A stretch of 32,000 bases of DNA, taken from contig CAVUGN010000011.1 in the NCBI GenBank assembly GCA_963741095.1, forward strand, positions 9,326-41,325, read 5' to 3'. The translations under genes were made by a program, and so were the position numbers. This document shows, piece after piece, positions 1-32,000 of the stretch; positions within the stretch are counted from its first letter, which is position 1; each line of letters begins with the position of its first letter. Under the pieces are notes generated by a model that saw only the letters and a list, made by a program, of their open reading frames with translations, was not told the DNA's origin and searched no databases. The DNA comes from an uncultured Candidatus Micrarchaeota archaeon. Its GTDB lineage: Archaea > Micrarchaeota > Micrarchaeia > Micrarchaeales > Micrarchaeaceae.

Positions 1-1130
1 AAAACAGCACCGATGGGATATACGCCAGCATAGCCAACGTCACCTACGTGAACAGGAGCAACAGCCTCGAGGTGATTGTGACCTCCTCCTCGATACGTGT
101 GGCAGAAGTGCGCGTTGTTGGCAGCCCCAATGTTGCGATAGTGCCCAGCCAGTACGACAACGTGAGCATAAGCGGTCTTTCAATACTTCCCTTCTCGGTG
201 ATCCCAAAGGCTGCAGGAATCGTAGCCATAAACGCCGTCGCGGACTTTTACGGCACGAATGAAAGTGCAAGCATAAGCGCTTATGCGGAGAGCTATGCTG
301 TGCCATCCAACACAAACGGCACATCCGAGCAGGGCCCAGAATTTGCAGCTTCTCTGGCAAGGCGCAACGAGTCAATAATGTACCCGATAGGCGCGGGCAC
401 GGACACCTACACCGCTTCGATGTGGAGCCACTGCAGCGATCTGGACTGGGGGCACAACGAGATGCCGATGGCGGCGCAGTGCGGCGATGCCAACTGGTAC
501 TTCTGGGAGTTCGACTCCAACTGCTACTTCAACCAGGGCATCTATTACATAACCTACTGCGTGAAGCTGTATCCAACGAACACGACCGCCAGCATCATAC
601 GGGGCACGCAGTCCTACGGCTACAATGCCTCTCTCCTGCTGTACAACGGCACCGACCGCTTTTCTGCAGATCTGAACAACCTGAAGAACGCCTCGCAGCT
701 TTACGACAGCAGCGGCATGGCCGAAGGAAATGTGATTGTCAGCGAGGTGAGCGGCGTAGGCTCTCAGCAGTACAACGATTATGTGGTCCTCAACACCTCG
801 GGCAACACTCGGCCGATCAACATAAGCTACTACGACAACTATCTTCAATACCTGAACGGCCTTGAGGCCTTCCTGAACTACTACGGCACCGGCGCCGATC
901 CGGGCACAGCGACGCAGGACATAAGCTATTTGAACTCCGGCGCCTCGAATCTAATGGCCGCGCCGTCCGCGAAGGATGCACAGTGCCGCATAATGACGGA
1001 GCACAACCAGAGCTACTACTCCTGCGATCCCGTCTCCGGACTTTACTACACCATAAATGCTAGCATATCTTCTTCAAAGAGTCTCAACCAGTCCATAGTC
1101 CTGCAAGGTTCGACGATAAACATAAGGTAG
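1..1130 (+). CDS. Secreted/surface Asn-Ser-Thr-rich (probably N-glycosylated) protein, 5' end cut by the window edge
   Basis: The frame of ORF 48..1130 stays open back to nt 3 (NSTDGIYASIANVTY...), so the GTG at 48 is probably internal. It has at least a dozen N-x-S/T sequons and several Cys, and no enzyme motifs. The TAG stop at 1128-1130 abuts the next ATG at 1131. Confidence 0.55.
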   Translation, partial: NSTDGIYASIANVTYVNRSNSLEVIVTSSSIRVAEVRVVGSPNVAIVPSQYDNVSISGLSILPFSVIPKAAGIVAINAVADFYGTNESASISAYAESYAVPSNTNGTSEQGPEFAASLARRNESIMYPIGAGTDTYTASMWSHCSDLDWGHNEMPMAAQCGDANWYFWEFDSNCYFNQGIYYITYCVKLYPTNTTASIIRGTQSYGYNASLLLYNGTDRFSADLNNLKNASQLYDSSGMAEGNVIVSEVSGVGSQQYNDYVVLNTSGNTRPINISYYDNYLQYLNGLEAFLNYYGTGADPGTATQDISYLNSGASNLMAAPSAKDAQCRIMTEHNQSYYSCDPVSGLYYTINASISSSKSLNQSIVLQGSTINIR

Positions 1131-1529
1131 ATGTGCATGAAAGGCCAGATTGCATTGTTCGAAGTGTTCCTCTCGTCGCTGGTGCTCTCGACGCTGGTGT
1201 CGTTGCTCGCTGGCACGCTTTACGCCTCGCCGCTGACCACCGGTGCGTACAACTTCAACTACGGCAACCTGCTCTACGATTTCACCAACGCGTTCTACAA
1301 GAATAGCACCATATCGTCATGCTTCGCTTTCGGAAATTACACCTGCGAGTCCAACTTTATCAAATCAATGAAGTCTGTGTACGGCATGGGCTATGTCGAA
1401 TTCAACGCAGGCAACTCGACCATTCAATACGGAAACAAACTCCTTTGCAGGAGATCCGTGCGCGGATGCTTCCCCGTGGAAAAAGCAGGTTCGTACTCGA
1501 TAGCATGCGTGTACGCATGCGGTGCCTGA
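1131..1529 (+). CDS. Archaeal type IV pilin-like protein (class III signal peptide)
   Basis: The N-terminus MCMKGQ/IALFEVFLSSLVLSTLVSLLAG has a basic residue, then G-Q, then a hydrophobic helix, which is the pattern cleaved by archaeal prepilin peptidases. There is zero-nt spacing to both neighbouring genes. Confidence 0.5.
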   Translation: MCMKGQIALFEVFLSSLVLSTLVSLLAGTLYASPLTTGAYNFNYGNLLYDFTNAFYKNSTISSCFAFGNYTCESNFIKSMKSVYGMGYVEFNAGNSTIQYGNKLLCRRSVRGCFPVEKAGSYSIACVYACGA

Positions 1530-1850
1530 ATGGGATTCTACGGCATGCTTCTGGGCCTTACTCTGCTTTTTTCAGCGTTACTTGTGGCAAACTTGTCGCA
1601 AAAAACTTCGATGACGGCTAGTTTCTCTAACGACTTCAACTCCTACTCAAACATACAAAAGATAGAGATGTTCAAAAATATCATAGAAAGCACGCAGACC
1701 CAAAGCAACAGCATGGCATACCCCGATTGGCTCAATTCGCTGTGCACCAGCGCCAACATCGACGGTGTGAACATGAATGTCTCGAACGGCACCATACTGA
1801 TAAGCACAAAATCAATGCCAAAGGTCTACGCCGTGGTGCAAGTCGGTTAA
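1530..1850 (+). CDS. Small membrane-anchored protein of the pilin/surface operon
   Basis: It has an N-terminal hydrophobic segment (MGFYGMLLGLTLLFSALLVANL). Its ATG directly follows the TGA of the upstream gene. No recognisable domain. Confidence 0.4.
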   Translation: MGFYGMLLGLTLLFSALLVANLSQKTSMTASFSNDFNSYSNIQKIEMFKNIIESTQTQSNSMAYPDWLNSLCTSANIDGVNMNVSNGTILISTKSMPKVYAVVQVG

Positions 1851-1884
1851 GAATTAAAAGGGTTGTCCTGCATTATATAAGCAT

Positions 1885-1957
1885 GGCCTTAGTGGTGTAA
1901 CGGCTCGCACGGAAGACTGTGGATCTTCTAGCCCGGGTCCGACTCCCGGCTAAGGCC
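1885..1957 (+). tRNA. tRNA-His (GUG)
   Basis: Cloverleaf folded by hand. It has an encoded G-1 (1885), acceptor 1886-1892/1950-1956 and D stem 1895-1898/1907-1910. The anticodon stem is 1912-1916/1924-1928 with loop CTGTGGA (GTG at 1919-1921), and the T stem is 1933-1937/1945-1949. C1957 can pair with G-1. CCA is not encoded. Confidence 0.85.
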
Positions 1958-2007
1958 CATTTACGCTAAGACGGGAACAGAATTGTACTAACCCATATTG
2001 CGGTAAT

Positions 2008-2613
2008 TTGATGGAATTCGAATTTGATAGTAAAAATTTAAAGTTCGATAAAGTGCTCTCTGAGTTAGATAAGCTCGTACTAGATTTTGTAAGCCTTCTG
2101 ACTCTTTCCAAGATCAAGTATGTGCTAGTTAGCGGTTATGTGGCAATCCTTTTAGGCAGAACCAGAACAACTGAAGACATAGATCTTTTTATAGAAAAAG
2201 TGGATATGTGGCCTTTTACTGAGTTCTTCAATTTGCTAGAAAAACACAACTATTGGGTAATAAATTCAGATTCATGCGAAGACGCATTCGATATGCTCAA
2301 CAGCGCACTGTCTATTAGAATAGCAAAAAAGGGCGATGCAGTACCAAATTTTGAAGTTAAGTTTGCAAAAAAAGACATAGATTTCCTATCTTTGAACAAC
2401 CCGCTTAAAGTTACCTTGAATAATCACAAGCTACTGATGTCCCCCCTGGAGATACAAATACCTTTCAAAATATACTTGGGGAGCGAAAAGGATATAGAGG
2501 ATGCAACACACATATATGAACTGTTCAAAGAAAAACTTGACAAAAAACTAATGGAAAATATCGCAAATAAACTGAAAGTAAAAGAAATGATGATAGAATA
2601 TGGAATGCTCTAA
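2008..2613 (+). CDS. Nucleotidyltransferase-fold protein (AbiEii/DUF6036-like minimal NTase)
   Basis: The motif VSGYVAILLGRTRTTEDIDLFI fits the G-x...R-x-T-x-D-I-D-L pattern of Pol-beta-superfamily NTases. It lies in an AT-rich islet next to tRNA-His. Confidence 0.45.
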   Translation: MMEFEFDSKNLKFDKVLSELDKLVLDFVSLLTLSKIKYVLVSGYVAILLGRTRTTEDIDLFIEKVDMWPFTEFFNLLEKHNYWVINSDSCEDAFDMLNSALSIRIAKKGDAVPNFEVKFAKKDIDFLSLNNPLKVTLNNHKLLMSPLEIQIPFKIYLGSEKDIEDATHIYELFKEKLDKKLMENIANKLKVKEMMIEYGML

Positions 2614-2839
2614 ACGTGATACAAAAGAAAGGCTAAATTTTGTCCGATTTTGGGCAGACTACGTTAAACACGCGCCGAACGACGTATGGTCAAAACAGCA
2701 GAATGTACTAATAAATTCTGTAATGAAATCTGCAAGCCAAGACGTTATATTGTACTTAAAAGTAAAAAAATCTGTAGCGGCTTCAATCAGAACGCTAAAT
2801 CGCTTATCAAAGGCCCAGTCAAAACATATCATTCCCTAA
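2600..2839 (+). CDS. Hypothetical small protein overlapping the NTase gene end
   Basis: 79-aa ORF with a 14-nt overlap with 2008..2613 and the same AT-rich composition. No motif recognised. Confidence 0.3.
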   Translation: MECSKRDTKERLNFVRFWADYVKHAPNDVWSKQQNVLINSVMKSASQDVILYLKVKKSVAASIRTLNRLSKAQSKHIIP

Positions 2840-2887
2840 TCCTGCTGAAGATGAAGCATAATTATAAGTATTATTTACCCCGATTCA

Positions 2888-3574
2888 ATGAACATGGCCT
2901 TCACACTTCGGACTCAAAATGAGCGCGTGCATAATGTGCGCCTTATTGCTTCCGACTGGAGCGGTGTGATAAGCGACGACAGGCGGCCGGTGTACGAATC
3001 GAACATGCGGTTGTTTGAAGCGCATGGGAAAACCCGCGTCCCTTTCGAAAAATGGCTGCCAGAGACGACGCTGACGCCAATAGAATCTTTTGCAAAGCAT
3101 GGAATCACTGGTGATCCGAAAACGCTCTTCGATGAGTACAGGAGCGCCTATGCGAAAGTGAAAAGCGAAGGGCTGAATCCTAAAGCGTACCCTGATTCGA
3201 AGACGGTACTGAAATTCCTATTCGACATCGGATTTCCCGTGGTCGTCATAAGCAGCCATCCGAGCGAGCATCTTATGGACGAGGCTTTGGAGTACGGCGT
3301 AAAGGGCTACATACGGTCATTCCTGGGGAATGTTAACGACAAAACGAGCGGGCTTTTGAGGGTCTGCCTCGGAATAGGCGAAAAACCCACCGATGCCATA
3401 TATCTTGGTGATACTGTTTACGACATCCGGGCAGCAAAGAAAGCCGGAGTGCATTCTGTCGGCGTGGCTACCGGCTATCATACTAAGGAAAGGCTAGTAG
3501 ATGAAAATCCAGACTTCGTAGTGGACTCATTGACAGAATTCCAGAATACGATCACCAAATTTTTGAGAAGATAG
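2888..3574 (+). CDS. HAD-superfamily hydrolase (phosphatase, PGP/Gph-like)
   Basis: HAD motifs occur in order: IASDWSGVISDD (motif I variant), VVVISSHP (motif II), K-x...GDTVYDIRAAKKAG (motifs III/IV). Confidence 0.75.
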   Translation: MNMAFTLRTQNERVHNVRLIASDWSGVISDDRRPVYESNMRLFEAHGKTRVPFEKWLPETTLTPIESFAKHGITGDPKTLFDEYRSAYAKVKSEGLNPKAYPDSKTVLKFLFDIGFPVVVISSHPSEHLMDEALEYGVKGYIRSFLGNVNDKTSGLLRVCLGIGEKPTDAIYLGDTVYDIRAAKKAGVHSVGVATGYHTKERLVDENPDFVVDSLTEFQNTITKFLRR

Positions 3575-3590
3575 GCTGCTGTAAAAGATC

Positions 3591-5114
3591 TCAGAAGACG
3601 TTGAGCGCCCACCATCGCATTATCTTCTTCAATTGGATCCTCCACGCGCTTGTGTTCTTCTTTATGTCGTTTACCATCGACTTGTAGATCACTTTCTCCT
3701 GCGCGTCGAGCTTGCCCTCCTTGACTATCTCCTGCTTCTTGCCGTCAACTATCTGCGTTTCCGTCTTGCTTATGACGTCCTTCTTCACCATCGAGTACCA
3801 TTCGTCGAGGCTGCTGCCGCCGAAGTCCTTGTCCTTCAGCGTGGCGAGCACGTCCCCCATCGTCAGCTTCCTGCCCTTCTTGGTCTCGTACTCATGAAGC
3901 AGCGGGCGCATCGCAGCTCTGTCGACCGCGCGCTCTATGTCCGCCGGCGAATAACCCGCTGTCGCCCTGGCAAGCCTGCCGTAGCCCATGTGGCCCCTCG
4001 GCTTGTTTCTGGTGTAGTACTCGAACATCGCCTTCCTGTGCTTGTATTTCGGCGGCGAAAGGTACACGCTGTCGCCGAACCTTCCCGACCTCTTGAGCGC
4101 AGGGTCTATGTCCCACGGCTGGTTCGTCGCGCCTATGACGTATATGCCCTCAGGGTTCGATTCGACGCCATTCATCTCGACCAGGAACTGGTTGACCGCA
4201 AGCCTCATCGCCTGGCTCTCTCCGCCTTCGCCACCGCCTCCTCCGCCTCTCTTGACTCCGAGCGCATCGAGCTCGTCGAAGAATATGATGCAGGGCGTGC
4301 TCTTCCTCGCCTGCTCGAATATCGCGTGCAGGTTCTTCTCGGTGTTGCCCGTGTACATGTCTATGATCTGGTTTATCCTTGCTATGATCACGTTTGCCTG
4401 CGCCTCTCCTGCTATCGCATTGACTATGTGGGTTTTTCCGACTCCGGGCGGGCCGTACAGCAAAAGACCGACCCCAAGCTTCTTGCCGTACTTCTTGAAG
4501 AGCGCAGGCTCCTTTATCGCAAGTATTATGTTGTCCTGAAGGAACTTCTTCGTCTTGTCAAGCCCTATCACCGAATCGAACTTGACCTTGGACTTGTAGA
4601 ACGATAATTTCTTTATCTGGCCCTCCTCTATCTTCTCCTCGCCAGCCTCCTTCATGCTCGTTTCCTCCTTGACGCCCATCGCCTCGGCGTGTATGAGCGA
4701 GTCTATGCGCTCCAGTCTGTTTTTCGCCTCGACGTAGTCCGGCTTGTTCGACAAGGATTTCTCATACCAGCGCTTCGCCTCGACGTAGTCCTTCGCGCCT
4801 TCGGCCATGTCCCCTATGAGCAGCGGCGCGTCCGCGCTGGCCGGCTGCAGCTTCAGGACCACCTCAAGGTCGTCCCTCGCCGCGGAGAAGTTGTTCATGA
4901 CCCTTTCGGTCAGGGCCCTGTTGAAATAAGCGTCAGCGTAATTCTTGTCTATCCCTATGGCTGTGGTGTACTCCTTCACGGCATCCGCGAACTTGCTCTC
5001 CTCGAAGAATGAGTTGCCCGCTTTCCAGTGCTCCTTCGCCTCGGGATTGACCACCCAGCCTACGCTGGACTTGCCCGGCTCCTGGGTCTCCTTCGGTTCC
5101 GCCGCGTCCGCCAT
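3591..5114 (-). CDS. AAA+ ATPase with N-terminal TPR repeats
   Basis: Walker A GPPGVGKT, Walker B IIFFDELDA, and second region of homology (GATNQPWDIDPALKRSGRF). The N-terminal ~130 aa have TPR-like repeats (YADAYFNRA..., AKRWYEKSL...). Confidence 0.85.
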   Translation of the reverse strand: MADAAEPKETQEPGKSSVGWVVNPEAKEHWKAGNSFFEESKFADAVKEYTTAIGIDKNYADAYFNRALTERVMNNFSAARDDLEVVLKLQPASADAPLLIGDMAEGAKDYVEAKRWYEKSLSNKPDYVEAKNRLERIDSLIHAEAMGVKEETSMKEAGEEKIEEGQIKKLSFYKSKVKFDSVIGLDKTKKFLQDNIILAIKEPALFKKYGKKLGVGLLLYGPPGVGKTHIVNAIAGEAQANVIIARINQIIDMYTGNTEKNLHAIFEQARKSTPCIIFFDELDALGVKRGGGGGGEGGESQAMRLAVNQFLVEMNGVESNPEGIYVIGATNQPWDIDPALKRSGRFGDSVYLSPPKYKHRKAMFEYYTRNKPRGHMGYGRLARATAGYSPADIERAVDRAAMRPLLHEYETKKGRKLTMGDVLATLKDKDFGGSSLDEWYSMVKKDVISKTETQIVDGKKQEIVKEGKLDAQEKVIYKSMVNDIKKNTSAWRIQLKKIMRWWALNVF

Positions 5115-5117
5115 AAG

Positions 5118-5600
5118 TCAGTCGACCTTTATAATAGTCTGACCGTTGTCTAATTTATACCTTTCTTGGACGCCCATCTTCTCCATCCTGTCGAGAAGGG
5201 CGTTGAGCTGTTTGTCCACCTGGACTATGCCCTTGTCCTCCCTTCTCGTGTTAACAAATTCCAGTTTCTTGAAATGCGACGCAAGCGTTCTCACGATCCC
5301 GTTCATCTCCATGAGCTTGCCGGATTTGACCTTGTACCTGCCGTTTATCTGCCTTATCACCAGTTCGCTGTCCGAGTACAGCCTTATGTCCGTCTCCTTC
5401 GGATCCTTCAGGCTGTCCCTACACCATTCCAGCGCCAATATCACCGCCCTGTACTCTGCGTAGTTGTTAGTCTCGACCCCGTTGTAGGAGAAATGCTTTG
5501 AAACGACCTTGCCGTCCCTGTGGGCCATGTACCCAGAAGCGCTTGGCCCCGGATTGCCTCTCGCAGCCCCGTCGGTGTATAATGTAATCATGCCTTGCAA
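5118..5600 (-). CDS. rnhA: Ribonuclease HI
   Basis: ITLYTDGAARGNPGPSASGY..., NNYAEYRAVILALE and YSDSELVIRQ match the DEDD-type RNase H1 core. The real start may be the Met 3 codons in (MITLYTDG). Its stop lies 3 nt before the AAA ATPase start. Confidence 0.85.
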   Translation of the reverse strand: MQGMITLYTDGAARGNPGPSASGYMAHRDGKVVSKHFSYNGVETNNYAEYRAVILALEWCRDSLKDPKETDIRLYSDSELVIRQINGRYKVKSGKLMEMNGIVRTLASHFKKLEFVNTRREDKGIVQVDKQLNALLDRMEKMGVQERYKLDNGQTIIKVD

Positions 5601-5632
5601 GTTCGCACCCAGAACATAATTACCTGCAGATA

Positions 5633-5639
5633 TTTATAA
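5633..5639. promoter_or_regulatory. TATA-box-like element in the rnhA / AMMECR1 divergent intergenic region
   Basis: TTTATAA lies 31-37 nt upstream of ATG 5670 and at a comparable distance from the rnhA start on the other strand. The surrounding stretch atatttataat is near-palindromic. Confidence 0.35.
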
Positions 5640-5669
5640 TTGACCTGAGATTTCGATAGCAGTGGGCCG

Positions 5670-6278
5670 ATGCACATATACGGCGTGGATGACGGCACGG
5701 AGCTGGTGAAGGCAGCAAGGGGCAGCATCGAGCTCTACCTCACCACAAGGAACTTCGAGAACAGCGTGGTGACCAAGAGCACCTCGAAGTTCGTGGAGAA
5801 GTACGGGATATTCGTCACTCTGGAGAATTACCAGACCGGAGAGCTGCGCGGCTGCATAGGCTTTCCAAGAGGAGGATCGCCTATAAGCGAGAGCGTGGTC
5901 GAGGCATCGATCGCCGCAGCCTTCGAGGATCCAAGGTTCGTGCCCGTGTCAAAGGCGGAGCTGGACGATATCCTGATCAGCGTCAGCATACTCTCAGAGC
6001 CGGTTCCGATAAAGGGCGGAGCCGCGGAGCGAAAGAAGAGCATAAAGATCGGCCGAGACGGGCTGATTGTTGAGTACGGCCATTATAGCGGCCTTTTGCT
6101 GCCGATAGTCGCGGTGGAGCAGAAATGGGACGAGGAGCAGTTCCTGAACGAGGTGTGCGTAAAAGGAGGGATTCCCGCCAACTACTGGCTGCAACCCAAC
6201 GTAAACCTCTACAAGTTCGAGACCCAGGTCTTCAAGGAGGAGACCCCCGGGGGCAGGATAGTCGAGCTGCAGTATTGA
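5670..6278 (+). CDS. AMMECR1-domain protein (AmmeMemoRadiSam system protein A-like)
   Basis: Signature LRGCIGFP plus FEDPRF, with length (~200 aa) typical of the archaeal AMMECR1 family. Confidence 0.85.
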   Translation: MHIYGVDDGTELVKAARGSIELYLTTRNFENSVVTKSTSKFVEKYGIFVTLENYQTGELRGCIGFPRGGSPISESVVEASIAAAFEDPRFVPVSKAELDDILISVSILSEPVPIKGGAAERKKSIKIGRDGLIVEYGHYSGLLLPIVAVEQKWDEEQFLNEVCVKGGIPANYWLQPNVNLYKFETQVFKEETPGGRIVELQY

Positions 6279-6396
6279 TGGCAAAATCCGTTCGCGCCGC
6301 TCATCCGCAACATCGATGAAACAGAATGGATTTTAAAGTATCGTACGCTTAAATTTAATCGGCAAGACGCAGTCATGCCCACTAGGGAAAGATATC

Positions 6397-7215
6397 ATGG
6401 AAGAATACAGGGATCTAGACATCCTTTCAAAAAAAATAATCATAGCCGATCTCGACGGCACCCTAGCCGAGAGCAAGAGCGACATGGACAAAGAGATGTC
6501 GGACATCATCGTGAAGCTCCTGAAATACAAGGCGTTCGCGGTGATAAGCGGCGGTGCGTACTCTCAATTCCAGATACAGTTCGTCAAAAACCTATCATGC
6601 CCCGAGGACCTGATATCGCGGCTGTACCTTTTTCCGACCTGCGCCACCACGTTCTACATGCACAAGAATGGAACGTGGAAACAGATCTACTCGGAAGACC
6701 TGTCGAGCGATGAGAAAAGCAGGATATTCAACGCTTTCGATGTCGCGCTCAAGAAGACTGGCTTCAAGAGGCCGGAAACGCTGCACGGGGATCTCATAGA
6801 AGACCGAGGCACGCAGATCACCTTCTCCGCGTTCGGGCAAAAAGCGCCCCTCACGCTGAAAAAGGCCTGGGATCCAGACACCAAGAAGAGGAACGCGATA
6901 GTCAATTGCATGAAAGAGCTGATACCAGATCTGGAGATCAGGATAGGCGGCTCGACATCGATAGACGTTACAAAGAGAGGAATAGACAAGGCGTACGGAA
7001 TAAAGAAGATAAGCGAACACCTGGACTACAAGATAAGCGAGATGCTGTTCGTGGGCGACGCGCTGTTCAAGGGCGGCAACGACTATCCGGTAAAAGAGGC
7101 CGGCGTCGACTGCGTGAGCGTGAACGGGCCTTCCGAGGCCAAGCGCCTATTCACGGAAATAATAAGGATAAGCGAAGTCGGCGGAAGGAGCCACGCAAGA
7201 TCGCTGCTCGAATAG
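6397..7215 (+). CDS. HAD-IIB family hydrolase (Cof/phosphomannomutase-like)
   Basis: IIIADLDGTLAES (motif I DxDGT), VISGG (motif II), a cap-domain-sized insert, GGSTSIDVTKRGIDKAYG, and FVGDALFKGGNDYP (motif IV). Confidence 0.75.
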   Translation: MEEYRDLDILSKKIIIADLDGTLAESKSDMDKEMSDIIVKLLKYKAFAVISGGAYSQFQIQFVKNLSCPEDLISRLYLFPTCATTFYMHKNGTWKQIYSEDLSSDEKSRIFNAFDVALKKTGFKRPETLHGDLIEDRGTQITFSAFGQKAPLTLKKAWDPDTKKRNAIVNCMKELIPDLEIRIGGSTSIDVTKRGIDKAYGIKKISEHLDYKISEMLFVGDALFKGGNDYPVKEAGVDCVSVNGPSEAKRLFTEIIRISEVGGRSHARSLLE

Positions 7216-7251
7216 GATAGTGATAAAAAGGTTCAAATTCATGATTTAGTG

Positions 7252-7326
7252 GGGCTCGTAGCTTAGCCTGGTTGGAGCGCTCGACTGATAATCGGGAGGT
7301 CCGGAGTTCAAATCTCCGCGAGCCCA
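7252..7326 (+). tRNA. tRNA-Ile (GAU)
   Basis: Acceptor 7252-7258/7319-7325, D stem 7261-7264/7275-7278, and anticodon stem 7280-7284/7292-7296 with loop CTGATAA (GAT at 7287-7289). The T arm is CGGAG-TTCAAAT-CTCCG and the discriminator is A7326. Confidence 0.9.
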
Positions 7327-7348
7327 TCATAATAAACGGTAATCCGGC

Positions 7349-7840
7349 ATGACGAAAAAACTCAGGATCGGGTGGTTCTCCTTCACCTGCTGCGAAGACA
7401 GCACGATGATATGGATAGAGCTGATGAACGAAAACTTCTTCAAGTGGAAGGAGCTCCTTGACATACGCTACGCAAGAGCGCTGAAAAGGAACAACAAGAT
7501 AAAGGACCTTGACGTCGCCTTCGTGGAGGGGGCCATAACAACCGAAAAGGACGCCAGGAGGCTGTTGATGATAAGAAAGAACTCAAAGAAGCTGGTCGCG
7601 ATAGGCTCCTGCGCGGTCAATGGCATGCCCGCTGCGCAGAGGAACCTTTTCGATGCCGAACTGAGGAAGGAGATAGAATTCCTGATAGAAAGGTTCAAGC
7701 AGACTGACAAGGTAAGGGCGGTCAAGGACGTGGTAACCATAGACGACGCGGTCCAAGGGTGCCCGATGGCGGAAGAGGCATTCCTGAGCGTGCTTGACAA
7801 GTACCTGAGGGAATTTGGTGTTATAAATGCACAGGGATGA
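7349..7840 (+). CDS. [NiFe]-hydrogenase small subunit, short group-3-like form
   Basis: Cys motifs occur in the expected order (FTCCEDS, GSCAVNG, VQGCPM). At 163 aa it is compatible with a proximal-cluster-only small subunit of the HoxY/delta type. It overlaps the large-subunit gene by 14 nt. Confidence 0.8.
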   Translation: MTKKLRIGWFSFTCCEDSTMIWIELMNENFFKWKELLDIRYARALKRNNKIKDLDVAFVEGAITTEKDARRLLMIRKNSKKLVAIGSCAVNGMPAAQRNLFDAELRKEIEFLIERFKQTDKVRAVKDVVTIDDAVQGCPMAEEAFLSVLDKYLREFGVINAQG

Positions 7841-9104
7841 AGAGATACGCCTTGACAATCTGAGCAAGATAGAGGGACACGGCAGTCTCGACATAAAGAT
7901 AGAGAACGACAAGGTAAAGTACGCAAGGCTTGAGATAACGGAAAGCAAGCGCTTCTACACCGAGGCGATACGCGGCAAGCCCGCGCTCTCGCTTCCGCTC
8001 ATGACCTCAAGGATATGCGGGACCTGCAGCATAGCGCACCTCACGTGCTGCTCCGAGGCTGTTGAGGATGCGATCGGCTACACCCCATCGGACCAAACCC
8101 TGCTGTTGAGGAAGCTGTCGATGTACGGCATGATGATACGCGACCATTCCCTGCATCTGTTCCTGTTCTGCCTGCCCGACCTTTTCAACAAGGATTCCGT
8201 GCTGGATTTCGACGAGTCGCAGAACGAGCTAATCCGAAGGGCGTTCGCGATCAAGAGCGCCGGAAACAACATGTCCAAGGCCATCGCGGGGCGCGCAGTC
8301 CATGCAACCTATGCTGAAGTTGGAAGGTTCTCGCACATACCCGCCAAAGAGGACGTCAAGAAAGTCGTGGACGAACTAAAATCGGTAAGGGGGTACGCGC
8401 TTGATTTCATAGGCCTCTTCTACAATTCCACATTCAAGATCGAGCGCGACACCAACTTCGCCGCGCTGGCAACCGAAGACTACTCATTCATTGGCGGAGA
8501 CGTGATTGACGGGAGCGGATACCACATAACCGAAAAACGGTATCGCGACTACCTGGAGAATATCGTCATACCCTACTCGGAGGCGATGGGCTACGACTTC
8601 GAGGGCAAGGAGTTCCTGACCGGGGCGCTTGCAAGGATGAACATAAACAGGGCGAACCTGCACGCAGACACGAAGACAGATGTTTCAAAGTTCCTGAACG
8701 TTTTCCCGTCGAAGAACGTGTACCACAACAACCTGGCGCAGGCGATAGAGATAGTGCACTGCATAGACCATTCAATAGAACTTCTAGAATCGAGCGAGTT
8801 CAAGGAGGAGCAGAACGCGACCCCTGTTGTAAAGGCAGGAGAGGGCATCGGCCTGATCGAGGCCCCAAGAGGCCTTTTGTACTACATGCTCTCGATAGAC
8901 GGCGCGGGCAAGGTGAAGTACGGCAACATAATAGTCCCGACGCAGCAGAACCAGATAGGCATGGAGAAGAGCATCATACAGATGGTGCAGGAGAACATGG
9001 ACAAGGACAGAAAGCAAATCGAGTACGAGATAGAGAAGCTGATAAGGGCCTACGACCCCTGCATGAGCTGCGCGAGCCACTTCCTCAAGATAAACTGGAA
9101 ATGA
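7827..9104 (+). CDS. [NiFe]-hydrogenase large (catalytic) subunit
   Basis: The N-terminal metal-site motif RICGTCSIAH and the C-terminal motif DPCMSCASH are followed by a short tail, FLKINWK. IEGHG lies near the N-terminus. Its 425 aa is typical of group 3 enzymes. Confidence 0.9.
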   Translation: MHRDEEIRLDNLSKIEGHGSLDIKIENDKVKYARLEITESKRFYTEAIRGKPALSLPLMTSRICGTCSIAHLTCCSEAVEDAIGYTPSDQTLLLRKLSMYGMMIRDHSLHLFLFCLPDLFNKDSVLDFDESQNELIRRAFAIKSAGNNMSKAIAGRAVHATYAEVGRFSHIPAKEDVKKVVDELKSVRGYALDFIGLFYNSTFKIERDTNFAALATEDYSFIGGDVIDGSGYHITEKRYRDYLENIVIPYSEAMGYDFEGKEFLTGALARMNINRANLHADTKTDVSKFLNVFPSKNVYHNNLAQAIEIVHCIDHSIELLESSEFKEEQNATPVVKAGEGIGLIEAPRGLLYYMLSIDGAGKVKYGNIIVPTQQNQIGMEKSIIQMVQENMDKDRKQIEYEIEKLIRAYDPCMSCASHFLKINWK

Positions 9105-9117
9105 TTAGAACTTATCC

Positions 9118-9133
9118 CCTTTGGAGTCAAAGG
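9118..9133 (+). terminator. Possible terminator hairpin after the hydrogenase genes
   Basis: Perfect 6-bp inverted repeat CCTTTG-gagt-CAAAGG, 14 nt after the stop codon and preceded by a T-containing pyrimidine run. Archaeal terminators are poorly defined. Confidence 0.25.
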
Positions 9134-9329
9134 TGTAAACGCTATCCAGAAATACAGAATCTCTAATGAAGCTTATTGGTCGAAGCCCAGCTGCGTCACC
9201 ACGCCGAGCCCTCTTCCCAACCTATACAATCCTCTCATATCCTCTCGAGCCAGCCATGCTAGAATGGCGAGATGAGCCAGTGTCGGAACATTTTAATAAA
9301 CTGCTTGAGATACACAAGGGGCTGGTGGG

Positions 9330-10556
9330 ATGAAGAATGTCGGTAAAATAGTGGTCGGCATATTCGTATTGGCTGTTCTGGCTGCGATTGGGTTTTTGTA
9401 CCTGCACACCGGTTCATCAAGTGCAAATACCATCAACTACCAACCGATATTCCTTACGGATCCACCCTCGGTCCCTGCAGAAACTAGCGCGCTCATAATA
9501 AATTATTCCTTGTTAGAAGTGAATATCAACGGGTCGGCTGGTTCAGGATTGGTTATGGCGCCCAACGGAAGCGGTTCCATCAACCTGCTTGCGGCAACAA
9601 ACTCCAGCCAACTTATGGGGGTAGCAGTCGTGCCTGCGGCAATGAAAAATGCAACAATAAATGAGGTGCGCTTTAGTATTTTCTCGGCTTCAATAACCAT
9701 CAATGGAACCACAACTAACGTGATCGTGCCTAATCGCGATTTCACGGTGTACATAGTCGGCCGGAACAAGCTTAATTCGACCACTGGCGTGATCATTGAC
9801 TTCTCACCAACGATTATCACCATATACGGCAACTCTTCGACCGAATTCGCGCTTGTCCCTTCAGCAAGGGGCATTGTGGTGGCAAATGCCACATTGCACG
9901 CGCATGTGAACTCACGGATCGGAGAGAAAGTCGATCTAGACAATCTGGAAAGGGCAAGGATCGATAGCATTCGTCCTAATATAACCATAACGTCGGCATC
10001 GCTATCAACGCTTGGAAATTCTACTAGCCTTAGCATTACGGTGAAGGACAACTCCAACCAGAGCGTCATGTTGCATAACCTGATTGTGTTTGGCAATGAG
10101 AGCGTGCATACAATACCTTTCAATGAATTCAATTCAATCGTAAGGGGGCGATTCGGCTTGGGCATAGGCGGCTCAGAAGTTTTTGGAATGGGTGGCATCG
10201 GAACCTGGCAAAATGAGTCTACCAACACGACCCCGCATAACAATTTCGAAGTTCAAGGCGCACTCAGCGTTGGCATCGTTTCGCAGTCATTGAAAGTGCT
10301 GAACTTCCTTATCGCGGACAACGGAACCTTGGTCCTGCCGCGCACTAGAATAGGGGTGGACAACATCCTCCAGCAAAACAACGGACTCGGCGGATACAAT
10401 CTAAACTCCGGCTCCAGCACGACCTTCACCTTCAACGGTCCGATATCCTATGGCTTCGGGCACGTTACCATCGAATCGGTGGCTGGTGACACTTATCGAC
10501 TAGTTGTCTCAGGCGAGGAAGGAGCACGCGCGACCGCAAACCTGATTGCGACTTGA
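9330..10556 (+). CDS. Membrane-anchored extracellular glycoprotein (DUF4382-like pattern)
   Basis: N-terminal signal/anchor (IVVGIFVLAVLAAIGFLYL), then FLTDPP...LIINYSLLEVNING...INLL...VRFSI...ITINGTTTNVIVP, which resembles the DUF4382 layout. It has more than a dozen N-x-S/T sequons. Confidence 0.45.
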   Translation: MKNVGKIVVGIFVLAVLAAIGFLYLHTGSSSANTINYQPIFLTDPPSVPAETSALIINYSLLEVNINGSAGSGLVMAPNGSGSINLLAATNSSQLMGVAVVPAAMKNATINEVRFSIFSASITINGTTTNVIVPNRDFTVYIVGRNKLNSTTGVIIDFSPTIITIYGNSSTEFALVPSARGIVVANATLHAHVNSRIGEKVDLDNLERARIDSIRPNITITSASLSTLGNSTSLSITVKDNSNQSVMLHNLIVFGNESVHTIPFNEFNSIVRGRFGLGIGGSEVFGMGGIGTWQNESTNTTPHNNFEVQGALSVGIVSQSLKVLNFLIADNGTLVLPRTRIGVDNILQQNNGLGGYNLNSGSSTTFTFNGPISYGFGHVTIESVAGDTYRLVVSGEEGARATANLIAT

Positions 10557-10596
10557 TTCCACCCAAACTGCTTGACCTGTCAAATCCCTAATCAAA

Positions 10597-12051
10597 CTAA
10601 TTGCAAGTGTAGTTTTTAGGGAACGCTATATAGAAGTTCGTAAAGTTTACCGTCCTTGTCACATTATTGAAGTTTATTGGGGAATTGTTTGAGCCCATGT
10701 CCGTAAAGAATACGATCGGGTAATGCTCTATGCTTGAATTGTAATAGTAAGGCGAATGGGCCTTTATGCCAGCATAAATCAGATACACCCAATCATTCGA
10801 TACGACATCACAACCGCCAAGCCCTTGCGAGGCAAGACTGTTGGCCACCGTTTTATAGATGGGATTTGTGGAGCCGTAAGCCCCAAAACCATGGTCTGTG
10901 TACAGAGAATTATATGCATAAACCAGCATGCCAACCGTGATAAGAAACAACAAGACTGCAAGATATGCGTGTAAGTCTTTACCGAAGGGCAATCCCACCT
11001 TAATGTCCGATAGATCGGTGATGGCTATAATCAGAGCCAAAGCAATTCCCAAGTATACCAGATAAGCCTCTCTAGGCAAATCGTTGATGGAACCGGAAAC
11101 TGCAGTCAAAAGCCAGCCAAACGAACCGACAAGAAGCGAAGCAAAGACAACCTTATACCTATAATTAATCTTTATCCTGTTTGTTATACCATCCTTCTTT
11201 TTATTGTACAGATGCCTGGCTAACAGAGCAATCATAAAAATCAGAAAAGCCGGCAGTAGATAGGGCAAAACCAATTTCAACGACTCTACGATTATGGAAA
11301 TAGAGAAAAGCCCCTGGGCGTCTCCAGAGAACGAGTTTATGGATGTCAAATAGCTCCATACGGGATTGTGAAAGGTTATGGTGTTGAAAATCAACCATGG
11401 CAGTGTGATCATCATGAACGCGACAAACGCCTTTTTCCTTACCTTATCGGGCATCACCAGGAGCAACAACAGAAATATCAGCGAATCGTATTTCGCCAAG
11501 CCCGCGATTGCCAAGAAAATTCCTGACTCCCATCTTTTTTTGAATACAAGTCCTATAAAGACGAGTAGAAAACTCATGGATACAATTTCTGCACCGTTCA
11601 ACATCAAGAAGAAGAATATCACACACGGCGTAAAGAATAACAAAGTAATCAAAAGTGGATCAGTCTTGGTACTTTTCGACAGATAAAGAAGGGACGCTAA
11701 AAGCAGAAGAAGCGCAAACGTTAGATAAAGGGGTACGCCGATGCCAGTGCCCAATGCCATAAACGGTAGCATCAGAACGCCTATCAAAGGGGGCCTAAGA
11801 GTTTCGAAATAAAATGAATTTTCATAGCTTATGGCATTACCAAGGTTCCCATTAAAAAACGCAGAATAAAATTTTGCGGTAAGCAAGGATTTAGCGTAGA
11901 GCACCTCCGCAACAAAATCCCACCGTATCCCGCCAATTCTGTATGCGGCAAGAACAATTGTCAAAGCGAACGCAAATATCACAAAGATTAGCACTATAGA
12001 TAAAACAGAGATTACCTGTTTTTTGCGATTTGACACGATACCCTCCCTCAA
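10597..12051 (-). CDS. Polytopic membrane protein, GT-C-type glycosyltransferase-like (PMT_2/ArnT-like)
   Basis: It has more than 10 hydrophobic segments. The first loop contains ETLRPPLIGVLMLPFMALG, resembling the HPPL motif of GT39/GT83-like enzymes. A C-terminal soluble tail is present. Its start overlaps the stop of the endopeptidase gene by 4 nt. Confidence 0.5.
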   Translation of the reverse strand: MREGIVSNRKKQVISVLSIVLIFVIFAFALTIVLAAYRIGGIRWDFVAEVLYAKSLLTAKFYSAFFNGNLGNAISYENSFYFETLRPPLIGVLMLPFMALGTGIGVPLYLTFALLLLLASLLYLSKSTKTDPLLITLLFFTPCVIFFFLMLNGAEIVSMSFLLVFIGLVFKKRWESGIFLAIAGLAKYDSLIFLLLLLVMPDKVRKKAFVAFMMITLPWLIFNTITFHNPVWSYLTSINSFSGDAQGLFSISIIVESLKLVLPYLLPAFLIFMIALLARHLYNKKKDGITNRIKINYRYKVVFASLLVGSFGWLLTAVSGSINDLPREAYLVYLGIALALIIAITDLSDIKVGLPFGKDLHAYLAVLLFLITVGMLVYAYNSLYTDHGFGAYGSTNPIYKTVANSLASQGLGGCDVVSNDWVYLIYAGIKAHSPYYYNSSIEHYPIVFFTDMGSNNSPINFNNVTRTVNFTNFYIAFPKNYTCN

Positions 12052-12470
12052 GACAAATTGGCGGAGATAGCCTCCTTGAGCTGCTTCAGGGCCTCCCTCT
12101 CACCCATCCTCATTGGCACCCCGAATATCATTACGCTGTCAAGCAATTTCAGCTTCTTGAGGAGCTTGAGGCTGTAACCCAAATCGAAATCGTGCATCGT
12201 GTAGACCTTCTGGGTCTTTATCGCATCTATCTCCTTTATCAAGACGACCTTGTCAATGCCCTCAACGCTGTCTATTATCACGAGATCCCTGCCCTCCTTC
12301 TCGAGGTTCTCGTTCGGATCGAACTCCTTGAACTCGATGTCCTTGAATTCTTGCCTCAGCCTTCCAATCAATTTCAGAGGCAGACTGTCCTTTTCGACCA
12401 TCGGGTTCCCGAAAACTAGCACCTTGCGGTTTTTCAGTTCACCACTCTTGTCCTTGCTGATTTTGGGCAA
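12048..12470 (-). CDS. Hydrogenase maturation endopeptidase (HycI/HybD/FrhD family)
   Basis: VLVFGNPMVEKDSLPLKL (GN..x..D motif), VIIDSVEG and MHDFDL provide the acidic/Asp/His metal ligands in the family order. Size ~140 aa. Confidence 0.75.
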   Translation of the reverse strand: MPKISKDKSGELKNRKVLVFGNPMVEKDSLPLKLIGRLRQEFKDIEFKEFDPNENLEKEGRDLVIIDSVEGIDKVVLIKEIDAIKTQKVYTMHDFDLGYSLKLLKKLKLLDSVMIFGVPMRMGEREALKQLKEAISANLS

Positions 12471-13006
12471 TCCCCTTTGGCAGCCAGATCGGCTGCCCTT
12501 ATCTCATTCATTCTGTTGGCGATAGAGTCCGATATCCGCTCAACTGCAAATCCGGAATGGACCGCGACATTGTCGCCTTCCTTCAAGCCCCTGGCGAAGT
12601 CGGTTCTGCATCTTTTTACACCGATTGGCGTACTGACCAACGCGGAATTGGCTTTAATTTCGACAACCTTGCCCGCATAAGTCTTGCATTCGACAGGGTC
12701 GAAATCCTTCCTGATCTTGAACTGCTCATCGACCGCCTTGTTGTGCTCCATCAGGAAATACTGCCTTATCACATCCGCGTCTATCGTTTTCTTGCCCGAT
12801 TTCATCGCTATGATCGTGCACATCGCAATTCCGACCTTGAATATGTTCTCCGCGCCCTCTTCAGGAAGCCTATCCTCGGACACGAGCTTCATGAGGCTGT
12901 CGATGCGTTCCTGTGTAGTAATCCTATTGTTGATGAGATCGTTCGAGCAGGGCAGCGCGTACTTCAGGAACAGCAACCGGCTATCCTCATCTATCTGCAT
13001 CCGCAC
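12434..13006 (-). CDS. HypC/HupF-domain protein with ~105-aa N-terminal extension
   Basis: The C-terminal part, ECKTYAGKVVEIKANSALVSTPIGVKRCRTDFARGLKEGDNVAVHSGFAVERIS, matches the HypC OB-fold, including the VHxGFA motif. The N-terminal 105 aa are unassigned. Confidence 0.6.
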   Translation of the reverse strand: MRMQIDEDSRLLFLKYALPCSNDLINNRITTQERIDSLMKLVSEDRLPEEGAENIFKVGIAMCTIIAMKSGKKTIDADVIRQYFLMEHNKAVDEQFKIRKDFDPVECKTYAGKVVEIKANSALVSTPIGVKRCRTDFARGLKEGDNVAVHSGFAVERISDSIANRMNEIRAADLAAKGDCPKSARTRVVN

Positions 13007-13194
13007 CCTCCCATCATCTCTTCAGCTTCGTCCTTATCCATCTTCTCTATCGCAATACCTGCTGAAAAGAGCACGTAATCTCCTTTCTCGACCTTGACGA
13101 GCTTTGCGTCGAGCGTCTTCTTTTCCCCGTTGTATTCGATGGTTATGCTGCCCTTGCCAACGCTTGTCACCCTACCAACGGTTGCTTGGCACAT
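12991..13194 (-). CDS. hypC: Hydrogenase assembly chaperone HypC
   Basis: It starts with Met-Cys (MCQATVGRVTSV...) and carries GDYVLFSAGIAIEKMDKDEAEE. At 67 aa it has the classic HypC size and layout. Confidence 0.8.
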   Translation of the reverse strand: MCQATVGRVTSVGKGSITIEYNGEKKTLDAKLVKVEKGDYVLFSAGIAIEKMDKDEAEEMMGGCGCR

Positions 13195-13204
13195 TTTGGC
13201 ACCA

Positions 13205-14053
13205 TCAATTAGCAGACCTGACCCTGCTTTGTGAGAGCTCGGTTACAACAACTCCGGGTATAATCCTATTCAAGGCGTTGAGGTCCGCGAAGCCTTTCGA
13301 CACTATCACGCTGCACTTGAGTTCGTCCACCGCTATTTTTATGTCCTTTTTGACCTCATTTATGTTTTTGTAATACTGTATGATGTACGTGTTCTTCAGA
13401 TCTAGATTGTATTTTTTTGCCAGCGCGTTGTAATCGCTTACGGTCTCGTTGGTCACGAAGACAAAGTGCTTCTCGTCGTGCTCTGCGTGGGCCGGTTTGG
13501 CCTCCTTCTCCTCCCCATCGTCTTTCAACGCCACAACTGGCTTTACGGATATCCTTCTATCCTTCAGTCTTTCCCCGAATTCCGGATCCTCCTTTTTTAG
13601 AATTTCAATGATATCCTCTATCATCTTGACCTGCGCCCTGGGGTTTTCGACCTCTTCCAGCTCCTTCCTGTCCTTCGCTTTCCTAGCTATCCCTATGAGC
13701 TTCAGGAAGCCTTCGCCATAAGCCTTCAAAAGCCTCGCATCGCCATGCTCGTCATGAAACATCGAGAAAAGTATGTTCATCCCTCCGCACTTCTTGCCGT
13801 GACCAAGGGACACTACCAATTCGATGTTAGGATTCTCTACAAGCATCTGCTTCAGACCGCCTTCAAACCGCTCGACGTCCCCGCCGGCGTTGCCGATCAC
13901 CATAACTTCGCCGCTGTCATATTTTTCGAGCAATTTCTTCATGTCCTTATTCTGCCACATCTCTTCGTTCAGCCTCCGGTCCATGCACCTTATAACCACT
14001 ACTTTTATCTTTGATGATGACCTCTCTTCCATTGCCATTAAATCACCAGACAA
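13205..14053 (-). CDS. Beta-carbonic-anhydrase-like domain protein with C-terminal extension
   Basis: The ordered motifs VVIRCMDRRL (CxDxR), VIGNAGGDV (xNAG) and SLGHGKKCGGM (H-x3-C-G; canonical is H-x2-C-G) lie in the first ~95 aa. They are followed by an acidic/Lys-rich linker and a ~100-aa unassigned domain. It is the first gene of the hyp-like operon. Confidence 0.45.
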   Translation of the reverse strand: MSGDLMAMEERSSSKIKVVVIRCMDRRLNEEMWQNKDMKKLLEKYDSGEVMVIGNAGGDVERFEGGLKQMLVENPNIELVVSLGHGKKCGGMNILFSMFHDEHGDARLLKAYGEGFLKLIGIARKAKDRKELEEVENPRAQVKMIEDIIEILKKEDPEFGERLKDRRISVKPVVALKDDGEEKEAKPAHAEHDEKHFVFVTNETVSDYNALAKKYNLDLKNTYIIQYYKNINEVKKDIKIAVDELKCSVIVSKGFADLNALNRIIPGVVVTELSQSRVRSAN

Positions 14054-14151
14054 CTATTGGGAATTTAATTATTTATGCGTTGCCATCGTGCAATCATGTC
14101 AAAAAAGCGCCGAATAACAAAGAACCTCCAAAATGAGCGGGTATTTAAGCA

Positions 14152-14388
14152 GTGGCGGAACATTATTATAAAAAGGTGGAAAACATGGAGAATTGGAGAA
14201 AAAACATCCTGGCACATCATTTGGATACGGCGCTCATACTGCTTGAGTTAGTTCTGAGCGTGATATTCATTTCACTGGGATACGCCATAGGAAACATGTA
14301 CTTCAGGGGAGTTGGGGTTGGATTGATAATCGCTTGGGTGACGAGCGCAATAGCCTACCTATACAAAAAGAAAATGATAAAATCATGA
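14152..14388 (+). CDS. Small two-TM membrane protein
   Basis: Two hydrophobic stretches (ALILLELVLSVIFISLGYAIG, GVGLIIAWVTSAIAYL). The start is either GTG 14152 or ATG 14185. No homology recognised. Confidence 0.35.
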   Translation: MAEHYYKKVENMENWRKNILAHHLDTALILLELVLSVIFISLGYAIGNMYFRGVGVGLIIAWVTSAIAYLYKKKMIKS

Positions 14389-14473
14389 GCAACGAGGCGC
14401 GTATGGCATCGCATTTCCGTCTAAAGGCAGGAATTTCTCTGACATCGACACGGCGAACATCTGGCCAAGGCGC

Positions 14474-15097
14474 TTACTGAAGATGGGCGTAATCGTTGAA
14501 GGTGACCAGCTTTATGAAGCCGGTCTCATCCATCATCAATTCGGTGATTCCGGTGTTCATAGTCCTGAAAAACCTTGTGGTTTTGCGAAGCTCGCCAATA
14601 GTAACCTCCTCTCCAAATAGGCATACCCCCAACAGCACGCCGATGAACGCGCCGTGCGTTACGACCAACATCGATTCTTCCTTTCTTGATCTCATGTAAG
14701 TCAAAAACTTCTTCGCCCTTCCCATCACCTCAGATACGTTTTCCGCATCGGAATAGTGCCACTCGGTGTTATTGGCGTTCTTGTAAATAGTGTCCCACAT
14801 CTCTGATCTTTTTTTACTGCTCAATTTTATTCCAAACGTTTTCGAAGGCAATCTCCATTCCCCGATCAACTCCTTGTAGACAATCCGTTTCCCGATGACC
14901 CTGTTCATTATCCTGGCGGTCTGCATGGCGCGTTTGTACCTGCTGCAAAACACCACATCGATATCCATTCCTTCGAATCTTTTGGCTATGGTCTCGGCCT
15001 GTTTAATGCCATTGTCTGAGAGCTCTACTTCCTTGCCGCCATTGGCATTTATGACATTTGCTTTGCTCTCCGCATGCCTTACAAGGAAAATTCTCAT
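14474..15097 (-). CDS. Histidine phosphatase family protein (phosphoglycerate mutase-like)
   Basis: It has the N-terminal catalytic motif MRIFLVRHAESKAN (RHG-type) and a downstream VVTHGAF (second His). It overlaps the upstream gene by 4 nt. Confidence 0.8.
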   Translation of the reverse strand: MRIFLVRHAESKANVINANGGKEVELSDNGIKQAETIAKRFEGMDIDVVFCSRYKRAMQTARIMNRVIGKRIVYKELIGEWRLPSKTFGIKLSSKKRSEMWDTIYKNANNTEWHYSDAENVSEVMGRAKKFLTYMRSRKEESMLVVTHGAFIGVLLGVCLFGEEVTIGELRKTTRFFRTMNTGITELMMDETGFIKLVTFNDYAHLQ

Positions 15098-16050
15098 GGG
15101 GTAACACCCATTTTGACGTATTCGGAGAAGTCATGCGCATCGTAGCCTTTTTTGCAGAGGTTCTGGACGAACCTTTCGCAGTTGCTGCCGTACGCAAACA
15201 CCCTCTTCGCCTTTGCCGCCTCTATGTAATCGACGCTCTGTGAGAAGTCCGCATGGTCGCTTAGCCCGAACTGCGCGTCGGTCCTGAACCTGAACACGTT
15301 CGCAAAGCCGGTCGCGACCGCCGTGAACACGGTCTTGTTGTGCGCCACGGACAGCTCGTGCGCCAGGACATCTACGTCCCGCCGCTCCGTTATGCCCACG
15401 AAATCCCCGTTCATCATCTCCTTGAAATCGCCATCCGCTCCGAAAGCCGGCGCATAGTCGAGCTCGACCCCGTTCTTCTGGTAGACTCCATTCACCCCGT
15501 GTATCTTCCTGCTCACAAGCGGCTTGATACCCGCATCGTTCAAGAGCGCGATCAGCTCCTGCGACTTCCCCATAGCGTAGGCACTGAACAGCACAATACC
15601 GTGCTTCAACTTTTCTCCGGTCCAATCCTGCATCTGTGCTCCAACCTCATACTTGTCCTGGAACACCACGCCCGGATCCGGATAAACCGAGGTCATTATC
15701 ACGCAGTCGGCTTCGACGACCTCTATGGGCTTCGTCGTCTTGGACTTCTGCATCTGGAAATCTCCCGTGTAGACCACCCTCTCGTTCGTATCGGCAAGGT
15801 CCATGCACAGCTGCTTGGCGCCCAGCATGTGGCCCGATTCCAACAATCTCATGTCCGTGTTCTCCGTCACGCTTCCTATGTCCAGGTTGTAAACCTGCTT
15901 CATCAGCTGTACGGTCTGGTCGCTGGCGAGCACGTGCTTCGAAGATTTTGCGGCGGAGGTGTGGTCGCTGTGCGCGTGCGATATAAAGTCAATGTCCGAT
16001 CCGCGCTCGCGCTTGTCAAGCGATACTTTGAGGCCGTTAACTGAGAGCAT
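15094..16050 (-). CDS. Metallo-beta-lactamase-fold / beta-CASP-like nuclease (ligase-associated-exonuclease-like)
   Basis: ISHAHSDHT (HxHxDH), ESGHMLGA, YTGDF, AYAMGKSQEL and a late GLSDHADF motif. At ~320 aa the layout resembles the short beta-CASP exonucleases. Confidence 0.7.
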   Translation of the reverse strand: MLSVNGLKVSLDKRERGSDIDFISHAHSDHTSAAKSSKHVLASDQTVQLMKQVYNLDIGSVTENTDMRLLESGHMLGAKQLCMDLADTNERVVYTGDFQMQKSKTTKPIEVVEADCVIMTSVYPDPGVVFQDKYEVGAQMQDWTGEKLKHGIVLFSAYAMGKSQELIALLNDAGIKPLVSRKIHGVNGVYQKNGVELDYAPAFGADGDFKEMMNGDFVGITERRDVDVLAHELSVAHNKTVFTAVATGFANVFRFRTDAQFGLSDHADFSQSVDYIEAAKAKRVFAYGSNCERFVQNLCKKGYDAHDFSEYVKMGVTP

Positions 16051-16099
16051 CGGGTCGCCGGCAGATATCCTCTGGCAAAATATTAATTACTTGCCCAAG

Positions 16100-17170
16100 T
16101 CAGAAGATAGTTCTCTGTCCCTTCCGCAGCTCCAGGGCGTAGACCCTCACTCCGACCTTCCTGACGGGTTTCTCCTTTACCAGCGTTTTCAGCAGCTCCT
16201 GCGATATGCCGTAGGCCAAGTCGAACGAATCGGAATAGTTGCTCAGGCTCTTGTTCTTTATCCGCTCGGTCAGGTCCGCATACCTCACCTTTACCGAGAC
16301 GCCCTTGAACCACATCTGCTGCTTTTTCACCTCCTCTACCGTCTCTTTTGTCAATTTTTCCAGGGCTTCCGTTATCCGGCCGATCTCGTTCGTGTAGCGG
16401 TCTAGGGTTATCTCCCTGCCTATGGACAGAACGTCGTACCTGTCCTCTATCCTGCTCTCATCGATGCCGTTCGCCAGCAGGAAGAGCTCCTTCCCGAAGG
16501 ATCCGAATGCGTCTATGAGCACGTTCGGGTCGACTTTCGACAACTCGCCTATCGTTCTTATCTTCATGCTCTCGAGCTTCTCGGCGGTCTTCCTGCCGAC
16601 CCCCAGCAGCGCGCCAACCTTCCTGTCCTTCAGGAAATCCTTCAGGTCCTCTTTCTTCAGCACGCCTATGCCGTTCGGCTTCGCGGTGTCGCAGACCATC
16701 TTCGCGTAGACCTTGCCGATGCTTATGCCCAAGGTGCAGGGCAGGCCCAGGCTGCTGTTGATCTTCTCCTTCACGGCCCTGGCCAGCTCCTCCGCCTTCT
16801 CGTAGTCGATCTCCCCGATGTCGAGCGCGGCCTCGTCTATGCTTATCACCTCCGTCCTGAAGCCGTAGTCCTTAAGCGTTTTCATAACCTTCTCCGAGAT
16901 CTCCATGTAGTAACGATCGTCCGATTCGAGATACACGAGGTTCGGCACCAGCTTCCTCGCCTGCGAGTAGGGCAGCGCGCTGTGGATCCCGAGCTTCCTG
17001 GTTTCGTAGTTGCAGGTCTCTACGACGCCGCGGTCCTTGCTCTTCACGGGAGCGCTGCCGACCACGAAGGGCTTGCCCTTCAATTCGGGGTGCCTCAGCT
17101 CCTCGCAGGCTGCGAAGAAGTAGTCCATGTCTATGAAAAGAACCAGCGGCAAAGCATCACCCAGAGCCAT
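16100..17170 (-). CDS. dinB: Y-family DNA polymerase IV (Dpo4/Dbh type)
   Basis: LFIDMDYFFAACEELRHPELKGKPFVV, SIDEAALD and the little-finger region are present. I place the start at ATG 17170 (MALGDALPLVLFIDMDYFF) rather than at 17248. The extra 26 codons are hydrophobic junk that would run through the TATA element and overlap the divergent gene. Confidence 0.9.
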   Translation of the reverse strand: MALGDALPLVLFIDMDYFFAACEELRHPELKGKPFVVGSAPVKSKDRGVVETCNYETRKLGIHSALPYSQARKLVPNLVYLESDDRYYMEISEKVMKTLKDYGFRTEVISIDEAALDIGEIDYEKAEELARAVKEKINSSLGLPCTLGISIGKVYAKMVCDTAKPNGIGVLKKEDLKDFLKDRKVGALLGVGRKTAEKLESMKIRTIGELSKVDPNVLIDAFGSFGKELFLLANGIDESRIEDRYDVLSIGREITLDRYTNEIGRITEALEKLTKETVEEVKKQQMWFKGVSVKVRYADLTERIKNKSLSNYSDSFDLAYGISQELLKTLVKEKPVRKVGVRVYALELRKGQRTIF

Positions 17171-17196
17171 AGTCCATCGTCTTACGCGGACAAAAA

Positions 17197-17215
17197 CTAT
17201 AAATATCATATAAAA
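17197..17215. promoter_or_regulatory. Bidirectional TATA-like element between dinB and ORF 17235
   Basis: ctataaatatcatataaaa is centred about 30 nt from ATG 17235 (+) and about 30-40 nt from ATG 17170 (-). Confidence 0.35.
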
Positions 17216-17234
17216 CAGAAGGGAAAGCGGTAAC

Positions 17235-17849
17235 ATGAGTGTAACCAAGCAAAACCATCAAGGCGACTTCACCGCCCTGACGCGCGCTTGCGATAATTTC
17301 AACAAACAGGTGGAATTCTCTCTCCGCGAGCTGGCGAGCTCAATAACCCGGCTGGTCAAAACCACCCGCGAGGATCAAAATTCATCAAAAATAATAGAAA
17401 AGCAGGCGCGCCAGCTCACCGCAAGGGCCTGCGAAGACGTCAAAAGGATTCGAGACATAATAACCGAAGAGATGATCGCGCTCCACCCATTCAATGCGTG
17501 CTCGACACCCGAGTCAAGGGTCCTGCTTTTGATAAAAGAGAAAGGGTTTTCGCCGCCAAACGGGGTTGCGAATCTGGACAAACCAGAGCAAAACCTGTTT
17601 CTCGAAGAGGCGAGGGTGATGATCGAAAGCGACAAGCTGTCGACCCTCATGAACGCAGGCAAGTTAAACTTCGAGGAGGTATTCAACACATTCAACAGGT
17701 TTAATCTGGTGTACAAATACTTCAGCGGAGCGAACTATCCCGGAGCATGGATCATAGAACTGACCCCATTAGGCAGGAAGCTGACCGAGGCAATCCAGAA
17801 GCAAAGAAGCGGACCCGCCGGGCCGACCAACATAATCCCGAGGAATTAG
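17235..17849 (+). CDS. Hypothetical protein
   Basis: 204-aa ORF with protein-like composition and its own promoter-like element. The C-terminal WIIELTPLGRKLTEAI is weakly winged-helix-like. No confident family. Confidence 0.45.
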   Translation: MSVTKQNHQGDFTALTRACDNFNKQVEFSLRELASSITRLVKTTREDQNSSKIIEKQARQLTARACEDVKRIRDIITEEMIALHPFNACSTPESRVLLLIKEKGFSPPNGVANLDKPEQNLFLEEARVMIESDKLSTLMNAGKLNFEEVFNTFNRFNLVYKYFSGANYPGAWIIELTPLGRKLTEAIQKQRSGPAGPTNIIPRN

Positions 17850-17977
17850 CGGCCTGATTTTAATCCCCGATTGCCGCCTAATTCAGCAAGGAATAAAAGC
17901 CTGCGCACTTAACCTGTATTGGATAATTACGCCAGCAAGCCACGGGGCTTATCGAGGTTTTCCAAACGGGTGTCTGA

Positions 17978-18952
17978 TTGGCTGACAACATCATCGAGGT
18001 CAAGGGCCTTAGGAAGGTCTACAAGCAGAGCGTGGTTGCCGTAGCAGACGTATCCTTCGAAGTGCGGCAGAACGAAATCTTCGGGCTTCTCGGCCCCAAC
18101 GGCGCCGGAAAGTCCACGGTCATGAAAATTCTTACAACGCTCATAGGCTCGACAAAGGGCGATGTCTCGATAAACGGGCTGAGTAGGACCGCGCAGGACG
18201 GAAAGATACGGGGAATAATAGGGTACGTGCCCCAGGACATCTCCGCGGACAGCACGCTCACCGGGTACGAGAACGTGCTTCTATCGGCAAAGCTGCATTA
18301 CCTGAGGGGGGAGGCGGTCGGCAAGCAGATAAACGAGGTGCTCAAGGAACTGGGGCTGTTCGACGCGAAGGACAGGCTCACGAACACCTACTCCGGGGGC
18401 ATGATACGCAAATTGGAGATGGCACAGGCGATGGTCCACACCCCGAGCATAATGTTCCTCGACGAGCCGTCGGTCGGCCTTGACCCCTACGCCCGGAAGG
18501 CCATATGGGACTACATCAAGAAATGGAAGAAGTCGCTGAACATCACCATAGTGCTCTCCACACACTACATGGAAGAGGCGGACGCCCTGTGCGACCGCAT
18601 CGCGATAATGAGCAAGGGAAAGATAATGGCGCTGGGCACGCCGGAAGAGCTCAAGAGGTCCGTTGGAAAGTCGATGGTCATCCTTGAAGTGGGCGGCAAC
18701 AAGAAGGTCAGGATCCCCGGCGCGAAGTTCATTGGCAACCGCATATCCATACCTTCCGATGAGCCGGACGAGGACCTGCCCAGATACATAAACATGCTTT
18801 ACAAGAAAGGCGTCATCGTGAAATCTGCAATGGTGAAGAGCCCCACCCTTGACGACGTCTTCATCAAGTACACGGGCAAGAGCATGCAGGAGAAGGGCGG
18901 CGAATGGGGCGCTACAACCAAAGCGAGAAGGGTGGCAAGGCGAGTGGGATGA
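17978..18952 (+). CDS. ABC transporter ATP-binding protein (ABC-2/DrrA-like exporter)
   Basis: Walker A GPNGAGKST, signature YSGGMIRKL, Walker B MFLDEPSVGLD and H-loop STHYMEEA. It has a TTG start at 17978. Confidence 0.9.
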   Translation: MADNIIEVKGLRKVYKQSVVAVADVSFEVRQNEIFGLLGPNGAGKSTVMKILTTLIGSTKGDVSINGLSRTAQDGKIRGIIGYVPQDISADSTLTGYENVLLSAKLHYLRGEAVGKQINEVLKELGLFDAKDRLTNTYSGGMIRKLEMAQAMVHTPSIMFLDEPSVGLDPYARKAIWDYIKKWKKSLNITIVLSTHYMEEADALCDRIAIMSKGKIMALGTPEELKRSVGKSMVILEVGGNKKVRIPGAKFIGNRISIPSDEPDEDLPRYINMLYKKGVIVKSAMVKSPTLDDVFIKYTGKSMQEKGGEWGATTKARRVARRVG

Positions 18953-19719
18953 AACCGTACGAGAGCCTGTACAAACTGTCGGCGATCATAGAGATAGAGG
19001 TAAGGAAGCTGAGTCACGACAAGACCGAGGTGCTCACAAGGACGGTCCAGCCCATCCTCTGGCTCCTGATATTCGGCGAGGTGTTCAGCGTGAACAAGCT
19101 GATACCGACCGGGCCATACAACTACCTGCAGTTCGTGGCTCCAGGAATACTGGGGCAGTCCGTGCTCTTCACATCCATATTCTTCGGCATAACCATGGTG
19201 TGGGACCGCGAATCAGGGACCCTGTCCAAGATACTCGTTTCGCCGGTATCGCGCGTCTCCATCATGCTCGGGAAGGCGCTCTCATCAGGGGTGCGTGCCA
19301 TAATGCAGGCCGTGCTCCTTCTGGTGGTGTGCCTGCTGCTCGGGATAACCTTCTACCCGCACCTGCTGTATACGCTTGCGATCTTCCCTGTGCTAGTGCT
19401 TATGGCTGCGCTGTTCTCCAGCATCTCGATGGTGATAGCCAGCCAGTTCAAGACAAGGGAGCGGGTCATGGGGTTGGGCCAGCTGATAACGATGCCTCTA
19501 TTCTTCACCAGCGACGCGCTGTACCCGATAAGCATAATGCCCAAGTGGCTTCAGGTCATATCCTACTTCAATCCATTGACCTACGGAGTGAACTTGCTGA
19601 GGGCCCTCCTGCTCACCGGCAACCTGGCCGGCGCATGGCTGGACATCGGCGTCCTGCTGGCCTACCTGGCCGTGTTCACGCTGATAGGCGCGAAGCTGCT
19701 GAACAAGATAATGGAATGA
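18949..19719 (+). CDS. ABC-2 type transporter permease
   Basis: Six hydrophobic segments. The start ATG 18949 overlaps the ATPase stop (ATGA). The ORF-track start at 18904 is probably too far upstream. Confidence 0.8.
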   Translation: MKPYESLYKLSAIIEIEVRKLSHDKTEVLTRTVQPILWLLIFGEVFSVNKLIPTGPYNYLQFVAPGILGQSVLFTSIFFGITMVWDRESGTLSKILVSPVSRVSIMLGKALSSGVRAIMQAVLLLVVCLLLGITFYPHLLYTLAIFPVLVLMAALFSSISMVIASQFKTRERVMGLGQLITMPLFFTSDALYPISIMPKWLQVISYFNPLTYGVNLLRALLLTGNLAGAWLDIGVLLAYLAVFTLIGAKLLNKIME

Positions 19720-20556
19720 TTGATCCGCATGCGCGCCCCCAAATTCGCAGGCAGTTTCTACCCTTCGAGCAAGGAACAGCTCTCGAAGCTGGTCAACGAG
19801 TATGTCAATTCTGCGGAAGTGAACTCCAAAACCGTAAACGAGGCGCTTTCCTACGTTGCCCCCCATGCTGGCTACATCTATTCTGGCAGCACGGCCGGAT
19901 ACACCTACAAAGCCCTGTCGCTGAACAAGCGCCTCAAGGATATGGACACGATAGTGGTGATCGGCCCAAACCACACGGGCATGGGCCAGGCGATATCGGT
20001 ATCGCTCGAAGACTGGAAGACCCCTCTGGGCGTCTCGGAGAACGACAAGGAGCTGTCAAAGGCGATATGTGGCTTCTCCGATTACGTGAGCATGGACGAG
20101 GACGCGCACTCAGAGGAGCATTCAATCGAGGTCCAGCTCCCCTTCCTCCAGACCGTGGCGCCCGGAAAGAGGCTGTGCATGATATGCATGGGCGACCAGA
20201 GCCTCGAATCCGCCAAGATGCTGTCAAGCGCGATATTCAAAGCAGCAGAGCAGTTGAAAAGGAACATAGCGATAGTGGCAAGCTCCGACTTCGACCACTA
20301 CGAGCAGAGCGACGTCGCGCGCGAGAAGGATGTGCAGCTGCACGACGCGATGAAGGGCCTCGACAGCGACAAGTTCAACAGCCTGTTGCACTCGCTTGAC
20401 GATTCCGCCTGCGGGCACGGCCCGATAACCGTAGCGATGATGTTCGCAAAGGAAAAGGGCGCAAGCAAGGGGACGATACTGAAGTACATCAATTCGGGAG
20501 ACAAGACAGGGGATTATTCCAGCGTTGTCGCCTACACGTCCGCGATCTTCGCCTGA
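19720..20556 (+). CDS. MEMO1-family protein (AmmeMemoRadiSam system protein B-like)
   Basis: PKFAGSFYPSS..., YVAPHAGYIYSG, GPNHTG, EHSIEVQLPFLQ and DFDHY. The likely real start is ATG 19729. Confidence 0.85.
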   Translation: MIRMRAPKFAGSFYPSSKEQLSKLVNEYVNSAEVNSKTVNEALSYVAPHAGYIYSGSTAGYTYKALSLNKRLKDMDTIVVIGPNHTGMGQAISVSLEDWKTPLGVSENDKELSKAICGFSDYVSMDEDAHSEEHSIEVQLPFLQTVAPGKRLCMICMGDQSLESAKMLSSAIFKAAEQLKRNIAIVASSDFDHYEQSDVAREKDVQLHDAMKGLDSDKFNSLLHSLDDSACGHGPITVAMMFAKEKGASKGTILKYINSGDKTGDYSSVVAYTSAIFA

Positions 20557-21777
20557 TTAGAGGATTGTGCCTATGCCCGCGAACTTATTGTTGTTGTAGA
20601 GAATGAACCTGCCGAGCTCATGGGTCTTGTCGTAGCTCTCGAACGATACCTTCCTGTCAAGTTCGACTTCCGCTTCCATCGCGTCGAGCATCTTGACCCT
20701 GTTGTCGCTCTTCCTCTCGCCGGTGGTGGTGTCGATGCTCTCCAGCACCTTGAGGGATTTGCAGCCTATGTCTATGTCGTTGAATTTTATCCTCAGGTTC
20801 TCCCTTCCTGGGTGCGTTACAAATATCAGCGCCTTGATCTTATTGCCGACCTTCGGTGCGCTCTCCTTGCCTGCTAAGACGGAACCCCTTATCTCCGACT
20901 TGATCGGATCTCCCAGCTCAAAAGCCACGCTCGTTCCGGTCTTCGCGATCTTCACGCTCTTTCCTTTCGTGACTATCCTCTTTATCTTGCTCTCAAAGCC
21001 CGAAGGATAGACGCGCACCGCGTCCCCCACTTTCATTACCCCGCTGACTATCTTCCCCGCCACTACCTTGTTCTCGCCGTCAAGGAATCCCTGCAGCACG
21101 ACCCGAAGATCCTTGCCTGCCTTGGTGTCTCCCAATTTTGCGTTTATGTAAAGCAGGTCTATCAGCGGCTTGCCGCTGTACCACTTCATCTTGTCGCTCT
21201 TCGTTATCAGATTGTCCTTCATGTAAGCAGAGATCGGGACGAAGTATATCTTGTCCTTGGAGAAGCCTATTTTCTGTATGAATTTTGCAAGCGTTCCTTC
21301 AATCTCTTCAAACTTCTTCTGGTCGTAGTTGACCAGGTCCATCTTGTTCACGGCAACGACCAGTCTGTGTATGCCCAGCATGCGTGCCACGAAGAGGTGT
21401 CTCTTCGTCTGCTCCCTTATGCCTTCATCGGCCTTGGCAGATACGATCAGCACTGCGATGTCCGCCTGCGAGGCTCCGCTGATCATGTTCTTTATCAGCT
21501 CCTCGTGGCCCGGCACGTCGATGAACTCGAAGGCGAGCTCATTGTACGGAATCTTTTCCGTTCGCGTGGTGTCTATTGTCAGTCCTCCCTCACGTTCCTC
21601 GTGGAAGCTGTCAAGAATGTAGCCTGGCTCGAACCTTGTCCCTATCTGCGCGCTCGTCCGCTCCGCTTCCTGCAACTTCGCGGGATTGATGCGGTTCGTG
21701 AGTATAAGCATGTTGCCTATCAGCGTCGACTTGCCGTGGTCCTTGTGTCCTAGCAGCGTGATTCTTTTTACCAGCAT
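20557..21777 (-). CDS. cysN: CysN-like translational-type GTPase (sulfate adenylyltransferase subunit 1-like)
   Basis: G1 GHKDHGKST, G3 DVPGHEE, G4 NKMD and EF-Tu-like domains II/III. It lies immediately downstream of a clear CysD homologue and has no APS-kinase fusion. Confidence 0.7.
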   Translation of the reverse strand: MLVKRITLLGHKDHGKSTLIGNMLILTNRINPAKLQEAERTSAQIGTRFEPGYILDSFHEEREGGLTIDTTRTEKIPYNELAFEFIDVPGHEELIKNMISGASQADIAVLIVSAKADEGIREQTKRHLFVARMLGIHRLVVAVNKMDLVNYDQKKFEEIEGTLAKFIQKIGFSKDKIYFVPISAYMKDNLITKSDKMKWYSGKPLIDLLYINAKLGDTKAGKDLRVVLQGFLDGENKVVAGKIVSGVMKVGDAVRVYPSGFESKIKRIVTKGKSVKIAKTGTSVAFELGDPIKSEIRGSVLAGKESAPKVGNKIKALIFVTHPGRENLRIKFNDIDIGCKSLKVLESIDTTTGERKSDNRVKMLDAMEAEVELDRKVSFESYDKTHELGRFILYNNNKFAGIGTIL

Positions 21778-21781
21778 GATA

Positions 21782-22570
21782 TCACATGTATCCGAGAGCC
21801 CTCAATTTTTGCATCACGTACTCTTTTTCCTTGTCCTGCGACCTTCCCGATCTCTCGTCAGTCTCGGTGCCTTCGAGCTCCTTTATTATTTCGTCTATGT
21901 TCTTCGCCTCGGACTTGAGCGGCACGGTGCAGTGCGTGCATCCCAGGCTCCTGTACCTGTAGCCGTTCCTTGAGAAGTACAACGGCACCACCGGGACCTT
22001 CTCCTTCTTGACGTAGCTCCAAACATCAACTTCGTTCCAGTCCAGCATCGGGTGCACTCTTATGTGACCCTTTGTGTCCATCTTTGATGAATAGTCGTCC
22101 CAAAGCTCGGCAGGCTGGTTCTTGTAGTTCCACCTGAAGTTCTCGTTCCTGGGGCTGAAGTATCTCTCCTTCGCCCTTATCCAGTGCTCGTCCCGCCTTA
22201 TGCCCATCATAAGCGCGTCGAAGCCGTACTCTTTCATGACCTCCTTAAGTGCGACTGTCTTTGGCTCTCCGCAGCAGGCCAATCCCCAATCTGCGGGGGT
22301 TATCTTCGTCTTCCCGACAATGAGGTCCAGGCCCCAGTCATCGGTGAGCTTCTTCCTGAATGCATAAGTTTCCGGGAAGTCGAGACCGTTGTCGATGTGT
22401 ATCACCGGGAACGGTACCTTGCCAAGGAAGGCCTTCCTCGCTACCGCAAGCATGGCTGTGGAATCCTTGCCCATGCTCCACAGCGCGGCGATGTTCTTGA
22501 ACTTCAGCTTCGCCTCGCGTATTATGAATATGCTCTTCTCCTCGAGTTTTCCGACGTCTTGTATTATCAT
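21782..22570 (-). CDS. cysD: Sulfate adenylyltransferase subunit 2 (CysD, PAPS-reductase/ATP-PPase fold)
   Basis: It aligns by eye along its whole length to E. coli CysD: LEEKSIFIIRE, WSMGKDSTAMLAVARKAF, PFPVIHIDNG, YGFDALMMGIRRDE..RAKER, RVHPMLDWNEVDVWSY, RYRSLGC. Confidence 0.85.
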   Translation of the reverse strand: MIIQDVGKLEEKSIFIIREAKLKFKNIAALWSMGKDSTAMLAVARKAFLGKVPFPVIHIDNGLDFPETYAFRKKLTDDWGLDLIVGKTKITPADWGLACCGEPKTVALKEVMKEYGFDALMMGIRRDEHWIRAKERYFSPRNENFRWNYKNQPAELWDDYSSKMDTKGHIRVHPMLDWNEVDVWSYVKKEKVPVVPLYFSRNGYRYRSLGCTHCTVPLKSEAKNIDEIIKELEGTETDERSGRSQDKEKEYVMQKLRALGYM

Positions 22571-22571
22571 A

Positions 22572-22874
22572 TCAATCCACCTTGTTCGCGTTCAGGAGGC
22601 CCATCAGGTATATCATCGCGCCCTCTATGCTGTTCTTGGATGACTTCTTGTAGACCGGCACCTTCGTGACCACCTTGTACTTCCCGTCGTACAGCACCGC
22701 GTACGACTCCTTGAGGTCCTTCAGCCTCTTGATCTTGTCGTTCACGTAGAATGTCTTATAGTACCTTATCTTGCTCTCCTTCAGCGCCTTGGAAAAGGCC
22801 ACCCAATTCTTCTCGCTGGGGTCCTTCCAGAGCTGTGAAACAGTGGCATCAAAGCCGTTTTTGCTAGTCGTCAT
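22572..22874 (-). CDS. Hypothetical small protein, first gene of the cysDN operon
   Basis: 100-aa Lys-rich ORF whose stop is 1 nt from the cysD start. AT-rich TATA-like sequences lie upstream (22890-22935). No family recognised. Confidence 0.4.
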   Translation of the reverse strand: MTTSKNGFDATVSQLWKDPSEKNWVAFSKALKESKIRYYKTFYVNDKIKRLKDLKESYAVLYDGKYKVVTKVPVYKKSSKNSIEGAMIYLMGLLNANKVD

Positions 22875-22968
22875 AATATCACGTCAGGCTCTATTAATGT
22901 AGTAACATTATAATACATTAAAGATATAAAAAGCTTTTGGTAAGCCTTTTCGACGTGTTTCTGCAGGA

Positions 22969-23940
22969 TCAGGCCTTCTTCTTGATGAGTGCGAAGCCCG
23001 CCAGCATCGCCTCCAGCTGTATGCGCTCGTTCGCACCTTCTACTATCCTGAAATTGTATTCTCCCATGTCCTTTATCGCGCTGAGCTTCGTCTCGTTGTC
23101 AACGTCCATGTTCTGTACCTCCCTGTAGCACTGAGTCAGTATGTCCTCTGCGCTCATTCCATGCTTGAACATAAGGTTGTCCAGCTCGGTCCTCGCGCTC
23201 AGGAAGTCGCCGGTGAGCGATGACCTGAGCATAGCCATGACCTCCTTCGGCCTTGCCCTTGCTGCGACGTCGTATATGCTAGCTTCGGTGATCTTCTTGT
23301 TCTGCATCGCCGCGCTCTGCAGCACGTTCGTCACCTTCCTCAGGTCGCCGTCTCCCACATAAACGAGCGCGCTTATCACCTTCTCATCAAGCTCAAGGTT
23401 CTCGCCTTTTGCTATCCTGGTTATGTACTTCTCCATATCCTCCTCGCTCAGGGGCCTGAACCTGAAGACGACGCACCTGCTCTGTATCGGCTCTATGATC
23501 TTGCTGGCGTAGTTCGCGCTGAGTATGAACCTTGTTTCCGATGCGAACATCTCCATGGTTCTCCTGAGCGCATGCTGCGCGTCGGCGGTCAGCGCGTCAG
23601 CCTCATCAAGGAATATTATTTTTATCGGCACCTTTGCAACCGATATGGTTTTTGCGAACTCCTTCACGGCCCCTCTTATCACGTCTATTCCGCGCTCGTC
23701 GCTTGCGTTCAGCTCCTTCATCGCGCTGCCCAGGTTGTCCCCATAGAGGTCCCTTGCCATGGCAACTGCGCATGTGGTTTTTCCTATGCCTGCCGGTCCC
23801 GCGAATATCATGCTTGGGAAGTTGCCCCTCTCGACAAACGATCTGAGGCGATCGACGATCAGCTTCTGGCCTATGACCTCAGAAAGCCCTCTGGGTCTGT
23901 ATTTTTCGGTCCAGGGGAGATCCAAAAGCATTAGCATCAC
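22969..23940 (-). CDS. rfcS: Replication factor C small subunit
   Basis: PWTEKYRP, GPAGIGKTT, IIFLDEADALT, the SRC motif (IQSRCVVFRF) and a C-terminal collar domain. Confidence 0.92.
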   Translation of the reverse strand: MMLMLLDLPWTEKYRPRGLSEVIGQKLIVDRLRSFVERGNFPSMIFAGPAGIGKTTCAVAMARDLYGDNLGSAMKELNASDERGIDVIRGAVKEFAKTISVAKVPIKIIFLDEADALTADAQHALRRTMEMFASETRFILSANYASKIIEPIQSRCVVFRFRPLSEEDMEKYITRIAKGENLELDEKVISALVYVGDGDLRKVTNVLQSAAMQNKKITEASIYDVAARARPKEVMAMLRSSLTGDFLSARTELDNLMFKHGMSAEDILTQCYREVQNMDVDNETKLSAIKDMGEYNFRIVEGANERIQLEAMLAGFALIKKKA

Positions 23941-24015
23941 TATCTGTATTACTACTTTGGTGGAAGGTATTTATTAGCTTTTCCGTGAATACTAATCCTG
24001 TAACGTCTTCTCAAG

Positions 24016-24091
24016 GGGGAGCTACGCTAACCTGGCAGACCATCAGCCTTGGGCGCTGACAATCGGAGTTCAAATCTCCGGCTCCCCACCA
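24016..24091 (+). tRNA. tRNA-Pro (UGG) with encoded CCA; integration target
   Basis: Acceptor GGGGAGC 24016-24022 / GCTCCCC 24081-24087. The anticodon stem is TCAGC/GCTGA with loop CTTGGGC (TGG at 24050-24052). The T arm is CGGAG-TTCAAAT-CTCCG (24064-24080), followed by A24088 and CCA 24089-24091. The D stem pairs poorly in every register I tried, which lowers confidence. Confidence 0.7.
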
Positions 24092-24210
24092 GGAAAATTA
24101 TCGACGACAAAATTCGCCTTTTCGACGTATGTTGGAGATGTGGACTGTATTCAACAAAACTACATGTAAATCTGGTATAGTTCCAGGTATAGTCTTGAGT
24201 ATAGCTTATA

Positions 24211-24471
24211 TTATTTCCTATACTCATAATGGCTCACGGCCTTGCCGTACCTGCTACTTATGTTCTTTGAGATGTAATCAGCGACATCTAACGGCTCCTT
24301 GCCGTCCGTGAACCTGGCCTTGACCACGAATCCGCAGTCGCCTTCGGTCAGTAGGACCTCCTTGACGGACTCGAACATCATCAGCTTCTCTGCGATCCCG
24401 CCGGCGTCTGCGTTCTCTTTTGGCCTTACGAAATAGAGCCCGTACATCGCGCCTATTCTCTTTTTACCCAT
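24211..24471 (-). CDS. Stand-alone RAM (Lrp/AsnC ligand-binding) domain-like protein, 86 aa
   Basis: LYFVRPKENADAGGIAEKLMMFESVKEVLLTEGDCGFVVKARF fits the beta-alpha-beta-beta-alpha-beta RAM pattern (compare xVxxVxxVTGxYDxxxxV). It is nucleotide-identical to 29420..29680. Confidence 0.6.
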   Translation of the reverse strand: MGKKRIGAMYGLYFVRPKENADAGGIAEKLMMFESVKEVLLTEGDCGFVVKARFTDGKEPLDVADYISKNISSRYGKAVSHYEYRK

Positions 24472-24486
24472 GTCAATCCACCATAA

Positions 24487-24627
24487 TCATAATCGGTCTA
24501 TATCAAGCAACTTGACGAACACGCTGTGGCATCTGTCGCATTCCTCGATCACGAACCTGCCGTTCACCACCCGCTTGCACACCAGCCTTCCTGTTCTGCA
24601 CCTGCTGCATGCAACGCCGCCGTTCAT
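24487..24627 (-). CDS. 46-aa zinc-ribbon protein (not in the ORF track)
   Basis: Hand translation gives MNGGVACSRCRTGRLVCKRVVNGRFVIEECDRCHSVFVKLLDIDRL, with CxxC...CxxC. Its ATG overlaps the upstream stop (ATGA at 24624-24627). It is conserved as a 47-aa version in copy 2. Confidence 0.6.
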   Translation of the reverse strand: MNGGVACSRCRTGRLVCKRVVNGRFVIEECDRCHSVFVKLLDIDRL

Positions 24628-24893
24628 CCCTCGATCACCTTACCGTATTCACCGTCCAGTCCTTTCGATATGTACGCGGCAGCGTCCTTGGGTTCAGCAC
24701 CGACGAAAAACTTCACCTTCGCCAGGAACACGCCCTTGTTTTCCATCAAGTTGACTGCCTTCACGCGCTTTAGGGCAAGGAGCCTTTCCGCAAGACGTTC
24801 GCTGACACCGCTCTTCGAATTCCCGAAGTAGAGACGGTGCCAAACCGCATGGCTCGCGCTAACCCTTGTTATTTTTCCACCCGTATTACACAC
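24624..24893 (-). CDS. Stand-alone RAM-domain-like protein, 89 aa (paralogue of the 86-aa protein)
   Basis: RLYFGNSKSGVSERLAERLLALKRVKAVNLMENKGVFLAKVKF has the same pattern as the 86-aa protein. It has a GTG start and differs from copy 2 at 9 aa. Confidence 0.55.
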   Translation of the reverse strand: MCNTGGKITRVSASHAVWHRLYFGNSKSGVSERLAERLLALKRVKAVNLMENKGVFLAKVKFFVGAEPKDAAAYISKGLDGEYGKVIEG

Positions 24894-24939
24894 CCACTTA
24901 TTTGCTTACTTTTACATCATCCTGACAAACATGAAAATA

Positions 24940-25140
24940 TCATCTGGACGCTAAAACAGCCCGCGCGGATCCGGATCCGTCAAGCAGCATAACCGACCTT
25001 CCGGTCCTTTCCAGCTCGCACGCGTTAATGTGCCAAAGATATGCGACTGGATTCTCATGCTCCATACCGCACATCCAGCACTGGTATGCATTATCGTGCC
25101 CTCCCAAAAAGATATCTTTTATTCTTGTTCCCATGCCCAT
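24940..25140 (-). CDS. C2HC (C2H2-like) zinc-finger protein, 66 aa
   Basis: YQCWMCGMEHENPVAYLWHINAC gives C-x2-C-x12-H-x3-C, the classical zinc-finger spacing. It is the first gene of the micro-operon. Confidence 0.55.
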   Translation of the reverse strand: MGMGTRIKDIFLGGHDNAYQCWMCGMEHENPVAYLWHINACELERTGRSVMLLDGSGSARAVLASR

Positions 25141-25265
25141 TCTACCACCCCATCAATCATGAGGGTAGGGGGTTGCACCGCGGAAGCATGGTGATAATGT
25201 GGAGGACGAGCTTGCGCTGATCCGTAGAAAATTCTTACTTCCACCCCTGTACAACCTACACACCC
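25141..25265 (-). promoter_or_regulatory. Conserved 125-nt non-coding leader of the micro-operon (candidate structured RNA)
   Basis: By eye there are only 5 substitutions versus 30350-30474, so it is better conserved than the adjacent zinc-finger CDS. There is no ORF. Nested complementary segments and a GCAA-capped hairpin are possible on the minus-strand transcript. Confidence 0.35.
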
Positions 25266-25413
25266 ATATGATATTATGAACTTTGTTGTATATATAAGCA
25301 GCCTCGGTTTTTAAGCTGAAGAAACTATAAAAATTGCTATTTTTGTTTAATATTTTTCCAGTTATTCAAATATCATATACTGTATAATTAGGAATATAGA
25401 GGAGATTAGTAAA

Positions 25414-25423
25414 GTATAAATAT
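25414..25423 (+). promoter_or_regulatory. TATA box for the double-Lrp gene
   Basis: gtATAAATATc is centred ~28 nt upstream of ATG 25446. The same ATAAATATC core sits ~26 nt upstream of the paralogue start (30617-30625). Confidence 0.4.
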
Positions 25424-25445
25424 CTGGCTCTATACAATATTATAT

Positions 25446-26867
25446 ATGAAAGAGATACCTTTTGAGGCAAACAAGGAGCTCGAGCGCCTCAAGAAAGAGT
25501 ACAAAGCGTACCTTTACGTCAGGATCATAGACGGAAAGTTCTATGTCTACAAAGGGAGCTCAATTTGGGATAAAGAAACTAAGAAGGTGAGGGGGCTTAC
25601 CGAGTATCTAGGACGGATAGATGAAAACGGGAAGTTCATAAAGAAGATTTCTAACAAAAAAAAGATCCCGATACAGACGCTCGTTCAAGGAACTGCTCCG
25701 CAAGCCATCCAAACGCTGGTCGACCAGTCTGAGATAAAATTATTGAGAATCCTGAGCATGAATGCAAAGGCAGATTTGTCTTTTCTCGGAAAGAAGTTTC
25801 TAGGGATCAACTCTTCCGCAACATTCTACAAAGTAAGGCAGCTGAAGGAGAGATATGGCATAAAGGGTATTGCTGAAATAGATGTTACGAAGCTTGGCTA
25901 CACTGACTATATAGCTTTTGTGAAATTCGAGGGCGACAAGCCAAGCGCGGATAACATAAGGAAGGCCACTTTGGACGAAAGCCAGGTGCAACTAGTGCTT
26001 GCTACCAACGGCGAATATGACTTAATAATATACTTCTTAGCCAAGGATAATTTCGATGCATCGGAATTCATATTCAATTTGAGGTACAAGGAGCATCTGA
26101 AGACATGTATATCACAATGGTATTTCTCTCCCATTGACATATGTTATAACTTTATTCCATTAAGAGACCAGTTTTTCGAGCTGATGAAAGAAAAAGTATG
26201 GGTAAAGAGCAGGGAAAGTCAACGCAGATTGGAGGGGCAGCTCACCATCAAGGAGTACAATATACTAAGGGAATTGAACAGAAATGGTGTCGCAAAGTTC
26301 TCAGAAATGGACAAGAAACACGGGCTGGGCGGGGAAGAAACCGCATACATCTACGAAAAGCTTATTGAGAGAGGTATACTCAAGAGGATGACAGTAAGTC
26401 TTCAGAAAATACCTTTGCAATATAACGCAGTAATCATAATGGGTGTGGTTGACAACAATGGCTTCAGGCGGACTAGAGACAGGCTGCTGATGGATGTAAT
26501 AGAGGAGAACGGTACGCCTATCAACAAGTATTCTGTAATGGGAAACATAGGAAACCCTGATGGCGTCATGTTTATAATGCCGATAACTCCGAACAACAGG
26601 CTCGATGTATTCGAAAGTGAGTTCAAGGAGAGGATAAAAGGTGTGGCACTTAGAACTCTCATAGTCACTGACGTGCTCGTTGGTTCATTATGTTACAGGA
26701 AGTTTGACAACGCAAAGTCTAGGCAATACCGGGCACTGCGGATGGAGGGCAATACAGAGCTATCATTAGCCGATGTAGACTACGATGAAACAGTTAGAAG
26801 GAAGCAAGTTATCAAGAAAGGTGAGGATACAATAGAAGAACTACTCGCCAATAATGAAAATATATAA
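25446..26867 (+). CDS. Tandem Lrp/AsnC-like protein: N-terminal basic hairpin motif plus two HTH+RAM modules
   Basis: Module 1 is EIKLLRILSMNAKADLSFLGKKFLGINSSATFYKVRQLKERYGI (HTH), then YTDYIAFVKFEG...VQLVLATNGEYDLIIYF (RAM). Module 2 is EYNILRELNRNGVAKFSEM...YIYEKLIERGIL (HTH), then YNAVIIMGVVD...VMGNIGNPDGVMFIM (RAM). The N-terminus reads YLYVRIIDGKFYVYKGSSIWDKETKKVRGLTEYLGRI. Confidence 0.6.
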   Translation: MKEIPFEANKELERLKKEYKAYLYVRIIDGKFYVYKGSSIWDKETKKVRGLTEYLGRIDENGKFIKKISNKKKIPIQTLVQGTAPQAIQTLVDQSEIKLLRILSMNAKADLSFLGKKFLGINSSATFYKVRQLKERYGIKGIAEIDVTKLGYTDYIAFVKFEGDKPSADNIRKATLDESQVQLVLATNGEYDLIIYFLAKDNFDASEFIFNLRYKEHLKTCISQWYFSPIDICYNFIPLRDQFFELMKEKVWVKSRESQRRLEGQLTIKEYNILRELNRNGVAKFSEMDKKHGLGGEETAYIYEKLIERGILKRMTVSLQKIPLQYNAVIIMGVVDNNGFRRTRDRLLMDVIEENGTPINKYSVMGNIGNPDGVMFIMPITPNNRLDVFESEFKERIKGVALRTLIVTDVLVGSLCYRKFDNAKSRQYRALRMEGNTELSLADVDYDETVRRKQVIKKGEDTIEELLANNENI

Positions 26868-27030
26868 TGCAGGAATAGAATGCAATAACTACTGATGTAT
26901 CTTACAGAAATTAGCTAATTAAACTACCCTCCTGGTCCTTCCATATCTTCACCTGTCCAAACATCTCTGAAAAGGCTTAAATAGCTTGTGTCCGTTTGAA
27001 ATGGGCCAGCGCGAATGCTCGTATAAACAA

Positions 27031-27056
27031 CATCGAACCACGTCGGGCGATGTTGT
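27031..27056 (+). repeat. Cassette-boundary repeat, copy D (short, degenerate)
   Basis: CATCGAACCACGTCGGGCGATGTTGT aligns with the 5' part of copies A-C. It can form an AACATCG/CGATGTT hairpin. Confidence 0.5.
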
Positions 27057-27119
27057 ATAATTGTCTTCATCACGGTGCATAGATAAGTATTTATACTTAT
27101 TCTACATAATATACTTAAT

Positions 27120-27350
27120 GTGATGAAGATGACAAACATGACACTGGCCCTGCCGGAAGCGCTCACTGAGATAATGAAACGGCACAAGGACATAAAATGG
27201 AGCGAGGTGGCCCGCGAGGCCATCTGGGACAAGGCGAGGAAGCTGGAGCTCATGGACAAGATCCTCTCCAAGAGCGAATTGACCGAAAAGGACGCGTTGG
27301 CGATAGGCGCGAAGATAAACGAAGCCGTAGCTAAGAGGCATGGGTTATAA
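27120..27350 (+). CDS. vapB: Ribbon-helix-helix antitoxin (VapB-like)
   Basis: MTLALPEALTEIMKRH...WSEVAREAI is a CopG/RHH-type N-terminus. It overlaps the PIN gene by 11 nt. The ATG at 27123 is an alternative start. Confidence 0.65.
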   Translation: MMKMTNMTLALPEALTEIMKRHKDIKWSEVAREAIWDKARKLELMDKILSKSELTEKDALAIGAKINEAVAKRHGL

Positions 27351-27759
27351 CGTGATCCTGGTCGTGGACGCCAATGTGGTGATTGCCGCATTGGTAAAGA
27401 ATGGCAAAGTGCGTGAGATCCTGCTTAGCGACAAGTTCAAGTTCGTCGCACCTGATTTCGTGAAAGAGGAGACTCTGAAATACCTCGATCTAATAAAACA
27501 AAAGTCGGGACTTGCGAAAGACGACCTGGACCTGCTCATAACCCTACTGTTCCAAGAGATAGAAACCATACCCAGAAGCGAGTATCAATCGCAACTTCCC
27601 AAAGCCGAAAGGATGATAAAAAATGATGTAAAGGATGCACCATACGTTGCATGCTACCTGGCGCTGAAATGCGACGGGATCTGGACGAACGACTCGGACT
27701 ATGATGGAAAACCAGAACTGAAAGTGTTCAAAACAGAATACCTTCTGAAATTATTGTAA
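27340..27759 (+). CDS. vapC: PIN-domain toxin (VapC-like)
   Basis: LVVDANVVIAALV (first Asp), FVKEETLKYL (Glu), DAPYVACYLAL (Asp) and WTNDSDY (Asp) are the four acidic PIN residues, in order. Confidence 0.75.
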   Translation: MGYNVILVVDANVVIAALVKNGKVREILLSDKFKFVAPDFVKEETLKYLDLIKQKSGLAKDDLDLLITLLFQEIETIPRSEYQSQLPKAERMIKNDVKDAPYVACYLALKCDGIWTNDSDYDGKPELKVFKTEYLLKLL

Positions 27760-27780
27760 TCCACAACCTTTAGACTTGGG

Positions 27781-27854
27781 CATCGTCGAACCATGTTGAA
27801 CCACGTCGAACGACGTCGTTTCCCAATTGCACTTTTACGACGAAGAACCGGCTC
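27781..27854 (+). repeat. Cassette-boundary repeat, copy A (full length, degenerate att-like end)
   Basis: The sequence is CATCGTCGAACCATGTTGAACCACGTCGAACGACGTCGTTTCCCAATTGCACTTTTACGACGAAGAACCGGCTC. It shares both halves with copy C, including the terminal CCGGCTC of the att core. Confidence 0.7.
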
Positions 27855-27865
27855 GCGTCGTGCTA

Positions 27866-28186
27866 CTAGATCTCCAAACCCTCTTTGAGAGCGGCACTGA
27901 CCAAAGTGATACCTTTTGCCTCCCTCTCGAACTCATTTTTGGTGTAGCTTAAGAAATCCACGGGATAGTCTATCCCCTGCGATACGTGCCATTCCAAAAG
28001 GAGCTTGCTGATCAGCTTCTTTACGGGTTTCCTGATCACAACCAGAAGGTCCACATCGCTGTCCTTCTTTGCCTCGCCTCTTGCCGAAGAACCGAAGAGT
28101 ATGATCCGCTCTATTCCGTACGGCTTGGCGACGCTCTCCTTGAAGCCTTTTATCGTTTTTATCAATTGAGGATTGACCTTACCCAT
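27866..28186 (-). CDS. Minimal nucleotidyltransferase (MNT) of a HEPN/MNT pair
   Basis: ILFGSSARGEAKKDSDVDLLVV is the GSxxRG...DxD NTase motif. It overlaps the HEPN gene by 25 nt. Confidence 0.8.
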   Translation of the reverse strand: MGKVNPQLIKTIKGFKESVAKPYGIERIILFGSSARGEAKKDSDVDLLVVIRKPVKKLISKLLLEWHVSQGIDYPVDFLSYTKNEFEREAKGITLVSAALKEGLEI

Positions 28187-28584
28187 TCCAAAACACCTTC
28201 ACACTTTTCAATCACGTCCTTTGCTTCATCTTCCGAAACGGACCTTGTTACTGGATAGCGCGTATCCACGTAATACTCGGTAAGATCGGCACAATAATTA
28301 ACTATCTCTGCAGTTGCCTTAATGCTTTGGGCGAGCTTCACGAGGTCATGCGTCCTGTCAAATCGGCTCAACTTCTCTATCTGTGCAGCTTTCAACGCCT
28401 TCTCCGCTACCTGCTGGGCATAAAAGGATGCGTCCTTGAGCCTCTCGCTTTCATAGAGAAGCTTTGCAGTCACGAGATTGTCCTCGGCTTCTTTTATCCA
28501 CACTCGTGCATCATCTTTCATGTCCTCATAAGAATTTGCCTTAAAAACCTTAATAATGTTTGCAGTTGGGCCACATTCATCCAA
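28162..28584 (-). CDS. HEPN-domain protein of a HEPN/MNT pair
   Basis: AKLLYESERLKDASFYAQQVAEKALKAAQ, THDLVKLA and YYVDTRYP (the R-x4-6-H-type HEPN region). The likely true start is ATG 28521. Confidence 0.75.
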   Translation of the reverse strand: MDECGPTANIIKVFKANSYEDMKDDARVWIKEAEDNLVTAKLLYESERLKDASFYAQQVAEKALKAAQIEKLSRFDRTHDLVKLAQSIKATAEIVNYCADLTEYYVDTRYPVTRSVSEDEAKDVIEKCEGVLEWVRSILN

Positions 28585-28654
28585 AATATTTGAATATGTG
28601 TTTTTTTTAAGTGAGTCTTATTCCTTCGTAATGACTCCTAACTCGAAACACAAA

Positions 28655-28696
28655 CATCGTCGAACCACTTCGAACACCGTCGTTTCCCAATTGCAC
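28655..28696 (+). repeat. Cassette-boundary repeat, copy B (5' half only)
   Basis: CATCGTCGAACCACTTCGAACACCGTCGTTTCCCAATTGCAC matches copy A except for the 9-nt internal duplication in A. It diverges after TTGCAC. Confidence 0.7.
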
Positions 28697-28746
28697 CGCC
28701 AAAGTACCACACCATAAGAAATATAAAGCAGAAATGCACAATATTA

Positions 28747-28995
28747 GTGATAAAGATGGAAATGGAAGTGTACGGATTCAAAGCCAAGATAACCAAGGAA
28801 GGTAAGTATCTCATAGGCGAGATACCGGAGCTGCATGTAGCTGATCAGGCCAAGACCCTGAAGGAACTCGAGAGCGAACTCAAGGATGCGGTAAGCCTAG
28901 TTGTAAATCTTATCCTGGACAATCCAAAAGATGCAGCCAAGAACTTCGGTAACGGTGTCATAAGAAAGCTGAGCGTTCAGGTAATCCGCGCATAG
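28747..28995 (+). CDS. hicB: HicB-like antitoxin
   Basis: YGFKAKITKEGKYLIGEIPELHVADQAKTLKELESELKDAV fits the HicB/UPF0150 N-terminal fold pattern. It lies immediately upstream of hicA. The probable start is ATG 28756. Confidence 0.6.
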   Translation: MIKMEMEVYGFKAKITKEGKYLIGEIPELHVADQAKTLKELESELKDAVSLVVNLILDNPKDAAKNFGNGVIRKLSVQVIRA

Positions 28996-29003
28996 GTGTA
29001 TCC

Positions 29004-29225
29004 ATGTCGCGGTTACGCCCGCTGAAAAGTCCTCTCCTCATAAAGGTGCTGCAGAAATACTACGGCTACAACGCACGCTCTGGAAGCGGCAGGCATATAG
29101 TTTTGCAGGACTCGGATGGTCATACGACTGTGATCCAGCTTAACATGGAACTCGGCAAAGGCATCCTGAAGAAGATACTAAATCAAACTGATTTGAAGTG
29201 GAAAGAAATAGAGAAGTACCTCTAA
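29004..29225 (+). CDS. hicA: HicA-like mRNA interferase toxin
   Basis: LIKVLQKYYGYNARSGSGRHIVLQDSDGHTTVIQLNMELGKGILKKILNQTDL follows the HicA pattern (GF..x..GSH...P.H..l..G.l..Il). Confidence 0.7.
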   Translation: MSRLRPLKSPLLIKVLQKYYGYNARSGSGRHIVLQDSDGHTTVIQLNMELGKGILKKILNQTDLKWKEIEKYL

Positions 29226-29229
29226 ATGA

Positions 29230-29300
29230 CATCGTCGAACCACGTCGACCAACGATGTTTCTCAATCACACTTTTACGTCGAAGGACCGGCTCCCCACCA
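29230..29300 (+). repeat. Cassette-boundary repeat, copy C, fused to the duplicated att core
   Basis: CATCGTCGAACCACGTCGACCAACGATGTTTCTCAATCACACTTTTACGTCGAAGGACCGGCTCCCCACCA. It starts 5 nt after the hicA stop, and its last 14 nt equal the tRNA-Pro 3' end. Confidence 0.75.
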
Positions 29301-29419
29301 GGAAAATTATCGACGACAAAATTCGTCTTTTCGATGGATGTTGGAGATGTGGACTGTATTCAACAAAACTACATGTAAATCTGGTATAGTTCCAGGTATA
29401 GTCTTGAGTATAGCCTATA

Positions 29420-29680
29420 TTATTTCCTATACTCATAATGGCTCACGGCCTTGCCGTACCTGCTACTTATGTTCTTTGAGATGTAATCAGCGACATCTAA
29501 CGGCTCCTTGCCGTCCGTGAACCTGGCCTTGACCACGAATCCGCAGTCGCCTTCGGTCAGTAGGACCTCCTTGACGGACTCGAACATCATCAGCTTCTCT
29601 GCGATCCCGCCGGCGTCTGCGTTCTCTTTTGGCCTTACGAAATAGAGCCCGTACATCGCGCCTATTCTCTTTTTACCCAT
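29420..29680 (-). CDS. Stand-alone RAM-domain-like protein, 86 aa (copy 2)
   Basis: The protein is identical to 24211..24471. Confidence 0.6.
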   Translation of the reverse strand: MGKKRIGAMYGLYFVRPKENADAGGIAEKLMMFESVKEVLLTEGDCGFVVKARFTDGKEPLDVADYISKNISSRYGKAVSHYEYRK

Positions 29681-29695
29681 GTCAATCCACCATAA

Positions 29696-29839
29696 TCATA
29701 ATCGGTCTATATCAAGCAACTTGACGAACACGCTGTGGCATCTGTCACACTCCTCGATCACGAACCTGCCGTTCACCACACGCTTGCATACCAGCCTTCC
29801 TGTTCTGCACCTACTGCATGCAACTCCCTCGCTGTTCAT
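29696..29839 (-). CDS. 47-aa zinc-ribbon protein (copy 2, not in the ORF track)
   Basis: Hand translation gives MNSEGVACSRCRTGRLVCKRVVNGRFVIEECDRCHSVFVKLLDIDRL. It has the same ATGA overlap with the upstream gene. Confidence 0.6.
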   Translation of the reverse strand: MNSEGVACSRCRTGRLVCKRVVNGRFVIEECDRCHSVFVKLLDIDRL

Positions 29840-30105
29840 CCCTCGATCACCGTTCCGTAGTCGCCGTCCAGTCCTTTCGATATGTACGCGGTAGCGTCCT
29901 TGGGTTCAGCACCGACGAAAAACTTCACCTTCGCCAGGAACACGCCCTTGTTTTCCATCAGGTTGACTGCCTTCACGCGCTTCAGTGCAAGCAGCCTGTC
30001 TGCAAGGCGCTCGCTGACACGGCTCTTTGGATTCCCGAAGTAGAACCGGTGCCAAACAGCATGGCTCGCGCTGACACTTGTTACTTTTCCACCCGTATTA
30101 CACAC
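29836..30105 (-). CDS. Stand-alone RAM-domain-like protein, 89 aa (copy 2)
   Basis: It differs at 9 of 89 aa from 24624..24893. Confidence 0.55.
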   Translation of the reverse strand: MCNTGGKVTSVSASHAVWHRFYFGNPKSRVSERLADRLLALKRVKAVNLMENKGVFLAKVKFFVGAEPKDATAYISKGLDGDYGTVIEG

Positions 30106-30151
30106 CCACTTCTCTTGCTTTCTTTACCTCATTCTGACAAACATGAAGACA

Positions 30152-30349
30152 TCATCTGGATGCGGAAACAGCCCGCATTCCTAACTCGCCAAGCAGCATC
30201 ACCGGCCTGCCGGTCCTTTCCAACTCGCAGGCGTTTATGTGCCACAGATATGCAACTGGATTCTCATGCTCCATTCCGCACATCCAGCACTGGTACATAT
30301 TATCGTGCCCTCCAAAGAAGATATCCTTTATCCTTGTTCCCATGCCCAT
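30152..30349 (-). CDS. C2HC zinc-finger protein, 65 aa (copy 2)
   Basis: The zinc-finger core is identical to copy 1. The C-terminal ~15 aa diverge, with a 1-codon indel. Confidence 0.55.
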   Translation of the reverse strand: MGMGTRIKDIFFGGHDNMYQCWMCGMEHENPVAYLWHINACELERTGRPVMLLGELGMRAVSASR

Positions 30350-30646
30350 TCTACCATCCTATCAATCATAAGGGTAGGGGGTTGCACCGCGGAAGCATGG
30401 TGATAATGTGGAGGACGAGCTTGCGCTAATCCATAGAAAATTCTTACTTCCACCCCTGTACAACCTACACACCCGTATAGTATCGCGTCATATCCGGTAT
30501 TTATTAGATACAGAAGACAGGGCGGTAGTATTGATAAAGCGAAAACATTAAAACATATAAATTTATCATTAAGCGCTCAATCTTCAATTGTTATACATTA
30601 AGGATTTAACAAAAGGAATAAATATCCTCTTATTTGATATAACTAC

Positions 30647-32000
30647 ATGCAAGACGTTCCACCACAGATATCTGCTGCTTTCGAGAAAGTGAAGAAGACG
30701 TACCCGTTCTATGTCTCGCTGAAGAGGATATACGGAAAATATTACGTATACAAAGTGAAGGTCGTCTGGGACCGACTAACCAAAAAGACAAAAACAAATT
30801 CTGAGTACTTGGGCCGGATAACCAGCGATGGGAAATATAAAAAGAAGAGCATCACACCGAATGATTACCTGAGAAAGGCCGAGGCACTCATCGCTTCCAA
30901 AGGTGGGAAGATAACGTGGGACGGAATTGAGAAAGTCCGGGGTGCAAACGAGCAGATTAAAGAGGAACAGATCGAGGAAACTGTTGCCGACGAATTGGAA
31001 ACGAAGATACTGACTATATTGAGTATGAACGGCCGCGCGTCGATACCTTTCATAAGCAAGATGGTTGGTCTTAGCAATGCTACAACAGATTATCACGTAA
31101 AGAAGATCGAAGAGAAATACGGCATCAGATATTTTCCAGAGATAGACGTAGACAAATTAGGTTATGCCAGCTTTATGATATCCATAAAATTTGAAGATGA
31201 GGTTCCGAGTGCAGAAGAGATTAAAAGAGAGCTTAGCAAATTTCCTGGAGTACAACTTGCAATGGTAACTCATGGTAGATATGACCTAATAATTCATTTT
31301 GTAACCGGGACCGAATATATGCCAAATAGTTATGGATGGGCATCTCAGAATGAAATATATGACCTCCAAAATAATGCTTTTAGAGCAAACAAGGCAAAAT
31401 GGTACGTGTCAACGTTTTACAGAACATATGGATGCGTACCGTTGAGAAACGAATTTTTTGATATGATGAAGAAAATAGTGTGGGAAAAAAGCAAAGAGAG
31501 CAGGAGACCTAAGCCAAATCAACTTCTTCCTAGGGAGTATTTCGTACTAAAAGAACTAAACTTAGATGGTAGGTGCGAATTCACAGAAATAGACAATAGA
31601 TGCAATTTTGATAGGGGTAGATCAGATTACACCTATAAAAGATTAGTTGAAAATAAAACAATAAAACGCATCACGTTGACAATGCAGAAACCTCCGGTAA
31701 AGTATGTGGCAATAATCTATATGGATTTTATAAAAAGAGATGAGTTTTCAAAGAGCAGAGTGAATCTTTTATTAGACATAATAGAGCGGCGAACACAAAT
31801 AAACAAATACGCACTTGTTGGCGATGCGAGCATTCCATATGGTGGATTCTTCATACTGCCGATAACTCAAGATGGGCTACTAGAAAAAGTCACCGAGCAA
31901 TTAAAGAGCATAAGCGGCACAAACGTATACGCTCTTGTTGCAAGCGAGATAGTCTTAGGTAGCCTTTGTTATAGATTATTTGATAACGCATACTCAAGCC
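30647..32000 (+). CDS. Tandem Lrp/AsnC-like protein, divergent paralogue of 25446..26867 (3' end beyond the window)
   Basis: It is not in the ORF track because no stop is reached. Hand translation from ATG 30647 stays open to nt 32000. It has the same N-terminal motif (YGKYYVYKVKVVWDRLTKKTKTNSEYLGRI), two HTH+RAM modules (ILTILSMNGRASIPF...; VTHGRYDLIIHF; EYFVLKELNLDGRCEF...) and the conserved LGSLCYRLFDNA near the end. Confidence 0.65.
   Translation, partial: MQDVPPQISAAFEKVKKTYPFYVSLKRIYGKYYVYKVKVVWDRLTKKTKTNSEYLGRITSDGKYKKKSITPNDYLRKAEALIASKGGKITWDGIEKVRGANEQIKEEQIEETVADELETKILTILSMNGRASIPFISKMVGLSNATTDYHVKKIEEKYGIRYFPEIDVDKLGYASFMISIKFEDEVPSAEEIKRELSKFPGVQLAMVTHGRYDLIIHFVTGTEYMPNSYGWASQNEIYDLQNNAFRANKAKWYVSTFYRTYGCVPLRNEFFDMMKKIVWEKSKESRRPKPNQLLPREYFVLKELNLDGRCEFTEIDNRCNFDRGRSDYTYKRLVENKTIKRITLTMQKPPVKYVAIIYMDFIKRDEFSKSRVNLLLDIIERRTQINKYALVGDASIPYGGFFILPITQDGLLEKVTEQLKSISGTNVYALVASEIVLGSLCYRLFDNAYSS

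Follow-up and report, generated by a model that had tools for sequence, protein, structure and literature searches.

The 3' end of tRNA-Pro(TGG) is probably an integration hot spot at which integrase-less elements have accreted, with a conventional tyrosine integrase acting on them in trans. The host of the array is most likely a Micrarchaeota (DPANN) archaeon. Within the 32,000-nucleotide stretch of DNA that we analysed (the window), the region from 24016 onward appears to cover the tRNA-proximal end of an array that consists of small (5–7 kb) integrative elements, which would have accreted serially at the 3' end of this gene. Each unit has a full attP-type site, made of a ~70-nt P arm, an 11–14-nt core equal to the tRNA 3' end and a ~120-nt P' arm. 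Recombination of this attP with the tRNA attB would be the work of a tyrosine integrase that is Xer-like, has a C-terminal zinc ribbon and has its gene outside the units; it would restore the tRNA (here with the addition of a genomic CCA) and leave attP-like junctions between neighbours. The features are listed in Table 1.

Table 1 Features of the tRNA-Pro array, in window coordinates.
Feature	Position	Strand	Evidence or remarks
tRNA-Pro(TGG)	24016-24091	+	ARAGORN
attL core CCGGCTCCCCACCA	24078-24091	+	repeat search, junction alignment
P' arm of E1	24092-24210	+	conserved non-coding DNA, GACGAC..GTCGTC hairpin
p86, small RAM (Lrp ligand-domain)-like protein	24211-24471	-	profile search
p46, 4-Cys zinc-ribbon protein	24487-24627	-	pN/pS 0.05-0.2
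p89, p86 paralogue	24624-24893	-	
p66, C2H2-type zinc-finger protein	24940-25140	-	
Variable 'BIG' cassette	25296-26935	+	own promoter region and 473-aa tandem Lrp/AsnC protein (ORF 25446-26867)
Conserved tail and R0	26936-27067	+	R0, degenerate P-arm copy without core, 27027-27067
VapBC-type pair	27120-27759	+	RHH antitoxin 27120-27350, PIN toxin 27340-27759
R1	27781-27854	+	full P arm and left half-core CCGGCTC at 27848-27854
MNT/HEPN pair	27866-28584	-	MNT 27866-28186, HEPN 28162-28584
R2	28655-28714	+	P arm cut off after ...caattgcac (28655-28696); possible right half-core CCACACCA at 28707-28714
HicB-like/HicA pair	28747-29225	+	HicB-like 28747-28995, HicA 29004-29225
R3, attP-like E1/E2 junction	29230-29300	+	full P arm 29230-29286, full core 29287-29300
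E2 start	29301-32000	+	P' arm, then small ORFs and second BIG allele
E2 p86	29420-29680	-	
E2 p47	29696-29839	-	
E2 p89	29836-30105	-	
E2 p65	30152-30349	-	
E2 second BIG allele	from 30647, past window end		498 aa in full
5'-truncated tyrosine-recombinase gene	window-equivalent ~39,679-40,461		~7.7 kb past window

The window has exactly two copies of the 14-mer CCGGCTCCCCACCA, one starting at 24078 in the tRNA-Pro 3' end and the other at 29287, and from these two points 24078–25269 and 29287–30478 align with 93.4% identity over 1196 alignment columns. A repeat of 1.2 kb is far beyond what chance can account for. The preliminary description of this DNA, made from the sequence alone, had reported the recurrence of the tRNA end and a collinear run of 1188 nt, in agreement with the ~1.19 kb at 93% found here. 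Its constant offset of 5209 holds at both ends of the repeat but shifts to 5212 in between, owing to a pair of compensating 3-nt indels (one gene has 46 vs 47 aa, another 66 vs 65 aa). As it had also noticed, the repeat boundary falls within the tRNA 3' end: no similarity was found 5' of the two 14-mers, where the tRNA body stands against '...cacttttacgtcgaagga'. The CCA that it assigned to the tRNA gene is indeed present at 24089–24091, but it is contributed by the element and not by the native gene, because sister strains with other inserts end in ...CCGGCTCCCCA at this point and neither tRNA-His nor tRNA-Ile, both in the window, encodes a CCA. The native gene ends at 24088, the Rfam range (24016–24088) leaves the CCA out, and the core common to all other inserts at tRNA-Pro is CCGGCTCCCCA.

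The gene content of the first unit (E1, 24078–29286) is as previously described: four small ORFs on the minus strand, an Lrp-like protein of 473 aa and three two-gene operons, RHH with PIN, MNT with HEPN and HicB with HicA. The p86 sequence is 100% identical in E1, E2 and E3, while p46, p89 and p66 are under purifying selection. The boundaries of the BIG cassette are sharp and common to all units, and its GC content is 0.40 against 0.52 in the flanks, which are 93–99% identical. The three operons consist of adjacent small genes of recognised families, as in type II toxin-antitoxin (TA) systems. The PIN toxin matches PIN_2 (E 5e-26, 91.9 bits) beside an RHH_12 antitoxin, the HEPN match reaches 96.2 bits beside an NTP_transf_2 MNT partner (55.6 bits), and HicA scores 30.4 bits (cut-off 27) beside a weak HicB partner (UPF0150, 16.4 bits, cut-off 27.3).

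A public 574-kb contig, 99.9% identical to window positions 24164–32000, continues beyond the window. Extending past 32000 in search of a third att copy, as the preliminary description had proposed, reveals one 7393 nt after the second, followed by a third unit and then by a Phage_integrase ORF. The array is thus a head-to-tail stack of at least 3–4 units on this near-identical contig, so that the tandem arrangement described earlier stands but not the count of two; all data are metagenome assemblies, which break at these repeats and may therefore give a partly chimeric unit order. All junctions inside the array are attP-like, with a ~70-nt conserved arm, the tRNA-derived core and a conserved arm on the other side. 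Across 7 contigs, 11 distinct att junctions have this P arm–core–P' arm layout regardless of the cargo to their left, be it HicA, PIN, the BIG tail, an S66 peptidase or an element that we call Y. The P arm carries GAACNRCGTCG repeats, and the P' arm is 97–99% identical among units. Both E1 and E2 have the core CCGGCTCCCCA(CCA) at both ends, with conserved P and P' arms, and so show the att-type flanks, from integration into a target 3' end, that mark cis-mobilizable elements (CIMEs).

Strain variation at the site was followed through a neighbouring gene, using PAPS reductase as the query. Over 12 kb the left flank is 99.9–100% identical among strains, and four different inserts follow tRNA-Pro: E1 (in the window and in L059); element Y with GmrSD, then a unit E0 (L055/L008); element Z with two radical-SAM genes (L056); and a full-length 395-aa integrase (Int395) with a Cas4-like gene (L057/L058). 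Identity among strains ends at 24088 or 24099. Another locus, L002, is 100% identical to the window from 24078 onward but has a different unit, E0, upstream. Since four inserts stand behind such flanks, turnover must be recent and gene flux appears to be ongoing, via ordinary tyrosine-recombinase chemistry; the units themselves may still be moving. These alternative occupants are also an indirect sign of a putative excision or mobilisation by the integrase of another element. Two further signs that the preliminary description had suggested looking for, an empty tRNA-Pro site in relatives and a circular junction, did not appear: neither an empty site nor a free circular form was seen, the search for circular small contigs carrying BIG gave no terminal overlaps, and attP or P'-arm patterns had zero matches in IMG/VR and JGI metagenomes.

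These data bear on the simplest alternative, in which one old insertion or native cluster was multiplied by unequal homologous recombination and the 14-nt match was copied along. Such plain segmental amplification would fit arms that are long (1.2 kb) and 93–99% identical, the 97% identity of the E1 and E2 TA blocks, the structure of E2, which is clearly a deletion composite, the illegitimate junctions of L003/L005, in which a truncated unit is fused to a prephenate dehydratase gene, and the ordinary chromosomal BIG–p86 pair of other Micrarchaeota. We nevertheless consider it unlikely. The BIG genes of neighbouring units are only 31–42% identical and belong to different deep clades, and therefore the units are not recent duplicates of one another. 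Moreover, unrelated inserts (Y, Z and the Int395 element) occupy the same nucleotide behind flanks of 100% identity, and the boundary of a unit always falls at the tRNA-derived core. Tandem site-specific integration at tRNA-Pro, as first proposed, is thus supported by the att layout, the divergence of BIG and the strain differences after the tRNA, although homologous recombination between the 1.2-kb arms could produce much of the polymorphism.

The units contain no recombinase. Pfam, NCBIfam and PHROGs scans of all ORFs and tblastn with 6 integrases (E ≤ 1) found none, and an AlphaFold model searched with Foldseek gave no recombinase or nuclease fold for the 473-aa protein, bearing out the earlier observation on the complete copy. 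With respect to a putative origin by decay from an element with integration or transfer genes, there is no integrase remnant inside E1 or E2, the sole remnant being the 5'-truncated gene after E3, and conjugation genes or their remnants were found nowhere. Like CIMEs, the units hold no integration or transfer genes inside, and lacking an integrase they would therefore behave like cis-mobilizable or satellite elements. An SSV-type integrase split across the att site was rejected, in line with the preliminary description: blastx of the junctions against 225 integrases gave a best E of 2.6, and the window has no integrase matches. A CWRCG match between a P' arm reading frame and the integrase zinc ribbon was discarded as well, being neither significant nor conserved in junction variants.

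The recombinase had been suggested to lie past nt 32000 and to act in trans. A tyrosine-recombinase gene does lie there, the only one in the array, but it is 5'-truncated, and it has intact paralogues elsewhere, one right next to the tRNA-Pro of a sister strain and one next to a different tRNA of the 574-kb contig. The truncated ORF matches PF00589 (E 3e-18, Pfam positions 32–171 of 172) and retains a catalytic domain with R14, K40, H112, R115, W138 and Y147 invariant (alignment A1); the N-terminal core/arm-binding domain, which site recognition needs, is gone, with ~170–178 N-terminal residues of P0003, P0004 and P0005 missing. Nucleotide homology begins abruptly 533 nt into a full-length, 88%-identical gene (nt 534), with an in-frame stop 3 codons upstream, and faster decay of the truncated copy was not seen (3 vs 4 unique changes). 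Full-length relatives of 372–429 aa are immediate 3' neighbours of tRNA-Thr genes, and in one case the 3' end of the tRNA carries a 13-nt att. The tRNA-Pro array has the same design.

Candidates for the acting enzyme would be the full-length gene beside the sister-strain tRNA-Pro, the genomic paralogue and, formerly, the truncated copy at the array end. Several observations weigh against the main explanation, the accretion of integrase-less units with an enzyme in trans. No intact integrase is tied to this attP, and the Int395 element has a P' side different from that of the E units. The relatives of the truncated copy target tRNA-Thr, and their arms have no motif in common with the tRNA-Pro att sites, as judged from the att of the element of a related integrase (L014). 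No attR was found within 6.6 kb past the truncated integrase, with 1–4 mismatches allowed, and the lack of an empty site or circle counts here too, as does the absence of the attP sequence from IMG/VR and JGI metagenomes.

The right part of the unit seems to have grown in the same way, cassette by cassette: behind each of three TA operons stands a separate copy of the P arm whose core has decayed. In L003/L005/L009/L010 a full att stands directly after the PIN cassette; in the window a half core comes next, and then 2 more cassettes, each with a P arm. This arrangement recalls an integron-like platform, in which a tyrosine recombinase at the end of the array captures short cassettes (TA operons, BIG) that each end in a recombination site. 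A P-arm copy after each TA operon (0.6–0.9 kb), the recurrent P-arm breakpoint after CAATYRCAC, the position of the recombinase gene and TA cassettes typical of chromosomal integrons speak for such a platform, which we hold to be quite improbable all the same. The repeats show no attC-like folding: the R copies fold no better than shuffles (single-stranded DNA z-scores −1.0, +0.65 and −0.13), only R0 reaching −2.4. The recombinase is Xer-like, scores 26–40 bits with integron-integrase models against cut-offs of 265–435, sits at the end distal to the varying units and has ordinary tRNA-adjacent integrases as relatives, and the cassettes carry their own promoter regions. Neither the folding nor the model scores fit an integron, with attC hairpins and an IntI-type integrase next to attI.

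The only large protein conserved in every unit is BIG, and the preliminary description had offered an unrecognised mechanism as its alternative. That the 473-aa protein or the small zinc proteins are a new recombinase moving the unit is highly improbable in our view; nothing requires such a mechanism, and conventional integrases are at hand. The N-terminal 68-residue beta-domain of the 473-aa protein has no structural match, and BIG proteins have a handful of invariant Tyr, Arg and Ser residues, as a recombinase reading would have it. However, the AlphaFold (AF2) model (pLDDT 84.5) has a tandem Lrp/AsnC fold like that of NirDL and FFRPs, with two winged HTH and alpha-beta RAM modules, and Foldseek retrieves NirDL (4ch7, E 3e-12) and many Lrp/AsnC structures (E 1e-5 to 1e-4), Pfam matches being below gathering scores. 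The model therefore suggests a putative regulator. In addition, the arms are conserved and BIG is hypervariable, the opposite of what is expected of an arm-recognising enzyme, and its homologues elsewhere are single-copy and not att-flanked.

Those homologues also weigh against the reading of integrase-less accretion. In 39 other Micrarchaeota loci the BIG–p86 pair is chromosomal and usually single-copy, with no integrase or tRNA repeat nearby and no tRNA-derived direct repeats enclosing BIG, and therefore the core genes look host-like rather than element-like. No BIG relatives were found in IMG/VR. The locus thereby draws attention to a Micrarchaeota-wide tandem-Lrp family that is single-copy in most genomes and present here as 4–6 very divergent alleles.

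DPANN genomes are tiny, and little has been charted of the mobile elements in these archaea. At tRNA-Pro most passengers would have shed their integrase, and the cargo consists of toxin-antitoxin and defence-type genes. It is conceivable, though rather doubtful, that the units form an undescribed Micrarchaeota-specific integrase-less class, with the hypervariable tandem-Lrp and RAM/zinc-finger core as an 'immunity' or identity module and tRNA-Pro as a cassette-accreting platform. If so, the identity role would explain why each unit has a different deep-branching BIG allele between near-identical arms, and the platform would be a source of TA and defence genes for a DPANN host with a reduced genome.

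Archaeal tRNA-integrating elements use non-partitioning (pNOB8-type) or partitioning (SSV-type) integrases, as known from the work of She, Garrett and colleagues. They resemble the array in having a tyrosine recombinase and a short att identical to a tRNA 3' end, and in integrating serially at a single tRNA, but the units have no integrase and no Int(N)/Int(C) halves across att, and the integrases near the array have an extra C-terminal zinc ribbon and coiled coil. Chromosomal integron TA cassette arrays also place a recombination-site-like repeat after a short TA operon and a recombinase at one end; here, in contrast, a double-strand-type arm with a tRNA core takes the place of a folded attC, the recombinase is of another type than IntI and the cassettes are not promoterless.

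Further parallels come from bacteria. CIMEs accrete in tandem with ICEs and IMEs, as in the ICESt1-related islands of Streptococcus thermophilus (PMC5704250; ICEberg 2.0, PMC6323972). Like them, the tRNA-Pro units are att-flanked, without integration genes and head-to-tail at the 3' end of one target gene, with decayed neighbours and a truncated integrase in the array. Unlike CIMEs, they reside in an archaeal host without conjugation genes or remnants, each retains a conserved regulatory module instead of being a random remnant, and cis-mobilisation is putative here. The tycheposons and tRNA-flanked island arrays of Prochlorococcus (bioRxiv 10.1101/2020.12.28.424599) differ in that tycheposons have their own tyrosine recombinase and replication module, neither of which the tRNA-Pro units possess. 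In both systems, each new integration at the one tRNA displaces older elements inward, the island contains partial tRNA repeats and fragmented integrases, and co-existing subpopulations differ by single elements. The integrase-less island is of a known hitch-hiking kind, here in a little-studied archaeal group, and the element family itself appears to be undescribed.

The last 14 nt of tRNA-Pro, CCGGCTCCCCACCA, occur at only two sites in the whole window, 24078 and 29287, and each opens a collinear region as first described, with 24078-25269 matching 29287-30478 at 93.4% over 1196 columns. The offset of 5209, previously taken as constant, holds for most of the repeat and becomes 5212 in a middle stretch because of two compensating codon indels. 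The sequences 5′ of the two cores (the copies of the tRNA end) show no kinship, one being the tRNA body and the other a different 70-nt segment.

We compared strains by anchoring on the neighbouring PAPS-reductase gene. The results show that four assemblies share a 12 kb left flank 99.9–100% identical to the window and diverge at 24088 or 24099, with different occupants behind tRNA-Pro (see table). One related unit, E0, carries a 441-aa allele of the large gene, a radical SAM gene and an S9 peptidase gene (L055/L008). In every occupant not of the E type the tRNA-Pro end reads ...CCGGCTCCCCA; since these tRNAs end at the discriminator base, the genomic CCA of the window (24089-24091) comes from the integrated element. 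CCA is not encoded in tRNA-His and tRNA-Ile of the window. Another locus, L002, matches the window exactly from 24078 on and has E0 upstream instead. Homologous recombination between arms clearly reshapes the array as well. Neither the empty site nor the circular form that the preliminary description proposed to look for was seen; every sequence is a metagenome assembly, and assemblies break at these repeats. In two other strains (L003/L005, ~12930-13725) a unit breaks off within p46 and is joined at that point to a prephenate dehydratase gene, with tRNA-Thr(CGT) and NosD close by; therefore, the array there joined a larger chromosomal rearrangement.

Eleven distinct att copies on seven contigs align as P arm, core and P′ arm. 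The P arm, of about 70 nt, contains two GAACNRCGTCG repeats and a ACGTCGAA box, and is unchanged whether it follows HicA, PIN, the large-gene tail, an S66 peptidase gene or the unrelated element Y; the P′ arm is conserved over more than 120 nt. Inside the first unit, E1, three P-arm copies (R0-R2) are each preceded by one gene block, and in other strains (L003, L005, L009, L010) a full att lies directly behind the PIN cassette. We infer that the E1 interior probably grew by cassette-wise accretion, followed by decay of internal cores. A reading of these copies as integron attC sites is not supported, as their folding is unlike attC. P-arm copies are also recurrently broken after CAATYRCAC, ~15 nt short of the core on its 5′ side (window 28690-28714; around 11300 on the reverse strand of L005), which suggests a second recurrent junction.

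Features of the tRNA-Pro array, its equivalents and other stretches (window positions unless a compared locus, L-number, is named)
Feature	Position	Description
ORF, 201 aa	2008-2613	no Pfam match
ORF, 408 aa	9330-10556	unannotatable
GT87-like	10597-12051	membrane glycosyltransferase
tRNA-Pro(TGG)	24016-24091	ARAGORN; 24016-24088 by Rfam
p86	within 24078-29286 (E1)	RAM-like; Pfam
p46	within E1	zinc ribbon; Pfam
p89	within E1	
p66	within E1	C2H2 finger; Pfam
473-aa protein	within E1	two wHTH/RAM modules
TA pairs	within E1	RHH+PIN, MNT+HEPN, HicB+HicA; Pfam
R0	27027-27067	P-arm copy without core
R1	27781-27854	P-arm copy ending in left half-core CCGGCTC
R2	28655-28696	P-arm copy cut after caattgcac; possible right half-core CCACACCA at 28707-28714
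E2		7393 bp; two large genes (498, 459 aa) and E1's three TA pairs
Third att	window-equivalent 36,680	
E3	after third att	p86, p46, p89, p66, 470-aa allele
Phage_integrase ORF	window-equivalent ~39,679-40,461	after E3; convergent with APH-like gene
Occupant	L059	as in window
Occupant	L055/L008	element Y (GmrSD, DUF2268, others), att, E0, att, p86
Occupant	L056	element Z, two radical-SAM genes
Occupant	L057/L058	full-length 395-aa integrase (Int395), start ~75 nt past tRNA, then Cas4-like gene
tRNA, anticodon CAT	L061 9820-9935	intron-containing; just upstream of integrase P0149; missed by ARAGORN in bacterial mode

Pfam confirmed the described E1 gene content of small proteins, a double-Lrp protein and three TA pairs. 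The absence of a recombinase from this copy was likewise borne out: Pfam, NCBIfam and PHROGs scans of the units found no recombinase-like gene, no part of an integrase is encoded across the circular junction, and the AlphaFold model of the 473-aa protein (pLDDT 84.5) has a tandem Lrp/AsnC fold, with NirDL (E 3e-12) and many FFRPs as top structural matches and none for its N-terminal 68-residue beta-domain. Tblastn with six integrases matched solely a truncated copy outside the units.

This copy lies on ENA contig_23960 (574 kb). Reached through exact-protein look-ups, the contig matches window 24164-32000 at 99.9% identity and continues past the window's end. The two copies first reported thus belong to a longer tandem array, with a third att and a further unit, E3; E2 is a deletion composite. 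The recombinase suspected beyond nt 32000 is present there as a Phage_integrase ORF that lacks the N-terminal DNA-binding part: it spans Pfam positions 32-171 of 172, its full-length relatives have 372–429 aa, nucleotide homology to a full-length gene of 88% identity starts abruptly 533 nt into the latter, and the fragment is preceded, three codons upstream, by a stop. Its catalytic residues are intact, and it has no excess of unique substitutions. No att lies in the next 6.6 kb.

The same contig also has an intact paralogue beside the intron-containing tRNA(CAT): P0149, of 397 aa and 60% identity to Int395. Relatives of the truncated integrase immediately follow tRNA-Thr genes on the 3′ side; in one case a 13-nt att sits at the end of the tRNA. 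The recombination system around tRNA-Pro is conventional. A Cas4-like 228-aa gene (PHROG 1706, E 1e-4) stands behind both intact integrases (L057 1-239, where the contig ends within it; L061 11204-11890, where the contig ends ~700 nt further on), a hint that this genome holds a family of integrase-bearing elements in several copies. Positions 1-6314 of contig L012 form a near-palindrome (pyruvate kinase, tRNA-Thr, integrase facing integrase, tRNA-Thr, pyruvate kinase), which reflects an artefact of assembly or else an inverted duplication where an element integrated.

Almost without exception the large-protein family belongs to Micrarchaeota: of its 39 loci, 37 carry titles naming Micrarchaeota or one of its lineages, and two are titled Acidoferrum and Marsarchaeota; it is present in the complete Ca. 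Micrarchaeum A_DKE genome and absent from IMG/VR. Elsewhere the gene is usually single-copy and often forms a divergent pair with a p86 homologue, and no integrase or tRNA repeat lies near it at these 39 loci. The array's alleles are 31–42% identical, differ from unit to unit with none shared by two units of one array, and scatter among those of other species in a rough NJ tree. With its promoter, the gene acts like a discrete swap cassette (~25296-26935; equivalents in L004/L008/L005; GC 0.40 vs 0.52 for the chromosome), whose sharp edges on both sides are the same in six units, with flanks above 93% identical and insides below 42% identical at the protein level. Purifying selection acts on the small genes, and divergence climbs from p86 (pS 0–2%) toward the large gene. 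We speculate that this pattern may mark a heteroimmunity-like identity module.

Two other stretches of the window are low in GC. Positions 1959-3000, directly 3′ of tRNA-His (1886-1958), have a GC of 0.375 vs ~0.52 and may be an old island; the tRNA-His 3′ end has no repeat in the window. Positions 9100-12100 have 0.457.

Tandem or serial integration at tRNA-Pro, as originally proposed, remains the best-supported explanation, given 11 att copies and varied occupants behind a 99.9–100% identical flank. The array probably consists of integrase-less, att-bearing elements accreted at this site, which a tyrosine integrase from outside the units would move in trans. It agrees with the CIME/accretion concept (PMC5704250) and with the Prochlorococcus tRNA-island arrays (10.1101/2020.12.28.424599); compared with these cases, the host group and the gene set are new.

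Follow-up and report, generated by a model that had tools for sequence, protein, structure and literature searches.

Gene organization of the locus

The locus was studied within a window of 32,000 nucleotides (the whole stretch of DNA that was analysed), where a tRNA-Pro gene is followed by four small minus-strand genes, referred to as s66, s89, s46 and s86 in their order of transcription, that face a large plus-strand gene, big473 (Table 1). As the sequence-only reading had it, this five-gene layout is present twice, the second copy lying 5.2 kb downstream. The segments 24078-25269 and 29287-30478 share 93.4% DNA identity whereas the two large proteins are only 36% identical, and the second copy can therefore not be viewed as a simple duplication. 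The small genes had been described as connected by ATGA overlaps, which holds for one junction per copy (the stop of the 89-aa gene and the start of the 46-aa gene); at the remaining two the genes are separated by 15 and 46 nt. The absence of an enzyme from the module was borne out. The dN/dS values of the small genes, between units and versus orthologues in other contigs, are mostly 0.04-0.3 (s86: 0.06 versus the L021 orthologue; s46: 0.04-0.17; s66: mostly 0.16-0.34; s89: 0.13-0.41, mostly 0.2-0.3). On sequence evidence, the small genes are real and all four are under purifying selection.

Table 1. Features of the locus and of the array that contains it (window coordinates)
Feature	Position	Strand	Source
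tRNA-Pro(TGG)	24016-24091	+	ARAGORN, Rfam tRNA
att-like core CCGGCTCCCCACCA, last 14 nt of tRNA-Pro	24078-24091	+	exact-copy search
s86, 86-aa RAM-like protein, last gene of the small operon	24211-24471	-	ORF list
s46, 46-aa four-cysteine zinc-ribbon-like protein	24487-24627	-	ORF list
s89, 89-aa RAM-like protein, GTG start, s86 paralogue	24624-24893	-	ORF list
s66, 66-aa C2HC zinc-finger-like protein, first gene of the small operon	24940-25140	-	ORF list
Conserved GC-rich leader/promoter-proximal region of the small operon	25141-25269	-	GC 0.51, unit alignment
AT-rich segment, GC 0.24, different between units	25270-25445	.	sequence, unit alignment
big473, 473-aa double-Lrp protein	25446-26867	+	ORF list
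Conserved segment 3' of each big gene (26936-26991), then junction repeat R1 (27027-27056)	26930-27056	+	
Cargo cassette 1: RHH antitoxin (76 aa) and PIN_2 toxin (139 aa)	27120-27759	+	Pfam PIN_2 5e-26
Junction repeat R2: TCGAACNACG-like 10-nt units, three in tandem, then a tail	27786-27854	+	
Cargo cassette 2: nucleotidyltransferase (106 aa) and HEPN (140 aa)	27866-28584	-	Pfam NTP_transf_2 7e-15, HEPN 2e-27
Junction repeat R3	28654-28718	+	
Cargo cassette 3: HicB-like (82 aa) and HicA toxin (73 aa)	28747-29225	+	Pfam HicA_toxin 4e-7, weak UPF0150
Junction repeat R4, then directly the second att core (29287-29300); boundary of units 1 and 2	29229-29300	+	
Second small operon: 86 aa (29420-29680), 47 aa (29696-29839), 89 aa (29836-30105), 65 aa (30152-30349)	29420-30349	-	
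Second big paralogue, interrupted by the window end (498 aa when completed from the public extension)	30647-32000	+	

The large protein is a fused double-Lrp protein and probable regulator

The AF2 model of big473 (pLDDT 85, pTM 0.73) contains: an unassigned N-terminal domain of helix and beta-sheet (residues 1-66), a disordered linker, HTH1 and RAM1 (94-235), HTH2 and RAM2 (268-412) and a C-terminal helix. The arrangement that defines the Lrp/AsnC proteins, a winged HTH followed by a C-terminal beta-alpha-beta-beta-alpha-beta RAM domain, is found twice in this model, and the two complete Lrp/AsnC-like modules claimed from the sequence were recovered by Foldseek and by the NCBIfam LysM family (4e-12, in two stretches) as well. 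The earlier domain assignments hold at the level of fold and motif (two HTH+RAM modules, RAM-like small proteins and invariant zinc ligands), but the Pfam and NCBIfam scores stay below the curated cut-offs (for big473, AsnC_trans_reg 15.5 bits versus 25 and LysM 46 bits versus 180). For several homologues, matches to HTH_AsnC-type or HTH_24 models had been precomputed. The combined results show that in big473 two Lrp-like HTH+RAM modules are fused covalently and preceded by a further domain.

The top solved match of big473 in Foldseek was NirDL (4ch7; E 3e-12, 358 aligned columns), followed by many solved Lrp/FFRPs (E ~1e-5, target TM 0.65-0.75). Such a best match could mean that the fused double-Lrp fold is catalytic, as in siroheme decarboxylase (NirDL, AhbA/B), and that the small RAM proteins serve as additional subunits. 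We consider this highly improbable: NirDL was the sole fused double-Lrp fold among the matches returned, so that the match reflects architecture (14% identity, rmsd 12 A); the sequence profiles favour the regulators LysM, LrpA and AsnC, and no decarboxylase model is among the six NCBIfam families listed at E ≤ 1. The gene context typical of siroheme decarboxylases is missing too, as haem or tetrapyrrole genes were found neither near any locus examined nor in the window.

The family that shares the N-terminal domain comprises 787 representative clusters, nearly all of 440-500 aa. The homologues are mostly encoded by single-copy chromosomal genes amid housekeeping genes; at six of the loci examined there were no small partner genes nearby. 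Among the genome matches of the family, the only ones named to phylum are Micrarchaeota MAGs. The regulator paralogues of the array are 32-40% identical to one another, each being closer to proteins from other metagenomes, whereas the small-gene module is 93-100% identical between units. Judged by their sequences, the regulator paralogues are ancient.

The small operon encodes two RAM-like and two zinc-binding motif proteins

The assignment of s86 and s89 as RAM-like proteins was corroborated by a profile search of PDB sequences, in which the top 13 matches all belong to the Lrp/AsnC family, cover the RAM region (E 2e-3 to 0.17) and include the stand-alone RAM proteins 2zbc, 2djw, 2e1a and 2cvi; for s86 the leading matches, Lrp/AsnC RAM domains, have E-values of 2e-3 to 7e-3. 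The AF2 model of s86 has the beta-alpha-beta-beta-alpha-beta topology at moderate confidence (pLDDT 73), and its top Foldseek matches are RAM domains (E 2e-3 to 5e-3), with other ferredoxin-like folds scoring close behind. In size and fold the proteins agree with the demi-FFRPs (~75-95 aa with a single Lrp-related RAM fold; DM1, STS042, TTHA0845). The alignment of s89 with the s86 family shows 31-35% identity (40-43% over 54-68 aa in tblastn), and the two are paralogous stand-alone RAM-like proteins. The s86 protein is 100% identical across three units.

The two predicted zinc modules could be confirmed in so far as the ligand patterns of s66 and s46 are invariant. The s66 motif, CX2C-X12-H-X3-C, agrees at motif level with the classical C2H2/C2HC spacing (C-X2-C-X12-H-X3-(H/C)); C21, C24, H37 and C41 are invariant in six sequences, as is the core Y.CWMCGM.H.NPVA.LWHINACELERTG, and Pfam, PHROG and PADLOC contain no match to the protein. 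In s46 two CXXC motifs are found, of which C7, C10, C30 and C33 are invariant, in agreement at motif level with a zinc ribbon (a small beta-rich protein with two CXXC knuckles ~15-20 residues apart); its matches to Pfam zinc ribbons are weak (E 0.05-0.13).

The divergent intergenic region

The region between s66 and big473 had been described as an AT-rich stretch of ~180 nt, which is correct for the distal 176 nt, but the complete intergenic region measures 305 nt and its proximal 129 nt are GC-rich (Table 1). The proximal part is kept in all four units and in the contigs L021 and L024; neither covariation nor z-scores supported an RNA structure within it, and a TATA-like TGTATATATA is located just upstream (25289-25298, minus strand). 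Another TATA-like element, AAAGTATAAATAT (25411-25423), precedes the ATG of the big gene by ~24 nt, a distance that suggests a leaderless mRNA. Regulators of the Lrp/AsnC (FFRP) type bind imperfect palindromes, and their oligomerization depends on effectors. Candidate inverted repeats are present in the intergenic region, where no repeated operator motif could be demonstrated, and the AT-rich segment may be considered the candidate operator region.

The gene linkage is conserved in other contigs

A double-Lrp gene linked to genes for the zinc finger and a RAM protein was found again in at least eight further contigs and in three arrangements. At every locus retrieved with s86 or s66 a double-Lrp gene was found adjacent where the contig reached far enough, as established by an HMM census of fetched DNA for L015-L022 and L024-L029 and by gene calls only for the ERZ1426817 contig. 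The gene associations observed were: the divergent five-gene layout (the window, L021 and ERZ1426817), a divergent layout in which the double-Lrp protein lacks the N-terminal domain (L024-26), a co-directional series of double-Lrp, zinc finger, RAM and CxxC protein genes (L027-29) and a two-gene core (L002, L006 and L022). The more distant versions of the module are embedded in ordinary chromosomal surroundings, and their genes run co-directionally, not divergently. The linkage has been retained across several lineages and gene arrangements, which makes a functional link between the double-Lrp protein and the small genes likely.

The neighbourhood search thus found the gene combination outside the locus, and the impression that it was undescribed was strengthened by the lack of a match in phage, plasmid, defence and viral-structure libraries. 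Relatives of the module were found in none of the viral-contig, phage and plasmid collections searched, and the viral-structure library yielded one single-module Lrp-like protein and no double-Lrp protein. The gene combination is an undescribed, conserved module.

A functional link does not require a complex, and the double-Lrp protein could be an ordinary, possibly metabolite-sensing factor that has the small operon as its target, with the small proteins being for instance stress proteins or binders of metal or nucleic acid. Lrp-type regulators commonly adjoin their targets (PMC2995911), the small proteins are almost invariant while the regulators diverge, and in two contigs (L027 and L029) a large membrane protein, too, is encoded opposite the double-Lrp gene. 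Nevertheless, we rate the probability of this explanation as low, since stand-alone RAM domains are modules for oligomerization and ligand binding that belong to the same superfamily as the RAM domains of the regulator, so that the persistent linkage is more simply explained by interaction, and since the linkage outlasts changes in gene order and orientation.

A tandem array at tRNA-Pro

The last 14 nt of tRNA-Pro are repeated exactly at one position per unit boundary (24078, 29287 and 36680), the last of these, like the third unit, being visible only in the public contig that extends the window past its end. The units are in this way bounded by direct repeats of a tRNA 3' end, as is known for tRNA-integrating elements; an att core beyond the last unit was not found in the public extension. 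The array ends, outside the window, in unit 3 at a truncated tyrosine recombinase, whose match to the Pfam model of the catalytic domain begins at position 32 of 172 and which is closely preceded by stop codons. An intact element-encoded integrase is lacking, the sole recombinase being truncated N-terminally, and genes for an integrase, an excisionase or a replication protein are absent from the units in the window. Past 26991, directly behind the conserved segment that follows each big gene, the sequence varies between units and strains, which marks a recurrent breakpoint. Behind it lie three toxin-antitoxin-type cassettes separated by junction repeats (Table 1); the antitoxin gene of cassette 1 has an identical copy in L008 that is annotated as RHH_12, the tail of R2 closes with the first 7 nt of the att core (CCGGCTC), and R1 folds better than shuffled sequence (z ~ -3) whereas R2-R4 do not. 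The number of units and their cargo vary between samples, with an extra unit in L019 on the tRNA side of unit 1. The element-like character that had been attributed to the locus is hence substantiated by the island-like tandem array, the att-type repeats, the toxin-antitoxin cargo and the integrase remnant.

These observations raise the question, posed already by the sequence-only reading, whether the module serves an element. The units could be present or former integrative elements at tRNA-Pro with a CI/Cro-like control of excision or maintenance, whereby the fast-diverging regulator and the variable operator region would confer hetero-immunity and allow several units to co-reside. Exact tRNA 3'-end repeats as unit boundaries, the cargo, the recombinase remnant and the variation between samples would be expected from such elements, and mosaic phage immunity regions likewise combine a constant backbone with a regulator and promoter-distal DNA that vary. 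However, the units in the window lack integrase, excisionase and replication protein genes, the sole recombinase has no N-terminal domain and is followed by no att core, and homologous recombination between the 1.2-kb repeats (93-99% identical) can explain gain and loss of units. Moreover, at other loci both the module and the regulator family have ordinary chromosomal surroundings, and the viral and plasmid collections gave no relatives beyond the single-module protein mentioned above. We therefore regard an element switch as unlikely. An even bolder proposal is that the array is still active in a DPANN-type archaeon as a platform for small integrative units that are non-autonomous, in which a conserved backbone of zinc-finger, RAM, zinc-ribbon and RAM genes is joined to interchangeable, deeply divergent double-Lrp proteins as unit-specific immunity or specificity determinants, and in which cargo is swapped at the iteron-like junction repeats. 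We deem this quite doubtful; if true, the array would represent a previously undescribed archaeal mobile-element control and cassette system.

A model for the function of the module

We favour, with moderate confidence, the reading that the module is a transcriptional sensing unit of the Lrp/FFRP type, a conserved innovation on the chromosomes of a small clade of archaea (probably Micrarchaeota/DPANN-like), and that in the source genome it forms the backbone of tandem, att-bounded, element-derived units at tRNA-Pro. In this sensing unit the fused pseudo-dimer would set its two non-identical HTHs on an asymmetric site in the AT-rich, unit-specific segment, and the big protein would autoregulate its own leaderless promoter and control the small operon that it faces. 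Divergent autoregulated Lrp genes have precedent (PMC2995911). The s86 and s89 proteins may pair as a RAM dimer that docks onto the RAM pair of the regulator, analogous to DM1 with FL11, a stand-alone RAM protein and a full-length Lrp protein that form a hetero-octamer in vitro (PMC2995911), and such docking could change the assembly state or the ligand response of the regulator. The zinc finger and zinc ribbon might, as a guess, serve this complex as small adaptors for nucleic acids or proteins. Hetero-oligomerization and ligand gating are proposed solely by analogy with FL11/DM1 (PMC2995911), and the near-identity of the small RAM proteins next to regulators that are ~35% identical agrees poorly with tight co-evolution across a RAM-RAM interface. 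In the array, the combination of conserved small genes and deeply divergent regulators fits units that each have their own regulator specificity.

Comparison with known systems

The array resembles tRNA-targeting archaeal elements in its tRNA 3'-end repeats, tandem units, recombinase catalytic domain and strain-variable cargo and copy number, but its units are of 5-7 kb and without an integrase of their own, the recombinase is truncated and no att core was detected beyond it; the split-gene geometry of the SSV type does not fit the strands observed. It shares with integron arrays the short toxin-antitoxin cassettes bounded by related repeats of 30-60 nt and the strain-variable cargo. An integron was nevertheless rejected, as no IntI integrase adjoins an attI site or cassettes and the junction repeats are weak hairpins that partly consist of 10-nt iterons; a report on archaeal integrons makes no mention of Micrarchaeota (PMC9668308). 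As a strain-variable tandem array at tRNA-Pro, the locus offers a rare view of island dynamics in such genomes.

Like the phage CI/Cro switch, the module has divergent promoters, a short AT-rich control region and a regulator that together with its control DNA is the most variable part of units that are otherwise nearly identical. The analogy, drawn in the sequence-only reading, is one of logic. The proteins have unrelated folds, lytic and excision genes are missing downstream, and the distant versions are co-directional and chromosomal. NirDL and AhbA-AhbB (PDB 4ch7, 4czd) similarly consist of two fused or paired Lrp/AsnC-like modules; these are enzymes of haem/haem d1 synthesis, whereas the present family lacks a haem gene context and has small partner genes and a further domain at the N-terminus. 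The similarity of big473 to the curated Lrp models is below threshold, and with its fused double-Lrp architecture and novel N-terminal domain it belongs to a sizeable, uncharacterised regulator family with hundreds of 50%-identity clusters.

Archaeal feast/famine regulatory proteins (FFRPs), represented by the FL11/DM1 pair of Pyrococcus (PMC2995911), have in common with the module the HTH+RAM fold and the separate RAM-only proteins of 75-90 aa. The pair is known for its in-vitro assembly and for the sensing of amino acids or metabolites at the RAM interface. Unlike FL11, big473 joins two non-identical HTH+RAM modules in one chain and adds an N-terminal domain as well as a C-terminal tail, and two RAM-only paralogues are linked to the regulator together with two zinc proteins, a module as which FL11/DM1 has not been described. 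Many archaea have stand-alone RAM proteins, whose physiological role the standard review still calls unclear (PMC2995911). The module is a natural case in which two RAM-only genes have been kept beside a RAM-containing regulator across lineages and gene orders, and it provides a concrete system for testing whether RAM-only proteins modulate Lrp-type regulators.

Gene layout and control region

The five open reading frames (ORFs) that the sequence-only reading had grouped into one divergent module were all recovered at exactly the proposed positions: four small genes, named after the length of their products (s66, s89, s46 and s86), and the divergently transcribed gene big473, which encodes a double-Lrp protein (see the table). 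The ATGA overlaps claimed for the small genes were found at one junction only, where s89 ends and s46 starts, the other two junctions being gaps of 15 and 46 nt. The layout had also been said to occur twice: a second set of small genes is indeed present (24078-25269 and 29287-30478 share 93.4% DNA identity), but the two big proteins are merely 36% identical. The dN/dS ratio was mostly 0.04-0.3 in all four small genes, and this purifying selection identifies them as genes and not chance ORFs.

The intergenic region between s66 and big473 (305 nt) is split into a conserved and a variable part: the 129 nt on the s66 side (GC 0.51) are kept between the copies, and the 176 nt on the big-gene side (GC 0.24) are unlike. 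The ATG of the big gene is preceded at ~24 nt by a TATA-like AAAGTATAAATAT, a position that suggests a leaderless mRNA, and a TATA-like TGTATATATA lies ~150 nt upstream of s66, which implies a conserved leader of ~125 nt. A search for operator repeats in the AT-rich part returned only short matches, of the kind typical for AT-rich DNA.

That the small operon has a structured leader RNA was considered and rejected: despite the sequence conservation, RNAalifold covariation was unfavourable (+0.56 kcal/mol) and the z-score was -1.05. A long-range stem is predicted in the leader, without support from covariation or z-score, and the segment could be a protein-binding region instead of a structured RNA. 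A known RNA element was rejected as well, as Rfam matched only tRNA within 23900-32000.

Features of the module, the array and the related loci (window coordinates unless a locus is named)
Feature	Position	Strand	Description
tRNA-His	1886-1958		followed by a low-GC kilobase to 3000 (GC 0.375)
ORF after tRNA-His	2008-2613		201 aa, no Pfam match, within the low-GC kilobase
Antisense ORF	24027-24227; again at 29266-29436	-	66 aa, across the 3' half of tRNA-Pro
s86	24211-24471	-	86-aa ORF
s46	24487-24627	-	46-aa ORF
s89	24624-24893	-	89-aa ORF, GTG start
s66	24940-25140	-	66-aa ORF
s66 leader	25141-25269	-	~125 nt, kept in all units and in the distant loci L021 and L024
big473	25446-26867	+	473-aa ORF
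Junction repeats	27027-27056; 27786-27854; 28654-28718; 29229-29286		around the TA cassettes
Second small-gene set	29420-30349		big gene from 30647, cut by the window end
Recombinase	L016 6613-7359 (window-equivalent ~39679-40461)		past the window end, after the unit-3 big gene
big441	L019 11564-12889		big gene of an additional unit
P0004	L009 8001-9335		big-family homologue
Membrane protein	L027 2429-3688; L029 4332-5606		~420 aa, multi-pass, soluble C-terminal domain; faces the double-Lrp gene
CxxC...CxxC protein	L027 5468-5665; L029 7410-7601		63-65 aa, different, 3' of the RAM gene

The proteins and their families

The alignment-based AlphaFold2 model of big473 (pLDDT 85, pTM 0.73) contains: an N-terminal helix with a three-stranded sheet (1-66), a disordered linker, two successive modules of an HTH followed by a beta-alpha-beta-beta-alpha-beta fold (94-235 and 268-412) and a C-terminal helix. 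The top Foldseek match in the PDB was the fused double-Lrp enzyme NirDL (4ch7, E 3e-12, 358 columns), followed by some thirty single Lrp/AsnC/FFRP regulators (E about 1e-5). That big473 is itself a NirDL-like enzyme is nevertheless highly improbable, given that the likeness is one of architecture only and that the haem gene context is absent. The NCBIfam matches were to archaeal LysM (4e-12, two stretches) and LrpA, all curated thresholds of Pfam and NCBIfam being missed.

The N-terminal domain had no match among PDB sequences, and its Pfam matches were stray ones that fell far short of the cut-offs. A profile of this domain retrieved 787 representative clusters, and the 150 listed are, short fragments aside, nearly all 440-500 aa long, so that big473 belongs to a sizeable uncharacterised family with a fixed architecture. 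Three genome matches to the big family were obtained (two Micrarchaeota MAGs and one unclassified archaeon), and no further paralogues were found elsewhere in the window.

The small proteins s86 and s89 are paralogues, and the profile of their family ranks Lrp RAM domains first among PDB sequences, including the stand-alone RAM proteins 2zbc, 2djw, 2e1a (DM1) and 2cvi. The s86 model (pLDDT 73) has the beta-alpha-beta-beta-alpha-beta fold; RAM domains are its best structural matches, with other ferredoxin-like folds close behind, and hhalign aligned the s86/s89 family weakly to RAM1 of the big family. The residues C21, C24, H37 and C41 of s66 are invariant (CX2C-X12-H-X3-C), and s46 has kept four cysteines in two CXXC pairs. 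The domain calls of the sequence-only reading (RAM, zinc finger, zinc ribbon and HTH-RAM) were thus correct at the level of fold and motif, as judged from AlphaFold2, Foldseek, profiles and ligand patterns.

Conservation of the gene combination

When s86 and s66 served as seeds, so that the searches did not depend on the big protein, only small families were retrieved (9 and 5 clusters, respectively). Each of the loci derived from them, where the contig reached far enough, carried an adjacent double-Lrp gene, according to an HMM census of the DNA for L015-L022 and L024-L029 and to gene calls alone for the ERZ1426817 contig. The double-Lrp and small genes are hence linked beyond the window locus, in several arrangements: i) the divergent five-gene layout, in the window, in L021 (one full and one partial unit in tandem) and on the ERZ1426817 contig, where tRNA-editing, DCD and Thy1 genes follow; ii) a divergent layout with a 352-aa double-Lrp protein that has no N-domain (L024-L026; 23% identical to big473, E 4e-15); iii) at ordinary chromosomal sites (L027-L029), a co-directional series of double-Lrp, zinc finger, RAM and another CxxC protein; and iv) a two-gene core in which the big gene faces an s86-like gene (L002, L006 and L022). 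Two of the co-directional loci share a membrane-protein gene and a small CxxC-protein gene (see the table).

Small partners are missing within 6-8 kb of six big-family loci, which sit among housekeeping genes (e.g. Nop, FtsZ, ribosomal protein, MCM), and this indicates that the regulator family is broader than the module. Lrp regulators often adjoin their own targets, and the small operon might therefore be an unrelated target of the neighbouring regulator, a possibility that we regard as unlikely.

The tandem array at tRNA-Pro

Window positions 24164-32000 are matched at 99.9% identity by a public 574-kb contig, which adds 15 kb. In the orientation of the window this contig shows tandem units that begin at tRNA-Pro. 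The first contains the small operon, big473 and RHH-PIN, NT-HEPN and HicBA cassettes, and is followed by an exact copy of the 14-nt tRNA end (the att core). The second contains the small operon, big498, a lone s66-like gene facing big459 and the same three cassettes, again with the 14-nt core behind it, and the third the small operon, big470 and a tyrosine recombinase; beyond it lie APH, glycosyltransferase and IS66 genes. The left 24 kb of the window are ordinary chromosome, where the low-GC kilobase behind tRNA-His may be another small insertion.

A 56-nt segment is conserved 3' of every big gene, and after it units and strains differ: it is followed by the first junction repeat (R1) and the TA cassettes, by the recombinase or by an S66 peptidase gene. 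The cassettes are bounded by related repeats of 30-60 nt. Each of these includes between one and three 10-nt TCGAACNACG-like units in tandem, a pattern that occurs far above chance (5 matches, 0.13 expected) and looks iteron-like. The repeat adjoining each core has the core itself as its end, and CCGGCTC, with which the tRNA-derived core begins, forms the end of both R2 and R4.

The recombinase is without an N-terminal domain: it begins at position 32 of the 172 of the Pfam catalytic-domain model, near the expected first catalytic Arg box, and carries a C-terminal extension with a zinc-ribbon-like CxxC...CxxC motif, together with a tail predicted to be helical. Behind the recombinase no att core was found. 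The N-terminal part of a split, SSV-type integrase was sought within the R repeats and beside the att cores. This reading was rejected: strand and frame are at odds with it, and the catalytic fragment is closely preceded by stop codons. The antisense ORF across tRNA-Pro is probably spurious and not such a fragment.

Polymorphism and divergence of the units

The array is polymorphic among samples of one study (L015, L017, L019 and L020, compared with window 24078-32000). In one sample (L019) an additional unit (big441) precedes unit 1 on its tRNA side, in another (L020) the three TA cassettes are replaced by a Peptidase_S66 gene, and two (L015 and L017) have a shorter array with a prephenate-dehydratase flank and a small operon truncated after the zinc ribbon. 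A contig of another sample (L008) is 99.7% identical to window 25873-28658 and switches, at its position 10047 (window 25873, inside big473), to unrelated genes upstream (nitroreductase, peptidase S58 and DUF2268); the switch reflects a true rearrangement or else a chimeric assembly.

The units become less alike with growing distance from the core: s86 shows 100% identity among three of them (24211-25140, 29420-30349 and unit 3 in L018), s46, s89 and s66 show 79-100% protein identity with a dS of 0.07-0.55, and the big paralogues of the array are 32-40% identical, uniformly across domains. This gradient suggests that gene conversion or recombination has been concentrated at the end of the units next to the core. 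Every big paralogue is nearer to proteins of other metagenomes than to its array neighbours; big441, for instance, is 58% identical to P0004, the product of a single-copy gene that is flanked by FtsZ and ribosomal-protein genes in a metagenome of a different study. A near-identical backbone with anciently diverged regulators requires recombination or independent acquisition, and not recent duplication alone.

The anatomy and mosaicism of the array favour a switch for the immunity or maintenance of an element; the sequence-only reading had proposed one for maintenance or excision. A functional recombinase is absent, however, and the relatives are chromosomal, so that we find this role rather doubtful.

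A model for the module

The evidence best supports an Lrp/FFRP-type regulatory module, whose complete mechanism as set out here we give about an even chance. Lrp dimers bind imperfect palindromes of 13-17 bp and form RAM-mediated higher assemblies under effector control, and a hetero-octamer of FL11 and DM1 has been obtained in vitro (PMC2995911). By analogy, the big protein would act as a fused pseudo-dimer on an asymmetric site within the AT-rich, variable part of the intergenic region, regulating its own gene and the small operon. The s86/s89 RAM pair would dock on the RAM pair of the big protein and thereby alter its assembly or ligand response, with the zinc proteins s66 and s46 as putative accessory adaptors. 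A regulatory role alone is more likely than the complete mechanism. The RAM-RAM hetero-assembly, taken by itself, ranks below that mechanism in likelihood, since the small proteins have stayed almost constant next to regulators that have diverged.

Comparison with known systems

No description of the gene combination was found in the literature searched, nor was it found in phage, plasmid, defence and viral libraries. PHROGs and PADLOC held no relatives of the big protein, and BFVD only a single-module Lrp-like protein. A viral or plasmid origin was rejected, since a pattern scan of IMG/VR and tblastn against phage and plasmid collections turned up no relatives of the big protein. The TA cassettes resemble integron cassette arrays superficially and fail the IntI and attC tests; the integron reading was rejected, as the junction repeats are poor hairpins and IntI is missing. 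The array as a whole resembles tRNA-integrating elements but fails the test of an intact integrase. The fused architecture of the big protein finds a parallel in siroheme decarboxylases only, and the known system closest to the module is the combination of a full-length FFRP with a demi-FFRP.

Follow-up and report, generated by a model that had tools for sequence, protein, structure and literature searches.

The locus described here raises the question of what a single chain with two Lrp/AsnC-type modules does in an archaeal cell, and why its gene has diverged strongly between two copies of an otherwise conserved surrounding. Lrp/AsnC proteins form the most abundant family of archaeal regulators and act as symmetric homodimers on near-palindromic sites. 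A 32,000-nt stretch of an uncultured Candidatus Micrarchaeota genome (hereafter, the window) encodes a 473-aa protein, A473, in which two such modules follow each other, and a second paralogue, B498, lies downstream.

Architecture and predicted fold of the chain

The A473 gene occupies positions 25446..26867 of the plus strand and encodes 473 aa from an ATG start; the ORF list gives this frame as the sequence-only reading had described it, and homologues and the AF2 model agree with it. The chain consists of an N-terminal domain, a linker, two Lrp/AsnC-type modules and a C-terminal helical tail. The AF2 structure (pLDDT 85.3, pTM 0.73) is one model with 24 sequences as input, and it is the basis for what is said below of the second RAM domain (RAM2) and its packing against the first (RAM1). 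On its own, A473 did not reach the cut-off of any Lrp/HTH model in Pfam or NCBIfam, and PHROGs and PADLOC searches returned generic HTH matches only.

Module 1 (25719..26159, plus strand; residues 92-238) is a bona fide regulator-type Lrp module, which carries an AsnC-type wHTH (residues 92-150) and a RAM domain (residues 151-238). When its family profile was compared with the PDB, it matched PH1519/FL11 at E 2e-15 and LrpA at 1e-11, as well as AsnC, and the alignment with PH1519 began in the HTH and ran through the RAM domain. AF2 predicted three helices and a wing for this HTH, and the RAM domain retains the G-x-Y-D signature (G189, D192), which aligns with GDYD of FL11. The NCBIfam LysM model matched A473 at E 4e-12, below the model's cut-off, and the match of Pfam AsnC_trans_reg (PF01037) to residues 159-213 was weak (E 0.017).

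Module 2 (26241..26690, plus strand; residues 266-415) is strongly diverged and is divided into a wHTH (266-322) and a RAM-like domain (323-415). Its HTH is weakly recognisable and, judged from an hhalign comparison with HTH1 (E 1.2e-4), appears to be related to it; Pfam MarR gave E 0.0014 over residues 266-315. RAM1 and RAM2 are not detectably similar in sequence, and the beta-alpha-beta-beta-alpha-beta domain of RAM2 is a prediction of the AF2 model, in which the chain contains two complete modules of a wHTH and such a domain. The earlier claim of two full HTH+RAM units holds for the predicted structure, whereas at the sequence level module 1 alone is canonical and RAM2 escapes detection. 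The LGSLCYR-FDNA motif noticed in both paralogues recurs across the family alignment as LGSLCYRKFDN, with G413, R418 and D421 conserved.

The best Foldseek match of the A473 model was NirDL (4ch7/4czc; E 3.6e-12, 359 columns, target-normalised TM 0.64), in which two HTH and ferredoxin-like modules are fused and form an intramolecular alpha+beta barrel (PMC4835899). This double-module match, together with the two-module AF2 model, bears out the covalent pseudo-dimer that had been proposed from the sequence. The rmsd of the superposition was 12 A, indicating that the relative domain placement is only roughly similar. NirDL is a precedent for the two-module fusion, although its function is enzymatic rather than regulatory. 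The next matches were single-module Lrp/AsnC regulators (~137 columns, target-normalised TM 0.65-0.75), and fused two-ferredoxin barrels such as chlorite dismutase and PenE were also matched over ~300 columns.

That the closest two-module structure is an enzyme counts against reading A473 as a regulator. A473 might itself be a siroheme decarboxylase of the NirDL/AhbAB type, or another ligand-binding alpha+beta-barrel enzyme with a regulator-like fold; in addition to the NirDL and barrel matches, AsnC-like proteins are documented to have become enzymes (PMC4835899). However, the NCBIfam AhbA model (NF040708) matched B498 only, at E 0.1, and scored 12.3 bits where the cut-off is 140. AhbA/B (4czd) was matched at E 0.26, compared with E 2e-15 for FL11, a regulator. 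Neither the window nor any of the 8 contexts inspected contains tetrapyrrole or heme d1 genes, and in sequence the extra basic domain and the basic HTH1 of the family point to nucleic-acid binding. We regard an enzymatic role as highly improbable.

The extra domain comprises residues 1-66 (25446..25643, plus strand) and is predicted by AF2 to form a helix (residues 6-18) and a sheet of three strands (22-28, 31-42 and 47-58). It is strongly basic, with a mean net charge of +8.2 across the family. The N-terminal motif first seen in the two paralogues proved to be family-wide: the pattern Y-V...GK-YVY...WDK-KK...YLGRI is conserved in 24 aligned homologues, with Y54, G56 and G62 invariant. The linker behind it (residues 69-90; 25650..25715, plus strand) is predicted to be disordered, with pLDDT <50, and its length varies strongly in the alignment of the 24 homologues.

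Residues 1-66 gave no match in Pfam or in a sequence search of the PDB. Foldseek of the domain returned nothing significant (best E 0.18 in the PDB and 0.049 in BFVD), the top matches being the dsRBD of DHX9, SSB and ribosomal S17 at E 0.18-0.5; an AP2/Arm-type integrase DNA-binding fold was rejected, as both searches were unsupportive of it. The profile of residues 1-66 matched 755 proteins among 1.84 billion representatives. The best 150 of these 755 all had the A473 architecture or were short fragments, so that within this set the domain appears to be found only in that architecture. Among 175 proteins with the N-terminal domain or the modules, 125 combined the N-terminal domain with modules 1 and 2, the rest had these modules in short or N-terminally truncated form, and none contained a transposase domain. 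The proposed resemblance of this N-terminus to those of IS-family transposases found no support among the matches inspected.

A word-indexed search returned 28 homologues of A473, and with the N-terminal profile two fragments only. At E<=1e-10 the profile gave 202 matches among 50%-identity representatives (755 in total), and the family comprises >200 clusters at 50% identity. It was archaeal in all contexts inspected; a single-protein scan of reference genomes found one MAG only, and the taxonomic range is therefore poorly sampled. Tandem paralogues, fragments and pseudogenes are frequent in the family. A keyword literature search found no publication on this uncharacterised family, whose small, basic N-terminal domain is new.

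The variable gene and its conserved frame

B498 has the same architecture as A473. Its 5' 451 codons occupy 30647..32000 on the plus strand (translation and BLASTP), where the gene exits the window; the full length is 498 aa in L015 and L016, two contigs whose match to the window is 100% identical. Residues 115-156 of B498 matched Pfam HTH_24 with 23.7 bits (cut-off 21.9) and HTH_AsnC-type with 23.6 bits (cut-off 27). By BLASTP, A473 and B498 were 36% identical over 454 aa (E 4e-91), and their best DNA match was 55 nt at 74.5%, in agreement with the earlier view that the paralogues are strongly diverged and have lost nucleotide similarity. At 36% protein identity, synonymous sites of this pair are saturated, and dN/dS was computed for the micro-operon instead.

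Each of the two genes is preceded by a copy of a conserved block (24078..25265 and 29287..30474), which consists of the 14-nt 3' end of tRNA-Pro (the att-like core), a left-end motif and a minus-strand micro-operon. The copies are direct repeats, and the core and left-end pattern occurs exactly twice within the window. The upstream blocks, taken as 24078-25269 and 29287-30478, were 93.4% identical over 1,196 nt, with 99%, 89% and 92% in the sub-blocks (direct repeats D1-D3). The micro-operon had been described as nearly identical, which slightly overstates the middle of the block. The tRNA-Pro(TGG) gene (24016..24091, plus strand) was found by ARAGORN and Rfam; its last 14 nt (CCGGCTCCCCACCA) recur at 29287-29300 and, with the left-end motif, ahead of each of the micro-operon blocks of related contigs.

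At ~25265 / 30474 the two copies abruptly cease to be alike. The region that follows upstream of A473 (25266..25445; B498 counterpart 30475-30646) is diverged and AT-rich and is a putative promoter/operator region. Behind the gene, a conserved 3' flank block (26930..27141) marks the right boundary of the variable cassette. This block also follows the stop codons of B498 and of a further paralogue, C459: it was matched at 98% downstream of B498 in L013/L015/L016/L017, and the position equivalent to 26938 of the window is 34 nt away from the C459 stop. The divergent segment takes in ~180 nt of promoter and stops 34-63 nt past the stop codon between conserved flanks, and its GC content is 38-40% versus 50% in the frame. 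The gene and its own promoter form a ~1.7-kb AT-richer variable cassette inside the conserved frame. With the promoter inside the variable segment, and with recognition-helix residues that are not the same in the six paralogues of the array described below, regulator and operator seem to vary together. A search for operator motifs in the intergenic regions found only low-complexity AT-rich repeats and no convincing operator repeats.

The first micro-operon gene divergent from A473, s66 (24940..25140, minus strand; second copy 30152-30349), encodes a zinc-finger-like protein of 66 aa with the motif C-x2-C-x12-H-x4-C and has a dN/dS of 0.06. This gene is lineage-specific. The others are s89 (24624..24893, minus strand, 89 aa; second copy 29836-30105), with a dN/dS of 0.19 between its two copies, and its paralogue s86 (24211..24471, minus strand, 86 aa), whose second copy (29420-29680) encodes an identical protein; an HMM built from s86 matched s89 at E 1e-36. 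The s86 protein is RAM-domain-like. The 13 best PDB matches of its family profile were all Lrp/AsnC RAM domains or stand-alone RAM proteins, the latter including 2zbc, 2djw, 2e1a and 2cvi, with E 2e-3 to 7e-3 for the six best and weaker scores, up to 0.2, for the others. By hhalign, s86 matched RAM1 at E 1.6e-4, and the Pfam PF01037 match of s86/s89 was weak (E 0.038). Genes like s86 stand divergently upstream of family members in three lineages, including L001 (49% identity) and L005, and such a gene was absent beside the homologues in L002, L003, L007, L010 and L020.

Three toxin-antitoxin cassettes (27120..29225) were found by Pfam and repeat search: RHH/PIN (27120-27759, plus strand), NTase/HEPN (27866-28584, minus strand) and HicB/HicA (28747-29225, plus strand). 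Direct repeats of ~60 nt (27795-27854, 28659-28718 and 29234-29293) separate them. An integron reading of this stretch found no support. The repeats are direct and without attC-like hairpins, and their ssDNA folding energies do not differ from those of shuffled sequence (z -0.39 to +0.75). The integron-integrase model gave a negligible match (E 0.0011, 18 bits, cut-off 265) to a 248-aa tyrosine recombinase, which is encoded beyond the window where the array has its far end.

The tRNA-Pro-linked array

In this genome the frame stands in tandem next to tRNA-Pro, with a different ancient subfamily member at each position. The array contains at least six of them (A473, B498, C459, D470, E441 and F470b), and s66 adjoins the units of all six. 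In L018, E441 occurs with radical-SAM and peptidase genes in a unit bounded by the same core and the right-end repeat; all att-bounded units have just two genes in common, a P473-family gene and s66. The array is mosaic from strain to strain and includes a 5'-truncated A473 in L004. By sequence comparison, the array copies are ancient subfamilies with nearer relatives in other organisms than within their own array. The divergence pattern that had been taken as expected for specificity or immunity determinants is real and, with at least six types, stronger than first seen, but the copies are ancient rather than recent fast-diverging duplicates, and distant homologues lie in housekeeping contexts.

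The sequence-only reading had pointed to specificity or immunity determinants. On this view the P473-family protein would serve small integrative units as an immunity-type repressor. A unit delimited by the tRNA-Pro core would then be a mobile cassette or satellite that has integrated and lacks an integrase, and the gene with its private operator would be the unit's specificity or immunity region. Much of the array is consistent with this: the att-like core and left-end motif ahead of every block, the shared core and right-end repeat of units that differ in content, the tyrosine-recombinase gene at the far end, a sharply bounded, promoter-containing variable segment of lower GC, six ancient subfamilies in the same frame, and the strain mosaicism with its truncated copy. 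However, the units contain no replication, packaging or transfer genes, only toxin-antitoxin pairs and small proteins; the recombinase matches just the catalytic half of the XerA/XerC/D models; and the repeats are equally explicable by unequal crossing-over and gene conversion. The IMG/VR, INPHARED phage and PLSDB plasmid collections held no relatives of the family, and a virus or plasmid origin was rejected. The distant homologues are single genes among ordinary housekeeping genes, without flanking direct repeats or tRNAs; at family loci L001-L010, tRNA adjacency and flanking direct repeats were absent and are not a family-wide trait. We judge the immunity reading possible but unlikely. An immunity repressor would be a special case of the regulator model.

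A473 could also be an architectural or recombination accessory protein that bends or wraps DNA at the repeated ends and thereby directs site-specific recombination of the cassettes. Its part would be that of a directionality or synapsis factor or, at the extreme, of a novel recombinase. Lrp-type proteins are known to wrap DNA in an architectural role (PMC2995911), the att-bounded units share the P473-family gene and s66, and these units have no integrase of their own. Against this, no recombinase catalytic motif or fold was found; Foldseek and all profile searches gave only Lrp/AsnC-like proteins, and family members in the other archaea examined are unlinked to repeats, tRNAs or integrases. 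An accessory role seems very improbable.

In a broader form, the P473 gene and its private promoter would be the exchangeable specificity cassette of an undescribed, integrase-less archaeal integrative unit, arranged in tandem at tRNA-Pro, and the protein would be an immunity repressor or an architectural factor of recombination. We hold this to be doubtful. If true, a unit bounded by a tRNA-derived core would represent a new mobile-element logic in small-genome (DPANN-like) archaea.

Proposed function and known systems

A473 is probably a covalent pseudo-dimeric, single-chain, three-part DNA-binding transcription regulator of an archaeal family. RAM1 and RAM2 are predicted to pack against each other within one chain, and with the RAM domains paired intramolecularly one polypeptide would take the place of the usual homodimer. 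For Lrp proteins, the smallest unit that binds DNA is the dimer, and its sites are 13-17-bp imperfect palindromes (PMC2995911). Because HTH1 is canonical and HTH2 strongly diverged, A473 would be expected to recognise an asymmetric operator and not such a palindrome. The basic N-terminal domain may add a third nucleic-acid contact. The likeliest targets would be its own diverged upstream region and the divergent micro-operon, whose putative RAM-only proteins may enter the RAM assembly or cap it, in the manner of DM1 and FL11.

An att-bounded array with frequent tandem paralogues, fragments and pseudogenes is unusual for a plain metabolic regulator and counts against the regulator reading. The same holds for the sub-cut-off scores of A473, the intergenic regions without convincing operator repeats, the homologues that have no s86-like neighbour and the restriction of s66 to certain lineages.

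As in FL11 (PH1519), LrpA and Sulfolobus LysM, module 1 is an AsnC-type wHTH with a GxYD-containing RAM domain. Archaeal Lrp/AsnC regulators are chains of ~150 aa that form homodimers or higher oligomers, whereas A473 joins two non-identical modules in one 473-aa chain and has further parts: a basic domain of 66 aa at the N-terminus, a disordered linker and a helical tail at the C-terminus. In this family the Lrp/AsnC fold would provide a natural example of how an asymmetric site is recognised, and an undescribed domain in hundreds of archaeal protein clusters would gain a first function. NirDL of Hydrogenobacter thermophilus (4CH7/4CZC), the best structural match, is likewise a single-chain double Lrp/AsnC-like module. 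It is, however, an enzyme of heme d1/heme biosynthesis with ~310 residues in the solved structure and without the N-terminal basic domain, and A473 shares 13-14% identity with it, without sequence-level membership or a tetrapyrrole gene context.

The s86 and s89 proteins (86 and 89 aa) resemble, weakly (E ~1e-3), the demi-FFRPs DM1 of P. horikoshii, STS042 and TvDM. DM1 and FL11 assemble into a hetero-octamer in vitro (PMC2995911), which is a precedent for a partnership of A473 with s86/s89; the gene neighbourhood in three lineages suggests such an interaction.

The array combines ancient subfamily members, their own promoters, a recently shared frame, putative RAM-only partner genes and toxin-antitoxin cassettes. 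It offers a concrete system for studying the exchange of regulators and operators, and may be informative on the accretion of accessory DNA in small archaeal genomes without described mobile elements. In heteroimmune temperate (lambdoid) phages, the repressor and its operators are swapped inside near-identical flanks. The A473 array may be likened to these immunity regions, as here too a regulator gene, together with the region upstream of it, makes up a divergent segment with sharp limits between near-identical flanks. Unlike them, it is free of phage and plasmid genes and holds several 'alleles' in tandem in one chromosome.

Diverged paralogues in a shared frame at tRNA-Pro

A473, the ATG-initiated ORF of 473 aa at 25446-26867 (+), and its paralogue B498 belong to a family (P473) that probably consists of DNA-binding transcription regulators, one chain giving both halves of the Lrp 'dimer'; we infer this mechanism as a whole from fold, family and neighbourhood. 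B498 runs in the same orientation from 30647 (+) to beyond the window end, with 451 codons inside the window, and contigs from the same ENA study (100% identity to window 24078-32000) gave its full length as 498 aa. The proteins aligned end to end with 36% identity (E 4e-91), and DNA similarity between the genes was essentially nil (best segment, 55 nt at 74.5%), confirming the ORF and the strongly diverged second copy described in the sequence-only reading. The 1.2 kb 5' of each gene (24078-25269 and 29287-30478) were 93.4% identical, with sub-blocks at 99%, 89% and 92%; the earlier description of the adjacent micro-operon as nearly identical was slightly too strong for the middle of this stretch. 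Identity dropped sharply approximately 180 nt 5' of both start codons, indicating that the divergent segment takes in the promoter region. On the other side, an AT-rich 212-nt block (26930-27141) recurred 34-63 nt past the stops of A473, B498 and a further paralogue, C459 (98% identity after B498, an equivalent after C459), which gives the variable regulator segment a defined right boundary. The GC content of the variable segments was 38-40%, versus 50-51% for the frame and the chromosome. Elsewhere in the window, a 1-kb stretch beside tRNA-His (1886-1958) had 37.5% GC (2001-3000), versus ~51% for the chromosome.

The left edge of the conserved block lies precisely within the 3' end of tRNA-Pro(TGG) (24016-24091). 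The 14-nt tRNA-Pro 3' end, CCGGCTCCCCACCA, with a 25-nt left-end motif, GGAAAATTATCGACGACAAAATTCG, was found at 24078-24108 and again at 29287-29317, and precedes every micro-operon block in related contigs (loci L012-L018). The pattern resembles att scars left where units integrated in tandem at the tRNA. Antisense ORFs of 56-66 aa (24027-24227 and 29266-29436, both -) cross the 3' end of tRNA-Pro and the repeated copy of it and are probably spurious; in SSV-type elements, the N-terminal integrase fragment runs across the att site.

The order of the array was read, in window orientation, from a 574,611-nt contig with a 99.9% match to the window region. The contig's end falls at the micro-operon block and A473, which come first; tRNA-Pro is the immediate left-hand neighbour of this block in the window. 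Three toxin-antitoxin (TA) cassettes follow, then the core and micro-operon with B498, a 65-aa zinc-finger gene with C459, the same three TA cassettes again, the core and micro-operon with the paralogue D470, and, at the far end beyond the window, a tyrosine recombinase with other genes after it. The TA cassettes (RHH/PIN, NTase/HEPN and HicB/HicA) are parted by ~60-nt direct repeats (27795-27854, 28659-28718 and 29234-29293) of sequence CATCGTCGAACCAcGTCGAAC..CGTCGTTTCCCAATTGCAC, two copies of which terminate in a tRNA-Pro 3' fragment. This region is laid out like a cassette array. The repeats had no attC-like hairpin potential and the recombinase matched Xer-type models over the catalytic half only, so an integron reading is not supported.

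Two further types, E441 and F470b, were contributed by other assemblies. The six types share 30-40% mutual identity, each is 100% conserved across assemblies, and closer relatives occur in other metagenomes (B498 55%, E441 58%, F470b 60%, A473 42%). These are ancient subfamilies rather than recent, fast-diverging duplicates. In one related assembly (L004 7633-10047, ENA contig_122658), genes for nitroreductase, peptidase S58 and DUF2268 stand behind an att-like remnant in place of the micro-operon and of roughly the first 140 A473 codons, so that A473 is reduced to a 5'-truncated gene of 346 aa (P0001); related assemblies also hold frameshifted copies and module fragments. These findings indicate that the locus is a recombination hot spot. 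In L001 and L018, too, family members have DUF2268 genes nearby. A role as an architectural or recombination accessory factor is a rival reading that we regard as quite improbable. The protein by itself is of moderate interest; more surprising is that members of ancient subfamilies occupy a recently shared, tRNA-linked, repeated frame, and this local arrangement is bigger than the original single-protein finding.

Candidate partners in the micro-operon

Three small minus-strand genes lie upstream of both paralogues. The products of s86 (86 aa; 24211-24471, copy 29420-29680) and its paralogue s89 (89 aa; 24624-24893, copy 29836-30105) resemble stand-alone RAM domains: the top PDB matches of their profile were all Lrp/AsnC RAM domains, although weak (E 2e-3 to 7e-3), and included the stand-alone RAM proteins 2zbc, 2djw, 2e1a and 2cvi. 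Two other lineages (L001, 49% identity; L005) have an s86 homologue divergently upstream of the family gene. The third gene, s66 (65-66 aa; 24940-25140, copy 30152-30349), encodes C-x2-C-x12-H-x4-C, spaced as in a C2H2 zinc finger, and matched no family in Pfam, PHROG or PADLOC; in this lineage it is the nearest divergently oriented gene to each P473-family gene. Between copies, dN/dS was 0.19 for s89 and 0.06 for s66, and s86 was identical; these values point to purifying selection, strong for s66. Contig annotations place a 46-47-aa ORF between s86 and s89. At L014 12896-14913, s66-like and s89-like genes beside F470b have genes for prephenate dehydratase and an Asp/Glu racemase immediately after them, which may connect the module with amino-acid metabolism, the classical subject of Lrp regulation.

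An orphan N-terminal domain in an archaeal family

Residues 1-66 modelled alone gave a confident alpha + beta3 fold (pLDDT 84.9), and the domain is strongly basic (mean net charge +8.2, range +5 to +13). It matched nothing in Pfam, where no model covers it, or by sequence in the PDB, and structural searches returned nothing significant in the PDB (best E 0.18; dsRBD, SSB and S17 fragments) or BFVD (best E 0.049). An AP2/Arm-type integrase DNA-binding fold was therefore not supported. Its profile, run against 1.84 billion representative proteins, gave 755 matches at E<=1e-3 and 202 at E<=1e-10. Among 175 family proteins examined, 125 had the N-terminal domain and both modules; the rest had the same modules but were short or N-terminally truncated, two with an extra module copy. 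None carried a transposase or any other domain, so the likeness to IS-transposase N-termini suggested in the sequence-only reading is not supported, and the domain is an orphan. P0013 and P0164 apparently have a second copy within the linker, and P0108, P0116, P0121, P0131 and P0137 likewise have two matched stretches, which suggests an independent repeatable module. A conserved basic tail, Y-x-E-T-G-R-x-K-K...D-I-R-G-L, ends B498 (beyond window position 32000), F470b, P0009, P0016 and P0020, and is missing from A473.

All inspected contexts were archaeal, with genes for RFC in the window and, in other contexts, for Nop and PCNA, for eIF-1A, eIF-2beta and RIO1, and for FtsZ, MCM and ribosomal S24e/S27e. 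The sole reference genome found was a Candidatus Micrarchaeota MAG of the phylum Microcaldota, kingdom Nanobdellati (DPANN group). In several organisms, fragments, frameshifted copies or an N-terminally shorter tandem paralogue adjoin intact members (L003 2301-2633, L010 6435-7640, L012 11386-12785, L014 7618-9052, L018 6360-6746), a pattern suggesting that copies often arise and decay. As a special case, the regulator might act as an immunity-type repressor in small, att-bounded integrative units, a reading close to the immunity role raised earlier that would fit the att-like ends at tRNA-Pro; most distant homologues were lone genes in housekeeping surroundings, neither tRNAs nor flanking repeats were found beside them, and no relatives were found in IMG/VR or in phage and plasmid collections. 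We consider this special case unlikely.

Predicted double-module fold, proposed function and comparison with NirDL

Word-indexed searching retrieved 28 homologues of ~440-500 aa, named, where the source gave a name, 'DNA-binding Lrp family transcriptional regulator'; automated annotation thus already places these proteins in Lrp. In an alignment of 24, the three-part plan and the motifs noted in A473 were conserved family-wide, with Y54, G56, G62, R240 and R418 invariant. The AlphaFold2 model from this alignment was confident (pLDDT 85.3, pTM 0.73) and predicted an N-terminal helix (6-18) and three long strands (22-28, 31-42, 47-58), a disordered linker (69-90), and two modules in one chain, each a three-helix winged HTH (94-137, with wing strand; 268-308) with a beta-alpha-beta-beta-alpha-beta domain (153-235; 326-412), the second followed by a helical tail. 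By its sequence matches, module 1 is a canonical Lrp of the regulator type: in the PDB, the profile of the family matched PH1519/FL11 (2e-15), LrpA (1e-11) and AsnC (2e-8), aligning through the RAM signature GxYD, and NCBIfam LysM and LrpA matched residues 92-213 of A473. A473 was under every curated Pfam and NCBIfam cut-off, and B498 cleared only that of HTH_24. HTH2 was weakly recognisable (E 1.2e-4 against HTH1; 0.0014 against Pfam MarR), RAM2 had no detectable similarity to RAM1, and the canonical effector-site signature was kept in RAM1 only. Two full HTH+RAM units are therefore present in the predicted fold, on which the putative RAM2 assignment rests, but only partly recognisable by sequence, RAM2 not at all.

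The Lrp dimer is the minimal DNA-binding unit, and its sites are imperfect palindromes of 13-17 bp (PMC2995911); a site read by two unequal HTHs in one chain is therefore expected to be asymmetric. Through its flexible linker, the basic N-terminal domain may make a further nucleic-acid contact. The neighbouring RAM-only proteins would be candidate members of a RAM assembly; known stand-alone RAM proteins include DM1, which assembles in vitro with full-length FL11 into hetero-octamers (PMC2995911). Recognition-helix residues vary between paralogues, which, with the private diverged upstream regions, fits regulator-operator pairs of distinct specificities. A literature keyword search found no paper on this family or its N-terminal domain; what is new is the Lrp/AsnC regulator fold as a fixed single-chain tandem with an orphan third domain.

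The best Foldseek match in the PDB was NirDL (4ch7/4czc; E 3.6e-12, 359 columns, target-normalised TM 0.64), a fused double Lrp/AsnC-like siroheme decarboxylase, followed by ordinary single-module Lrp/AsnC regulators, each over ~137 columns. Matches over ~300 columns were also obtained to two-ferredoxin barrels, for example chlorite dismutase, consistent with the RAM1-RAM2 packing predicted by the model. Despite this structural likeness, sequence scores, gene context and the extra basic domain speak against a NirDL-like enzyme, which we consider extremely improbable. The H. thermophilus enzyme 4CZC has two duplicated, fused ferredoxin-like domains in one chain, and AsnC regulators are its homologues (PMC4835899), so a covalent pseudo-dimer of this fold has a precedent, albeit an enzymatic one.

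Follow-up and report, generated by a model that had tools for sequence, protein, structure and literature searches.

The window, by which we mean the whole 32,000-nt stretch of DNA analysed here, carries an intact tRNA-Pro gene followed by units that share one order of parts: a core, a left arm of about 60 nt, four small genes (module X), a divergent Lrp-like regulator, optional cargo, a right arm and again the core (Table 1). In the first unit, E1, the cargo consists of three toxin-antitoxin (TA) pairs (PIN/RHH, HEPN/MNT and HicA/HicB-like), and domain matches confirmed all three at the places where an earlier reading of the letters alone (hereafter the sequence-only reading) had put them. 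Judged by their paired diagnostic domains, they are predicted members of the type II TA systems VapBC and HicAB and of the HEPN/MNT systems. As cargo they occupy the right end of one island type. Their order is fixed, as a single block, in all contigs bearing HEPN, HicA or VapC proteins, and in one array the block occurs twice, with 99.2% identity over 2.5 kb. A VapBC-only variant exists in some strains. Comparison of strains showed no TA cassette reshuffled on its own, and a search of the TA block with an nhmmer profile of the left arm detected no left-arm remnants.

Table 1. Features of the tRNA-Pro locus, in positions of the window
Feature	Position	Strand	Evidence
tRNA-Pro(TGG), probable integration target	24016..24091	+	ARAGORN, Rfam
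Left arm copy 1, AGGAAAATTATCGACGACAAAATTCGCCTTTTCGACGTATGTTGGAGATGTGGACTG	24092..24161	+	nhmmer profile
Module X of unit E1, four small genes (86, 46, 89 and 66 aa)	24211..25140	-	gene calls
HTH473, 473-aa Lrp/AsnC-type regulator, wHTH matches in both halves, variable centre of E1	25446..26867	+	NCBIfam: LysM/LrpA on residues 92-213, MarR-type on 270-315
Conserved 3' segment ("seg") behind every regulator gene	26924..27026	.	comparison of units
Repeat D, degenerate L part of right arm, cut at about p1, then VapB promoter	27027..27064	+	sequence comparison
VapB (27123-27350) and VapC (27340-27759) pair	27123..27759	+	RHH_12 (VapB); PIN_2 (VapC), Pfam E 5e-26
Repeat A, full L (one extra 10-bp unit), R and first 7 nt of core (CCGGCTC), then unrelated DNA	27781..27854	+	sequence comparison
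MNT (27866-28186) and HEPN (28162-28584) pair	27866..28584	-	Pfam: NTP_transf_2/MNT E 7e-15; HEPN E 2e-27
Repeat B, L only, cut at p1 (...CAATTGCAC/CGCC)	28655..28696	+	sequence comparison
HicB-like (28747-28995) and HicA (29004-29225) pair	28747..29225	+	Pfam: HicA E 4e-7; HicB partner weak UPF0150 match only, E 0.009
Repeat C, complete right arm (L and R) into core copy 2 (29287-29300), end of unit E1	29230..29300	+	sequence comparison
Left arm copy 2 (29301-29370) and module X' of unit E2	29301..30483	.	1.2 kb duplicate; left-arm profile
Module X' genes	29420-29680, 29696-29839, 29836-30105, 30152-30349	-	sequence
498-aa regulator paralogue of E2, 5' part, leaves window	30647..32000	+	full gene, L002 6484-7980

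A slash marks the cut.

Of the small proteins of module X, the one of 86 aa (X86) has a weak NCBIfam match to the C-terminal half of LrpA. Those of 46/47 aa and 65/66 aa are Cys-rich and look by eye like zinc ribbons or fingers, a likeness to which family searches lent no support. The segment behind each regulator gene carries, on its minus strand, a TTTAAG box (26974-26985) and a six-codon Gly-rich micro-ORF (26924-26944).

The core corresponds to the last 11-14 nt of tRNA-Pro (24078-24091, CCGGCTCCCCA plus CCA) and is repeated at every unit boundary. The window has exactly two copies of CCGGCTCCCCACCA, one at 24078, where tRNA-Pro ends, and the other at 29287, where repeat copy C ends, in agreement with the earlier proposal that copy C leads straight into the core, which is a copy of the tRNA-Pro 3' end. 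Matches to the left-arm profile lie solely right behind each core, in all units, including those with unrelated cargo. Furthermore, and beyond what the sequence-only reading described, identity after the core extends for about 1.2 kb: positions 24078-25274 recur as 29287-30483 (offset 5,209 nt), with 99% identity over the first 300 nt and about 90% thereafter. With the DNA behind the tRNA thus duplicated over 1.2 kb after the core copy, the window holds the start of a tandem array of related units. The GC content of this array is 41-47%, against 45-56% upstream. In other strains tRNA-Pro ends in CCCCA and is then followed by different DNA.

All four copies of the repeat that had been proposed to delimit the TA pairs, D (27031), A, B and C, are present and co-oriented on the plus strand. 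The 16-mer TCGAACCACGTCGAAC, allowing up to three mismatches, gives five matches, every one of them within these copies (0.36 expected; 0/100 shuffles reach five). The complete right arm, of about 60-75 nt, has two parts. Part L consists of two to four tandem 10-bp GTYGAAYNAY units (GTCGAACCAC), their number varying among copies, followed by GTTTCYCAAT..AC, and part R is TTTTACGACGAAGRA; the internal 10-bp periodicity had not been noted before. Copy A, which had been taken for a decayed att, indeed reads CCGGCTC/GCGTCG at the core position and so keeps R and 7 of 11 core bases. Of the four, D has degenerated furthest; a better-preserved D copy, in L043, ends ...CTCAACCATAC/TCCGCG. This D-type copy and copy B share one cut point, p1, also unremarked earlier. 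The ends of the three internal copies are unequal (p1, p1 and mid-core). The VapBC and HicBA modules both begin at p1, within 1 nt, and we found no conservation on the cargo side of p1 or of the other junctions. The start regions of VapB and HicB look alike (GTGATRAAGATG), a similarity of borderline significance (p about 0.06). An apparent decayed R and core behind copy B, seen by eye, was rejected by a shuffle test (p = 0.67).

Hairpins had been proposed for copies C and D. That of D holds up (9 bp, z -3.4), whereas the 6-bp stem of C is no better than in shuffled sequences. Folded as single-stranded DNA on both strands, copies A, B and C gave z-scores of +0.2 to +0.8 against shuffles, and none of the repeats showed an attC-like single-strand fold. 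Covariation of the 6-bp CGTCGT/ACGACG stem was unsupported (132/500 shuffles as good), and Rfam, at gathering level and in E-value mode, returned tRNAs only. The idea of an SSV-type split integrase, with the repeat as its Int(N) fragment, was discarded: the reading frame varies between copies because copy A has a 10-nt insertion, and the truncated integrase of the array does not lie beside a core.

The array was also followed in other assemblies. Past E1 (X-HTH473-TA trio) these continue as X-HTH498-(deletion)-HTH459-TA trio-X-HTH470-truncated Int-APH, which brings the array to at least five units. In all assemblies, each boundary between units has the repeat, the core and the conserved left arm, and one cargo-less unit (L001 1640-1790) passes from the regulator gene through the conserved 3' segment, L-R and the core into the left arm of the next unit. 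Some strains have a full repeat, then an intact core and then the next unit behind VapBC, which therefore once lay at a terminal right end. In others the same arms enclose wholly unrelated cargo: a GmrSD island, peptidase S9 with a radical SAM protein, peptidase S66, S58 with a nitroreductase, or a radical-SAM/SPASM island. Four arrangements occur directly behind tRNA-Pro (the X unit, the GmrSD island, the radical-SAM/SPASM island and an integrase, Int69), and the unit count beside the tRNA varies among strains. The array is not invariant between strains, an outcome that would have told against the sequence-only reading.

Nor is the repeat dispersed in the DNA surveyed, the other outcome that would have told against that reading. 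In about 1 Mb scanned, of which non-array DNA from this or near-identical genomes makes up only about 50 kb, arm copies occur at the tRNA-Pro locus only, those of L-R in one orientation throughout. The L-R profile found no match in positions 1-27000 of the window, in the chromosomal flanks or in 35 loci of other archaeal MAGs, nearly all Micrarchaeota. These 35 loci carry homologues of the regulator and are labelled Micrarchaeota or Micrarchaeia, except for one uncultured archaeon and one Marsarchaeota MAG; no duplicates of tRNA fragments lie near the homologues. In their neighbourhoods the X86-like gene alone is conserved in synteny, which is therefore uninformative about mobility in either direction. 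Scans of JGI metagenomes with the L-R and left-arm patterns yielded no related copies, and IMG/VR, scanned with the L-R pattern and searched with the regulator alignment, held nothing related. BLAST of unit E1 against phages and plasmids gave no match, and among PHROGs the unit proteins found none below E 0.001 and one at 0.002, to a family whose function is unknown. A generic dispersed MITE/REP-like repeat that came to lie between TA genes by chance would likewise be short, non-coding and multi-copy, yet the confinement of profile matches to the tRNA-Pro array in one orientation, with none in the other ~24 kb of the window or in the flanks of related contigs, and the absence of terminal inverted repeats and target-site duplications make that explanation extremely unlikely.

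No integrase gene was found in the window or in units E1-E4. The sole integrase of the array stands at its distal end, is XerA-like and lacks about 175 N-terminal codons, leaving a match to positions 36-171 of Pfam PF00589 only. Full-length integrases are Int69, beside tRNA-Pro in other strains, and Int397, of the same family, on a near-identical contig; neither L-R nor the left arm lies near them, and their flanks differ. No functional integrase that matches these arms was found among that of the array, Int69 and Int397. Signs of decay include regulator-gene remnants of 125 aa and 346 aa and a VapB' fragment fused to module X at the microhomology CAAACATGA. In VapBC-only strains the arm behind VapBC is chimeric, with its left 30 nt A-like (one mismatch to A, four to C) and its right 27 nt C-like (two mismatches to C, six to A). 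Together, the deletion scars and the chimeric arm show that units have recombined.

The repeat family consists of right-end arm copies of a family of small integrase-less islands stacked behind tRNA-Pro. We consider it likely that the locus as a whole is a tandem array of att-flanked islands of this kind, accreted site-specifically at the 3' end of tRNA-Pro in what is probably a member of the Micrarchaeota (DPANN). The duplication of the core with 1.2 kb of following DNA, the use of the same arms around unrelated cargo, the scars of decay and the lower GC content all argue for accretion. Against it stand the shared p1 start of the VapBC and HicBA modules, which random deletion does not predict, the interior of the TA block, which is free of left-arm remnants, and the fact that no circular or empty-site junction was observed. 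The search for an integrase that matches the arms, negative for those named above, and the regulator and X86 pair, present once in many related MAGs, also count against it. Islands would have been stacked by site-specific recombination, with the arms acting as putative protein-binding arms of the attachment site and a putative tyrosine integrase acting on them in trans. Copies D, A and B may be arms left inside the island when neighbours fused through deletion and homologous recombination between arm copies, and arms in direct repeat would remain substrates for further loss and duplication. From what is established about TA systems, the addictive genes would help the block to be retained.

Accretion at a specific site, with later decay, is broadly the first of two explanations that the sequence-only reading had offered. 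Its first half, in which the repeat is the right end of the element and abuts the tRNA-Pro core, is borne out by the cargo-less unit and by all unit boundaries. Its second half, which derives every TA pair from a decayed integration of its own, fits in part: copy A with its partial core and the once-terminal VapBC speak for it, while the lack of left-arm remnants and the trio's constancy as one block speak against it.

Alternatively, the chief role of L could be cis-regulatory or in replication. Its 10-bp iterons, set in phase, would be bound by the Lrp-like regulators of the island or by a replication protein, L would travel with each cargo operon, and adjacency to the core would be secondary. 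In line with this, L is built of two to four tandem units whose count varies by copy, D precedes the VapB start codon, and B that of HicB, by about 55-65 nt, and every unit encodes Lrp/AsnC-type proteins. The fullest copies, however, always stand at a unit boundary, fused to R and the core; cargo-less units carry L with no operon to regulate, and L also occurs in arms around unrelated cargo. We regard this as unlikely to be the main role of L, although a regulatory function and accretion are mutually compatible.

The array might instead have grown by segmental duplication in situ, with gene conversion in a chromosomal regulator family and with no mobile element, the core match then being a duplication boundary. 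The regulator and X86 pair is single-copy in many related MAGs, which may make the unit's core a host-like rather than an element-like part, and module X is 90-99% identical between units, as gene conversion would produce. Yet the regulators of neighbouring units within the array are only 31-38% identical, as divergent as they are from homologues in other genomes (26-38%); arms and core surround wholly unrelated cargo, unit number at tRNA-Pro varies between strains, and the GC content of the array is below that of its flank. On balance such an origin appears decidedly unlikely.

The second explanation in the sequence-only reading, an integron-like array with L as a novel site at which a site-specific recombinase would insert each TA pair as a cassette, found no support. 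It could draw on the L copy at the end of each TA pair, the common start of two cargo modules at p1, the known VapBC-only variant and the fact that TA genes are typical integron cassettes (PMC9668308). But IntI is absent (the lone, distal integrase scores 18 bits against TIGR02249, for which the cut-off is 265), L-R folds at shuffle level with a 6-bp stem that lacks covariation, and the cargo side of p1, which conservative site-specific recombination would conserve, is not conserved. The three internal copies end unequally, the order of the trio is fixed in every carrier contig, and the A/C chimeric arm of the VapBC-only variant is what homologous deletion predicts. Integron-like capture is therefore very unlikely here. 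We hold it to be just as doubtful that a cassette-exchange system of DPANN archaea, unrelated to integrons, recombines at L-R-core-left arm, or at L alone, with a recombinase that would excise whole units or single cargo modules and insert them again; were it so, the junction that recurs at p1 and the 10-bp units in phase would mark it out, and the tRNA-Pro array, functionally analogous to an integron, would shuffle regulators, TA pairs and defence genes.

With the repeats as right arms of islands and the TA pairs as their cargo, accretion at tRNA-Pro makes the array a known type of structure, though in an unusual host, rather than an integron. It resembles the CIMEs and accretion described for the ICESt1-related islands of Streptococcus thermophilus (reviewed in PMC5704250): attL and attR are both kept after loss of the integrase and with no recombination or transfer genes, successive site-specific integrations of related elements are stacked in tandem at one end of a target gene, and deletions fuse neighbours into composite units. 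Unlike CIMEs, the array lies in a probable DPANN host, has no conjugation or mobilisation genes and is centred on a divergent Lrp-like regulator, with mobilisation in trans putative. Tandem integration, integrase loss and recombination between tandem elements are also known in archaea (PMC8371274, which cites She et al. 2001, 'Gene capture in archaeal chromosomes'). As in those elements, mostly from Sulfolobales, Thermococcales, Methanococcales and haloarchaea, integration falls at the 3' end of a tRNA gene, one locus is shared by several elements, the integrase is lost after integration and modules are swapped by homologous recombination between tandem elements; unlike them, the tRNA-Pro array has at least five units and no virus or plasmid backbone that PHROGs, IMG/VR or phage and plasmid sequences could match.

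The intact tRNA, the displaced 3' fragments as island ends and the presence of several islands at one tRNA are likewise features of Islander-type tandem islands (PMC4383910). Islander, however, requires an integrase of its own for each array member, and the units of the window have none; they share with tRNA-targeting islands the intact tRNA with a direct repeat of its 3' end and the strain-variable content. Chromosomal and archaeal integrons with TA cassettes (PMC9668308) also have modules separated by a repeated site in one orientation, and TA genes within the tRNA-Pro array could stabilise it, as they could an integron, against deletion between direct repeats. The array differs from integrons in lacking IntI, attI and an attC fold; its modules have their own promoters and one is inverted, as repeats it has truncated arms of an attachment site of the tRNA type, and single TA pairs were not seen to move.

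Little has been described of the mobile elements of DPANN archaea, and a literature search that was not exhaustive turned up no tRNA-targeted island arrays for Micrarchaeota. Where a repeat leads into an att core and TA genes lie between its copies, accretion and decay offer a better explanation than a new cassette system. The defined arm sequences, together with a strain series from one metagenome set, could be used in finding the integrase and excision products. If the array has accreted as we propose, this very small genome would have at this locus a hypervariable hot spot of integration, where at least five integrase-less islands with common arms of about 60 nt carry differing regulators, TA pairs, defence genes and enzymes.

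The final 14 nt of the tRNA-Pro gene recur exactly once in the window, at 29287-29300, where they form the end of repeat copy C, bearing out the proposal that this copy runs into an intact att core. The duplication extends past the core: 24078-25274 recurs at 29287-30483 (99% identity in the first 300 nt and about 90% beyond), a 1.2 kb segment made up of a left arm, some 60 nt long, and module X, four small minus-strand genes. A large Lrp/AsnC-type regulator lies 3' of each X. With the core and this segment duplicated and a regulator after each X, the end of the window therefore comprises two tandem units of an array, E1 and E2, and E1 carries the toxin-antitoxin (TA) block as its right-hand cargo. 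Pfam matches and the repeat alignment confirmed the TA genes and repeats at the positions assigned in the sequence-only reading; the VapB partner has an RHH_12 match in precomputed annotation, and the HicB partner is weakly UPF0150-like by Pfam. GC content is mostly 50-56% in the flank and drops to 41-47% in the array, and the flank carries housekeeping genes: the RFC small subunit gene lies immediately 5' of tRNA-Pro, and others encode an EF-Tu-like GTPase, a Y-family polymerase and PAPS reductase.

Features of the tRNA-Pro locus and its first two units (window coordinates)
Feature	Position	Strand	Remark
tRNA-Pro(TGG)	24016-24091	+	integration locus
Unit E1	24078-29286		
Lrp/AsnC-type regulator, 473 aa (HTH473)	25446-26867	+	unit E1
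VapC, PIN_2	27340-27759	+	Pfam
MNT, NTP_transf_2	27866-28186	-	Pfam
HEPN	28162-28584	-	Pfam
HicA, HicA_toxin	29004-29225	+	Pfam
Unit E2	starts 29287		
Regulator paralogue	starts 30647, beyond window end	+	unit E2

The repeat copies D, A, B and C can be aligned in one orientation, and a 16-mer taken from the left part has five matches with up to three mismatches, always inside the copies, against 0.36 expected. An alignment of ten distinct copies resolved a right arm consisting of L (CATC, two to four tandem 10-bp GTYGAAYNAY units and GTTTCYCAAT..AC) and R (TTTTACGACGAAGRA), followed by the core (CCGGCTCCCCA) and, in X units, by CCA. The number of 10-bp units differs from copy to copy; placed one helical turn apart, they are as expected for a predicted protein-binding arm. 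A conserved left arm, AAAATTATCGACGACAAAATTCGCCTTTTCGACGNATGTTKGAGAT, stands 3' of every core, also in front of unrelated cargo. An iteron-like cluster, CTGGTATAGTTCCAGGTATAGTCTTGAGTATAGC...CTATACTCA (24165-24230 and 29375-29435), a putative binding site or origin, separates the left arm from the first X gene, and a similar cluster is found 5' of a peptidase S66 cargo gene in another strain (L003 9680-9740). The unrelated HicA (29215-29225) and peptidase S66 (L003 10872-10882) genes share their last 11 nt, AGTACCTCTAA, immediately 5' of the right arm; the final codons of whichever cargo occupies that place may belong to the conserved right end.

Related contigs, retrieved by exact-protein look-up from several ENA metagenome assemblies, are 99.7-100% identical to the window in the shared part. 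In window orientation, the array of a 574 kb contig (beginning at window position 24164, tRNA-Pro itself not being on the contig) reads X-HTH473-D-VapBC-A-MNT/HEPN-B-HicBA-C-core, then X-HTH498-D-VapB'(truncated)-X65-HTH459-D-VapBC-A-MNT/HEPN-B-HicBA-C-core, and last X-HTH470-truncated integrase-APH-glycosyltransferases, where HTH and a number denote a regulator and its length. This contig thus has two copies of the TA block, each with the four repeats (2.5 kb, 99.2% identity). Elsewhere, units are cargo-less (L001, HTH441-seg-L-R-core, seg being a conserved segment 3' of each regulator gene), carry VapBC alone followed by a full repeat, intact core and X (some units of L043, L045 and L051), or carry peptidase S66 5' of L-R-core (L003), so that array content is variable between strains, not invariant. 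The DNA immediately 3' of tRNA-Pro also varies by strain (L067, L068, L069, L070, L077), with a GmrSD island, a radical-SAM/SPASM island, a DUF2268/peptidase S58/nitroreductase unit or a full-length integrase (Int69). In the window the CCA encoded in tRNA-Pro belongs to the core copy derived from the element; in strains that have other islands here, the tRNA has a CCCCA end and no CCA. In L043/L045 (= L073; 13300-14200), a truncated module X, and not tRNA-Pro and RFC, links the tRNA-proximal side of the array to genes for prephenate dehydratase and a racemase, which on its face indicates a larger rearrangement involving the array.

Regulators adjoining near-identical copies of module X share just 31-38% protein identity, a mosaic that suggests possible gene conversion of the flanks or a swap of the central gene. 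The regulator family was found at 35 loci, usually as a single copy and often with an X86-like (module X) gene upstream; because nearly all are labelled Micrarchaeota or Micrarchaeia (the exceptions being one uncultured archaeon and one Marsarchaeota MAG), the host was assigned to Micrarchaeota. Neither the JGI nor the IMG/VR collection includes this lineage. A Gly-rich minus-strand micro-ORF of 5-15 codons (26924-26985 with its upstream box) converges on the 3' end of the regulator gene, encoding MEGPGG*, MEGGGTGGNG*, MDGGGSGGGGGGG* and similar peptides; it has a TTTAAG/TTTAAA box some 40 nt upstream and a motif resembling a Shine-Dalgarno sequence, AGGTGA. The same ORF follows every regulator gene of L001, L002 and L044, and is also present in MAG loci including L008, L019, L020, L030, L031 and L033 (13 of the 35 loci in a crude survey). 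Candidate roles are a micropeptide, a leader of Gly codons for an antisense transcript and a small RNA rich in GGAGG.

The repeat had been read as the right end of the element and each TA pair as the remnant of a separate integration. The first part stands, copy C being a complete right arm fused to the core; the second holds only partly. In its favour, copy A is indeed a decayed att (CCGGCTC and then GCGTCG) that retains L, R and 7 of 11 core bases; against it, a profile search found no left-arm remnant within the TA block. Copy B and the better-preserved D copy of L043 both end, no more than 1 nt apart, at a point in L (p1) right after ...CAAYYRYAC, followed by unrelated promoter DNA. Random deletion does not explain this common end, and it could have arisen by recombination inside L between molecules that are homologous only as far as p1; it marks L as a discrete module and does not require a crossover at p1 itself. 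Recombination scars abound: the VapB' fragment is joined to module X at a 9-nt microhomology, CAAACATGA (L002 8219-8230, equivalent to the E2/E3 junction of the L044 array), a deletion that fused the first VapB codons to the 65-aa module X gene with loss of the remainder of a unit, and the array holds C-terminal regulator pieces (125 aa), an N-terminally deleted HTH473 (346 aa) and an integrase remnant 5' of peptidase S66. In VapBC-only strains the arm 3' of VapBC is chimeric, its left 30 nt A-like (1 mismatch to A vs 4 to C) and its right 27 nt C-like (2 mismatches to C vs 6 to A), exactly as a homologous A x C deletion of MNT/HEPN and HicBA would predict. Our conclusion is that each internal copy represents an arm that became trapped as neighbouring units fused, and that arm-arm recombination then duplicates and deletes blocks.

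It is very improbable that the composite site L-R-core-left arm, or L alone, is a cassette-exchange site of a non-integron kind. The proposal of integron-like cassette capture found no support when set against integron-defining features (PMC9668308): the array holds no IntI, single-strand folding and stem covariation gave no attC fold, and no individually mobile cassettes were seen, the order of the trio being fixed in every contig that carries it. Nor are the ORFs short, mostly promoterless and in one orientation; one TA module is inverted, and the modules appear to have upstream regions of their own. The hairpin proposed for copies C and D holds for D (9 bp, z -3.4) and not for C; A, B and C folded no better than shuffles on both strands. 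Taken as a series of whole units, the array loosely resembles an integron, as does any accretion array, a resemblance and not membership. A dispersed MITE-like element is rejected because both arm profiles match solely at unit boundaries or within the TA block, always in one orientation, and neither window 1-27000 nor the chromosomal flanks of related contigs nor other archaeal MAG loci gave a match (roughly 50 kb of non-array DNA surveyed).

The sole integrase of the array is a truncated tyrosine recombinase at its distal end (L044 6613-7359, minus strand in the locus), lacking about 175 N-terminal codons in all strains seen. Its alignment with a 372-aa homologue covers residues 176-354 of the latter, an in-frame stop lies 45 nt upstream of it, and its scores fall well under the IntI and XerA cut-offs. 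Its close homologues (372-429 aa) lie, where a tRNA is in view, immediately 3' of a tRNA-Thr gene, and it is 88% identical in nucleotide sequence to a full-length integrase 4 nt 3' of tRNA-Thr(TGT) in L053; it probably marks where an older and larger island began, the att and the N-terminal half having since been deleted. In L053 (1460-4674), two inverted tRNA-Thr(TGT) copies, each followed by a 372/373-aa integrase, sit between pyruvate kinase gene copies or fragments, which looks like an inverted duplication around the integration site or is possibly an assembly artefact. Int69 (395 aa) lies immediately 3' of tRNA-Pro in two other assemblies, but its flanking DNA differs. A full-length, 60%-identical relative, at the other end of the near-identical 574 kb contig, immediately follows an apparent intron-containing tRNA recognised by eye (L081 9823-9935; anticodon region CTCAT, then an intron of roughly 40 nt, no ARAGORN call). 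No tie to the arms was found for any of these three integrases.

Site-specific accretion with later recombination probably accounts for the locus overall, its architecture, arms and their restriction to the locus, strain variability, truncations, chimeric arm and TA block duplication being observed. Units would have integrated successively at the tRNA-Pro core through a tyrosine integrase using core and arms, the integrase having presumably been lost by the units or never present, which would make them CIME-like. Homologous and illegitimate recombination would have fused and reshuffled them, and TA genes between direct repeats may penalise block loss. Among the closest frameworks are bacterial accretion and CIMEs (PMC5704250), archaeal elements integrated in tandem that have lost integrases and exchanged modules (PMC8371274) and the tandem tRNA islands in Islander (PMC4383910). 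The locus is another case of such accretion or tandem-island arrays, here in a DPANN host, and on present evidence no new kind of system; it stands out for arrays of at least five units that lack an integrase, for an iteron-like right arm and for regulators that are very divergent, set between modules that are near-identical.
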